A stretch of 60,687 nt of DNA, filler included, from Catajapyx aquilonaris (GCA_000934665.2; 2 parts of 2 records of this genome joined end to end with filler, not necessarily neighbours in it), one strand, 5' to 3'; counted from the whole stretch's first letter, positions 1-60,687 are shown. Made by a program: numbers and translations. The notes: generated by a model not told the origin, from the sequence alone.

Positions 1-258
1 CAGTCTTCGGTCTCCCATCACTAGTTCCTCCACTTTGGCCACATTTTCTTCAGTGGTGGAACACACGGGTCTTCCGGAGCGGGGGTCGTCTTCTAGGGTG
101 TCTCGGCCGTGTTTGGAGAGGGCAATCCACTTCTGGATCATGCTGTAGGATGGTGCATCGCCCGCCAATGTATCCTTCATGTCCTCAAAGATGTCCTTGG
201 CACCCATTCCCTTTGCCACCAGGTACTGGATGACCGCGCGATGTGCGATGTTCGCCAT
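1..258 (-). CDS. Mariner transposase N-terminus (HTH region), partial
   Basis: Not in ORF track. Translates MANIAHRAVIQYLVAKGMGAKDIFEDMKDTLAGDAPSYSMIQKWIALSKHGRDTLEDDPRSGRPVCSTTEENVAKVEELVMGDRRL, with the W...EDDPRSGRP motif of mariner transposases. Confidence 0.9.
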   Translation of the reverse strand, partial: MANIAHRAVIQYLVAKGMGAKDIFEDMKDTLAGDAPSYSMIQKWIALSKHGRDTLEDDPRSGRPVCSTTEENVAKVEELVMGDRRL

Positions 259-440
259 CTTCACAAAATGCTGCGTACCCTTTCACATCCGAATTATTTC
301 TGAACCCAAGGACTTTGACACCTATGTCAATTGGGTGGATATAGGGGTTTGAAGGGTGGCTCTATTTAATGGCGCTGATTAGCTTCCGCATTTGCTTCTC
401 CTTCTAGGCGAAACCACGAACTTATATAACACCCCTCGTA
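1..440 (-). mobile_element. 5' part of a mariner (irritans/Himar1-Hsmar2-like) DNA transposon, running off the window edge
   Basis: Minus strand begins TA|CGAGGGGTGTTATATAAGTTCGTGG (TA at 439-440), resembling irritans-type TIRs, and is followed by a transposase ORF starting at 258. Confidence 0.9.
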
Positions 441-729
441 TTTCCAGCCGCCTGCTCCAATACGTATGATTGGGTCTTGATCAATGTCAATTTAATTTGT
501 AGAATGTGATGGCCGTCATCGTCCAGCTGCAGCACCGTCAACAAATATTTTCCAAACTCGCCCCTAACCAATTACTCTGATGGCATTTGCCTGCAGCCGA
601 GCATGTAAACATCTGCTTACCTGTCAAGTGTTCTCTTGGAAACATCGCAGTCGCATATGTATATACCAGTGCGTGTGCTTTGTACAGGTGACTTGTCCAG
701 CTCAGCAGTTGCTGAAAATTAAAGTAACA

Positions 730-2583
730 ATGGCCGTGACCGCTGCTTCAATTGTGTTGTGCCTCATCGTCATCATGGCAGGGTGGGACTTTGGGCAAGT
801 TATAGTCACATCCGAACATGACGAAGAGACAGATGGGGCCCTTTTGTCCGAAGCAGTGTCCAGGATGATGACAGAGAGCCAACAGTTGGCATCATGCTCT
901 CTTGCTATATTCTACGACGGCCCAGAGCTAGACAGTGGATTGCAGAAATTGCCCGCAAATGTTAGCAACCCTGTACTTATTTTCTCGCTTGACAGCGATC
1001 CCGAGTCAGTGGACAGAAACGCTTTTGTGTCCCAGATGTCAAGACAATGCTTCGCCGTCCTCTTTCACGCTGATTTCGACACATACCTTTACAATCCCTT
1101 CTTTGGAGCCATAGAGGAAGGGAAGATGAGCCGAGACTTTTCAATCATCCATGTCAAAGGGGACAACCTGGACGAAATAATTGGCACGGAGCACATCAAA
1201 ATTAAGTTTTTGCTTGGAATAGACAGACTGAAACTGGTCAAGGGCCAGCTGACCTGCCGACTGCTGCAGCCGTGTTTCTTCTGTAACAAAGGTCAATACT
1301 CAGTCACAGAGTTGCAGAACGTGACCTCCTTCGATGGCCAGCTCTTTCCGGACACAACCAGAGACTTCAACGGACGAGAAATCGAAATCTGCATGTACGA
1401 TAGGTGGATCAATTCATTCCTGGAGGAATACTTGCATTACTCTACATACTGGTTGCACGAAGACTCGTACTTGGGTGATTACACTTTTTGCGAGAGGTCC
1501 AGACTATCCCTCCAGGCTTTGAGCTTCACTCAACCTTACCGCGTGGAAAATATGATCATTGTAACAAAGAGGCACGAACCATCCATCACATGGAGGCAAC
1601 TTTTGTCACCTTTTCCTGGCATAGTATGGATCGGCATGTTTGCAACTCTGATTGTAGCAACCACTTTTAACCTGTGTTTGGCGAAGATGGATTCAAGCCC
1701 AAACATTCGAGCATCTTGGATTGATATGCTGACAGAAAGAGTACTTCCGCCCATTTTTGTACAAGGAGTTACGTCGACTGTCACCGGTGCCACAGCCTTG
1801 TTCTTCGGCACTTACTTATTCTTTTGCATCGTGATCTGCACAGCCTATTCCTCCAAGCTAGTGGAATTGCTGATGCATCCGCCTGTGAAGAACGTGGACA
1901 CCTTGCAGGACATGATAGACATGGGGTACATATGGGAATCTCAAAATCAATGGTATTTCGACAACTTCGCCAATTCCAGCAATCCGGTGCTGAAGGAAAT
2001 CGCGTCAAAAGTCCAGATCTACGATAACCACAAGAGATTCAAAGTTGAATTCCACACCTTTCTGGAGCATTGCATATCTATAGTACTGCGGGAGAAGTAC
2101 GCCTGTCTCGTGCAACAGCGTCCATTTGCTTCGATGGTTGCTGTGGAATACTCGTATGAAGAGGAGGGTCAGCTTCATAGCGCTGTTTCAGACCTTCCTG
2201 TCATCCTGGGCGGAATTGCGGCCAGGCTGAATTCGGTCATACTGGAGTCGCTCAACCGCGGCGTTTTGCTGTACTGGCAGAGTGGGGTCAGGAACTACCA
2301 CCAGGACATACGAATGGAGCAGAAGAGAGGAATTGACGCCATCGAAAGGTACAAGTTTGCTGTTAAGAAGGGCATACTGCCGGAAGGGACGGCAAAGTCT
2401 TTGTCTCTGAACCAAATTAAGGCGCCGTTTTTGCTTGCACTGGTTGGTTTGGCCTTTGCTGCCACTGTGTTCGTTTGCGAGGTTTTTAAAGCGGCCATCG
2501 TTGGATTTGAGACAGTTAACTGTGCTCGCCATGTTCAGTGGAATAAATGTAAATGCCATTGCTGCAAGCGTAGCCCTAAGTAA
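730..2583 (+). CDS. Divergent ionotropic receptor (IR, variant iGluR chemoreceptor), copy 1, intronless CDS
   Basis: Signal peptide from ATG 730 (MAVTAASIVLCLIVIMAG); FPD..RDFNGR, FTQPY, LLSPF..VW (M1), AYSSKLV..L..P (M3), VDTLQD, QSG, LSL.QI.APF (M4). ORF track starts it at upstream ATG 580. Confidence 0.9.
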   Translation: MAVTAASIVLCLIVIMAGWDFGQVIVTSEHDEETDGALLSEAVSRMMTESQQLASCSLAIFYDGPELDSGLQKLPANVSNPVLIFSLDSDPESVDRNAFVSQMSRQCFAVLFHADFDTYLYNPFFGAIEEGKMSRDFSIIHVKGDNLDEIIGTEHIKIKFLLGIDRLKLVKGQLTCRLLQPCFFCNKGQYSVTELQNVTSFDGQLFPDTTRDFNGREIEICMYDRWINSFLEEYLHYSTYWLHEDSYLGDYTFCERSRLSLQALSFTQPYRVENMIIVTKRHEPSITWRQLLSPFPGIVWIGMFATLIVATTFNLCLAKMDSSPNIRASWIDMLTERVLPPIFVQGVTSTVTGATALFFGTYLFFCIVICTAYSSKLVELLMHPPVKNVDTLQDMIDMGYIWESQNQWYFDNFANSSNPVLKEIASKVQIYDNHKRFKVEFHTFLEHCISIVLREKYACLVQQRPFASMVAVEYSYEEEGQLHSAVSDLPVILGGIAARLNSVILESLNRGVLLYWQSGVRNYHQDIRMEQKRGIDAIERYKFAVKKGILPEGTAKSLSLNQIKAPFLLALVGLAFAATVFVCEVFKAAIVGFETVNCARHVQWNKCKCHCCKRSPK

Positions 2584-2625
2584 TCAATGAACGTGCTCAC
2601 ATCAGCATATATTACTGTAAATATA

Positions 2626-2854
2626 TCGGGTCAATTTTTTTAAAAAAATGTCCTTGAGGTGCAACGTTTGTATGGTAGCCTACACCTTCATCTGGAGTGC
2701 AATTTATTTACTTGGAGTGCATAATTTTTAATTACTGGGTTTAGCCATGTCAAAAGGCAGAACCATCTGGAGTGCAAAGCTTATAGTATGGAGTGCAGGT
2801 AATAATATTTTGGATTGCAAATTGCACATTTGCTTACTAATATTTCGACCCCTG
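2626..2854. mobile_element. Degenerate non-autonomous DNA transposon (hAT-like MITE) with GGAGTGCA subterminal repeats
   Basis: Ends TTTCGACCCCTG; repeated GGAGTGCA motifs; related copy at 51335-51708; absent from the paralogous position downstream of IR copy 2. Confidence 0.6.
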
Positions 2855-3059
2855 ATATACTGTAGGCCCTATAAGTGTAGGCCTATACATGATTGTACTT
2901 GGTATACTGTAATATTGTTGATTTCATTTTTGCTATTGTGACATCACTTTTTTTTGGTCCCAATCAAGTGTTTATTCCATTCTATACAAATCGTTTCATG
3001 GAAATGGCTGCACATTATTAATAAAAATACTGTACCATGCATTCACCATCGAAATCACA

Positions 3060-3192
3060 AGTAAGAGTGTTTAAAATGCATGTAAAAGTAACTGCAAATG
3101 TATGCTCATTAATAAATAATAATTATCTGGTCACTAAACTCGTCTCATGGTCGTCGTCGTAAAATGTGCACGTCTGCTTGGTAACCCCATCT
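3060..3192 (-). pseudogene. Decayed duplicate of the last exon of the headless integrin gene
   Basis: ATGGTCGTCGTCGTAAAATGTGCACGTCTGCTTGGTAACCCCATCT and GTGTTTAAAATGCATG..CAAATGTATGCT match 5888-6091, with an internal deletion. Confidence 0.75.
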
Positions 3193-3883
3193 CATCAAAC
3201 ATGCAAAGAAACACAGAGAGCAACCTGGACTAACTTTTCAGGAGAATATGAGACTCAGTGTAGTTACTCCACTTTGTTGAGTGGGCATCAAGAAACAGTT
3301 CCAGGTCAAATTTAAGCGCAAAGAAAATGTTGGCGAAAGAAACAGCTAAAATATATTTCTTTCGCTAACTTTCTTCATCAACGTCTGGACACCTATAGGT
3401 GTCCAAATGCTGATGATGAATGTCCTATGGTGCAGTCCCAGGTTGCTCGCAAATTGGCGAAGATAATAGGCTTTCGCTGATGGTATTGTATTTTTAGTGC
3501 CATCAATGATGCTAATGTGGAATGAACATACCAATGCAAGTGTTCATATACAGTATGTTGTATAAAATGTGGCCCTTGTGCGATACAGCAAGTACCGGTA
3601 CTGTGCCAACACCATTGTGTTTTGCTGCCAACACCATTGTGTTTTGAACAATGTCAATTTCATTTGTCGAATGTGATGGCCGTCATCGTCCAGCTCTAGC
3701 GCCGTCAACAAATATTTTCCAATTACTCTGATGGCATTTGCCTGCAGCCGAGCATGTAAACATCTGCTTACCTGTCAAGTGTCCTCGTGGAAACATCGCG
3801 GTCACATAATTATTATGTACCAGTTCTTGTGCTTTTGTTCAAGTGACTTGTCCAGCTCAGTAGTTGCTGACACCATAGTAACT

Positions 3884-5743
3884 ATGGCGGTGACCGCTGC
3901 TTCAATTGTGCTGTGCCTCATCGTCATCATGGCAGGGCGTGACTTCGGGCAAGTTATAGTCACATCCGAACATGACGAAGAGACAGATGGGGCCCTTTTG
4001 TCCGAAGCAGTGTCCAGGATGATGACAGAGAGCCAACAGTTGGCATCATGCTCTCTTGCTATATTCTACGACGACCCAGAGCTAGACAGTGGATTGCAGA
4101 AATTGCCCGCAAATGTTAGCAACCCTGTACTTATTTTCTCGCTTCACAACTCTCCAAAGTCAATGGACAGAAACTCGTTTGTGTCCCAGATGTCAGGACA
4201 ATGCTTCGCCGTCCTCTTTCACGCTGATTTCGACACATACCTTTACAATCCGTTCTTTCGAGCCATAGAGGAAGGGAAGATGAGTCGCGACTTTTCAATC
4301 ATCCATGTCGAAGGGGACAACCTGGACGAAATAATTGGCACGGAGCACATCAAAATTAAGTTTTTGCTTGGAATAGACAGACTGAAACGAGTCAAAGGTC
4401 AGCTGACCTGTCGACTGCTGCAGCCGTGTTTCTTCTGCAACAAAGGTCAATACTCAGTCACAGAGTTGCAGAACGTGACCTCCTCATTCGATGGCCAGCT
4501 CTTTCCGGACACAACCAGAGATTTCAACGGACGAGAAATCAAAGTATGCATGTACGATTGGTGGATCAATTCATTCCTGGAGCAATACTTGCATTACTCC
4601 ACCTTTTGGATGCACCAAGACTCGTACTTGGGTGATTACACTTTTTGCGAAGGGGCCAGACTATCCCTCCAGGCTTTGAGCTTCACTCAACCTTACCGCA
4701 TGGAAAATATGATCATTGTAACAAAGAGGCACGAACCATCCATCACATGGAGGCAACTTTTGTCACCTTTTCCTGGCATAGTATGGATCGGTATGTTTGC
4801 AACTCTGATTGTAGCAACCACTTTTAACCTGTGTTTGGCGAAGATGGATTCAAGCCCAAACATTCGAGCATCTTGGATTGATATGCTGACAGAAAGAATA
4901 CTTCCGCCTATTTTTGGACAAGGAGTTACCTCGACTGTCACCGGTGCCACAGCCTTGTTCTTCGGCACTTACTTATTCTTTTGCATCGTGATCTGCACAG
5001 CCTATTCCTCCAAGCTAGTGGAATTGCTGATGCATCCGCCTGTGAAGAACGTGGACACCTTGCAGGACCTGATAGACATGGGATACAGATGGTCAGCTCA
5101 TCAACAACGGTATTTCGATACCTTTGCCAATGTCAGCAATCCGGTTCTGAGGGAAATCGCGTCAAAAGTCGAGATCCTCGAATACTTTGGGCCATACAAA
5201 GTTGATACCGAGACCTTTCTGGAGCTATGCATCTCTAGGGCACTGGAGGAAAAGTACGCCTGTCTTGTGCAACAACTTCCATTTGCTATGTTCAGAGATT
5301 TGGAAGACGGGTATCGCAGGCATCAGCTTCATATCGCTGTTTCAGATCTTCCTGTCATCCTAGCAGGAATTGCGGCCAGGCTGAATTCGGTCATATTCGA
5401 GTCGCTCAACCGCGGTGTTTTGCTGTACTGGCAGAGTGGGATCAGGCACTACGACCAGGACATGAGAATTGAGCGCAAGAGAGAAATTGACATCGCTGAC
5501 TGGTACAAGTTTGCTGGGAAGAAGGGCATACCGGTATTGCTGGAAGGAGAGGCCACAGGTTTGTCTCTGAACCAAATTAAGGCGCCGTTTGTGCTTGCAC
5601 TGGTTGGTTTGGCCTTAGCTGCCACTGTGTTCGCTTGCGAGGTTTTTAAAGCGGCCATTGGCAGTATTTCGCCAGTTAACTGTGCTCGCCATGTTCAGTG
5701 GAATAAATGTAAATGCCATTGCTGCAAGCGTAGCCCTAAGTAA
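3884..5743 (+). CDS. Divergent ionotropic receptor, copy 2 (tandem paralogue), intronless CDS
   Basis: Same architecture as copy 1 and near-identical in the N-terminus and TM region; likely ATG 3884 (ORF track starts at 3731). Confidence 0.9.
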   Translation: MAVTAASIVLCLIVIMAGRDFGQVIVTSEHDEETDGALLSEAVSRMMTESQQLASCSLAIFYDDPELDSGLQKLPANVSNPVLIFSLHNSPKSMDRNSFVSQMSGQCFAVLFHADFDTYLYNPFFRAIEEGKMSRDFSIIHVEGDNLDEIIGTEHIKIKFLLGIDRLKRVKGQLTCRLLQPCFFCNKGQYSVTELQNVTSSFDGQLFPDTTRDFNGREIKVCMYDWWINSFLEQYLHYSTFWMHQDSYLGDYTFCEGARLSLQALSFTQPYRMENMIIVTKRHEPSITWRQLLSPFPGIVWIGMFATLIVATTFNLCLAKMDSSPNIRASWIDMLTERILPPIFGQGVTSTVTGATALFFGTYLFFCIVICTAYSSKLVELLMHPPVKNVDTLQDLIDMGYRWSAHQQRYFDTFANVSNPVLREIASKVEILEYFGPYKVDTETFLELCISRALEEKYACLVQQLPFAMFRDLEDGYRRHQLHIAVSDLPVILAGIAARLNSVIFESLNRGVLLYWQSGIRHYDQDMRIERKREIDIADWYKFAGKKGIPVLLEGEATGLSLNQIKAPFVLALVGLALAATVFACEVFKAAIGSISPVNCARHVQWNKCKCHCCKRSPK

Positions 5744-5892
5744 TCAATTAACGTGCTCACATCTGGGAATACAGTATATTAAATGCATGTGTCGAAAGTA
5801 ATTGTTGGTTTGTTGCTTTTGTGAGATCGGTATTTACGCTGTTTATTCCATAGTTATATACAAATTCATCACCATCACAATCACACAAGTGT

Positions 5893-6803
5893 TTAAAATG
5901 CGTGCAAAATTAGCAGCAAATGTATGCTGATTAATAAAGTTATTCTATGACTACTCCCAACATTTGCTGGACATGTTTTCCCCTTCTGCACCTCCAGTGT
6001 GGTCGTGTTCTTGTAATCTTCCTCGTAGGCGAACTTGTACAAGCAATGGTCGTCGTCATAAAATGTGCACATCTGCTTGGTAACTCCATCTGAAGGCACA
6101 ATAATAAATATCTAGCTCAATTAATCTAAGGACAACCATCACCTTTTATATCAGCAACTTCGACTGGTATCAACCGACATTTGCTGCAATCATGCTGGCA
6201 GTAAACGCATGGTCGCAATTGCTCGCACTTATTCTTGCAAGTCTGAAAATTTAGTGAGCATATAATTATTATACTTTTATGTATACCAACAATATTGCGT
6301 GACATACTTACAGGACAAAGATGGCAGAATGTTCCTGAATATCCGCTGTTGCAGATGCAGACTCCGCAGTGACACGAACCATGTCCCGAGCAGACCACGT
6401 CCTCACCATGTCTGATGCAGTGTCGGTCGAAACGCGTCTCGGCCACGTCGCACTGGCACATTCTCCCAGTCCAGCCAGGGAGACACTGGCATGTCCCACA
6501 CACGCACAGCCCCTTACCTCCACACACTTGACCTTTGAACCGATCACAGCTGAAATTATCGCACTCGCAGTAAGTACCACTCACTTTCTCCTCGGGATTA
6601 TCTTGTACATGACACTCGCACTTTCCGCACACGCAGTCTCCGCGGTCTGAACAGAGAACATTCGTGCTATTGTTGGGTCTGCAGCCGTCCACCATGTTCC
6701 TATGAGACCGGATGACGTCAAATGGACACCTGGACCATATGGAGCTTCCTACTGTTTGGGTCCACAATATTGCGAAAATGAGACCTCCAGCATTGTCGTG
6801 CAT
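5893..6803 (-). CDS. Headless integrin-beta-like protein (~262 aa): weak signal peptide, three I-EGF repeats, beta-tail domain, C-terminal hydrophobic GPI-like end
   Basis: Exons 6803-6312, 6242-6143, 6089-5893 with GT-AG introns in the same positions and phases as introns 7-8 of the full integrin. Contains [20 protein letters not shown] and [17 protein letters not shown] at ~5847-5842. Confidence 0.8.
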
Positions 6804-8234
6804 GGCTAATTTTTGCACAAAAAATAATCCAAACTACATTGCTGAAAATGGCAATAACGATTCGGGAAAACCCGTTTGCGGGGTATGTCACATTGTAGGT
6901 ATGATCGCGGTCAGTGATGACACCGGACTGTGCTATACGAGAATGAAGCCTGCGCCTGAGGTCCATCACTCTTTTTTTTTAATTTAATGAGCTCGTATTT
7001 CTCATGACAAGAGGTACTTTGGCGCCACGCCCTGTAACAGGCGTCAAGGTGCAAACTTCTGATAACGCCACGTTGAACCCTCATTATTTTTTTTGCTGGA
7101 GGGTGTACACACCTGGAGCACTTTTTTTCCTCTTAAAATAATGTGCAAAGTTGTCTGGTTTATGTTACGCGATCTGTTAATATTGCATGGCTGGGTGGGG
7201 TCATCCCGATAATCTAGTAGGGGAAACAAGAGCCACACCTAGCTTTTTTTTTAAAAAAAAAAACTTTCTAATAACTGTGGTGTTAATTACTTTTTCTCAC
7301 CATACTCCATATTAATGGGAATGCGACATAGGCGTACTTTTATTTGTTGATTTATTTGATTTACAAGATTCAGCACTATTAGTAGTCCGGAAGTGGGTTA
7401 GGTAGCCCGGACATACAGACAAACTTTCTGATTTATTATATAGATTAATTTTTTCATTCATTGTTGCTCCGAGTTCCTCATTGATAATAATAGAGTACGT
7501 GCAGTTGTGCACACAAAGACATACCGCCCATTTTACATATGTATGTAGTACACTTGTACAGTACACATCACACTTGCATGTACTGCGGAGTACACATGTA
7601 CAGTACATTGATTATTTTTTGATTTGTTTATGGCGGGGTGAGTTTTTAACTCGCCCCTTTCCTACAAAAATTTGTTTTGTCTGTTGGTAACTTGCATGCC
7701 CATAGTGCTAAAGACCTGTAAGAGTGACCCCAGGTCACATATGAGCTACCCTATACCTCCAGGCTGAAACTCTGGGATTGAGCAGGGCCTCGTGATTTAT
7801 AAACTCATACTACATGGGTCATATTATGTTTCCGGTAATCATCAATAAGAGTCGAAAGATTTCAGTGTGCGTAATTAGTCGTAATGGTAGTCATACCGGA
7901 TGTTTTATTCAGGTATACAATCGTTCAATCGGCAAGGGATGTCAACGCCATCAGTTGGTCGAAGGTTGAACTGTGGCTCACTACTGTATATGCTGTAATA
8001 CAGTAGCAGTGTTGCCACGTAGTTCTGATTCGATTGGTTCAATTTGACATCACCTCTTGGGTCGCTCATAGCTTAGTTGCTAACGATGAAGTTTAGCAGC
8101 TAGAAGCAGCGGAGTTTGCGAATGTATTGGCGCCAAAACCATTCAGTTCAAAATACTTTAATTCAACATATTTAAAAATTTTAATTCAACAAATCTTCTT
8201 ATTGTCCGGATATCAGCAGTTGTGACACACATGC

Positions 8235-11200
8235 TCACTGTCCACTGTACATAGGGTTGCTAAAGGTGGACGTGGGTAGCTTGTAGATGGGATTGTCAGC
8301 CTGTAATGAAATTAAGTAAAGCGTATGTTCTATACACAGCAGCGCTTTTTGCATCTACACAAACCGATTCCCATTTGGCCTTCATCCTGTCCTTCTCGAA
8401 CTTGACGAACTCGTTCTTGTCGTGAAAATGTGTGAGTATCTTCCACAGAAGGAGAAAGAGAAGTCCAATAAGGAAGATGGCCGACGTGACACCAAGCACC
8501 ACTGGAAGGACAATGTTTGGAGGGCACTCCTTACTACTCTGCACTTCCACCCTTATCACATCCTGCTTATCTTCCTCGTAGGCGAACGTGTATCGACACC
8601 CATCGTCATCTATGTACGAGCACATCTGCTTCTTCTTATTGTCATCTGAGAAAACAGTGGCGATACCAAAAAAAATCCATACGTCAAACGTGACAACTCA
8701 ATGCAAAAAATTAATTAATATCTATAGTAATTGCATGCCATTAATTATGTCCACTTCGATCGGAGTGAACGGACACTTGCTGCACTCTATGCTAGGGTTG
8801 TCTTCAAACTGCTGGCAATGGACACAACTACGCAACAGCTCACATTGCTCCTTGCACGTCTGCAAATTATTGAGATATTAAAACATATTTCGTAGAATTT
8901 TACATCAACCACAATGAATAATAAGACAAAATTAAACTTGCAGGGCATAGATGGCAGAAGCTTCCTGAGAACCTTCCTTCTGCGGTTTCTTCGCAGTGGC
9001 AGACCCCGCATTGGCATACACCCTTTTCAGAGCAGATCTGGGTCTGCCCCGGGGCCACGCAGGTGTCTGTGGAATTGTAACACTCGCATCCCTTCCCGGT
9101 CCATGGCTCGTTGCACTGGCAGACCCCGCATTGGCAACGACCCATGTCCTCTCCTCCGCAGACCTGACCGTTGACCCTATCGCAACTGAAGTTGTCACAC
9201 TCGCAGAATGGTCCTGTCACCCTCTCATCTGGGTTGGCACGACGGTAACAGTCGCACACACCGCACTCGCATTTTCCTCGACCAGAGCACAGCACCTCCG
9301 TCGTGTTGTCAGGCCTGCAATTGTCGGTCAGGCCCCTTTCCGTACCCGTACTTGTCGAATTGCACTCGCAGAGTCGACCGAAGTGATCCGAATCGCAGCT
9401 GCACACACCGCATTGCAACGATCCGAATCTGTTGCATGACGCTGAAGCAGCTTCGTAGTCCTATCACAACATATTTTAATGAACTGATTTTAGATGAATT
9501 TTTTAATGAGCGCAACCGAGTGCGCAACACAGTTCGCGCAAATTGTTTCCAACACTACGCATGAGCAATATGGCCGACTTGCGCGAGTGTGGGTGCGCAC
9601 TCGGTTGCTCTCGTAAAAGAAATTACTCACAGGCGAATCTGGTCGTTCGCAAGGACAGTCGCACAACATCTCCACTTCGACCACGAGAGACTCATTGACC
9701 GCAACAGGACTGATCTCAAACCGCTGCGTCCATTTCCTCTGGCTCTGAGGACACCTCGTGACCTCAATTCGAGCCGTGAACTTGATTATGTCACCGATCT
9801 TGAACCCCTCGCACTTTTGAGTCGTCCTAGGAGGACCATCCTCTTTGCAGTTGGACAGGTACGACACTTGAACAGGACCTGACGCCGTGTCTTTCAGTTC
9901 CACCCTTGATGTGATTGCCTAATGGAGTAATATTGAATGCTTCAAACTGCAAAAATGCTCTATGGTGTGTACTGTACTCACATTATACTGGTCTAACACC
10001 AGGTTGACAACATTGGATGAATTTGACGATAGTACTCCAACAGATGACCCTTCGATCCTGTCCTTCAGATCAGTGTAGATGCCTTCCTGATCTTCGGTGA
10101 CTGCAAAGATCAAGTTGATCGAGTTCTCCTTGGCCTTGTTGTTGATCTGAGACACCGAAGGGTAGTCTTGAAGGGTCGAGTGCATATACCTGTTGTTTTC
10201 CATGTGACACTCGCCGTCGTTAGGCTTCACCACGCCTCCCAACTGTTGATGACAACAATTAGTATGTAATAAATAGAAGGGCGTCATAACGTGTCTAATA
10301 GTTTGTGACCTTTCCATCCCCCGCGTAATGAAAGGACGCGTCTGTTGATAAGACCAGAAGACGACGGGCTCTTTCTCGCCATCCGATTTCCTTGCGACAG
10401 GCGATCGCTTGCATTATGGCGTCGAACCCTCCTTCTGGGGCGTCCAAGTTGCCAGAAATAGCTGTTTCCATTACTTCAGTCTGAAATAGTTCACACATAA
10501 ACACTAATTTTGGTTCTGCATATTTCAAATAAGATCAGAGGCTACTTACTGCAAATCGTGACGTGTTAGTGCTGAGAGACATGTGATTCTTAAACCCATA
10601 AGGAGCCGCACATTCTCTGCAAGGGCTCTTCAACCTTCAGACAAAACAAACCAGATTAACACGCCATTTTTAATTGTGCGAGTACATCACATACTTGAGA
10701 GGTACGGTGCTAACAAACGGCATGACCTCCTTGTCCACAAAACTTCCGAACCCCAGACGAAAATTGGAAGTGATGTTCTCCATCGTTTGTGCCAGGAGGT
10801 CACCCAGCTTCGACAGTGTCTTCTTGTCGTCCAACATCGAATAGGACAGGTCCATCACATAGTAGAGATCAACCGGATAATTCCGGGCCTGTGAGTAGAA
10901 AATTTCCAGATTGTAAGGCACGTCTGAAAAATAAAAATTCAAGTTATGTTACAAATCTTTTGCCCGGAGACTAACTGTATATGTTACTTACTGGGTCTGA
11001 GGCGTAGTTTGACATGCTGTGGTCTGAGTTGCACCGAATCCTGTCCCATTGACCCATCCGACAGTCCCTTGTCCATCAGCGTTTCCTGCTCATTTACAGG
11101 CTGGATCAAAAACCTGGTTCCACATTGGTCCATGATGCTGACCGTTATCGGGTCGTCCATCTGGAAGCATCTGCCCTCAGGTCTGTCGAAGTTGGGTTTG

Positions 11201-11370
11201 GAGCACCATAAGCACGTCGGGATCTGTATACACTCATGGCAATTAGCCTTTCCGAAGCACGGATTCGGACGACCAGACGACGAAACACGTTGCTCCAATG
11301 GAGGTGTCGTTTGACCCAAAACTTGCTCCAAAATTACAACCAAAAGGACCTGTACTCCTGAGCTACGCAT
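8235..11370 (-). CDS. mys: Integrin beta subunit, betaPS/myospheroid-like (~799 aa, 10 coding exons)
   Basis: Exons 11370-10992, 10923-10695, 10634-10550, 10480-10310, 10242-9982, 9918-9631, 9460-8942, 8859-8739, 8645-8365, 8300-8235 total 2400 nt in frame. PSI domain, [36 protein letters not shown] repeats, TM, tail with NPIY and NPMY. Exact orthology is unverified. Confidence 0.95.
9508..9612. repeat. Imperfect inverted repeat (hairpin/MITE remnant) in integrin intron 6
   Basis: GCAACCGAGTGCGCAACACAGTTCGCGCAA ... TTGCGCGAGTGTGGGTGCGCACTCGGTTGC. Confidence 0.75.
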
Positions 11371-11827
11371 GGTGTCGGCTGGAAATGGTATGCCCAACAG
11401 GATATGTGCGGTTGTTGTTACATGCTCGTGTGGTTTCCTGCAACTTTCTTCACAAATCCTGCGGGGAAATTCATGGTTTGCATTAAAAGTTTAATATGTA
11501 ATTATTTCCATAATGAAAGTGAAATTGTTAACAATATTGTCATTCATAGATCTCACTGACTGTGTGAGAGGAATTTCAAAACTTTAGGTACACCATGTGT
11601 GTGCATGGCAACTCTTTACCCTTCACGATGTATGGATAATATATTTTTCGCAGTTTTTAGTCAACATTAAAATACCAGAAGATGCTCTTGTCCGTACTAA
11701 CCTTGCATAAAACTGGGACGTAAATCCTGCTTTTAATCGCTTATCATGATTGGACTTCCTTCCTTGAGCTGTGATGCGGTTAAGAACCATTCCCCTCTGT
11801 AGTTTGCGACTTGAAAAACGCCCAAAA

Positions 11828-12613
11828 ATGGCGCTCCGTTGGCCTATGGTTCAGCATTGTTGCGGCTGCATTTCCAACAGGACCGGGGCCCTAATTTATG
11901 CTTATCTGTCGTTGGTGAGTACGTGACTTTTTCAATCGCATTTTTGGTGAATAAGTTTATTTCGACCATACAGGTTGGGTACATCATACTCGTTCTGGGC
12001 TCCCTGATTACCTTGGGTTTCGGACTGGGCTTCTATTACACGAACTACTATCGTACTGGCTACGATGTTACTCTATTTTTTTCGTCAGGTAAGAGTAGGC
12101 TTATAATGTACACGATAACATGATTATTTATGAACGATTCTTTTACAGTTATGATTTTCATCGGAGTTCCCGTACTGTTCGTCAGCATTCTGGGAATAGT
12201 TTACACCTCGATGCTCCTCAGCGGAATCCACAAGGTATGTGCAATTAAAAATGAACGTTTAATCGCTAATATACCATTTGTTGGATTAGAGGTCACCGGA
12301 GTATATGACCCCATGGCTGACTTTCCAACTCCACGCTGCATTGGTCACCTTTGCTCTGGTCATTAGCGTGCTGATGATCAACATCAGCCCAATTGTCACA
12401 GCCATTTCAGTGCCATTGCTTCTCATCCTGGTTGGTGTCCAGATTTACTGCATCATATGCGTCTTTTCACACTATCAGGTACGTTCAATTGCGTGATGGT
12501 ATACACATTAATACACTTGCTTACTGTTATTTTTACACCAGCAGGAGCTGACCATATTTGTTCGTCCCCTATCACTTTATAATGATGCAGACAGCACGGA
12601 TCATATGCACTGA
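11828..12613 (+). CDS. Small four-TM protein, DUF4728/LAPTM-like, copy A
   Basis: Exons 11828-11914, 11974-12088, 12149-12234, 12290-12478, 12545-12613; motifs CCGCISNRTGALIY, LLSGIHK, MTPWL, FSHYQEL. Confidence 0.8.
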
Positions 12614-12873
12614 TTGGACATGTGCTCATCATGATCAGTTTTCCTGCTCTGTACCGGATGAGTTGTCATTTTTGCATGTAGTGTATACAAGTGGCCCCGC
12701 GTCTAAACAATTGTGAGTTATATTGTGTCAAACGCCATCAAATAAAAAAACAGTGATAAAAAAGGAACGTAAACCTGTCATTCCCTGGGCTTATCGCGTA
12801 TATACCAGCAGACTAATAGCATACGTAAGTGAAACACATATATCCCGAGCTGCCTTTCAGAAGCAAGAAACGC

Positions 12874-14167
12874 ATGATGGACAGGCCAGATCTAGAGTAC
12901 AGGTCCCTACGAGGCGATAAGGCTTTCAAAAGGAATTCGCCCAATAGTTGTGCTGGAAAGCGTACTGCAGCACTCGTCTATGTCTACATGACTTTGGTGA
13001 GCATAAACAATTGTAGATATTGAACAAAAATATCTTAAAAGAGAATAAGAAAATTTGTCGGAATAATCAAGTTGCAACTGCTTGTCACGTTTTAGCTTGA
13101 CGCTTTAAGTACGTGGAGTAGGAAGAATCTGGATTTCTGTATCATTTGATATTTATAGACTTCGTTGTTCTATTGTTCAACTATTGTGCCTTGCTGTCAG
13201 CATTTCCAGTTGTTTACTACGTCGGCAGCTGTTCAGTGTTCAAAGTTCTGTACCTTATGGGTCCCATGCGTGTATGCCACTTAAATAAAGTTAAATCGCA
13301 TTGTGTTCAACAAATCAGGATGACTGTGAATATTGCAGCTATATTAAAATAATTTACGTACTTAGTCAATCGTGTGTAAGATATGAGTATCTTTTCAGAT
13401 GGGCCAGATAATCCTCACTATAGGATTCATTATTGACACCGGATATTCTTATAACGAAGCTGTTTTACCTGAAACTTCATATTATTTTAAATACCGGCAG
13501 TTGCTCTCTGGAGGTAAGTGATTTAACATTAAAACGTCTTAAAATATACTTGAAGATCAGGCCATCTACTGGTCCTCGAAAGCATAAACATAATAATCTA
13601 TTGTTGTAAACACACCAAATATTTACACAATGCTTCAGCTAGGATATCCACAGGAGCTCCAACAATTTCCGTCAGTATCCTGGGAATACTCTTAACCGCA
13701 ATGGCCATCCACGGAATTAAAAAGGTACAACAATGCTCTATAACAGTGCAATAGCCTCTCTTTTTTTAATTAAATAATTACAAAATACTGCTCTTGGCCG
13801 CAGAATATCCCGCACATGATGATACCATGGATAACTCTCCAAATGTACAGCGGCGCTTACATTTTGGGCATCGTCATCAGCCTATTGTTGCTCAAATCTG
13901 CGTACATAATCACCACCGCAGTTCTTCCTCTCGCCCTGCTTCTGACCATTGTTGGTTACGGTACTTCGGTGGTGCTGTCATCATACGAGGTACAGTACGT
14001 AATAGGAACAATGAGTTTTAGCAATGACAACAATGTGACTACTGCAACAATTTACGTCTAACTATAGTTTGTCACAATGACTGTCTTTATTGCAGGACAT
14101 AAGCCTTCTTGTGTCGTTTGGCGCGACTAAACCGCCGGACAGCACGTTTAGCCTTGGTGACTATTAG
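12874..14167 (+). CDS. Small four-TM protein, DUF4728/LAPTM-like, copy B
   Basis: Exons 12874-12996, 13399-13513, 13639-13724, 13804-13989, 14096-14167; RTAALVY, HGIKK, MIPWI; same intron phases as copy A; AATAAA at ~14195. Confidence 0.75.
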
Positions 14168-14386
14168 AACCGAACTGATTGTATACACATTGGAAATAAA
14201 ATGTGGTTAATAAGTTCTGCGTGACTTACGCCTCAGGAAACGGATGCCAGATAATCTTAATCGCGTCTTAGCCACAACCATATCCTTCCTCATAAAGGGT
14301 GCTTGTGACCTGGAAAAACTCCAAGCAGTTTGAGCTCGTTTTTTCATTTTGCATCACACTACTTCCACCACACCCTGCTGCCAACA

Positions 14387-15394
14387 ATGAGGGTCCCAAT
14401 GCTTGACAACTGTTGCTTTTGTGTTTCTAATCGAACTGGAGCACTCGCCTGGGCCTACCTGGCAATTGTAAGTGAAAACTGTGGTGCTGTAACATGCACA
14501 TAATAATATCATTGTTACTAGAAATAGCATGAGAAATTGGGGCAATCCACTGTCTTTTACCCCGCCTCATTCCTCGAAAATATTCCGCAAGATAAGACCG
14601 CAACATACTATCCTGTATTACAATGTCGCATATATTTCAGGCTGGGTACATAGTGCTTATCTTGGGATCACTAGTTACGCTGGGCCATGGTCTTGGCATA
14701 TACTACTACACGTACAGACCACCTGTCAGGGCGTATGAGACAGTTAACTACTTTAGTATATGTAAGTTGTGGAAATTCTAACTATATAAACTTGCAATCA
14801 GTGATATGTGGATTTTTTTCTTCATTCAGATTTGACCTTCATGGGAATGCAGATGTTAGTCTTCAGCATCATGGGGATGACATTTACTGTTATTCTCGTT
14901 AAAGGAATCAAGCAGGTGAGTATATGCTATGGAAAATAATGTCAATATCTTTCTACAGATTTTATATGCCAGAATCCATATCAATTTATTTTGAATAGGT
15001 CCAACTGTCAGTTCCCTCAACTTTGTGATCAAAATAAATTCCATTCATTGATTGTTTCCAGAAAATTCCTCGCTTCATAACTCCATGGCTGTCTGTCCAA
15101 GTCTACTGCGCAGTCTACATTGCTGGAATTACCATCGGTGTCTTGCTGGTAAACGTGCCTATTATCAGCGGGATATGCGTCCCACTGCTCCTTATCCTTC
15201 TGGGAGTCATTATCTACTGCTCTGCATGTATCTATTCCCACTACCAGGTATAAATCCCTATAGTGAAGCCATCTTGTCCTTGTACTATGCATAATCTCTC
15301 TGCAAAAATATTTCAGGAGCTGGCATCTGCCGTGTCTCACACAGATTTGCAGGTTCCTTCGTACTCCGACATGCGCCGTCAAGGTACGCCGTAA
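14387..15394 (+). CDS. Small four-TM protein, DUF4728/LAPTM-like, copy C
   Basis: Exons 14387-14467, 14641-14761, 14830-14915, 15062-15247, 15317-15394; CCFCVSNRTGALAW, KGIKQ, ITPWL, HYQEL; AATAAA at ~15424. Confidence 0.8.
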
Positions 15395-15665
15395 CAGCTG
15401 CATATGTACTGTAAAACTTAATTAATAAACGCTAATACCAAATGCAGTTACTTTATATCCGTGGCACTGCTCCTGCAAATTGTTATCTAGTGGACTTTAA
15501 CCCTAAGCATCTCTGCGGCTGGGGAAAAAAAAACAGCTTTGCAGAAGCCATCGTGTGTTACCGAATGCAGCTGGAATGTAGCCTTCATTTCTTCATTGTC
15601 TTCTGGAGCAGTTGGTCGTGCTGGGCTGTACTTGTTCCATCAGGTCGTGTTCGAGCGTGTCTAGT

Positions 15666-17162
15666 ATGCCTGTAAATCGTCAAGTAAATCGTTTTCCATT
15701 ACTTCGCCGATGCTTTGGATGTCTCAGCATCCGAAAAGGAGCAACCGTTTATGGATACGTCCATCTGGTAAGTCACAGTGCAGTGGAGGGACAACTTTTA
15801 CACACACAAAAAAATGCAGTAATGGCTAGCTATAGCTACATGCAGCTACAGCAAGCTAAGACACGTATTGTTGCTAATCCAGTAATCCTAATTAAGTCAC
15901 AAAAGCAGTTGAAGTGGAGATGGCGACCAGCTTTTTTTAAAAAAATAGGAGAATACGTATGTATGATGCAGGTGTACAATTAGAGTACCTACTGAGCTGT
16001 GTCATGTCAGGCAAAATAATTCTGGTCATTGCGCATTGTATGTACGGATAAGTTATTAATATCATAAGGAAAGTTGTTGGTTCGCAGCTGCATGTCCTGG
16101 ATGGCTCGTATTACAATAGATAAAGGGAGAAATTCCTCTGTCTCGCCAACATCCGGGCACTTGCAAAACACCGATAGATCCGAGCTGGGGAAAAAGAGTT
16201 AATTTTGATATGAAAATGTTAAAATGGTCCTCTGATGTAAGAAATTGGCAAATTATTTTTAAAGTTTAGTTTGTAGTTGGAAGTATTGTTATATCAGCTC
16301 CTTGGGGCAGTAGAAAAAACTCAGTTTTATGTTGTTGTTTTGCCTGACATTTATTGTTCCTGCCATCTGACGCATCAACTGTCACGATTTAAAATAATTA
16401 CATCCTGTGTATAGATAAGCCTCTTTTTAATGTCCCTCTTTGCAGATTGGGAGTCTCGTGGTTTTGTTCGGCTGCGGATATTCTCTGAAATGTGGAATGG
16501 CTGATCTCAATACACTTCAATCGATTCCACCTGCAGTGATGAACCCTGTCGATGCAGGGTATCATAGGATTTACCGGAAGACTGAAAATGCAAAGGGTAT
16601 ACGAAACATATCAAAACTGAATTACTTTGGTCTGGATATAATATGCAACTAATCCTTCTCTGTTTCAGCAACCATTTGGTTTGCTACGACCACTTTTTTC
16701 AATGGCCTGGTTAGCCTGGCACTTAGCGCCTTATTGCTCCATGGAATCGACAAGGTCCGTTTCCAACAATGCACATTCTGACCCAATTATTGTCCGCCGT
16801 AATGCATGTGTAATATTATTTTCAGAGAGACGGGCGTTTGGTATCCCCATGGTTGGTGATGCAATTCTTGTTGGTAGCTAACGTGCTGGGATATTTAGTC
16901 GCCATATTGCTGACACGACCTGATCCCTGGGGCTACATCCCAGTTACCCTTTTGGTGTTCCTCTTGTGGTTCCAGGGCCATGGCATCATGGTTGTCTTCT
17001 CTTACTACAAGGTTAGTAGTATATTCTGCACTATTAAAACTGCATTGGTTGCATCTTTAACTCCAATATGTCTATAACTTCGCAGTCTATAACTCGCAGG
17101 AGGTGATCGAATACCAGCCGCCTACCATCCCAACAATCAGCCAAGTCATCGAGACGGTTTGA
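15666..17162 (+). CDS. Small four-TM protein, DUF4728/LAPTM-like, copy D
   Basis: Exons 15666-15767, 16446-16596, 16669-16754, 16826-17011, 17100-17162; CFGCLSIRKGATVYG, HGIDK, VSPWL; C-terminus -ETV. Confidence 0.8.
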
Positions 17163-17812
17163 TCCAGATATTTTTACTCGGCTACCTTTTCTTATAAAAA
17201 ATTATAACCCAACCCACACAGATGAGCTTACTTTAATTTTACTCACAATAATGCAATTATTATTTCCAAGATGTTCAGATAACAGCTGCCCACATTACAA
17301 GAGGGTATGTCATGGCGCTGAAACTCTGAAAAATGTGATTAATATCAATATGGAGATGTATTACCTTTCGTTGTCAAAATAAAGGTCATGGTTTGGACTC
17401 TTTGGAAGTTTGTCATATTTTTCTGCCCTTCCTCATCTCGTTGAATATAATATCTATACTCTCCGAGTGACACCCAGTTTCTTCGCACTCATCTGTTTTC
17501 ACTTGGGCAAAATCAAGGTTATCAAATTGGACCTAGTCAGCAGCCAAGTACAATAATGACACTTCTTGGAACCATTAAAATGAGTGACGTAAATAAGATT
17601 TTGGAACCAGTCCAAGTTCCTTCCTTCTTTCCTCCTATAACAGCTTCAGATAATAATTCGCAATGTGGCATTCCACCACAATATTACAGGATATGACGCA
17701 GCACTCCATGTGATACGCCTCTTTTGCTCCTCAGTGTTGCTTTTCCAGCAGGTCAGAGCTAGTGTTCATCCGTCAGAGTGTTTGACACAAGGTTCCTATT
17801 TTTGTAATATAA

Positions 17813-18867
17813 ATGACGGAATTACGTTTTCCGGTGCTACGCCGCTCCTGCTGCGGCGTATCTCTTCGAAAAGGAGCACTGATCTACGGATACTTACACC
17901 TGGTAAGGATACCGTACTTGAACATAGATCGTTGTTTCCATATAATTATTTTATCGCTTGTAACGGATTTCTGGGGTAAACAGTCAGTAATTTCTCCCCG
18001 AATATAAATGTGACGTGCAGTACTATCTTTCAACATACTGTAATTATGGAGGAAAATGTGACGACAGGTGATATAATTATTTCACTTATAAGATTAAACA
18101 GGATGAAGTTATTTGTGTCTATAGCTAATACCTCATTGTCTATTGCAGTTTGGAAGTTTTGGTGTCATGATTGGCTGCTGCTTTGGACTACAACAAGCGA
18201 TGGCTAGAATCCGATGGTTCTCTGTTTATTACACCGGATCTCACGAAGGACATTACACTGATCTACAAGGTATGGCATTAATTTGCTTATGGTGTAGACC
18301 AAGTTTTAAATATATCTAGAGCAATCTACTCTGACAAATATTACAATTGCATTTAAGTTATAACCTGCACGAATTTGTCATTAAATTATTATTTACAGAC
18401 CTGGTATGGTTCTGCATCTTTGCATTCCTGACCGGCATGGTTTACATCGCATTTTCATTAGTTCTCCTCTACAGCATCTACAAGGTACAACAATAAGTCT
18501 GATCAACTGAGTGCATTATTGATTTTTTTTTTAATAATTGGTAAATGCAGAAATATGCCCTCTTGATGCTGCTGTGGGTGGCCATGCAGATCTTGCTAGC
18601 AGCCCAAGGACTTACATTGTTCATCTCCATTTTGGTACTTGGGTTCGCCTACTACCTCATACCTGTTGCACTAGTTATCTTGGCCTACTCGATCCACAGT
18701 GCCTTGGTTGTCTCATCTTACCACCAGGCATGTATATCTAACTACTCTCTGCTTCATGACAATTAAATCATCTCCTCGTATATACTGTATATATTCTCAC
18801 TACAAAATATGTTCATATATTACAGGAGTTGATGGACACAACGCGCCAACCAAGAAGCAATGTCTAA
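17813..18867 (+). CDS. Small four-TM protein, DUF4728/LAPTM-like, copy E
   Basis: Exons 17813-17902, 18149-18269, 18399-18484, 18551-18727, 18826-18867; CCGVSLRKGALIYG; last intron requires a GC donor. Confidence 0.75.
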
Positions 18868-19399
18868 TCGAAGTCGAGTGAATTTATATTAGGACATTTT
18901 CTCATTTATGATCATTTTTTCCGCCGCCAAGGAGACACTTGACTGTTGATCAGAGCTGCCTCCAAAACTGTGAGGCGATCGGATCGGATGGCGATGCATG
19001 AATGTTGTATTCATACAGTAATATCAGCAGCCTGGAATAGCACTGAAATTGGTACAAATGCTATGGGCAGTTTGGAGCTATCAAATGCAGAGTGGTTCAT
19101 TGGGCAGTTTTCGCTTTAAATTGGTGGGTTGAATTTCAAGCTACTTATGCTGAAACCTGCTGAAACGCTAAAAATGCAAAGTCTATCAATGAGAGATATG
19201 GAAATGCACCTATTTTGTCACAGATCTAAATAAAGCTAATGGTTGGCGATACTTTTGTGCTTACTTAACCCGAGTATGTTTTCTATCTGCTGCACAAATC
19301 AGTCAAAAATCCTGCACTGGACACTAATATAATATAACCTTATTTGCTACTTCCCAACTTCCTTGCTTTCATATAACTCGCAACCTGCTATCTAACCAC

Positions 19400-20066
19400 A
19401 ATTGGAGGAAAATGTTGTATCAATGAAATCCGATGGCTCTCAACTAAGGTTCCCATCACTGTCGACACTTCTCTCCGAGGTATGCAATTTGCTTCTGATG
19501 TAGACCACGTGTTAAACATGTCTCCAGAGAAATCTATGGAAACTATTCCAATTGGCAATAATAGCTCACAGAGATTTGCATAACTTCTGGAATTTACAGA
19601 TCTGATAGCGTTATGTGCCTTTGTATTCCTGACGCGCCTGGTCAACATCGGATTCATTATCGTTCTCTTCAGGAGCATACGAAAGGTACAAAAATATAGA
19701 GTTTGATTGACTGAATTTTGTTATTGATGTTATTTTTCGAATAAAAAACCCCCAGAGACATATTGCCCTCTTGATGTTCGGGTGCCTGGCCACACAGGTC
19801 ACGCTCGCAGCCGAAGCACTGGGATTGTTCATTACCGGGTGGAGACTAGGAATCGAGTATATCTTGATATACGCGATGGACAGCGCCTGGTTTATCTCAT
19901 CTTACTGGCGTTCGAGGCAGGCATGTATATACCGAGCTCTGCTGCATGACAAATAAATCGCCTTCTCATTTACCTGGGCAACAATTCTAACTTATTTGCA
20001 ATGTGATTACAGGAGTTGATGAATGCCACGCACCAACCAATCAAAAGATATGCATCAGCATCTTAG
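19400..20066 (+). pseudogene. 5'-truncated duplicate of copy E (copy F)
   Basis: Partial exon 2 ending 19479, then open exons 19600-19685, 19756-19920, 20013-20066 with introns resembling copy E. No exon 1 found, and an in-frame TAA lies upstream at 19374. Confidence 0.65.
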
Positions 20067-20552
20067 TAGTATTTCCTTTCTTCCGGAGTTGTCAATAAAT
20101 CATACAGTAAGTTTCAAATGACCACAGAAGGTACCGCCAAAAAGTCCTCGTATACATATACAAAAGGAGAATGGACAAAATCACACTTCCACTGTGTCAT
20201 GTGATCGAATCGCTATCTGTCAGTGTATCGTAATTGCCACAGGGTGGAAGGTAAGCAAGCTTATCAAGGTCATATGGAAGGTGATGCTTCAGGTAGAGCG
20301 TCTCCAGGTCCAAACAGTAACACGCAGAGGAAACGTTCGTAAACTTCAAATTCTCTCTTTAAATTCAATCTGCCACCAAAATCTACATCAAGTGCCAAAT
20401 GTCCAAACAGATCAATGATTGCTCCTCCCAGCGCAGTCACCTAACCACACATCACACACAGAGAAGACTCTCTTTTCTGGAAGAGATAACACATAACACA
20501 AGTGCATCTGGTCATCAACATTACAATTCACGATGCAGGCGACACACACTCA

Positions 20553-20825
20553 GTGAGAAATATGGAAATGCATAATTATCTCTTTTGTCATATAAATAAA
20601 GCTAATGGTCCCAAAACTTATATGCTTACTTAAACCCAGCTTTTCATATTCACAATAATCAATGAAAGATTTCCGAGAATAGAAGCTATACGAATCCCTA
20701 GACGCCGCGGCGGTCCAGAAGCCTTATGGGAGTCATCCCAAAATTTCTACGGGGTGAAATGCTTCTGGTGTAGACCACGTTTTAAACATATATCCAGAGA
20801 AATATATGGAAACTATTCCAATTTA
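20553..20825 (+). pseudogene. Further remnant of the four-TM array (exon 2/intron 2 flanks)
   Basis: GAGA.ATATGGAAATGCA..TAAATAAAGCTAATGG and TGCTTCTG.TGTAGACCACG..AGAGAAAT.TATGGAAACTATTCCAATT repeat 19190-19555. Confidence 0.5.
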
Positions 20826-20869
20826 TTTAAGTTGCAAATGACCAGTTCTGGCCACTGACATATTCTTTT

Positions 20870-22248
20870 CAAGCACCTACAGCTGTTTATATAATATGTG
20901 GATCCTTACTTCATCAAACCATTTGGGTATGTTCTCTTCTGACACATTTGCTCGAGCAAATCTGTTTTTGTCGTTTTTGATGTTGTTGTCGTCGTTGTTG
21001 TTGTTTTGTTGTTTAAATGCCTAGTTAAATTTTAAAATGTACAGGAAATAAATGCTCCCGCAATGATACGTGTATTAAACATATTTTTAAGGCTACGTGT
21101 CCTGGATATACAGTATTCGCGGTTGAGATCCATAATTTTGATTGCCCAAGATGGAAAGGAATCATTACAGCCCACGTATAGCACAAACCTCTGTGAGTTG
21201 GAATATGAATATTTCACTCAATTATTCTGGTGTAAGAGTAGGAACCTACTAATTATTTTATTATCGTTCGAGGGCTATAGAGTTTCTCAAGAAATGATTG
21301 CCTGGCTTATGCCAATGGTTGAAACAGCGTTTGTGTTGCATTGAATTACACGTTGCTAAATCACAAACGTGCATTGGAACACTGTCCTAGGTTCAGGTTT
21401 CCTGTTGATACATTTAATCCCAGAGACGTCCATGTCTGAACATACAGTTTGCACGCCTTATTGTGATATAGGGGATTACTCTCTCTGCACTTTTCTATAG
21501 GAACATGACCTACACTGATCGAGTAATGCGTTTTGAGAAATGTGAGCTTGTCAGAGAAATACAAATAACAACCATTATCTAAAGAAGTGGGCCTACTGAC
21601 GACAAAAACAAGAGTGACGTAGCAGCTCGTGTGCCGTCTAAATAAATCTTAAGATTGAATTTTCATGGAACGATTCTATTGAAGTCACATACGTTTTGCA
21701 TTTGGACTAGGTTCTAGATTCACATGCGCACTTGGGCCTGGGGCATTTAGCTCTTAAATGTTCTATATCGCAATACGCATGAACTATATACAGTATAACG
21801 CAATTTTGCAGTACATGTCGCGAAGTGGTCCGAAAAGTGGGCTTAACCTTTATTAGGACTATTTCATGGTATCAAAATATTTGTAGCAATTATACCGGTA
21901 TTACTAATTTAAATGTGAGTAATAAAATCATGACAAATTCCTGTCCCATACTGGAGCAAAGTAACGAACCACAAGTTCGCATGGCACATGGCAGGAAAGG
22001 ATGACTGTACATAATTATTATAAATTCATAACGTGCTTCTTGCTTCTGTTCATAACCGTATATCCGAGTTATGTAGGCAAAATATGACCGAGTTCCAAAT
22101 TATTATTGTTGGCTGCTTAAAAGACGACACACACCTTTTGCGTAAAAGATGGGTTTCTCCTGGTCTAACAGTCGATCCCTTGACTTCGTTTTGTGAAAAG
22201 ACCCTTTCAGCATGATTGGTATTACGTACAAAGTTTTATATGGCAATA
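20870..22248. repeat. Left copy of ~1.4-kb direct segmental duplication
   Basis: Near-identical to 28075-29570, including identical spurious ORFs at 21032/28688; carries ~330 extra bp (~21403-21740). Confidence 0.9.
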
Positions 22249-22635
22249 TGGGTGAAAGCCTGCGCATGCCTCATGCGTCATGAGTGATGTCGAAGTTGTC
22301 CGGTAAGTGAACTTAGCCTTGAACATTAATAACTTAATTACAGAGAAAGTCGGTCGATGAGTATTACTCTTGATGCTTACAGTATTTGACGCATTTCAGG
22401 CCTCACCTACCCGAGAGAAAGACGCGTCCAAGTAATAATGCGTTCACTTCAGCCTCAGTATGGCCACATCCCATCCATCATGATGAGCTTCTAAGGTAAA
22501 AACTTGCCGTTTGTTTTTAAAAAATTCTCTTAAAGAAGAGGTTGGAGAGACCAAAAATAATGTCTTTTATTGTCAGCCCGCATATTTTAACTGGATTAGG
22601 CTTTTACATTTCCAGCATTGTATTGCAGCCTCAGC

Positions 22636-24923
22636 ATGTGGAAACTGATTTTGCTGCTGTCTACCGGTGCCTTTGGAGAGGTCGCTGTCCACCACGACAT
22701 TGACGATGAGTATCATCTTCTGGTTCGATTGGCCCAGGACATCCAGTATGACCCCGAGTATTCCAACTGCTCCCTGGTGGTGTCCAGGAGGGAGGGGAAC
22801 ACGAGCGTGTCTCTGGAGGACCTGATGCGAACCCAGGGCCATTCCTACAGGCCCTCGGTCCTCCTCAACACCCACCATCCCACGGGAATCTCCATCCAGC
22901 CCTGGGAAGAGTACCCGGGACTGACCAGGGAGGAAGAGCTCTACTCCTTCCGAACCATGCCCCCTGACCTCGTGTCCAGGTTCTGGCCAGGAGGAAGCTG
23001 CACCTTGAATCTCTTCGTGCTCGACTCCCCTGACCACCTCCCTCAACTGGTCCTTCACACAGCGGCCTTTGTCAGGGTGAGGAACCTCGACGACCCTTTC
23101 CTGATGCACTTCAAGAGCGGAGACCCCGAAGAAATGCTGAAGGAGGAACCTGCCTCAGGGATCAAGTTCAAGGTCGCAACCAGGTAAGGACTTGCTTATC
23201 CTGACTCTATACCATTGATGTTTCTTTTGGAAAAAATTTACGAATATTTCCCAAAATTTTTGTCCTCAGGTTCTCCCAAAAAGAAGGCTTGAAAATACAA
23301 ACCGTGTGTCACTCGTGCGGTGATGGGGGACAGCCTTCATCCATGCCCTTGGATGGGTACCCAAGAGGAAAGGATTTGTACCCAGACACGGCCAGGTCAT
23401 TCAATGGACGGGAAACCTGCCTCGTCGCATACGACGACGACAATGATCTTGCCTCCGCTCGTAAAGTTCTTCGTAAACATGGTCACAGCGTCTTGACTTT
23501 TCAAGACAATTCACTTCTGGCACTTGAAGATTATCTGGGCACTCGTGCCACCACACAAATGTCTGAGCCATACAAGAATAACTTGGACTTTCAACTTTCA
23601 AATGGGACATGGATAGGGGCCGCTCAAATCATTCTTTCTGGAAAGTGCCCGATAGGATTCGTATTCTTTCTGTCATCTGACATTATTCGCTACGTACACA
23701 TCACTCACAACGTTTTTACTTTCTATCTCTCGTTCGTAACCACCTTACCTGCGGTTATGCACACAAGATGGACAGTGTTCGTCGAACCTCTCAGCTGGCA
23801 AAGTTGGCTGGGACTGTTCGTGTCCATCTTCTTCTGCTCTCTTGTCCTCGCTTTTCTCCTGAAAAGAGGGTCCGGCCACAAGACCAGTATCATGTACCCG
23901 ATGGTCACACTATTCCGGATCATTTTGGAGCAGCCCAACGACCTGCCGGATTTCACAGGAGTGAGGACCTGCGTAGGGGCCGGTAGGGGCCTTCTGGATA
24001 TTGGCCGTGGTGCTGGCTTGTGGATACAGGAGCAAGATGGTGGAGATCATGGTTCTGCCAGAGACGGAGAAACTGCCCGACACACTGGATGAACTGTATC
24101 TGTCCGGATTCAAAGGGATCATGCCTTTCGCGAGCAAGATCGTCCTCGATAAGGTGATCTGTTCATTGATGAAGTAATTCATTGGAAATTAATACCAATA
24201 CGCTTATTTACTTTCCAGATCGCGGCGCAGACAAGTCATTTGAACCACGTGCACCTGTTCAACGGGTCGGAGACAATCGTTTCCCATCATTCTTGCATAG
24301 AGGAAGTTCAGGATACTCCAGGACGGGCATGCATCCTTTACCAATTCTTGCTGTGGAGAGTGATCGGAAACTTCTACACGCCAAGTGGAGAAATGAATAT
24401 CCGTGTGGTAGACACAGAGGAATACGGCGTATATCCTTCACTTGGAAGTTCACGTTCGTGCGTCTTCAACCAAGCTGTCAGTGCGTTTATTGACCGCCTG
24501 CTGCAGTCTGGACTACTCTCTTTCTGGTACGCCAATGAGCTGCATCACAGATTTACGTTTACTGTCAAGAGTAGAGGGTATTACGAGATGGAACAGGAAG
24601 GGGGTCCCGATATGTTGCACTTTGAAAATGTGCAGATAGTGTTCATATTTTGGGGAGGACTCTTGGGTTTTGCTTTCATCACCCTTCTTGCGGAAATTGC
24701 TTCAGCAGAAAGAGATACCCAACAGAAGACAAATCAAGCCGATAAGATGGTGGATATCTGCGCCTCCAGGAGAAGACAGCCTCGCTTCGTCGAGAAAAAT
24801 GATCTGGAATCGCATGAGACTGGCAGAGAGTATGGAAAGGTGGCATCTCGTCATGTTCAACCAACTCCTAAACAGTTGCCCATCGAGACCAAATCTGATA
24901 TGAGATGTACATATTTACCGTAG
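22636..24923 (+). pseudogene. Divergent ionotropic receptor, 3 coding exons, frameshifted just before M3
   Basis: Exons 22636-23183, 23270-24153, 24219-24923; signal MWKLILLLSTGAFG, YPD..RSFNGR, NGTWIG, EPLSWQSW, LLQSGL. M3 (FWILAVVLACGYRSKM) lies in the +1 frame after GTAGGGGCC-G-GTAGGGGCC at 23973-23991. Confidence 0.85.
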
Positions 24924-25020
24924 AATATTGCTGATATAGTATTGCTACAACCAAATCACTATGCGCATGACAAGGTATGACCCAGAAAATTTAGCAGCAC
25001 GCCTAAATAATAATGACTAT

Positions 25021-25317
25021 AATAATAATAATAATAATTCATACCCCGTTATCAGCCTTTTTCGGCTCTTTACGGGGGAAGTTTGTTTTGCCTGGAACTC
25101 TTTGCTTTCCATTTTACTGTGCTCTTCGGGATAGGATAGGGACGGAAGGAAGCGGCTGTGGCCTATTAATTACGGAAGCAACTCCGGAATTTTCCTGGAA
25201 GGACCGTGGGAAACCACAGAAGATAACCTCGGTCAGAGTTGCCGGCCCCGGGATTTGATCCCAGGACCTCCCGATTAGCAGTCGGACACCATATCCCCTC
25301 CTCCAAACTGCTTCGGT
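25021..25317 (-). mobile_element. tRNA-derived SINE with Lm1/Talua-like central domain
   Basis: Minus-strand tRNA-like head with B-box-like GGATCAAATCCC, core GTGGTTTCCC..CCTTCCAGGAAAAT..AGGCCAC.GCCGCTTCCTTCC, (ATT)n tail, and 11-bp TSD ATAATGACTAT at 25010-25020 and 25318-25328. Confidence 0.85.
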
Positions 25318-25445
25318 ATAATGACTATTATCCAAGCCAAGAAGAATCCTATCGGGATTAACTACTATTGATCCAGGGGTGCCCTTTATTGATGGGTCAG
25401 AAAACTAACATTACAGTTATCATGATGCAGAGATGGGCACATATA

Positions 25446-26007
25446 CAGGGTGTTTACTGTAACTCTGCAAAGACTTTCAGGGGTAATAGAGGGGACCAAG
25501 ACAAGTATTTTTGACATAGGAACCCGTGTCCGGAAACGCCATCTAGAGGGGGTTCATAGACAAGGAACGGGTGCGCTCAGACGCGTCAGGCGAGAGGCGC
25601 TAGGCGAGCGGACTGTTTTGTTGATAGATGGCGCGCAGTTGTTGCCAGGTTATGGCGTATCGCGTCGTTGTAAGCAAACAACAACGCGATACTCCATATC
25701 CTGGCAACGAAAGACCAGCTGTTGACTATCCGCGCATCTCCTAGGAGGCGAACTTTCGTTGCTAGATGGCTCTGCTGTTGCCAGGTTATGGCACATCGCA
25801 TCGTTGGCTACTATCCGAGCGCCATCTATCAACAAAACAGTCCGCTCGCCTAGCGCCTCTCGCCTGACGCGTCTGAGCGCACCCGTTCCTTGTCTATGAA
25901 CCCCCTCTAGATGGCGTTTCCCGACACGGGTTCCTATGTCAAAAATACTTGTCTTGGTCCCCTCTATTACCCCTGAAGGTCTTTGCAGAGTTACAATAAA
26001 CACCCTG
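25446..26007. mobile_element. Tc1/mariner-superfamily foldback MITE with ~190-bp TIRs, nested in the hAT element
   Basis: TA|CAGGGTGTTTA... and ...TAAACACCCTG|TA; arms near-perfectly complementary. Confidence 0.92.
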
Positions 26008-26127
26008 TATACTCTAAAATGTATATTATATACAATATACATATACACGGCAAAACGTGTATATTATAATTATACAATATACAATATGTCGAAATTGTGC
26101 ATCCTTCCATTCCGTATGATATATGCT

Positions 26128-26258
26128 GTGATGGTGTGCAGGGCTTGACGTAGAAATTTAAAAATGTAGTGATACATATACATTTCGGCTATTAAATTTA
26201 ATAGCCAAATTGTATCACTAATTTTAAGATTTCTACTTCAAGCCCTGCACACCATCAC
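26128..26258. repeat. ~130-bp palindrome / small MITE
   Basis: GTGATGGTGTGCAGGGCTTGA.GTAGAAAT ... ATTTCTAC.TCAAGCCCTGCACACCATCAC centred on GGCTATTAAATTTAATAGCC. Confidence 0.85.
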
Positions 26259-28074
26259 ATTGGTTTTCAGCAATGAGTAGAAGCAATCAACCTCACTTCA
26301 TGAGAAGTGAAAAATTGAGAAGTTATTTTTATTTTCCATTACTGTCTTGTCAAAATGCATTTAGGTCCTTTTAATTTTAGTCAACTAAATCGTTGCATTA
26401 CATTGAATTGTTCATTTTCACAGACCAACTAATTTTACATTTACTTCATAAATAGGAATGTGTGATTTTAAAGTACCTATTCTAATAGATCTATAGATCA
26501 ATTATATCTATAATGTTACTTTTATATTTCTAAAATTCCCGTCATGTCTGGGTTTTAAAAATGTAACACGAAGTACACAGCAAATGCAAATGCACTGCGT
26601 AATTGGGTTTTTGGTATAGGGTCCAAGAACAAATCTTTGAGAGTTTTCGTCACGACGTCACCCCCTCAAAAATACCACGGTGGGATAGCAAAGAAAATAA
26701 TATTTAAAGCGATTTTTCTCTTTGCATCTCCCATTGAATATACTGTATAATTATCAACTCTGGATATATTCAAATTACTTTTCGCAAATATGAAAAACAT
26801 GCTGATTAGACTCACAAGTGCGTCACAAAACTGCTGATGCGTTTCCCCTTCTGATTTCTGGTTTCAATTTCCCTCGTAGTTCCCAGGGAAAAACCCTCTT
26901 ATAAAGCATTGCTCAAAGACAAAGGTGCCAAAAGCTAAAACTTATAAATGAGCAAATAATTTGAATGGAATGGGCCAAAAAATATTGACATGACAATTTT
27001 AAAACCTCGAATGCATCGGCATTATTCTTAAAATCGGGCAGTCTGCCACTCACACAATGCATGCTACAGAATATTTAAATGTGACGTCTTTCTCGCATAA
27101 TCTGATGATATTGGCTGTCTCTCTCACCGTTTGTACGTACCCCCATCATCATCACCAGGGACACTTGCGCCTTCCTCTGACATTCCTATCCGGTGCAGCA
27201 CTATGAATTCTCACTTCACAACTCGCCCCAGACCCAACAATGCATGTATGCTGGAGACTACTTGGGCCCCAACTGGACATCCGCAAAGCAGGGGCCCTTC
27301 GTTTCCTTTTATATCAGAAAACCCAGAGCAAAAGCAGCAGGGCACCTAGCTTGCTGCGAGGGTTCAGGCGACCTCATGAGGTCAAAGTTCTTGACTTCCT
27401 GTCTATAAATGGTCACAATAGGGGGTAGCAAACTGTACAGCAAGGTCTGGTTTTCTTGCTGGATTGGAACAGAGTGTCGCGCTTTCGTTGGAAGAGGGAA
27501 AGGTCCAGATGTGACAATTAGCCTTCAAAGCACCCCCGCAGAGCAGTACCCCTGCCACAGATATGTCCCACGTGGGTTTAATAAAAGTGGTCTCCTATTG
27601 CCTTTTGGCCTCTTGTATCTGCTGCTGTTTAGCAACTTTTCTGTCATTTCTTGGGACCATAAAATTCAAAATTTTGGAAAATGTAAAGTATTATGTATAT
27701 TTTATGCAATTAATATACAATATACAGGCCAAAAATGTATATTATATACAAATAGGGCCTACAACACACTACAGGAAAAGTGTATATATATATATATACA
27801 ATATACAAATGTAGGCCCTACATGTATATTTGTATATTAATATACTTGTATATAATATACTGCCCATCTCTGTCATGATGACCCACCCCATAATGTTCTA
27901 GATAAAAAAGCATATTATATTCACAGAGAATAATAGCTGTATGACTCAAGCTTGGCGAGGCACTTTGTAATGCCTATAGAAGTAACGAACTTCACTGCAC
28001 GTAATTACGCATTGTACTTGTAACTGTGCAATGTTAATTCCCAAGTGAAACTTCGTCCGTCACAGCTGGCACCA

Positions 28075-28574
28075 GCCACCGACATAATTATTCTTTTCAA
28101 GCACCTATAGCTGTTTATATGTGGACCCTTACTTCATCAAACCATTTGCGTACTATGTTCTCTTCTGACACATTTTCTCGAGCAAATCTGTTTTTGTCGT
28201 TTTTGATGTCGTCGTCGTCGTCGTCGTTGTTGTTGTTGTTGCTTGAATGGAGGGAAACGGAGTGGCGCCGCGGTAACGTGTGCGCCCACGGATGTTAAGG
28301 TCCCTGGTTCGATCCCAGCCCGGGGACACCCCCTTCATCTCGCGCAGAGTTCTGGGGTCGTCTCTGGCTTCGTCTCGGGTGGTATTTCCACAGACTCAAC
28401 CACCCGGGGAAGTTCACAAAATGACCAAGCACCGTTACCGCACTGCACTTGCACATCCCCTCCTGTCATCCTGCCCGTGGGCCCGGGCGCTTCGAATATG
28501 GTTCCACAAAATGTACTGTTCGATTGAGAAATAAAGGTCCCTGCTGATGCCCTTTGGGTGAGCACTAACCCATC

Positions 28575-28662
<88 letters not shown>

Positions 28663-29570
28663 TGTTGTTTAAATGGCTAGTTAAATTTTAAAATGTACAG
28701 GAAATAAATGCTCCCGCAATGATACGTGTATTAAACATATTTTTAAGGCTACGTGTCCTGGATATACAGTATTCGCGGTTGAGATCCATAATTTTGATTG
28801 CCCAAGATGGAAAGGAATCATTACAGCCCACGTATAGCACAAACCTCTGTGAGTTGGAATATGAATATTTCACTCCATTATTCTGGTGTAAGAGTAGGAA
28901 CCTACTAATTATTTTATTATCGTTCGAGGGCTATAGAGTTTCTCAAGAAATGATTGCCTGGCTTATGCCAATGGTTGAAACAGCGTTTGTGTTGCATTGA
29001 ATTACACACGTTGCTAAATCATAAACGAGCATTGGAACACTGTCCTAGTTTCAGGTTTCCTTCTGGAGCATTTAACTCTTGTTCTATATCGCAATACGCC
29101 TGAACTATATGGCGCATTGTTGGAGTATATGTGGCGAAGTGGTCCGATAAGTGGGCTTAACCTATTTCATGGTATCAAAATATTTGTAGCAATTATACCG
29201 GTATTACAAATTCAAATGTGAGCAATAAAATAAAGACAAATGACTGTCCCATACTGTCTTGTTCTGGAGCAACGTAACGAAAAACAAGTTCGCATGGCAC
29301 ATGGCAGGAAAGGATGACTGTACGTAATTTTTATAAATTCATAACATGCATCTTGAGTAATTATTTGCTTCCGTTCATAACAGTATTTCCGCGTGATGTA
29401 GCTGAATGACCGAGTGCCAAAGTATTAATGTTGGCTGCTTACAAGATGACACAAACCTTCTGCGTAAAAGATGGATTTCTCCTGGCCTTACAGTCGATCC
29501 CTTGACTTCGTTTTGTGAAAAGAATCTTTCAGCTTTATTGGTATTACGTATACAAAGTTTTATATGGCAA
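28075..29570. repeat. Right copy of the direct segmental duplication
   Basis: Matches 20870-22248; interrupted by a SINE and terminated by a Helitron end. Confidence 0.9.
28241..28661 (+). mobile_element. tRNA-derived SINE with long (ATT)n tail
   Basis: A-box-like TGGCGCCGCGGT, B-box GGTTCGATCCC (28306-16), ~85-nt (ATT)n tail; absent from the left duplicate; flanked by TTGTTGTT. Confidence 0.88.
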
Positions 29571-29600
29571 CTAGCAGCGGTACCCGTTCTTCGCATGGGG
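29571..29600 (-). mobile_element. Helitron-like 3' terminus (extent to the right undetermined)
   Basis: Minus strand CCCATGCGAAGAACGGG hairpin then TACCGCTGCTAG|T; the empty site in the left duplicate (minus CCCATA|TTGCC) shows insertion between A and T. Confidence 0.7.
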
Positions 29601-30294
29601 AAAAAAGAGCGTGGATAATTACACAGAAATCTTCTTAGATCTCAAGCAATATTAAATGCAAAACTGCTCATTCCCTTGCATATGTAGGCACTGGAAGGGT
29701 GTAAAAATTCTGGTTTGTTTGCGTAATAAAGAGCCACGCAACTATGGCTATGTGGTTATCAGAAGGCAAAAAGGTGGGACAGATGGAGAGAGAAACAAAG
29801 AGGAAAAAGAAGAGAGGACAGACTGGTATCTCTCTTAGCCTGTCTCCTATCCCAAAGACCTGTCCAACTTGGGCGGCCCTACCAGTAGACGAAACTACCA
29901 CCGGCATAGCTCTTCAGGATCATGGGAAAACGAAAGCCCACTACCACGGCAAGGTGGAGATACTTTGGGGGGAGAGGACATAAAAAAAATTTGATAAAAA
30001 AATTGGGGGAAGTGCAAAATTTGAAACTATTTATAGGCCTGTTTCTATGGTAATCACCAACAAAATTCTGTTGCCACAGGCAAACAAATGTTATTTTTTT
30101 TGCCTTACAACATACGTAGATTATCAAAATATGTTATTTATTTATTTATTTATAGCATCAAACCCGTGTGTAGTGTCTGGTACACATGTTGAACTTGGTG
30201 TCAGTCAACGTACACATAAGTGATCGAAAGCGGAGGGAAAATTGGACAGTGTTATGCAATAATGGGTCAACCCACAAAAATGTCAAAATTGAGC

Positions 30295-30394
30295 NNNNNN
30301 NNNNNNNNNNNNNNNNNNNNNNNNNNNNNNNNNNNNNNTTAATTAATTAANNNNNNNNNNNNNNNNNNNNNNNNNNNNNNNNNNNNNNNNNNNN
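30295..30394. other. Assembly gap with artificial six-frame-stop linker
   Basis: 44 N + TTAATTAATTAA + 44 N = exactly 100 nt. Confidence 0.95.
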
Positions 30395-31824
30395 CGGTTA
30401 GAATGAAATCGGAAGTGATTACTGAGGTGATCTGAGGTGATACACTTGGTGCTGCCACCTGCCTGCCCCCCTCTGCCCCCCCCGGCCCACTCCCGAGGGG
30501 CCTGGCCACAGGATATGTATTTTAAAAAGGTGCAATTCATTGATGCAATGGGTGGCAGGATATCAATGTAAATGGAGCAACCATTGGTGTGCTAACTGTA
30601 ATTGTTGAGTTAGGGCATCTCCATGGAAGCATGAAAAGTGGAATATTGTTGAGAGGAGCAATGAGAGAGGAGTTGTGCATGTTATGTGAGTTAGGCTCAT
30701 TTTGGAAGCTGAAATATGCCGCATTTAATCCCTTGTAAAAAGTAGCCCTGGTGTGCTAGTTTCAGACAGTGTATGTGCATTCTCCTGGATTTCTATGATA
30801 CACAAACTCACTAACTTCCTAAAATATAGACAGTGTACGTATAAGAGTTTGGGAAGTTTGTTTCTGGGTAATTCCCAAAGAGCTTAAAGAACAAAGTCAT
30901 GATCCAAAAATTACGTTGTGTATCGTGGGGTGGTAGATGGCTTATTGGAAGCACATCGATATGTCATTTGTCAGATGAATTAGGTGTAATAACTTTCTGT
31001 TACCATATAGCAGCAGAGCCATAATGAATAGTCAAGATATTTGTGTGGAACCTTGCGTCAGGTACTAGAGTTTGTTGCATCAGTTATGTTAATACTGATT
31101 TCTCTTTAAAACATAAACATCAGCATGCGTGGTCTAAAATAATCAAAAAATTGCTGCTTGAGAATAGATAAGATGAGAGCAAAAACATTACCTTGAGTGA
31201 AAAAAAGAGTAGTAAGACCTCCATGGCGGAATGAAGATTAGATATCAGTTGTAACAATACTTCTAAACACATTCAGCTCTCAAGCTCACAGGCTCTTAAT
31301 AGGCGGTAAAAATCAAGCAGGCCCTAATTTAGTTTCATTTGTACAGGCAATTTTAGGTTCTATAAAACTGCAATTTTTGAGGTCCTTGCAGGGTCCTTGT
31401 GTTATGAAACAGATAGATAATTTGGTTCCGGTGTTCTGCCTAAAGAATAAAAAGTAGGTAAAAACCTAGAAATCCATTCTCTATTTATTATTTTCAGTTA
31501 CTAATCAATGGCCCATACGACCAGTTTTAAGCATGAAGCATATTTAATTAATTATTGCGTATGCCTACCTCTACCACCTTAACACTAAGGGGCCAGGTTA
31601 CTTGCTAGTATGTAGATTTCTTGTCCTGACAGGAACAAAAGATAGTTACAGAGGAGCTGAGTAGGTTCTAAAGAGCAGCAGCAACCTGCTCATTTAAAGA
31701 AAGATTGCATATGATCACTTAAAATAAATACTGCACTGCTCCATTTGTATTGTGGCAGTAACTATAATTATTACAATATTCACTTCCATTTTCCTCAGGT
31801 TACTAGTCACCATTTAAATCAGCA

Positions 31825-33324
31825 TTATTGGGAATATATAAAAGAATCATTGATAGACAAGTGCATATCGTATTGCTGAAGCTGATTGGACAATTCACTA
31901 TGGAATTCAGGTGAAAGCACCAGCTCAGTACTAAGCAAGTCAACCTTTTCCAAATACTCTCCGCATGAATCCAAAATGATTTGAATCACTTCCCTTTTCA
32001 TGCTCGTGTCACACACATAGAGAGTATGCAATTCCTTCAGGTCGGCATTACGGAGAAGTTCGTAAACACAGGATTCGACAGATGTGTTATACACTTTAAG
32101 ACTCTTCAGTTTGCTACAGAAGGGAATGATATACCTCACTTGTTGTACTGACACGTTTGTCATTTCCAAATGTTCCAGTTGTTGGGATCCAACATGTGTC
32201 ATTTTACATGGAAGAGAATGTGCAATGTATTCACCGCCCAATAGCTCAAGGCACTTTAGATTGGGAAAAATCTCCCTGATTCCTGCAACATTGACACCAG
32301 TGCACCTACAAATGGTCAGACACTCAAGTTTTGGGTATGACACATTCATGTTTTGTCTGAAGAGAGAATCAAGGCCAGTAATATCGTTCAAGTTTAACTG
32401 TTGGAGACTAAACATGCACTTGTCCATCAGGAAAAGAAGGTCTGAAGATGTCCCGTTACGTAGTGTCAAGTTCTTCAGATTCGCTAATTCATTAATCATA
32501 TTTACATGAGCATTGCCACGCATGCACAGGGTCAGCTTCTCAAGGTATGGAAAATGGTTTACAAGCTTTTGCACAGAACTTGAATCACGCACGTTCAGTG
32601 TATCTACAAAGTCCTTCAACTTATAAGCACCTTTGCACAGTGGCAGAACTTTCAGGAAACAGTCACTCCTTATCTGCAGCACCTCCAAATTGGGAAGATG
32701 GTCAAGAAGGTGTATTGCTACCTCAGGCTTCATGAAAAGAACAAAAATTTTCTTCAGGTGCGTGCATTTTGAGAGAAGCATTAATGTGGATGTGGTGGCA
32801 CAAGAATCACCCACTTGAAAGGCATCATAAAATACAAGCAAAATTTCTTCCAAGAGCTGACAGTTCTCAAGAACCTGCTGCAAGAGCAGTGGTTGGTTCC
32901 CTAACGAAACCTTAATTGAGCGCAAGTTGGTCAGTTTGGGGAACTGAAAACCTTGCCATTCCTTGGTTTGGGGTAGCCATAAATTAACTGTAGGTTCAAT
33001 ATTGATCAGATCACTCATGACATGAAGACCACGTAAGATCTGGTGAGGCCACCTAGTAAAAAATGCATGAGAACCCTTTTCACTAATTATGGTGCATTTG
33101 GGATGAAAAGCACTGGTAAAGTCAAAGCGATCCCTCCTCTTTGAACAAATCCTAAGGACCTCACCGACGTACTCATTTGCAAATGTATTTGGGATGTCCC
33201 GCACATATCCCCGAATATCTTCTTGTCGTCTGCCACCACTCTCTCCGCATGAATCCACTACGAGCTTGGCCACGACACGCAGGCTTGAGGCACGGAGAGT
33301 GGGAGGCTGTTTTCTCCTTGGCAT
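31825..33324 (-). CDS. Intronless RNI-like leucine-rich repeat protein with N-terminal BC-box-like motif, copy 1
   Basis: ATG 33324, MPRRKQPPTLRASSLRVVAKLV; repeated LxxLxxLxL units (PNLEVLQI, PYLEKLTL, PNLKCLEL); no signal peptide or TM. Confidence 0.85.
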   Translation of the reverse strand: MPRRKQPPTLRASSLRVVAKLVVDSCGESGGRRQEDIRGYVRDIPNTFANEYVGEVLRICSKRRDRFDFTSAFHPKCTIISEKGSHAFFTRWPHQILRGLHVMSDLINIEPTVNLWLPQTKEWQGFQFPKLTNLRSIKVSLGNQPLLLQQVLENCQLLEEILLVFYDAFQVGDSCATTSTLMLLSKCTHLKKIFVLFMKPEVAIHLLDHLPNLEVLQIRSDCFLKVLPLCKGAYKLKDFVDTLNVRDSSSVQKLVNHFPYLEKLTLCMRGNAHVNMINELANLKNLTLRNGTSSDLLFLMDKCMFSLQQLNLNDITGLDSLFRQNMNVSYPKLECLTICRCTGVNVAGIREIFPNLKCLELLGGEYIAHSLPCKMTHVGSQQLEHLEMTNVSVQQVRYIIPFCSKLKSLKVYNTSVESCVYELLRNADLKELHTLYVCDTSMKREVIQIILDSCGEYLEKVDLLSTELVLSPEFHSELSNQLQQYDMHLSINDSFIYSQ

Positions 33325-35990
33325 GATCTGCAAGATGAATATTAGTCTACACGTCCACGAATAATAATTATTATTATGCGACCCACCAGCAGCTTATCTT
33401 CCCACAATTTGTTAACATTCTGTGAGGCAAATCTCATGAGATCCTCTGAACTCACCACACTGTGGCCAATAATCCCATCCTTGATAATAAGTGATCAGTG
33501 CGCATTACTCACGGGTATGGTATATGTACAGAGTACAGTACGCCCAAACACAGGGTGAGTCCTGGGAATGGTCTGGGGAGGGAATGTTCGTCCGGGACAG
33601 GATCCAGGTACGTTTTAATCCGGGAAATCACAACAAATTCCGTCTGATGAAGGGCGGCCACATTGCAAGTCACGTGTCTAGTCACGTGGGATTACGTAAC
33701 TGCAAATCTGCAACTCCAGGAGTGCCAATCTCGAAGAATATGAAAATATGCAAATGACCCGCTCTCATTTTTTAAAGCCTCGCTTCAAGACTTGCGAACC
33801 TTCGCCTGATATTGTATTCCTTCGATTTTCATAAAATACACAGAGCGACTTGGTCTGTTTGTGTGACGCAACGTGCTTGGAAAGACCCGCGGTAATAAAA
33901 TAATATGCCGCACAACGTACACCAGAATGATTACTTTTCTGGCCGTGGCCTATTTGGCACTTTTTGGCATCATAATGTACTGGGAGGGGACTGAGGACGG
34001 TGGCCTCTGCCCCTGGGGCAAAGCAGGACAATGATCACATCTTGTGGATATGCACAGGTGGGTCTTGAATGATTTCTGCGTTCTTGTCGGACATGAACTC
34101 ATTGCAACTTGCAAGTGATTCGGTTCATGCTACAGCCAGACCTCCTCCACCGCTGACTGCTGGAATTATTGATTATTGACCCCACATTTTTATGGATTCT
34201 GTGGAATCTTTGTGCATCTTGAATTAAAAGGACTGAATTGGATTGCAAGACTGGGTCAGCCCATAATGTATGTACCCTTACAGATTTGCAGAGAAAAGGG
34301 TTGCCTTTACTTTAATATTCTCAAAGTAAAAAAACATACAAAATGGAGCAGTTCAATATTTACATTCTTTCAAAATTCATACAAGGTAGGAAATGTCTGA
34401 AGTGGTCTGCTTCACCAATGGTTGGGACAGGGATGCACACCATGGCAGCGAGTCCTGGAATTAAAACATTCACTCGCGTTCATGCACACCATTCTACCAT
34501 GGTTCTACCACAATATTCCCTTCACCAGAATGACAAAAATTACGGACATAACATAGGAAATAATAATGAATAAAAAAACAAAATTACAGACAAAAATTGT
34601 CGCTATTAAAATAATGATCATTGTCTGTGTCCATGTATATGGATGCAGTGCTATAATACTGTAGTTGAATGCGAGGTAGAATTGCATTTATTCTTTAAAC
34701 TAAATGTTACTTTTCTTGGGAAAGATTCAACTCCTTTCATGCCAGTTGAACGCACCTTTTGTGTAATACTGTAAATTACCTTGCCATTATTGTGCTGTGA
34801 TGTACGTGTATGACGAACACTATAGGCAATGTGTGATGTTTAAAATTTGACTGCAATAATTAGAGTGAAACATGTGTCCATGAAAAAACATTGAGAATTT
34901 GTGTAACTTTGCCCAATGCTCATTTGATCCTGGCATGGGATTCCCAATATATTTTTGGATAATTGACACCTGCTCAATGTGTAAAAGTTACAAGGATAGC
35001 CTCTTCAGTGTGAACTAGTTTCACTGCATAACCACATCAGGCAATATTTTTAGCTTACCATTCTGATCTCAGTAGTCTTTTCCACGCATTTGAGTCAGGG
35101 TCAGATAAATTTTATTTACATTTATGGATCTGATTTGCATTAAGAAGTTACAGTTATATTTTTGCAAATCCTATTACAGGGTATGCAAGAAAGCACGATG
35201 ATCACAGGAACTCAAATCATGACTTTTGAAGTCAAAGGTGGGGTTCATAATATGGTTCGTAATGTAGCTTTAGGAGGGTAAAGGTGGTACTCCACATTGC
35301 ACCCATGATTGGTGCAAGTGAATGTTACACTGCAGGTTACTGGGAACGACGTGTCACTATGTAGGATAGTTTTGAAGACACCAATGCAGAACTATTATTC
35401 AACATTTAAACCAAATAGTTCACTTTAATTACATCGAAGTAGAAAACATACAAAATGAAATAGTTCAACAATACTGGTATTACCATTGTTTCAAAACTCA
35501 CACAGAGTGAGATAACAGTCTATTACAAAATAACTGAAGCATTTCTTTTCTCTCCTCCATAAATAAACTCCACATATGCATTGACTCCACATCATGGTGG
35601 CTCCACATATTGAGAAATGATTGGCCACCTCAGGTGTAGTAATGAAAAACTTTGTCTGATTATTTTCAGTTACTACACAATGGCCAATGGCCCATATAGC
35701 CAGTTTTACGCATTCAGAGTATTTAATTCTTGCATAGTCTTACCTCTACCACCACAACACTACCAGGCAACGCCTGGTTACTTGATAGTAGGCAGAATTG
35801 TCGCCCTTCACTGACAGGAACAAAAAAATAACTAGACGAGAGATGAGTAGGTTCTTAAGAGCTGCAGCAACCTGCTCATTTAAAGAAAGAATGCATATGA
35901 TCACTTAAAATTATACTGCACTGTTCCATTTGTAATGTAACAGTAGTTCAAATATTACAAAGCACTTCCATTTTCCTCTGGTTACTAGGC

Positions 35991-37484
35991 CTAGTCACCA
36001 TTTAAATCAGCATTATTGGGAAAAGAGTCATTGACAGAGAAGTGCATATCATATCGCTGAAGCTGATTGGACAATTCATCATGGAATTCAGGTGAAAGAA
36101 TCAGCTCAGTACTACTCAAGTCAACCCTTTCCAAACACTCTCCACATGAATCCAAAATGATTGGAATCACTTCCCTTTTCACACTGTTGTCACACACCAA
36201 GAGTGTACACAACTCCTTCAGGTCGGCATTACGGAGAAGTTCATAAACACAGGATTCGACAGATGTGTTATACACTTTAAGACTCTTCAGTTTGCCACAA
36301 AAGGGAATGATATATCTCACTTGTTGCACTGGCACATTGATAAGTTCCAAATGTTCTAGTGCTGGAGTTCCAGCATGTGGCACTTTACATGGAAGAGAAT
36401 GTGCAATGTATGCACCATCCAATAGCTCAAGGGACTTTAGATTGGGAAAAATCTCCATGATTCCTGCCACATTAATGCCTGAGCAATTAAAGATTATCAG
36501 GGACAGAAGATTTTGGTATGAGACATTCATGTTTTGTCTGAAGAGCAAGTCAAGGTCAGTAATATCGTACAAGATTAATTTCTGGAGACCAAACATGCAC
36601 TTGGCCATCAGGCAAAGGAGGTTTGAAGATGCCTCATATTGGATTTGTAAGCTCTTCAGATTGGGTAGTTCACTAATCATATTTACATGCACACTGTTAC
36701 CCGTGAGCAGGGAGAGCTTCTCAAGGTGTGGAAAATGGGTTACAACCTTTTGCACAGAACCAGTATCACGCACGTACAGCTCAGCTACAAAGTCCTTCAA
36801 CTTATAAGAACGTTTGCACAGTGTAAGAAGTGTATGGATACAGATACTCCTCATCTGCAATACCTCCAGATTGGGGAGATGGTCAAGAAGGTGTATTGCT
36901 ACCTCAGGCTTCATGAAAGGAACAAGGATCTTCTTCAGGTGCTTGCATTTTGAAAGATGCAGTAATGTGGATGGGTTAGTATGACACTCAGCCACTTGTA
37001 AGTCATCATATATTACAATATCCTCCAACTGTGGACAGTTTTCAACAACCTGTTTCAAGAGCTGTGGTTTGGTACCTAATGAAACCTTAATTGAGCGCAG
37101 GTTATTCAATTTGGGGAATGAAGTATCTTGCCATTTATCTTTCCATGGCAGCCATAAATTAACTGTAGGTTCAATAGTGATCAGATCACTCATGACATGA
37201 AGACCACGTAAGATCTGGTCAGGCCACCTAGTAAAAAATTCACTAATCACCGTGCATTTGGGATGAAAAGCACTAGTAAAGTCAAAGCAATCACTCCTCT
37301 TTGAACAAATCCTAAGGACCTCACCGACGTACTCATTTGCAAATGTATTTGGGATGTCCCGCACATATTGTTGAATCTCTTCCTGCTGTCTGCCGCGACT
37401 CTCTTCGCACGAATCCACTACGAGCTGGGCCACGGCACGCAGGCTCGAGGCACGGAGAGTGGGAGGCTGCTTTCTCCTTGGCAT
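35991..37484 (-). CDS. Intronless RNI-like LRR protein, copy 2 (tandem paralogue)
   Basis: 497-aa ORF collinear with copy 1; 5' and 3' flanks also duplicated (33480-33700 vs 37650-37860; 31490-31824 vs 35660-35990). Confidence 0.85.
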   Translation of the reverse strand: MPRRKQPPTLRASSLRAVAQLVVDSCEESRGRQQEEIQQYVRDIPNTFANEYVGEVLRICSKRSDCFDFTSAFHPKCTVISEFFTRWPDQILRGLHVMSDLITIEPTVNLWLPWKDKWQDTSFPKLNNLRSIKVSLGTKPQLLKQVVENCPQLEDIVIYDDLQVAECHTNPSTLLHLSKCKHLKKILVPFMKPEVAIHLLDHLPNLEVLQMRSICIHTLLTLCKRSYKLKDFVAELYVRDTGSVQKVVTHFPHLEKLSLLTGNSVHVNMISELPNLKSLQIQYEASSNLLCLMAKCMFGLQKLILYDITDLDLLFRQNMNVSYQNLLSLIIFNCSGINVAGIMEIFPNLKSLELLDGAYIAHSLPCKVPHAGTPALEHLELINVPVQQVRYIIPFCGKLKSLKVYNTSVESCVYELLRNADLKELCTLLVCDNSVKREVIPIILDSCGECLERVDLSSTELILSPEFHDELSNQLQRYDMHFSVNDSFPNNADLNGD

Positions 37485-39210
37485 GATCTGAAAGACGAAT
37501 GAAATGTTTCAGTATTTTATAATATTTCCACAACTAATTACACGCCACTGGCCATGCAAAACTCCTTTCCATAGCGTATGAGCATTATGTTACCCAAATA
37601 CCATGACACTTTTGAACTTATTTCCATGCGGGGCAGATGAATAACCTCATGCTTGATAATAAGTGATCAGTGTGCATCCAGTCATACTCACAGGTAGGTA
37701 CTCTACGAGCAAACACAGGGCGAGACTGAGAGTGAGGGAGTCCTGGTAATAGTCTAGGCGGGGAAATGTTGCCCGGGATCCAAAACCTGGTCCGTTTTAA
37801 TCCGGGAATCACAACAGATTCCGTCGGATGGGGGCGGCCATCTTGAAAGTCACGTGACTGAAATACCAAGTGGTGCCAATAGAAGTATTTTCAGTATTTC
37901 CACGTGCCTCCTTTTTTAAAGCTGTTTATATGAAATCAAAGCGGTGTGTATCTATAATATCCTGATGTGTCGTGGGCATGCCGAAGAACTAAAATTCCAA
38001 ATCGAATTAGGGCGGGTTTGAGTCATATCTTCTGTACTGTACTGTACGTATACAGTAGCATGCAGCATTTTTCATGCCATAATTATCTCCTGGCCAAGTT
38101 CGAGCATCGATCATTCAGGGCAACACGTAAGCAAGTGCAAGGTCTTTGCCTCGATTATCTCAAAGCTGATTTTGTGGATTTGGGGGGTTTCACGTGTTTG
38201 CCCATGACATAATTTTATGTTCTCATTTATTTCACATTATTCTTTGACCCTACGTTTTATCCCCACCCCAATCAACATATTCTTCCAACAATAATAATAT
38301 CATACCATTACCATACTACTCGTACAATTATGTGCGTGGCGGCTTTATCCTGCTAAACTTGCTACAGTGACACTTTTCAGAGGTGTATATGTTATGCCGG
38401 ACTTATAATTATTGTTGTACATGCTATCAATAATTACCGGAATGGTAAGATGTGATTATATGATGATGTCAACCTAAAGTGAAAACAATTTATTACAATG
38501 AGTCTATAACTTTTATCGGCTGGTGTAGCCATGGTCTAACACCAGTGCGAACATTGCATTTTATTAAAGAAGGCGACTTCAATAATAAAATTCCATTTAT
38601 GCTCTACAGCAGGGGTTCCCAACCAGGGGTACAAGGTGGCCCTCCTGGGGGTACGGAGCTAAAGTACCCCTGAGTCCAAATCGAGTAATTTGGGCACAGC
38701 ACAGCCCATATGTGGCTTGCACAAAGGAATATACGAGAATCTGGATTTTAATCGAAAAAATACTTAATTTTCTCTCACGTCATCAGCATATCAGAGTGTT
38801 CACTCTAATATAGGGCTACTCAAAGTTAAAAAAAAATGACAATATAAAACATTTCAACAGTAGCATTCCTTCCCAAATTCACATAGAGAACCAAACTAGT
38901 CAACTACAAATCAATAATTGAAGCTGCTTCTTAAGACATTTGTTACATCAGAGAGGCATTGGTTATCTGGAATACGCTCTATATTGGTACAAAACACATG
39001 GTCAGTTCATCCCAGCACAACTCATTGAAATGTCATGTTTTGCCCTTCACTGACATAATAAGCAATATACTGTATCAGGAGCTAGCTCTTGACTGTATGT
39101 ATTACAGTTTTAGAGGAACTGAGTCAGATCCCAAGAGCTAAAGGGAACCTTTCTCATTTAAAAGAGCAAATATATTATTCCAGCAGGCAGTTTTATGAAA
39201 CGCAAAGATA

Positions 39211-39285
39211 CAAATCTTCCAAAATCCGAAATCCGAAACACTTCTGCTCCCAAGCATTTCGGATAAAGGATTCTCAAAACCTGTA
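39211..39285. mobile_element. Solo pogo/Tigger-type terminal inverted repeat (Tigger4/MER46-like)
   Basis: Reverse complement TA|CAGGTTTTGAGAATCCTTTATCCGAAATGCTTGGGAGCAGAAGTGTTTCGGATTTCGGATTTTGGAA; similarity to Tigger4 is from memory. Confidence 0.65.
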
Positions 39286-41299
39286 GTTACTTGGGTTGCG
39301 TCTTAAAATGTTCACTATAGGAGCATGATTTCGGAAAATCACTCAATTGGAGGATGTAAATCATGAGTGATAGGCTACAGCAGTTGAATAAGTATGTAGC
39401 CGGTAGACTCTTGAGAGTCGCTCATTGCTGCAGGTGCCTGCAATAAATGTATGGGTACATACGGCCTGCTTATGTTAGGACACTCTGAATCATGCGGTCA
39501 AAATGTTCGGATGACGCTTTATTATAAATTATAAATTAATTTTCATAATTTCAATTAAGTTATACTTGTTGATTCCCTCTGAGAAGAGCCTAATTTATTC
39601 TGCCTCAACACCTCTCAGCATGCATTTAATGCCAGAAATAATTGGAGTGAATTACCCCAATTTTGATATCACTATAATAATGCTGTACACTAATTCTACA
39701 ACAGCATGAAAAACTGGTTTAAACGTGATAAATATGTCGCTTTGACTAAATGCAAGGGACTCTCTATTCCCTAGAGTGTGTCTCCTGGGGACGTAATTCC
39801 AGTTGGTATATTGATTGACTATATACACATCATCAGAGAGAGACACGCGCTGAGCAGCTGATCATATGCAATGTCATTTGACCATGTCCATCACGGAGAG
39901 AGAAGACGTTTCTATAGCATTCCTGCTCTTCTCTGCGTCTTGCCATTGCAGCCTCGCAAAAACTACAACCAAAGATACGTCCGTTATCATCCATGGGGAT
40001 TGGCTAATGTCTATCACTGCCTGGAGAGTTTGTGCTGGGATTTAATTTGCATCATGTGAGAGGGGGGGGGCGGAAATTCAGCTGTCACACAGCAGGGGAT
40101 CAGTCATTTCTGGTGCAAACTTCTTCTGAGGCATGCTATGTGATTAGCGCTAATCACTTATTGATACAATATCGTGTTTGCAATAGCGATATGGCGTCTG
40201 AATGAGCGGATAAATGCGGCCATGGTACAGCCTTCATCAAGAATTCTAGGGCAGACCAAGAAAAAACAGTGGTGGCAAATGTATTTGAATGAAATTCCCC
40301 TTGACCTCGCTTCGGTTTTGCACATTTTTCCGATGAGTTTTGCGCGGCTGCCAATTTCAAGAGCAAGATATGTCACGAAGACAGTCAATCTTTCACAACC
40401 CTTTGAGCCTCTGACTAGTAGTATTTGAGGTCAAGGTCGAGGGCACATTTTTACTACAGTACACTGAAAGTATAACTCTGTAGCGATGTGCCATGGGTAT
40501 ATAATACACGGCTCTTTCTTACATAAATGAAGACAAAGGTCATAAAACCGTTTTAACTGCCGTTCTGCGTATTTTACGACTAATGAATTTTTAGAAGCAG
40601 CCGTAGATGACATAATCGATTATGAATTATTATGCAAATAAATACATATTCAATGACATTAATATGAAATAAATTACTCCGTCCTTTCCGAGGCATGCAC
40701 AGTTCCGGTAAAAGCTAATACCCCAGCTTGACAGTCATGCGATAATTTACGGCATTTGAGCAACGATTGCTGGTTCAAACATCACGTTCCTAATCTTGCT
40801 GTCAGCTCCCGGTGATGTGTCTCGACTCGCCTTTCAAGTGACATTTCGCCTTGAACAGTCTATCAACATAATTTTGTGTATAGCAAACTGGAATGTTATT
40901 CCTCCTCCCAAATGAAATTTTGTCCCAAATACATTTACCTGCACAAGTCATAGCCGAATCTGAGCTCCCGGATGAGGGTACTTCAACACCTTAATTAACT
41001 GACCAGATTTGAAACATTGAAATGACCCTCTATGTCTATTACATAAAGTGTTACGAAAAATTCCGCCGGTATTTCTATTCCGCGTTTTAACAGGTGTGAA
41101 GCATTAGGAAGCCGGATAAAAAAAATGACCTACATGCAGATTGCTAAGTGCACGATAATAAGACGATAACATCTTATGTCACTTTCACCCTGGTGATTCT
41201 ATATCAGGTAGATATACAGAGAGCAAGTAGGTGGAATTTCCTCTTCAGATTATGTATTTTCTAATCTAATATTCTGTGAGTGTCATTACGACACTAGAT

Positions 41300-41450
41300 G
41301 AAACAAGAAAAAAATTCGGCCCCTTCCATCTGCGGCCTTCAGAGATACTCTTCTAACCTCCTCCCTTGTCCTTTGGCCTCTCCACACATTTCTTTCGATG
41401 CCCCGAGGCCTGTTGTTGCCGCCCATCATTCCTGGAAGCATCTCGTCCTC
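41300..41450 (-). mobile_element. Possible decayed 3' end of an RTE-type LINE
   Basis: Minus frame reads MLPGMMGGNNRPRGIERNVW, resembling the G...G.RPRG..R..W C-terminal motif of RTE ORFs. Confidence 0.3.
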
Positions 41451-44400
41451 AAAAATTAACCAAGTGGACGTTGCCCAGAAACTTAAAACACGTGTTTACC
41501 TATATGCGTGATGGGCGAATCATGCCCTTTGATGGTCAAAATTCGACTAAAATTTACAGGATTTTTTGACCAAGGACTGATTATAACATTTCTGGCATGG
41601 GCAACATAGCAGCACAGTCGTGTCGCTTTGGCTGCAAGAGGGTCAAGACAGCTTTCAAAAATGGCAAGAGTTGTAGGCGGTACAGTCAGCTGCAAATTTC
41701 AAGCCACCCAAGTAAGCTCCATTTACAGGCCAAAACTGATGTGCTTGCTTAGCTTATTTTTAATTTGAATGAGAACTGAACCGGCGGATTACATGGTATT
41801 TATATGGAATTCTAAACTTTGCAGAGTATGAGTAAATTGATACAACTGGATTTATAGTGTTACATCATGTACTTGTTGTAGCGAATGGCATGCAAATATT
41901 TGCGTAAGTGAAAGTTAGTAAAAAAAATGTACAGTACGACATTGAATTTCGCTTCAATGCAACATTGTCTTGATTTTTTTTGTGAACGATGCGTAATGAA
42001 TAGACTCAGTAACCCATAATATTCTAGGTGTCGGTGTCATTATAAGAGGAACGATTGCTTTATCTGAAATCACATGTCAGTTTCATGCCCAGTTCAGATA
42101 TTGCACACCATAGTCGCACCAGTGTTATTTTCTATTTTTGTGACGTTTCCCCTCCATACTTATGAATACGTCCTCTACACAGATTAGACCTGAATGGAAT
42201 TAAATCCTAGGCACAATGGATGTGGACCTTTCGTCCTTCTGCTAAACTTTGCAGTACCTATATCAACATGGAAGCTGATTCCGACTAGTTTCGCGGCCTG
42301 TTTAGCAGCAAACAAGATCCGATATCTAATAATCTGCTCAACCTGCTATTTAAAATGCCAGCACGCATATATTACACCTGGAACGAACTGACCACGGATA
42401 ATATTCGTCGCGTGAATATGTAAGAGCCCGAGGTCGTTTAATCCCGAAGTATGCGTAGACTATCATCTCTGTTTTTATCCCTTACGAGCTGCCAATCCAG
42501 AGTGACTTGGCCCAGTAATATGTTATCAGCAGAGCTGCCTCTCCACATGTAACATACTAACAGGCGTGTGTGGAGAAAGCAATGCCGCGTTGGAGGGGGC
42601 GTTCCTCTCTCTCGGTTTCTTGATAAAACTTCGCACCCCCTTTCGGGAAAGGAACTAGTCCCTATTTGTCAGTCTCTCTCATCAAGTGCTCTTCTAGACA
42701 CGTGTGAGAATTGGACTTCCTCCGACCAACAACACTGTCGTTCGTTTCGTTTCTTATGTGTTTTTTTGACATTTTAAAAATTTGTTTTCTGGGTTCAGTT
42801 TGGAGTTGGGTCGGTTTATTGGGGAGGATTGTGTTACATCCTACGTTTTTTTGATACTTTTAATTTTATTGCTGGTTGTACAGGGCAACACTTGGTCCAC
42901 AACCCAACAGTGGGGACATGGAAAAATTTGAACACTGTTAACTTCCAAAAACCAGTTTAAAGAGAAGCAACAATCATGAGCGAATTGTTGTTTCTTTTTA
43001 AGCAGGTAGCTGGAATGAACAACCCTCAACTTTTTCCTTACCATCCTCTTGAACTGTGAAGTTGGGAAACTCTGGTCCACATGCAAGTTCTACTTATTGC
43101 TATTAATTTAATTATTTTCAATTTACCCCGGCTATACCAGGGAGTAGCCTACTTCCCACTAATAATCATAATTTATAGCCATGACTTTTTAAGTGCTGGC
43201 TGCACCACTTCCATTATATCAGAAGGCAATAATCTCCTCTTTATTACTTGTACAATTGCAACAATGTATAAACCAATAATAATTAAATAACAGGAAAAAA
43301 CCGCCAGCCAGGACTAAATAAATAATAAATTATCAACACTGTAATACGAGTCGTTAAAGTTTTACATACATTGACACAATCAGCCCATATATATTCTGAC
43401 TTGACATTTATTATATAGTTTTCACGAGCTGCCTTTACCGGAAGAAATATACCAATTGTTGCGAAAAAAAAGTGTTTGCTCGGTGAGACATATTTAATCT
43501 AGTGCTGTAGTTCCTTCAGAACCCAATTATATTATACAGCTTCTCATGCCATTTAAAAGGCACGATGAAGTTCATTTTTTAATTGGCCATTGAGGCCCAT
43601 AAAGTTTCAAAGCAAATAATGCGGCAGTGGTATATGCTTCCGTTTGGTTGCAACGCTGGGTGTTGTTCATGTGTAGCGGATATCGATAACCACAGAGTTG
43701 ATACGTATGCATCGGGGTTGACTGCTTCCTTGTTTGGAAACTGGCTAAAGTAGGACCCGGAGTTTCTTTTCAGGTTTTTTCACTACACGTTCACTTTTAA
43801 AATGTCAACGCACTGTCGCTATGACCTAATTAAACCTCATCCCATATCTCGTGGTTATCTATATCGCAATCCGTATAGTTGTAACCTATATATTGTGATA
43901 TAGCATTTTTTTTTTGCAAGGCCACGATAAACGTCTGGTTGCATATTGGTTTGAGATATACGGACTTGAACTGTCACTGTGCCAATATCTGCTTATCACC
44001 TTCTAACGTCAGAAACTGTCGAAGTAATGTGTGTATTCAGGGATTGGAAAGTGTTGCCTAACCATCAAATGCATACCGTATACTCTCCTGAAATGGGTCG
44101 ATGATTGGGTGCATATGTGTCTTTTGATTACATATCAAGGGCTGATATTGCAAGCCAATTTGTAAAAAATTAGAGTATGACACCGTGGTCTAGAGGCAAA
44201 GAACTGGGGTGCAACGACTTCATGATGAAAGACCCAACAACAAGAAGTTTTTTTTTTTTTTTTTGCAAACTGATTAGGAGCCCTTAGATCTGTAATTCCT
44301 TCATCAGACAGTGTCAATCCAAGGAAGGCCGGCAAAAAAAACCGATCCCAATTTGCTTTGGGACTGCAGCATCCTTTTTCTGGATATCTTCCAGCCGTGT

Positions 44401-47216
44401 TAATGAAAGGGTGAACTCAACATTATATCCAGTATGCGAAAATGGGTTGCGAAATGGGAGCACATCCTGCACGTCGTTATATATCGCGCTGCCTGATCAT
44501 TACGTAAACGACCTTCGACGTATGACGTGCCTCCGTCTTCATGCATACTGTGCCTTGTTAGTGATGTCATGGATGACGTATGGCCGTTAAATGGAAGTGG
44601 CCACCCAAAGTTGAGGGCCACCTCATTTATTTTGGCTGTGAATTGTCCTAGTAATGTCAATACATTATGTAATGCGTATTGTCGTTGATATAAGGGTGAA
44701 GGATGCACCCAAAAAGGAAGAGGGTTGCTTCGTCACGGTCACGGAGAAGTGTATGGGGTTCGGAAAACCAAACACGTGGAGGTTACAAAGTATGAGCTTG
44801 AATCAAATGAGATGGATGGGCTGGGCTCTCGGGATTTCACAATACAAAATAATAAGCTGTACCAGGCAGTTATAATGTGCGGGATGGTGTGCACTGCCCA
44901 ATAGTCATAGTGCAAGAAGTTGTTGCTCCCGACTTTTAAATTGTTGCACTATTTACGACATATGTCAGAAGAGTCTTCTGGGTCATATCCTTGTCGTAAT
45001 GTTTTCTTCGGAGTGTCTTAAGGATGACAGTGTTGCAAGAAAGGCATGCGGCGAGTGTGTGGGTAATGTGATGCTTTATAAAAACTCGTGGCAAGGAGTC
45101 GGTTACTTAAGAGCACTTAATTAACTGACAGACACCATTTGGTGACAACGGGATATGGCGCTCTTTTTTTTTATCCACTCGTTTCCTGCGGTAGGTCCGA
45201 GCTCGAACGAGGCCACGTTGGAATCGCGTGATTTGAAGCACAGTGGGTGTTACAAAAAATAAAATGAAGGAAGATCGTATGGCCCACGTGAATACACAGA
45301 ACCTATTTATAACGCGTCCTCTCTCCCTCACAGAGGCAGCAGAGGCAACTAGTAAACATTTCTAGGAAACAAGCACAAGATGTTTATGCCTTAGCACTCT
45401 TTATTCTAGAAGAAACCTTTTCGTGATAGCGTTTGCCAAACAGACCCAATTAAATTAAATGTCACCCGTATATTTGTGTCGATGCTATATACGTACATGG
45501 CTATTGCTCGGATATTGCTTAGCAGGCAAGGCAGTTCACCTCTGCACTCACTGTCAGTGGCTTTTTTCATATAGCAGCACACTCATTCAATAAATAATGT
45601 ACATTGCTTAAGATATGCCTTTGAACTACTGATGGAGAACGTGCAAAACACCACCGAGTGTCATGCATCCAGTCAGGCTGTAGGCCTATACTGCTGGGTA
45701 CCGGACCATAAATGATAAATATAAAGAAAGGAGAGCAACAGCATAATATATATTATGTCACAGTGATGAATATTGATTGGCATATATCAATGTTGTATGA
45801 GTACTCCGGCGAGTACACCTACGATTCAGAAGTTAATATTATAGTAACCGAGTATCACAAAGGCACTGTAAACAATTCGTAGAAAGGCTGTAGCTTCACG
45901 ATGAATATTAACAGATTGTTTTTTTCATAGCTAGCTGATAATATAATATGTACTGTTTTGTTTTAATATACTAGCTGAATTTAATGGCTGTAAAAAAGAC
46001 ACTAAATGCAAGCAGAATATCAATAACTCCTTTCACCGAATAAATAATCCGCTGTATGCAGAGCATCAGGCTATATTTTCCCCCTGTGTATCAGCTTATT
46101 CTGACAGCAATGTATGCATTGCCCTGAGGTGATATGCAATAAACATTAGGTTACGTAACAAATATTACGATAATGAAAAGGATGAGCTTCCCATATTACC
46201 GAACTGCTTTTGAACGCATGAGGGGAATGCTGACGAGGGGAAAATAAATTATATGTGGAAAGGAAGTTGTCTTGAGAGCGAGTATGCAAATCGATCTCTT
46301 AATCAGATGCAATTGTTTATTGCATTTTGTATCGAGCACTTTCATGCTAGAATTTATTGAGTACGGGAAGAATTAAACGAGCATTGAACCTCCTTAAAAT
46401 AAGTAAAGAAAGAAAGAAATAGCTGGCTCGCAGGTTATTATTGGCCATAACATAACTGAATATTGGGTAAAAAAAATTGTTCGTAAATTTTCGCTGATAC
46501 ACACTTTTGCCTCTTTTATGTAATGCACTAGAATTATTTTCTATACATACTGTAGGATTTAAAAACAAAACTTCCTCAAAGGGTGTGTCGGCAGTAAGTA
46601 TGTCTAATTGGACACTATAATATTGCCTCTAATTCACTGCAATTCCCAGCCATTACCCTCACAGCGGCTTATATCCAAACTGGAATCGTGACAGCACGTG
46701 CTACATACATGCCAGAGGCCCTATACATACATGAGCTAGGACAGGTAACCAACACGCAGACTCGATTTGAAACACGGACACGTTTCGCGCGCAAAAGCCT
46801 CGCTGTAATAAGGGCAAACCACAAAAGTGCTGATTCTCTGTACGCCTGCCTCAACCCCTGGGCCAATCACAGACTTTCTGGCTGGATCCGTGTCTATACC
46901 AACCTCCCCTCCACCCCTCCACCTTTTTTTTCCCAAAAAAAAAGAGTACCCCCTCCCCCACCTCCTAAACCCAAAAGAGGAGAGTGGGAGCATTTAAAAA
47001 CCCCGAAGCGGGACACGAATGGCCAGTGGTGTCCCAGACCAGGGGCGGACAAGGCCGAGGGCAACCCATGGTGGTGACCATCCCTTTGTTGTAGCCAGCT
47101 ACTGCCACACCCAACCACAGTCAAGCCAAGCCCAGCTGGGTCTCCGGATCGATAGGGTGAGATGCCCCGATCTAACATTACACACCCCCTTCAAATCATA
47201 TTCCCCCCCCCCCCCC

Positions 47217-47358
47217 NNNNNNNNNNNNNNNNNNNNNNNNNNNNNNNNNNNNNNNNNNNNNNNNNNNNNNNNNNNNNNNNNNNNNNNNNNNNNNNNNNNN
47301 NNNNNNNNNNNNNNNNNNNNNNNNNNNNNNNNNNNNNNNNNNNNNNNNNNNNNNNNNN
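47217..47358. other. Assembly gap flanked by poly-C and poly-G
   Basis: Run of N in the sequence. Confidence 0.95.
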
Positions 47359-47469
47359 GGGGGGGGGGGGGGGGGGGGGGGCAAACATTCGTGGTAGTGT
47401 AAACTGGACCTTTGACCTCAAGGTGTTGCCAGCAGCTGTAAGGACATTAGAAGGAAGCAGGCCCTTCAC

Positions 47470-48200
47470 CCCTTTTTTCCTATAAATAAAAAGGCAGACG
47501 TGCGATGGGCCAACCTGGGGTTGTTTTGGTCCCCAAAAAACGTGCAAAAAACACACTGTACTTGAAAGGAAGCCATATGGATATGTGCCAAAGTAGCAGC
47601 TGAGTAATAATGTATGTGTTGTGCCGTTGTGGGGAATATCCCATTGCTCACGAATAAGCTGCAAGTAAGCCCCGTACTTATCCTTGACTTTATCCTGGAC
47701 GGTTGGATAACACGTGCGATATGTTGATGGGCAGGAGGCATACCTGGCAGGCGCAAAGTTCTCTCCGTTCATTACCTTGTACTGAACTGTACAATTTTTT
47801 AAAAATAAATCAGGTGAAAATTATAGTCCACACTTCGCCTTGTATTGGACTAGGGCAGTTCACAACAGAGCAACATTGTCAACAATATGCTGAGTCGTCA
47901 CTAATTCATCTCGCGATTTGATAAGAAGGTATATAGTCTCAAGGACTTAAACGGTTGAATCACGTGGTAGTATTTGGCACAAGTCCACCCGCAAAAATCC
48001 GCTTTGGCCAGGGCAAGGAGAGTGTAAAATTAGGAAATGCATGTTATGTAGTGTTGCGGACAGCTCAGATCGACTTGGGTAAGGCGGAAGATCAAAAGGC
48101 GCCGACAGAGTGCTCGGGGAAATATTTGATATTGTCAAATTGTCGAAGGGGAATTGACCGTGCGACAACCGTAAGTTCCACTTATTGAATCGTTACATTA
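47470..48200 (-). mobile_element. Possible highly decayed non-LTR retrotransposon C-terminal fragment
   Basis: Broken minus frames give ..LVTTQHIVDN.. (zinc-knuckle-like) and ..QDKVKDKYGAYLQL.. (K..KY motif of restriction-like endonucleases). Confidence 0.25.
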
Positions 48201-48888
48201 AAAATTTGCATACATGGATATTGATACGTGAGACAACCTGTTGCTACAGGGTGCAATCTGCATGGGCAAGTACCACTTGATATTGCACGTTGCTCAGTGG
48301 AGATGGCGTTGTCTGGTTGGAACCGGGCCCAAACTATTCTTGACATATTTAGGAGCCGAATTGAGGCACCTGTCGCTCCAAACGAGCGCCTGAGTAATTT
48401 GTGCGGGATGAAAAATTAGAGCCATTTCATGACCGGATGATGCAATGCCCTCCGTGGTTTCCACACACGTGCGGTTTACCGTCTTTCGTGACCGACGACC
48501 TTGAAATCCGATTTAGAAACTCCTTTTGAAAGCGGTAAACACACAGGGGCAGTAAGCACACAATTACAATATCGCGTTGCATTCACTGGATATTCATACG
48601 ATGCAATCAAAGTTAATTGGAATTGAACGGCCGCCTATAAATAATAAGCCAGATGAATAAAGAGCACCAGTTGCAAATTTGCAGTCATTGTACTCGCCAT
48701 TTCCAGTCTCCGAATACGCACCATTTATTTCTACAAGTCCAATATCTCAGAAAATATGCAAAAAAAATGGCCATTCAAAAATATCCGTATGTGACACCGC
48801 CCTGGCTAATGAACCAGGTTTTTTCCCTTCTTTTCCCCACGTATAGATCATTCGTCCCAGCTGAAGTAGCCCTACTGGAGTGTGAAAA

Positions 48889-51800
48889 ATGGCGTTTATC
48901 ATGCAGAGAGCAATCACGATTTCCGCCACGCAGTTATTGCAGCGGCCTGCAGCTAAGTTGTGCAATAAATCCGTCTGCGTAAATTTGGTGCAACGTAGGT
49001 TTGTTTTATACTTGTGTGTTTCGTTCTTTTATTTCCTTTATGTTTTGTGTGGTTCATCCTCATTTTGAAATTGCACATTTTTTTTTGTCGATTCCTTCTT
49101 TGTTTGGCTGTCCCCGCGATGGGTGGTTGGGACACTATGGGAGCATGCCTTGCGCGGTTATTAATATGTAGGTCTGTCCACTGTCCCGCAGATTTCCATC
49201 GCAGCAACATGTCGCTGACACTCAACTCCCACGTGACGACCAACAAGCGGGTACTTCACAAGTACATGGAGCTTCCCCAGCCCGAGAACCAGGTACTGGC
49301 CACTTATATCTGGATCGACGGTACCGGAGAGTACCTGCGAAGCAAGACCAAGACCATCAACTTTGTTCCAAAGGACCCCAGTGGTGAGAATCAGGATGGG
49401 ACTAAATAAAAGGGATGTTCCCAAATGGAGCTGTCACAGCTCTCATCTATAGCTGTCACAGCGCGATTTTGCGCATAAAAGCTGCTTTGGGAGCGACTTA
49501 TTGTCGTCGCCATTTTATTACATGTCGATTCCTTTCCATCATCAGAACTTTCTGCATGGAACTACGACGGGAGCTCGACGGGCCAGGCGGAAGGCAGCAA
49601 CTCGGACATGTTCATGCACCCAGTGGCCATCTACAACGACCCGTTCCTCCTGGGCAACAACAAGCTGGTCCTTTGCGACACCTACAAGTACAACAAGAAG
49701 CCTGCGGAGACCAACCACCGCAAGTCCTGCCTGGAGGTGATGCAGAAGGCGGCCGACCTGCACCCGATGTTCGGCATGGAGCAGGAGTACACCTTCCTGG
49801 ACCAGGACAACCACCCCTTCGGATGGCCCAAGAACGGGTTCCCTGGACCTCAGGGGCCGTACTACTGCGGGGTCGGAGCCAACAAGGTCTACGGAAGGGA
49901 CGTGGTCGAGGCCCACTACCGCGCCTGTCTCTACGCAGGGGTGGCCATCTGCGGAACCAACGCGGAGGTCATGCCCGCCCAGGTCAGTCACTTCTTGACA
50001 ATAATAATTGAGAGTAGTTCGTCCTGACTTGTAATAATGTGGTCTGAATGATTCAGTGGGAGTTCCAAGTGGGTGTGGTGGAAGGGATCAAGATGGGCGA
50101 CGACCTGTGGATGTCCCGGTACCTGCTGCACCGCGTCGCTGAGGACTTTGGCATCCTGGTGTCCTTTGACCCCAAGCCCATGATCGGAGACTGGAACGGG
50201 GCCGGTTGCCACACCAACTTCTCCACAAAGACGATGAGGGACGAGAACGGCATCATGTGAGTCTCGACAGCATGCTTATATTGCCATTGCTGACGTCGGC
50301 GTTTTGTTTATACCACCTCTTATAGTCAACAGAAATCTCCCGAAGGCACCCCTGGAACCTCACATACACTTTTCAAAGTTTCCATGATGATGGAGATGCC
50401 CTCATGCAACAATGGGAGCAAGCAGAGTTCTTTTTTGTTGACACCGTCTACTCATATTGATATGAGAGGACATCTCCACCGGGCATCTCAATGGAAACTT
50501 GAAAAGTGTGAGGTTCCATCAGGGATGCGTTCGGCAGATTTCCCGGTTGAATATGAATTGAGTGGGTCAGAACTATAACGGCATATCCCACCCAAGGGTC
50601 GAATTTGAGTTTTTGGTGGCTGTGATTGCAAGATACATCAATGAATCAGTTCCATAAGTTGGAGCCAGCTTGGAGCCATACTTTTCTATTAAATTCACAT
50701 TTACATTGATATGACTACATTAAAAAGTATTATTCTGCACACATTTAAACCTCGGATATCTCAAAAACATTTGTGATTGGGATATGCCGTTATTACTCTG
50801 ACCCACTCAATTGGTATATATGCGAAACGATGACATCAATGGCAAGTTGGAGTGGCCTGCCTATATAAATGATATAAGCAACTGAACTATGGTTGATGTG
50901 ATAAAACAACTCGTATAATACATAACTTTATGTAGCTATAGCCAGGTCACAACACGAAAAATTATGCCAGCTTGTTTAAAAATAACTAATATTTCATGCC
51001 CATTTTTCGAATCACTCCGAGTCATGGCATTTGTGCCTTAAAGATATGTCGCCAATTATACCGGTTGCGCCAGATCGGATGCATATGCAACCGGCTATAA
51101 TTTATTAATTAAGGAGCTCAGATTTAACGGCTGTTGTTCCCTGTTGGCAGCCAATAATGAAACAATGAACAACAGCCGTTAAAATCTGGCTCGTGAAATT
51201 GTTCTTTAATGATTGTATCCGACCTTGTGCAACCGACACTTGAAAAAATATATTGTGTTTACTTTGTTCTTATGGGGCGATGGGTGTTTTGCATGGGAAC
51301 GAAAAGTCCCAGAATAATACGATTATGGCAATGCCAGGGGTCGAATCTTAATTTTTTTGTCAAGATGCAAAGTTTGCACTCTAGAATTTCATCTGGATTC
51401 TGGAGTGCAAATTAGACTACACACTCGGAGGGCTTAATTTTTAATTACCAGGTTTAGCCATTTAAAAAGCAGGTCCAACTGGAGTGCAAAGGTAAGTAGC
51501 ACTCCAAGGTTCAGTTTGGAGTGTACAGTACAGGGTGGCCCAAAAGTATGGACACATAAGTAATAATATGGCTGACAATATTGGTAGACTACACTGGCTA
51601 CCGCAACACTGTAATATTATTACCTATGCGTCCAGGATTTAGGATGACCCTGCAGATAACAATTTTGGAGTGTAAATTGCACCTTTCATCCGAATATTTC
51701 GACCCCTGCAATGCTCCGTGGATTACTACATGCTCGGTGCATCAACCTGTATGTACTGTACACATGCCCTTCAATTATTATCAATAATTATTGCCTTCCA

Positions 51801-52168
51801 GTGAGATCGAGAAGGCCATAGACAAGCTGTCCAGGCATCACATTCGTCACATCAAGGCCTACGATCCCCACGAGGGCAAGGACAACGAGAGGAGGCTGAC
51901 TGGGCTGCACGAGACCTCATCCATTCATGACTTCTCAGCCGGTATGCCAGTTGCCATTTATTTTGACAGCAGCACACATCAAAAAGGCTGACAACTAATC
52001 GTTGTTTTCCGTCCTTGAGGTGTTGCAAACCGCGGCTGCAGCATCCGAATCCCCCGGTCCGTAGCCGAGGAGAGGAAAGGATACCTGGAGGACCGCAGAC
52101 CATCTTCCAACGTGGACCCGTACCTGGCCACAGAAGTCCTGGTCCGCACCTGTTGTCTGGACGAGTAA
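48889..52168 (+). CDS. GLUL: Glutamine synthetase (GSII), copy 1, with predicted mitochondrial presequence (~407 aa; ~366 aa from internal ATG 49209)
   Basis: Exons 48889-48994, 49192-49383, 49546-49982, 50057-50256, 51802-51941, 52020-52168; [61 protein letters not shown]. Confidence 0.95.
50556..50812. mobile_element. MITE-like element in GS copy 1 intron
   Basis: AATTGAGTGGGTCAGA..TAACGGCATATCCCA ... TGGGATATGCCGTTA..TCTGACCCACTCAATT. Confidence 0.8.
51119..51188. repeat. Short hairpin in GS copy 1 intron
   Basis: CAGATTTAACGGCTGTTGTTC ... GAACAACAGCCGTTAAAATCTG. Confidence 0.7.
51335..51708. mobile_element. hAT-like MITE, same family as 2626-2854
   Basis: TIR CAGGGGTCGAA / TTCGACCCCTG flanked by repeated CAATGC; GGAGTGCA repeats; contains a TACAGGGTGGCCCAAAAGTATGGACA Tc1-like end at ~51529. 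Confidence 0.75.
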
Positions 52169-55100
52169 AATGCATGATTTGACCTGGCCCACTTTGCGAT
52201 GTCGTCCTGCAAATGGCCTGTCCGTTAACACAAATGTCGTCCGCTCTTGTCTCTGTTAATTACTGTCTCTGATGATGATGGACCACACGGACGCCCCCGA
52301 GTCATTTCCCTCTATATTCTTTCCCAAACATATAACACAGTATATGCAATGTTAACTGAAGGAGGCAATGACGAGGGTGCAAGATTCGATGCATTTTTTT
52401 AAAAAAGAAGTAGTCTACACCAAGGAAGACCTGTAGTTTTTGAAAAAATTGAGATTGTAAATGATGCGATTATGCAACCTCCCCCCTTTACTCTTTAAAC
52501 AAAGTTTTTTTTTTCTTCAGAACGAATGTTACTTTATGATGAACGCCATATTTGCAATTTTGCAGAGTTTGAGGCATATTCAAACTTGTTGTGTAAATGA
52601 ATGTGTGCATATCAACTTGACTGCCTATTACATGTTCACTTGTAGAAAATATCTTTTTTCGTCACGAGGAAAAAGTTTTTCTTTTTTCAGTGGAAGTGTA
52701 GTCGTTTGTTGAGCGTTTCAGATGTTGTACATCCGTCTCCATATCACGTGTCATTTTGTCAGTATTCAGAGTCTTTCTGCTGGCGAATGAAACGGAACGA
52801 GTCATTTCAGTACGACAATAAAAAAATAATTTTTGTTTGGTATAGTTTAATGCACCCGACTTCTTATTTGACGTACACATTACATGACGTCACTCTGCTT
52901 ACACTGTCTGATAACTAGGTATTGTTTTATTATTTCGCAACCTTGTTGTCGGTTTGGGTCTATTTCACTCGAACACATAACACGGACGTTATGACGACTA
53001 GGATTACGTAGAACTGGTTTATTTTGAGACACGGGGGTTTCTGCAGTCTGTGGAACCGGTTTGCACAGGTTGATGCCTAATTCCCAGAAAAATGCTGCGG
53101 ATAATATAGATAGATGAATACTCCTTTGACCTCGGTTGTATGATTAATATTGTCAATCACTCGTACCCGGTACCTTGATCTAAATTTCAAATCGTCACCT
53201 GTTGTGTGACGAACCATTGTGGAGAGTCGCAACAATTAAGACGAACCAGTGAGAAAAATTCAACCTGAAGTTTCCATTGCGAGTCATGCAAATGCTTGGC
53301 ACACACACAAAAAAGGGGAGAGACAGCACGACGATTGACAACACTTCCTGTTGTCGCACATCAGCAAAATGTATAGTTACCTCATCTTACCTTATCCACG
53401 CTCTGGCGACTCAACACGAGGCTAAACCAACTAAGCGTCCTTCCTACGGAACTGTAATTGCGATTCTTACGAATCTGCCCCGAGGAAGTAGTAATTGTTG
53501 GGGATAGCATTGCATGCTGCGTAAGCGATTTGCCTGGAGAGGACCTACACACATAAATCAAGGGGGACAAGTTTATTACCGGTTCTCTTTTTCAAGGGAG
53601 GTGACATGTGAAGATTTCGTAATCGACATTTTGTAGTTATAGGCTGGTGTAGAGTCACGTAATAATGTTATTGTTCACGGGCTATGTTATCTGCGCGGTG
53701 TAGGTTATGCTCCGGCTGACTGCTGAGTAGACAGGCGTGTAATGAAGAAATTAGAGATAGGGAGTATCATTATTTTGTCCCTGTTTGTAACTGCGCTTGA
53801 AACGACCATGGAGTGACCATTGGTTTATAACCCTGCATACATGATATCGCAGTGTGCTGCAACTCTCCTGTCGATTAATTATCAGCCAGCACAATATATG
53901 ACCGTATCTGGCCTGCGATACTTAAAAAAAATACCAAACACTGCCTGAAAATTAATCTAAAATAATGTGATGGGTATTATAATTATGAAGCGACTCTGAA
54001 TTAAAATATATTTCAAGATTTCAGCCCAAGGTCAGAAGTATAGCCTATCTTAGAGTGATGTCATTTGCTCCTTGTTTTTTTTTTCCAAACGATTCACTGC
54101 GCGATTGTATAATTAGGTGGTGTGCATAATGACACATGCGTGTAGCCTACTTAATTACAAAGAGTAGAGCACAATAACATATGACTAAGAATTAGCTAAC
54201 TTTTTATACACTTCGGCTCCTTCTGTATATTATTGCCAGTTCAGAGCGGCTTGCTATAAAAATTATAATCATCCGAGTAATTACTTATCCCATTTTTCTC
54301 ACGACATTTTTCTACCCTGCAATATTTTCCTCATACAATATATTAACGTCTTGCTCCGGGTTCAGCATTCGATAATAACCGTGCAATATGCTGCGAGTCC
54401 AATGCAATAATCAGGCGCAATGCGTGGCAATAAAGCCATCGAATTAATCAGACGGTATGAACAGCTAGCCTGATTTACGAAACGTATATTTTTTTTCTGG
54501 AGGGGAACCCTGCTCATCCACCGATTAGTCATTGTGGCTCGGCTGTGGAATGTAGGACGAAATAACCGCCTAAAACTGGACCCTTTTTGCTGCCAGGTCG
54601 GCGCCTCACCATGCCCCAACAATACCGGCCTCGACATGACCTTCAGTCAGCAGGTATAATAATGTGCATGCAACCTTGATGCTCACAATCCTCTTTGTTG
54701 CGCATTGCACAAATATTTATCATGTCCCATTTCGGGACGAATCGGATGCAATTATTTCAACCCTCAGTTAATTACACGACAGTATATAAACAATTTTTTA
54801 TATATATTACATACCGCCGATCTTCAAAGCCTCGTTATATGCATACCCATGATGTGACAGGTCTGGGAAGAGGGCGTTTGAAAAAACAAGCTGTCAAGGC
54901 GAATCACGACATCTTGTTAGCCGTCCATGAAGTCAAATTGCGCCCCCATTCTTCCGCAGTTTCCGGCGGCTCCCTAAAATGTGACGTAACTCCCTGTAAA
55001 CGCGATGTGCTGTGAACATTATTTTTTACGAGTGCTTTTTCGACTACTTTTGTGTCATTGGACCGCACAATCACGATCACCGAAATTCTGAGGGACAGCC

Positions 55101-55228
55101 AGCCAATAGGCCGGCTCGGTGTTGCAACGTCCCCCGACTCTTTAATGGCTCTCCCACCATCATAGCTCCCATTCAACAACCTGGGGTGGTATTAGTACAT
55201 TTACCCACAGACCCCGAGGTTTTCCTCT

Positions 55229-55313
55229 TCAGTCGCACACCAGCTCTCCACCAGGAAAGTTCCTCCTCAAAAGCTCTCCTATCATCTCTCTCTCTCTATC
55301 TCTACGTACGCAA
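55229..55313 (+). promoter_or_regulatory. Probable transcription start and non-coding first exon of GS copy 2
   Basis: CCAAT at ~55102, arthropod initiator TCAGT at 55229, donor AAG|GTAATT at 55313; matching acceptor at 56384. Confidence 0.45.
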
Positions 55314-56406
55314 GGTAATTGTTGTTGACCACTCCCCAAACCCAATATATTTTCGGGGTCAAAACAATCAGTAGCTTTCACCTGTTGGTATAGGGGGCAA
55401 GGGGACGGATTTTTTGGGAAATTTCAAGGGGGGGACCGTTAGTTGGAAATGTGGTGACCTGTGAAAGAATTTGTGGTGAGACAAGTTTCTTGGAGCTACA
55501 GTGTAGTTGGAAACAAAACGTCAAACTTTGTGGTCAAATTTTTCCCCATTTTTTTCACAAGGGTGTGTTGCATGTTTACTTGGGAAACCTGTGTTACGTA
55601 CGTAATTACATCCATAACAGCTGGCAGTATTGTAGATTTTTTGTGCGCTTGTTCCTCTCCTATAGTATTGTTTGAGTGAAATGGATAATATTTCAGTGGG
55701 AAATGCACAATTGCTTAGGAATGCGCGGTAATGCGGTATGTTGACGTGTTGAGACAAAAGGAGTGTATCGCTTTTTCAGCCAGGACACCTGCAGTCATTG
55801 CAGTGTGTGCGTTAGTCATATGGAGCTGAATGCATCAAAATGTGAAACTCGGGCAGATTAGCCAGTGACCATATATATTCTTGGGGGAAAAAAATCTGCA
55901 TCCCGAGAGTGATATCAGCCTAGCATTTGCACTTTCCAAGTTCATTGGTGGTGACTAGATCCTATAGGACATGGGGACAATTGGGCTAAAATTTCTCCTG
56001 AAGTGTTTGTACTGGTGGATAAAATTTTAATGCATTTTTGCGGCACATAGCTAAACTTGTTCGTAATTGCAATTTTTATAGAACTGAGTGATTCTGCTGT
56101 ATTATTTAACCTGTATTGCCCATTTGTGTGGTATGCTTAACATTGTTGCTAAGCCAACATCTCGGAAATGTATTTTAGTACCGCAATTGGCAGGATCATT
56201 ATAGTCACGTGTGGTGCACGTGGAGCTTCTCGCCAAACATGGACTAAAAGGCTGATCGCAACATCATCGCCAAACTTATTTTTAGCCGCGTTCCCATCGT
56301 GGCCAACAAAGAGTCAAAAAATGATACGCTTATTTCTGTGATTGCCAAACTGGAGTTGACCACACCCAAATTTTCTCCCAACAGGTGCGAGACCAATTTT
56401 TGAAAG

Positions 56407-59069
56407 ATGACGGCCACGGGCGGACACGAGACCAACAAGACGGTCATGGACAGGTACATGGACCTCCCTCAGCCGGACAACCACGTCCTGGCCACGTACA
56501 TCTGGATCGACGGTACCGACGAAGATCTTCGGTGCAAGACCAAGACATTGGATTTCGTGCCCAAGAAGCCTTCCGGTAAGTTTTCGGGTGTGACGATTTC
56601 TCCAAAAGGTGGTGTTGAAAGAGTAGTTAAATGCCTCCTAGTCTTAAATGTCAGCACTTCCTTTCGACGTGACATGCCGACAGTGTACGGTAGTTGTAGA
56701 GCTGTGCTTGCTGGCATTGTCGACCGATTAGTATTTCCGCCGTTGCAGGTATTTCCTAAACGACATTTTGACCGGGTGTTAAACCAACTAACGTCTGTTT
56801 TCCGCTGGTTTTCCACATTTTTCCAAGGTCGTGGTTTTGTGTGTGAAATAGCTTCCATTCCAGGTAATGCGCAATGACTCGTGACAATTCGTGACATTTG
56901 ACTTAGATCCGGTTGCATGAATGCAACGCCGATTAAGCATTAACAATAATGATCTGTTGCTTGAAGGCAAATTAGGCAAATGCTTAACAGTTCATGCATT
57001 ATTGCACATTGTCCTCATACAACTGGGAGTCTGATTGAATATGGTCCCACTGGATGCTGCGTCGTTACTTGCGATAAATCAACTGCGCATAGGATATCCA
57101 CGTCATCTTTTGTGGATGAGGGAAGTGTATTTCTCCAGCCACAAAAAAAACGTTAATTACGACCTTGACTGTGTAATCCACCTCACATGCGGCACGGAAT
57201 GTAAGCGACAAGAATTGTGCGCGTCCTATTTTCATGTCCTTTAAAGAAAAAAAATGAAAGTCCACCCTGGACGTCTCAAAGGTCCAATTATTGGGACTAG
57301 AAACCATCAGGTGGAAACAAAAACAAGTAGTAATTAGCTTCTGCAGGTATATTTTCCCAAGGACGAGGTAGCGTGTAGCAGTGTCTGTGGCAAGGTGATG
57401 TAACACATGCTTTTATCTGCCTGGAATTTGAAAATCTGCCGACTATAGTAAGAGATTGATATGAAATTACCATTTGCATTATGGCCAAGGTTATGGCTTC
57501 TCCCACAATAAAATCTGTAAACATCTGTTAGTATGCATCGGAGCAAACTCATGCTGCAATTAGTGGCAATGCAGTATTTCTTAGTTTTGAAGAGTTTCCA
57601 AAATCTGATTGTACTTGGTAATATTTATGAAATGTGGACGTTGCATAAGCCAGATTGGGCACGTAACTGCCTACACCTTCCTGTAACGGGGCAGCCTTGA
57701 AGAGCCAATTGTTGCTAATGGAGTAATAGCACCCTTTCATAATCACAGCTCCGGCCATTTAAATTAATAGCGGGCCTTCCACTGGGGCAAGTTTGGTGTG
57801 ATGGTTAGGGAAGTCCTGCAAGTTCAACCGGCTTGCAGTAAAAATGAGGAAATTAATTTTTTCAGATCTTCCCGTGTGGAACTATGATGGAAGCTCCACG
57901 TACCAGGCTGAAGGCAGCAACTCTGATGTGTACTTGTATCCTGTGGCGCTGTACAATGACCCATTCCTCCGGGGCAACAACAAGCTGGTCTTGTGTGAGA
58001 CATACAAGTACAACAAGAAGCCTGCGGAGACCAACCACCGCAAGACTTGCTTGGAGGTGATGCGGAAGGTGGCTGACCACCACCCTTGGTTTGGGATGGA
58101 ACAGGAGTACTCTCTTATGGATCAGGATGGTCATCCCTATGGCTGGCCCAAGGGTGGGTTTCCCGGACCCCAGGGACCGTACTACTGTGGAGTTGGAGCC
58201 AACAAGGTCTACGGGCGAGACATCATTGAGTCTCATTACCGTGCTTGCTTGTATGCTGGCGTCAAGATTTGTGGGACCAACGCTGAAGTCATGCCGGCTC
58301 AGGTACAAATGCTTCGGTTCTCATGTTGGGCCCTGTACACATTAAAGCTCGATTAAACATAATTTTACTAATTTTCACTCCACAGTGGGAGTTCCAGATT
58401 GGCCCATGCGAAGGAATCCAGATGGGAGATGATTTGTGGATGGCACGTTATCTGCTGCACCGTGTGGCAGAAGATTTCGGTGTGGTGGTCACCTTTGACC
58501 CCAAGCCCATCCCAGGGGACTGGAACGGGGCTGGATGCCACACAAACGTATCGACTAAGGCCATGAGAGAGGAGGGCGGGATAGGGTAAGGACATGACAA
58601 ATAACTTTCACCATAATTGCAAGAAATTGAATGCGAGATAATTACTGTGGGCCGATTTCTCTTGCAAGGCAGGAAAGGTATTCTAGTGCATTGACTTTTA
58701 ATGAACTCTTCTCAGAGAGATTGAGAAGGCAATTGAGAGGCTCTCTCAGCACCATGACCGACATATCAAGGCATATGACCCCAAGGAGGGGAAGGACAAC
58801 ATGCGGCGCTTGACTGGACGCCACGAAACCTCGTCTATCAATGATTTCTCTGCAGGTCACACATCTCACGTCTACACATGCGCAGTGTCAAGCACTTATC
58901 GACTTTATATATTCTTGCAGGCGTGGCCAACCGTGGTGCCAGCATCCGCATCCCTCGTTCATGTGCCGAGGAGAGGAAAGGATACTATGAAGATCGCCGG
59001 CCCTCCTCCAACTGCGACCCATACAAAGTCACTGAGGTCATCATGCGCACCACTATCCTTGGCGAATAA
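56407..59069 (+). CDS. GLUL: Glutamine synthetase (GSII), copy 2, predicted cytosolic (~364 aa)
   Basis: Exons 56407-56575, 57866-58302, 58386-58585, 58716-58855, 58921-59069; catalytic motifs intact; in-frame TGA two codons upstream of the ATG; AATAAA at ~59272. Confidence 0.95.
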
Positions 59070-59402
59070 GCAACATGACAAGACAGAAGTAGCCATTTGT
59101 GTATTAGTTTTTAACATAGCAATGCCTTGAACTGACCAGAGCTCTGTAGCACTGCTCTTTTAACCTAATTTGGATCATGATGCAATAAGTTTTACCTGGA
59201 AATCCAGAACAAAGATTTTTCGCAGTATTTTAGGAACGAAGATGAATAATTGCTAATGTATACGGAAGGAAGAATAAAGAATGACATTATGATGGAAAAC
59301 TCACTTTTTATGCATGCGAATTTACAGCCCCAGTTTAAATTAGGTTCACATTGGTTTTCTTAAAGGGGAGGAGTTCCAAGATGTGTTTAGATTTTGCAGC
59401 AC

Positions 59403-59709
59403 TCATTTTTTAGGTCTCTGCTGGGCTTCACCAAGTTGGTGCTGCAACTTGTTCAGTGTTTCCCTCTGGGTGTCCTGCTTTTTCTCCATCTCTTCCACCA
59501 TCTTCTCATACCGTTTCCTAGTTTTAATAAGAGTGTCAAGACCACTGATGTTTTTCAGTGGCATGCACCAGAAACAATACTTACAACTCGCCGGATATGT
59601 ATTCAATCCTCTTGCCAACGGTCTCCTTGGCTTCTGCAAGGTCCTGCTTGAGCAGAATGGGCCCCACCATTTTATAGACTACAGCATCTTTTTTAAGAAG
59701 ATTGAGCTC
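59403..59709 (-). CDS. PFDN6: Prefoldin subunit 6, last two exons (5' exons not identified in window)
   Basis: Exons 59709-59585 and 59517-59403: ELNLLKKDAVVYKMVGPILLKQDLAEAKETVGKRIEYISGELKRYEKMVEEMEKKQDTQRETL. Confidence 0.9.
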
Positions 59710-60228
59710 CTGTGTAAGGACACGCCATTAGAAATTATTACACATCATTTAAGTTAGAATACCCCCATGAGTGGAAGTTCCACAAGAATGAACACACAGT
59801 TGACCCCTTGTGACTGATTCTCAAGGAACTTCTGTTGCAACCTTGATTAGACATCCTGTACCAGTTGGTTATTTTGCTGGCACAAACAGATGGTTAATTT
59901 TTTGACATCATGCATATTTATAAAAATGCAAAAAAGCTTATGTATGCCACAAAAAGGACCCCCTCCTAAATTGTTTTTACCATGCTAGCAATGATTTGCC
60001 ATTTTGAAGCTCTCACACACACAGACAAAATTGTTATTGCTGTGGCGGATGGTCAGGTGACTCGAGACATGAACCGTGTATTTTGGAGTTTTGAAAATAT
60101 GTGTTTCAACATTGCAATGGATGTAACGATGAATATTCCTAGATCCACAAAAAATTGATTGGCAGATGTAAAAAATTGAGCACAATCTCAAATTGCCACA
60201 AGTGGTTTTCTAGGTCAGAGCCCTTTAA

Positions 60229-60668
60229 CCCTTAACTACGTAGGTGGAGCCTGAGAGGCTCCAACGGTATATTTAAATTTCTGCTTATCAACTAAATTGT
60301 TATATTGGACTTTTCACATACAGAAAGTGCAGTTCAGATCATTAGGCTTCCGATAACGTAAAAATCACACGCTGAGTCAGCATATTCCGACAGGGAAAAA
60401 TTCTTAAAAGGTTACATCATGTGTTTGAGCCGCTCAGGCTTCACCTGAGATATAGAGCCTGAGCGGTTCCAGGAGGGACCTGTTCCTCGTTACGAATTTT
60501 TTTAAACCAAATAATAGGGACTAAAAAAAAATTTTCTTTCCTTTTCATGCTTAGGAAGATTTTTCTGACAAAGTCATGGAAGGACAGGGGAAATAAAATT
60601 CAATGAAAAAGTTACATGCGTTTAAATAGTGCTTGGAGCCTCTCAGGCTCCACCTACGTAGTTAAGGG
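60229..60668. mobile_element. Non-autonomous piggyBac-type MITE
   Basis: TTAA TSD on both sides; 36-bp perfect TIR CCCTTAACTACGTAGGTGGAGCCTGAGAGGCTCCAA; internal GAGCCTGAGCGG repeats. Confidence 0.92.
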
Positions 60669-60687
60669 TTAAAATGCCAGCGAATCA

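Follow-up and report, generated by a model that had tools for sequence, protein, structure and literature searches.

The window analysed here, a stretch of 60,687 nucleotides (filler included) of Catajapyx aquilonaris DNA in which two parts of two records of the genome (GCA_000934665.2) are joined end to end with filler, contains a three-exon gene on the minus strand (6803..5893), with a complete integrin beta-PS-type gene upstream of it on the same strand. Its product, referred to below as the stalk-only protein, begins with a hydrophobic leader, continues with the integrin EGF modules I-EGF2-4 and the beta-tail domain, and ends in a run of 16 hydrophobic residues. On balance, the evidence favors a maintained stand-alone paralogue of the neighboring integrin beta, which probably arose by an old partial tandem duplication that kept the lower leg only and which would have a likely secretory leader, a GPI-type tail and a role as a modulator in cis.

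Structure of the stalk-only gene

An earlier note, made by reading the sequence, had described a three-exon open gene on the same strand as the full integrin and downstream of it, free of stops and frameshifts and with its own AATAAA. This description was borne out in each point. The features of the gene, its parent and its decayed relative are as follows.

8235..11370, minus strand: parent integrin beta-PS-type gene, 10 exons, 799 aa, with PSI, beta-I with DLSYS, hybrid, I-EGF1-4, beta-tail, transmembrane (TM) helix and NPIY/NPMY
5893..6803, minus strand: stalk-only gene, ATG to stop; joined exons open, 789 nt, 262 codons plus stop
6834..6836, minus strand: in-frame TAG 5' of the ATG, read from the sequence
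6803..6312, minus strand: exon 1, with ATG at 6803-6801 and donor CCT/GTAAGT
6741..6803, minus strand: leader, residues 1-21, a candidate signal peptide with core AGGLIFAIL, assigned by heuristic only
6312..6728, minus strand: I-EGF2, I-EGF3 and I-EGF4 (Cys26 to the end of exon 1), 24 cysteines, from Pfam, PDB alignment, pLDDT and Foldseek
6243..6311, minus strand: intron 1 (GTAAGT...TTTTCAG), with the position and phase (0) of parent intron 7
6143..6242, minus strand: exon 2, encoding the first half of the beta-tail domain; matched parent exon 8 in tblastn with E 1.2e-6
6090..6142, minus strand: intron 2 (GTGATG...CCTTCAG), with the position and phase (1) of parent intron 8
5893..6089, minus strand: exon 3, encoding the second half of the beta-tail domain and a putative C-terminal signal, with the stop; Pfam Integrin_B_tail, E 8.5e-7; tblastn to parent exon 9, E 2e-13
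5944..5967, minus strand: A-N-V-G-S-S-H-R, candidate omega-site region and spacer after the last cysteine, found by inspection
5896..5943, minus strand: hydrophobic C-terminus, 16 residues, by alignment a homologous remnant of the parent TM helix
5842..5847, minus strand: AATAAA, 46 nt 3' of the stop, read from the sequence
3043..3192, minus strand: decayed second copy of exon 3; blastn 93% and 81%, alignment and translation

The gap between the parent gene and the stalk-only gene is 1,431 bp. Both introns of the latter are GT-AG, no frameshift was found across the joined frame, and the frame ends in a TAA at 5895-5893. The TAG at 6836-6834 closes the frame 5' of the ATG, so no coding exon further upstream reads into exon 1 in that frame. 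Seven ORFs in the intergenic region (6706-8072) gave no Pfam match better than E 0.013, and thus no hidden upstream domain was seen. A scan with sigma-70 promoter and terminator models, which are not applicable to a eukaryote, returned counts at the shuffle level.

Domains kept and lost

The earlier claim that I-EGF2-4 and the beta-tail domain are kept was supported by several comparisons. Exon 1 matched EGF_integrin in Pfam with an E value of 1.5e-22, and residues 32-164 aligned with residues 466-594 of human integrin beta-2 in the PDB, which comprise I-EGF2-4 (E 7e-30). The 8-cysteine pattern of the integrin-type EGF is present with all 24 cysteines in register, and I-EGF1 is absent. An AlphaFold2 model of exon 1, built from an 86-row alignment, had a mean pLDDT of 85.4; the value was at least 89 over residues 41-164 except for a lineage-specific insert, and about 51 in the leader. 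When this model was submitted to Foldseek, 36 PDB chains were matched at E <=1e-3, with 4neh_B at the top (2e-15); all but two of the 36 are integrin beta chains, as are all those down to E 6e-4. Exon 3 alone matched Integrin_B_tail at 29.8 bits, under the Pfam cut-off of 33.6, because exons 2 and 3 each encode only part of the beta-tail domain. Against a custom-built beta-tail profile made from 23 full-length integrins, the joined product of exons 2 and 3 scored 46.9 bits, compared with 11.0 for the best of 2000 shuffles.

The head is missing, as the earlier note had stated. The parent exons that encode PSI, beta-I and hybrid gave no tblastn match at E<0.1 within 5800-8234, and the Pfam scan found no Integrin_beta (VWA) domain in the stalk-only exons. 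Integrin_b_cyt was likewise absent from the gene in Pfam, and the cytoplasmic NPxY tail is missing.

Relation to the parent gene

The parent integrin also carries a signal peptide, and its DLSYS motif is the metal site of the beta-I domain. Its best database matches are beta-PS proteins of insects, ostracods and other crustaceans, at no more than 58% identity; the window is eukaryotic and of pancrustacean-like character. At two successive introns the donor of the parent is GC, namely GCAAGT following exon 7 (8937-8941, minus strand) and the unusual GCATGC following exon 8 (8733-8738, minus strand); the corresponding donors of the copy are both GT.

An alignment of 196 codons shows the same residue in the copy and the parent at 110 positions. 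All 33 of the aligned cysteines are conserved, compared with only 77 of the 163 other residues, and both introns match those of the parent in position and phase, in agreement with the conserved cysteines and homologous introns reported earlier. In total the stalk-only protein has 34 cysteines, an even number. Cys26 corresponds to C1 of I-EGF2, and its 14-residue distance from C2 equals that in the parent, which indicates that the mature protein begins at a domain border. The sequon after C2 of I-EGF2 is also conserved. The copy thus shares with the parent the I-EGF2-4 and beta-tail folds, the cysteines and the intron positions, whereas it differs from it in having no PSI, hybrid, beta-I/MIDAS or I-EGF1 domain and no NPxY tail, and in a TM helix that is 8 residues shorter.

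Age and selection

The stalk-only gene is an old duplicate kept by purifying selection on its disulfide framework. The DNA of the copy and the parent gave no blastn match at E 1e-5, although the frame is open, as expected from the earlier description of a strongly diverged yet intact copy. The identity between the two at codon positions 1, 2 and 3 was 72%, 73.5% and 42%, respectively. The dS was 1.3-4.3 (saturated) and the dN was 0.32-0.38; the Nei-Gojobori dS was incomputable because synonymous sites are saturated. The resulting dN/dS, a pairwise value and hence an average over both lineages, was 0.07-0.24, well away from the value near 1 that the earlier note had named as refuting. In the protein trees, the branch of the copy was 0.47-0.64 and that of the parent 0.33-0.41, indicating that the copy evolves only 1.2-1.6 times faster than the parent.

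A neutral simulation of the parent's stalk was performed with substitutions only, using 20,000 runs per divergence level. All 33 cysteines were intact in 5 runs at 0.1 substitutions/site and in none at 0.2 or more, and the frame was open in 6.5% of runs at 0.1 and in 0.01% at 0.65. The window also holds an internal example of neutral decay: the second copy of exon 3 (about 90% identical), brought by a recent 3.2-kb tandem duplication, has a large internal deletion, a frameshift and stops. Signs of a pseudogene such as a broken frame, lost GT-AG introns or a relaxed dN/dS are absent from the stalk-only gene. The saturated dS, the kept cysteines, the low dN/dS and the simulation together point to a maintained gene and not a relic, and these tests indicate that it was kept by selection for most of its history.

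Leader and C-terminal region

The core of the leader comprises 9 residues with a mean Kyte-Doolittle (KD) value of 2.47 and is followed by the small residues V-G-S-S; the n-region has no positive charge and includes an Asp. Comparable hydrophobicities were obtained for the leaders of a Pollicipes protein (2.50) and the transcript record P0213 (2.34), both described below. When the leader and the 1.4-kb upstream region were compared with the parent locus by sensitive blastn and local alignment, no similarity was found (score 7, shuffle mean 8.6), and residues 1-21 were covered by no match in a HMMER scan of 1.84 billion representatives. The leader most likely would work as a signal peptide, since a fold with 34 cysteines requires the secretory pathway to form.

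The earlier note had proposed that the TM helix and the NPxY tail were replaced by a new C-terminus. The tail is indeed missing, but the helix was remodeled and not replaced, as it aligns with that of the parent. Judged by this alignment, the C-terminal hydrophobic run is the parent TM helix, shortened and cut at its inner end. A-N-V-G-S-S-H-R aligns with the outer half of the parent helix, which in the copy reads G-S-S-H-R; the helix has been shortened by 8 residues, and the stop codon stands at its inner (cytoplasmic) end, where the cytoplasmic tail would start.

In a GPI signal, small residues occupy omega and omega+2, a polar spacer of about 5-10 residues comes next, and the usual shape is a terminal hydrophobic run without a charged stop-transfer. 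In the stalk-only protein the hydrophobic stretch reaches the extreme C-terminus and no cytoplasmic residues follow it. The best 12-mer of the tail had a mean KD of 2.69 with 4 residues after it, and the run includes two His. Both N-V-G and G-S-S triplets are present, and the spacer measures 2-6 residues according to the omega site chosen. Based on these features, the C-terminus would most likely direct GPI anchoring; otherwise it would serve as a weak tail-less membrane anchor or lead to release from the cell.

Ancestry and proteins of the same build

The headless leg build is not unique to this genome, and RefSeq has unstudied models of the same architecture. The following records were found.

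XP_063888556.1: Scylla paramamosain, 285 aa
A0A0P4WGX5: Scylla olivacea
XP_037074383.1: Pollicipes pollicipes, 277 aa
XP_057293922.1: Hydractinia symbiolongicarpus, 254 aa
P0213 and P0270: transcripts, on contigs of about 1 kb

Like the protein of the window, these models combine a leader with I-EGF2-4 and carry a hydrophobic end where a TM helix would lie, but they are only 38-57% identical to it, and their source names are automatic only ('integrin beta-PS-like' or 'integrin beta-2-like'). Pfam found no Integrin_beta VWA domain in any of the same-build proteins scanned, and a beta-tail domain in four of the five, the exception being Hydractinia. When aligned, each of these proteins stops at the inner end of the TM helix and has small or polar residues instead of the helix's outer half; all except the Hydractinia protein start at C1 of I-EGF2. 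The leader and tail hydrophobicity of the stalk-only protein resembled that of Scylla, Pollicipes and three further same-build records. A screen for a leader plus a hydrophobic end was passed by 4 of 54 proteins of 200-340 aa; the Hydractinia protein failed it with a tail hydrophobicity of 1.28. Two records, P0196 and P0312, were left out of the count as apparent fragments or retained-intron products.

In the phylogenetic analysis, the copy and the parent were sisters in both careful trees, with support of 99/99 in a 30-row tree and 100/94 in a 31-row tree, and in a quick 54-row tree with an SH-aLRT of only 94. The 30-row tree was a subset of the 54 rows from which 24 long-branch or distant rows had been dropped, and the rows of both careful trees were picked after the quick tree had been viewed. 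Going by these comparisons, the stalk-only gene descends from the neighboring integrin beta gene and not from vertebrate ITGBL1, in line with the independent origin proposed earlier; ITGBL1 itself lay outside the trees. The Scylla short form was sister to the Scylla full-length beta in the 31-row tree (100/100), which indicates that it is not an orthologue of the window's copy. As the Scylla form and the copy are each sister to their own full-length beta, there were at least two separate origins. No orthologue of the stalk-only protein was found by word-index searches or by HMMER against 1.84 billion representatives, where the best identity was 58%.

The placement of the Pollicipes protein was less clear-cut. 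It stood beside the copy and the parent in the 31-row tree (88/90), and its row has a deviant composition and a long branch. In the AU test, a clade of the copy and the Pollicipes short protein was not rejected (p 0.569); the tree constrained in this way was 2.77 log-likelihood units better than the quick free tree. The copy and the Pollicipes protein have no insertions or deletions in common.

Tentatively, partial duplicates of beta-PS genes may have become lipid-anchored headless lower-leg proteins repeatedly and independently: here and in Scylla, with a barnacle and a copepod-like animal as probable further cases and a cnidarian as a possible one. On this view, every such protein begins at C1 of I-EGF2 and closes with a TM helix reshaped into a GPI-type signal. 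They would then form a regulator class that is not known to have been described in invertebrates. This generalization is a possibility that we hold with less confidence than the reading of the single gene.

Alternative explanations

The three exons could be alternative 3' exons of the upstream integrin gene, given that they lie on the same strand only 1.4 kb downstream of it. Six AG sites lie between the TAG at 6836 and Cys26, and in-frame joins to them can be drawn: parent exon 1 leaves 1 base and exon 2 leaves 2, and the sites at 6751, 6748, 6784 and 6805 need 1 base and those at 6744 and 6729 need 2. However, parent exons 3-7, the sole donors that keep an intact head, end in phase 0, and none of the six sites is in that phase, so a transcript with an intact head cannot join in frame. 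Joins from exon 1 or 2 would cut the hybrid or the beta-I domain mid-way, and the candidate sites are without the pyrimidine tracts seen at the gene's real acceptors. The parent moreover has a complete 3' end of its own, exon 1 of the stalk-only gene has its own ATG with an in-frame stop before it and a hydrophobic leader after it, and same-build proteins elsewhere carry a leader directly before I-EGF2. An isoform is therefore very improbable. Hardly more probable is an unexpressed relic or a frame that is open by chance. The atypical leader, the failure to find an orthologue and the location of the last exon within a recently rearranged region would fit such a relic, but survival by chance is ruled out by the neutral simulation: with 20,000 runs per level, the cysteines were never all retained at 0.2 substitutions/site or more, against a dS of at least 1.3 for the gene. 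With canonical GT-AG sites, stop and AATAAA in place and no frameshifts, only a very recent death would leave no trace.

A shared ancestry with the Pollicipes protein is similarly improbable. It would make the stalk-only gene a member of an older crustacean family whose look of a local duplicate came from gene conversion with the neighbor. The AU result, the position of the Pollicipes protein next to the copy and the parent, and the starting domain border common to the short forms (Hydractinia excepted) agree with this, whereas the pairing of the copy with the parent in both careful trees, the lack of shared insertions or deletions and the deviant, long-branched Pollicipes row speak against it; the Scylla pairing also means that at least one other origin was separate. 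A rather more serious competitor, though still unlikely, concerns the mode of attachment: the protein may be made but not GPI-anchored, and would then either be secreted, as ITGBL1 is, or sit in the membrane as a tail-less type I protein. The spacer is short, the hydrophobic run includes two His, the C-terminus is derived from a real TM helix, and ITGBL1 shows that a secreted integrin-EGF protein is viable (PMC7563769). On the other side, 16 hydrophobic terminal residues with no charged stop-transfer and N/G/S/S before them have the usual shape of a GPI signal, and the same remodeling is seen in five same-build proteins. We therefore retain the reading as a maintained stand-alone paralogue, probably with a GPI-type tail.

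Other features of the window

Several further features were observed. A recent tandem duplication (469-2603 versus 3636-5763) is 90% identical over 2150 bp. The duplicated unit carries an intronless ORF of about 680 aa on the plus strand (568-2583 and 3677-5743); both ORFs gave a weak Lig_chan match (E 0.005-0.007) and may be divergent ionotropic-receptor-like genes. The right edge of the unit coincides with the acceptor of exon 3 of the stalk-only gene, and an imperfect palindrome of 56 bp (82%) occupies 3368-3423, at the junction of the two units.

Short ORFs follow one another at about 12000-16000 on the plus strand. Their N-termini are similar, with a Cys-rich part before S/N-R-T/K-G-A, and they contain hydrophobic segments; one ORF matches DUF4728 weakly (E 0.0015). 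The series resembles a tandem cluster of genes for small multi-pass membrane proteins. On the minus strand, 31825-33393 and 35991-37508 contain uninterrupted leucine-rich ORFs of 522 and 505 aa that are 74% identical, have no Pfam match and appear to be a tandem gene pair. The plus-strand ORF at 57802-58356 matched the N-terminal (beta-grasp) domain of glutamine synthetase with E 5.5e-7, below the Pfam cut-off, and is probably one exon of a glutamine synthetase gene. Runs of N at 30295-30338, 30351-30394 and 47217-47358 are assembly gaps or masked stretches.

Proposed role and comparison with known integrin relatives

Integrin activation depends on the packing of the two legs against each other and against the bent head. 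In the scheme that we favor, an old partial tandem duplication of the neighbor would have kept only the lower leg, giving a product with a new leader, a leg that runs from the first cysteine of I-EGF2 through I-EGF3 and I-EGF4 to the beta-tail domain, a TM remnant and no tail. On the cell surface, such a free lower leg could present beta-leg surfaces for the alpha calf domains and the bent headpiece. The leg protein might thereby act in cis as a non-signaling competitor or modulator of integrin leg association and activation; we infer this role from general integrin structure.

A beta lower leg tethered to the outer leaflet, if this is what the gene encodes, would be a natural tool for asking what the leg does alone. 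Long selection and the same build in other invertebrates, with a separate origin in Scylla, suggest a real and repeated use. If the convergence is true, a free beta lower leg would have a selectable job at the surface, most likely the tuning of leg association or activation. The gene may also exemplify two processes, namely the gain of a new leader by a partial duplicate and the cutting down of a TM helix to a GPI-type signal.

A literature search outside subscription journals found no headless GPI-type integrin beta relative in invertebrates. ITGBL1 is said, in the title of one paper, to modulate integrin activity. If the proposed reading is true, the stalk-only protein would be the invertebrate equivalent of ITGBL1, differing from it in domain set and in mode of attachment. 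An invertebrate-looking Logan record, P0006 (453 aa), has a leader, two successive integrin EGF sets and a beta-tail-like end without a TM helix, and resembles ITGBL1 except for this ending.

As reported, the secreted ITGBL1 carries a signal peptide and ten I-EGF repeats and is devoid of head, TM helix and tail (PMC7563769). ITGBL1/TIED, the vertebrate integrin beta-like 1, is thus like the stalk-only protein in having integrin-type EGF modules and neither a head nor a cytoplasmic tail (PMC7563769). It differs in its ten I-EGF modules and the lack of a hydrophobic C-terminus, whereas the stalk-only protein combines three I-EGF modules with a beta-tail domain and an end derived from a TM helix. 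In zebrafish, the truncated beta-1 paralogues beta1tr-1, -2 and -3 are reported to be tandem-duplicated separate genes for non-signaling subunits. In these, every cysteine is conserved, PSI, beta-I, hybrid and EGF1-4 are retained, and the protein ends four residues after EGF-4 (PMC1538996). On that description, the zebrafish proteins are a mirror image of the present case, as they lose the beta-tail domain, the TM helix and the tail, whereas the stalk-only gene loses the head.
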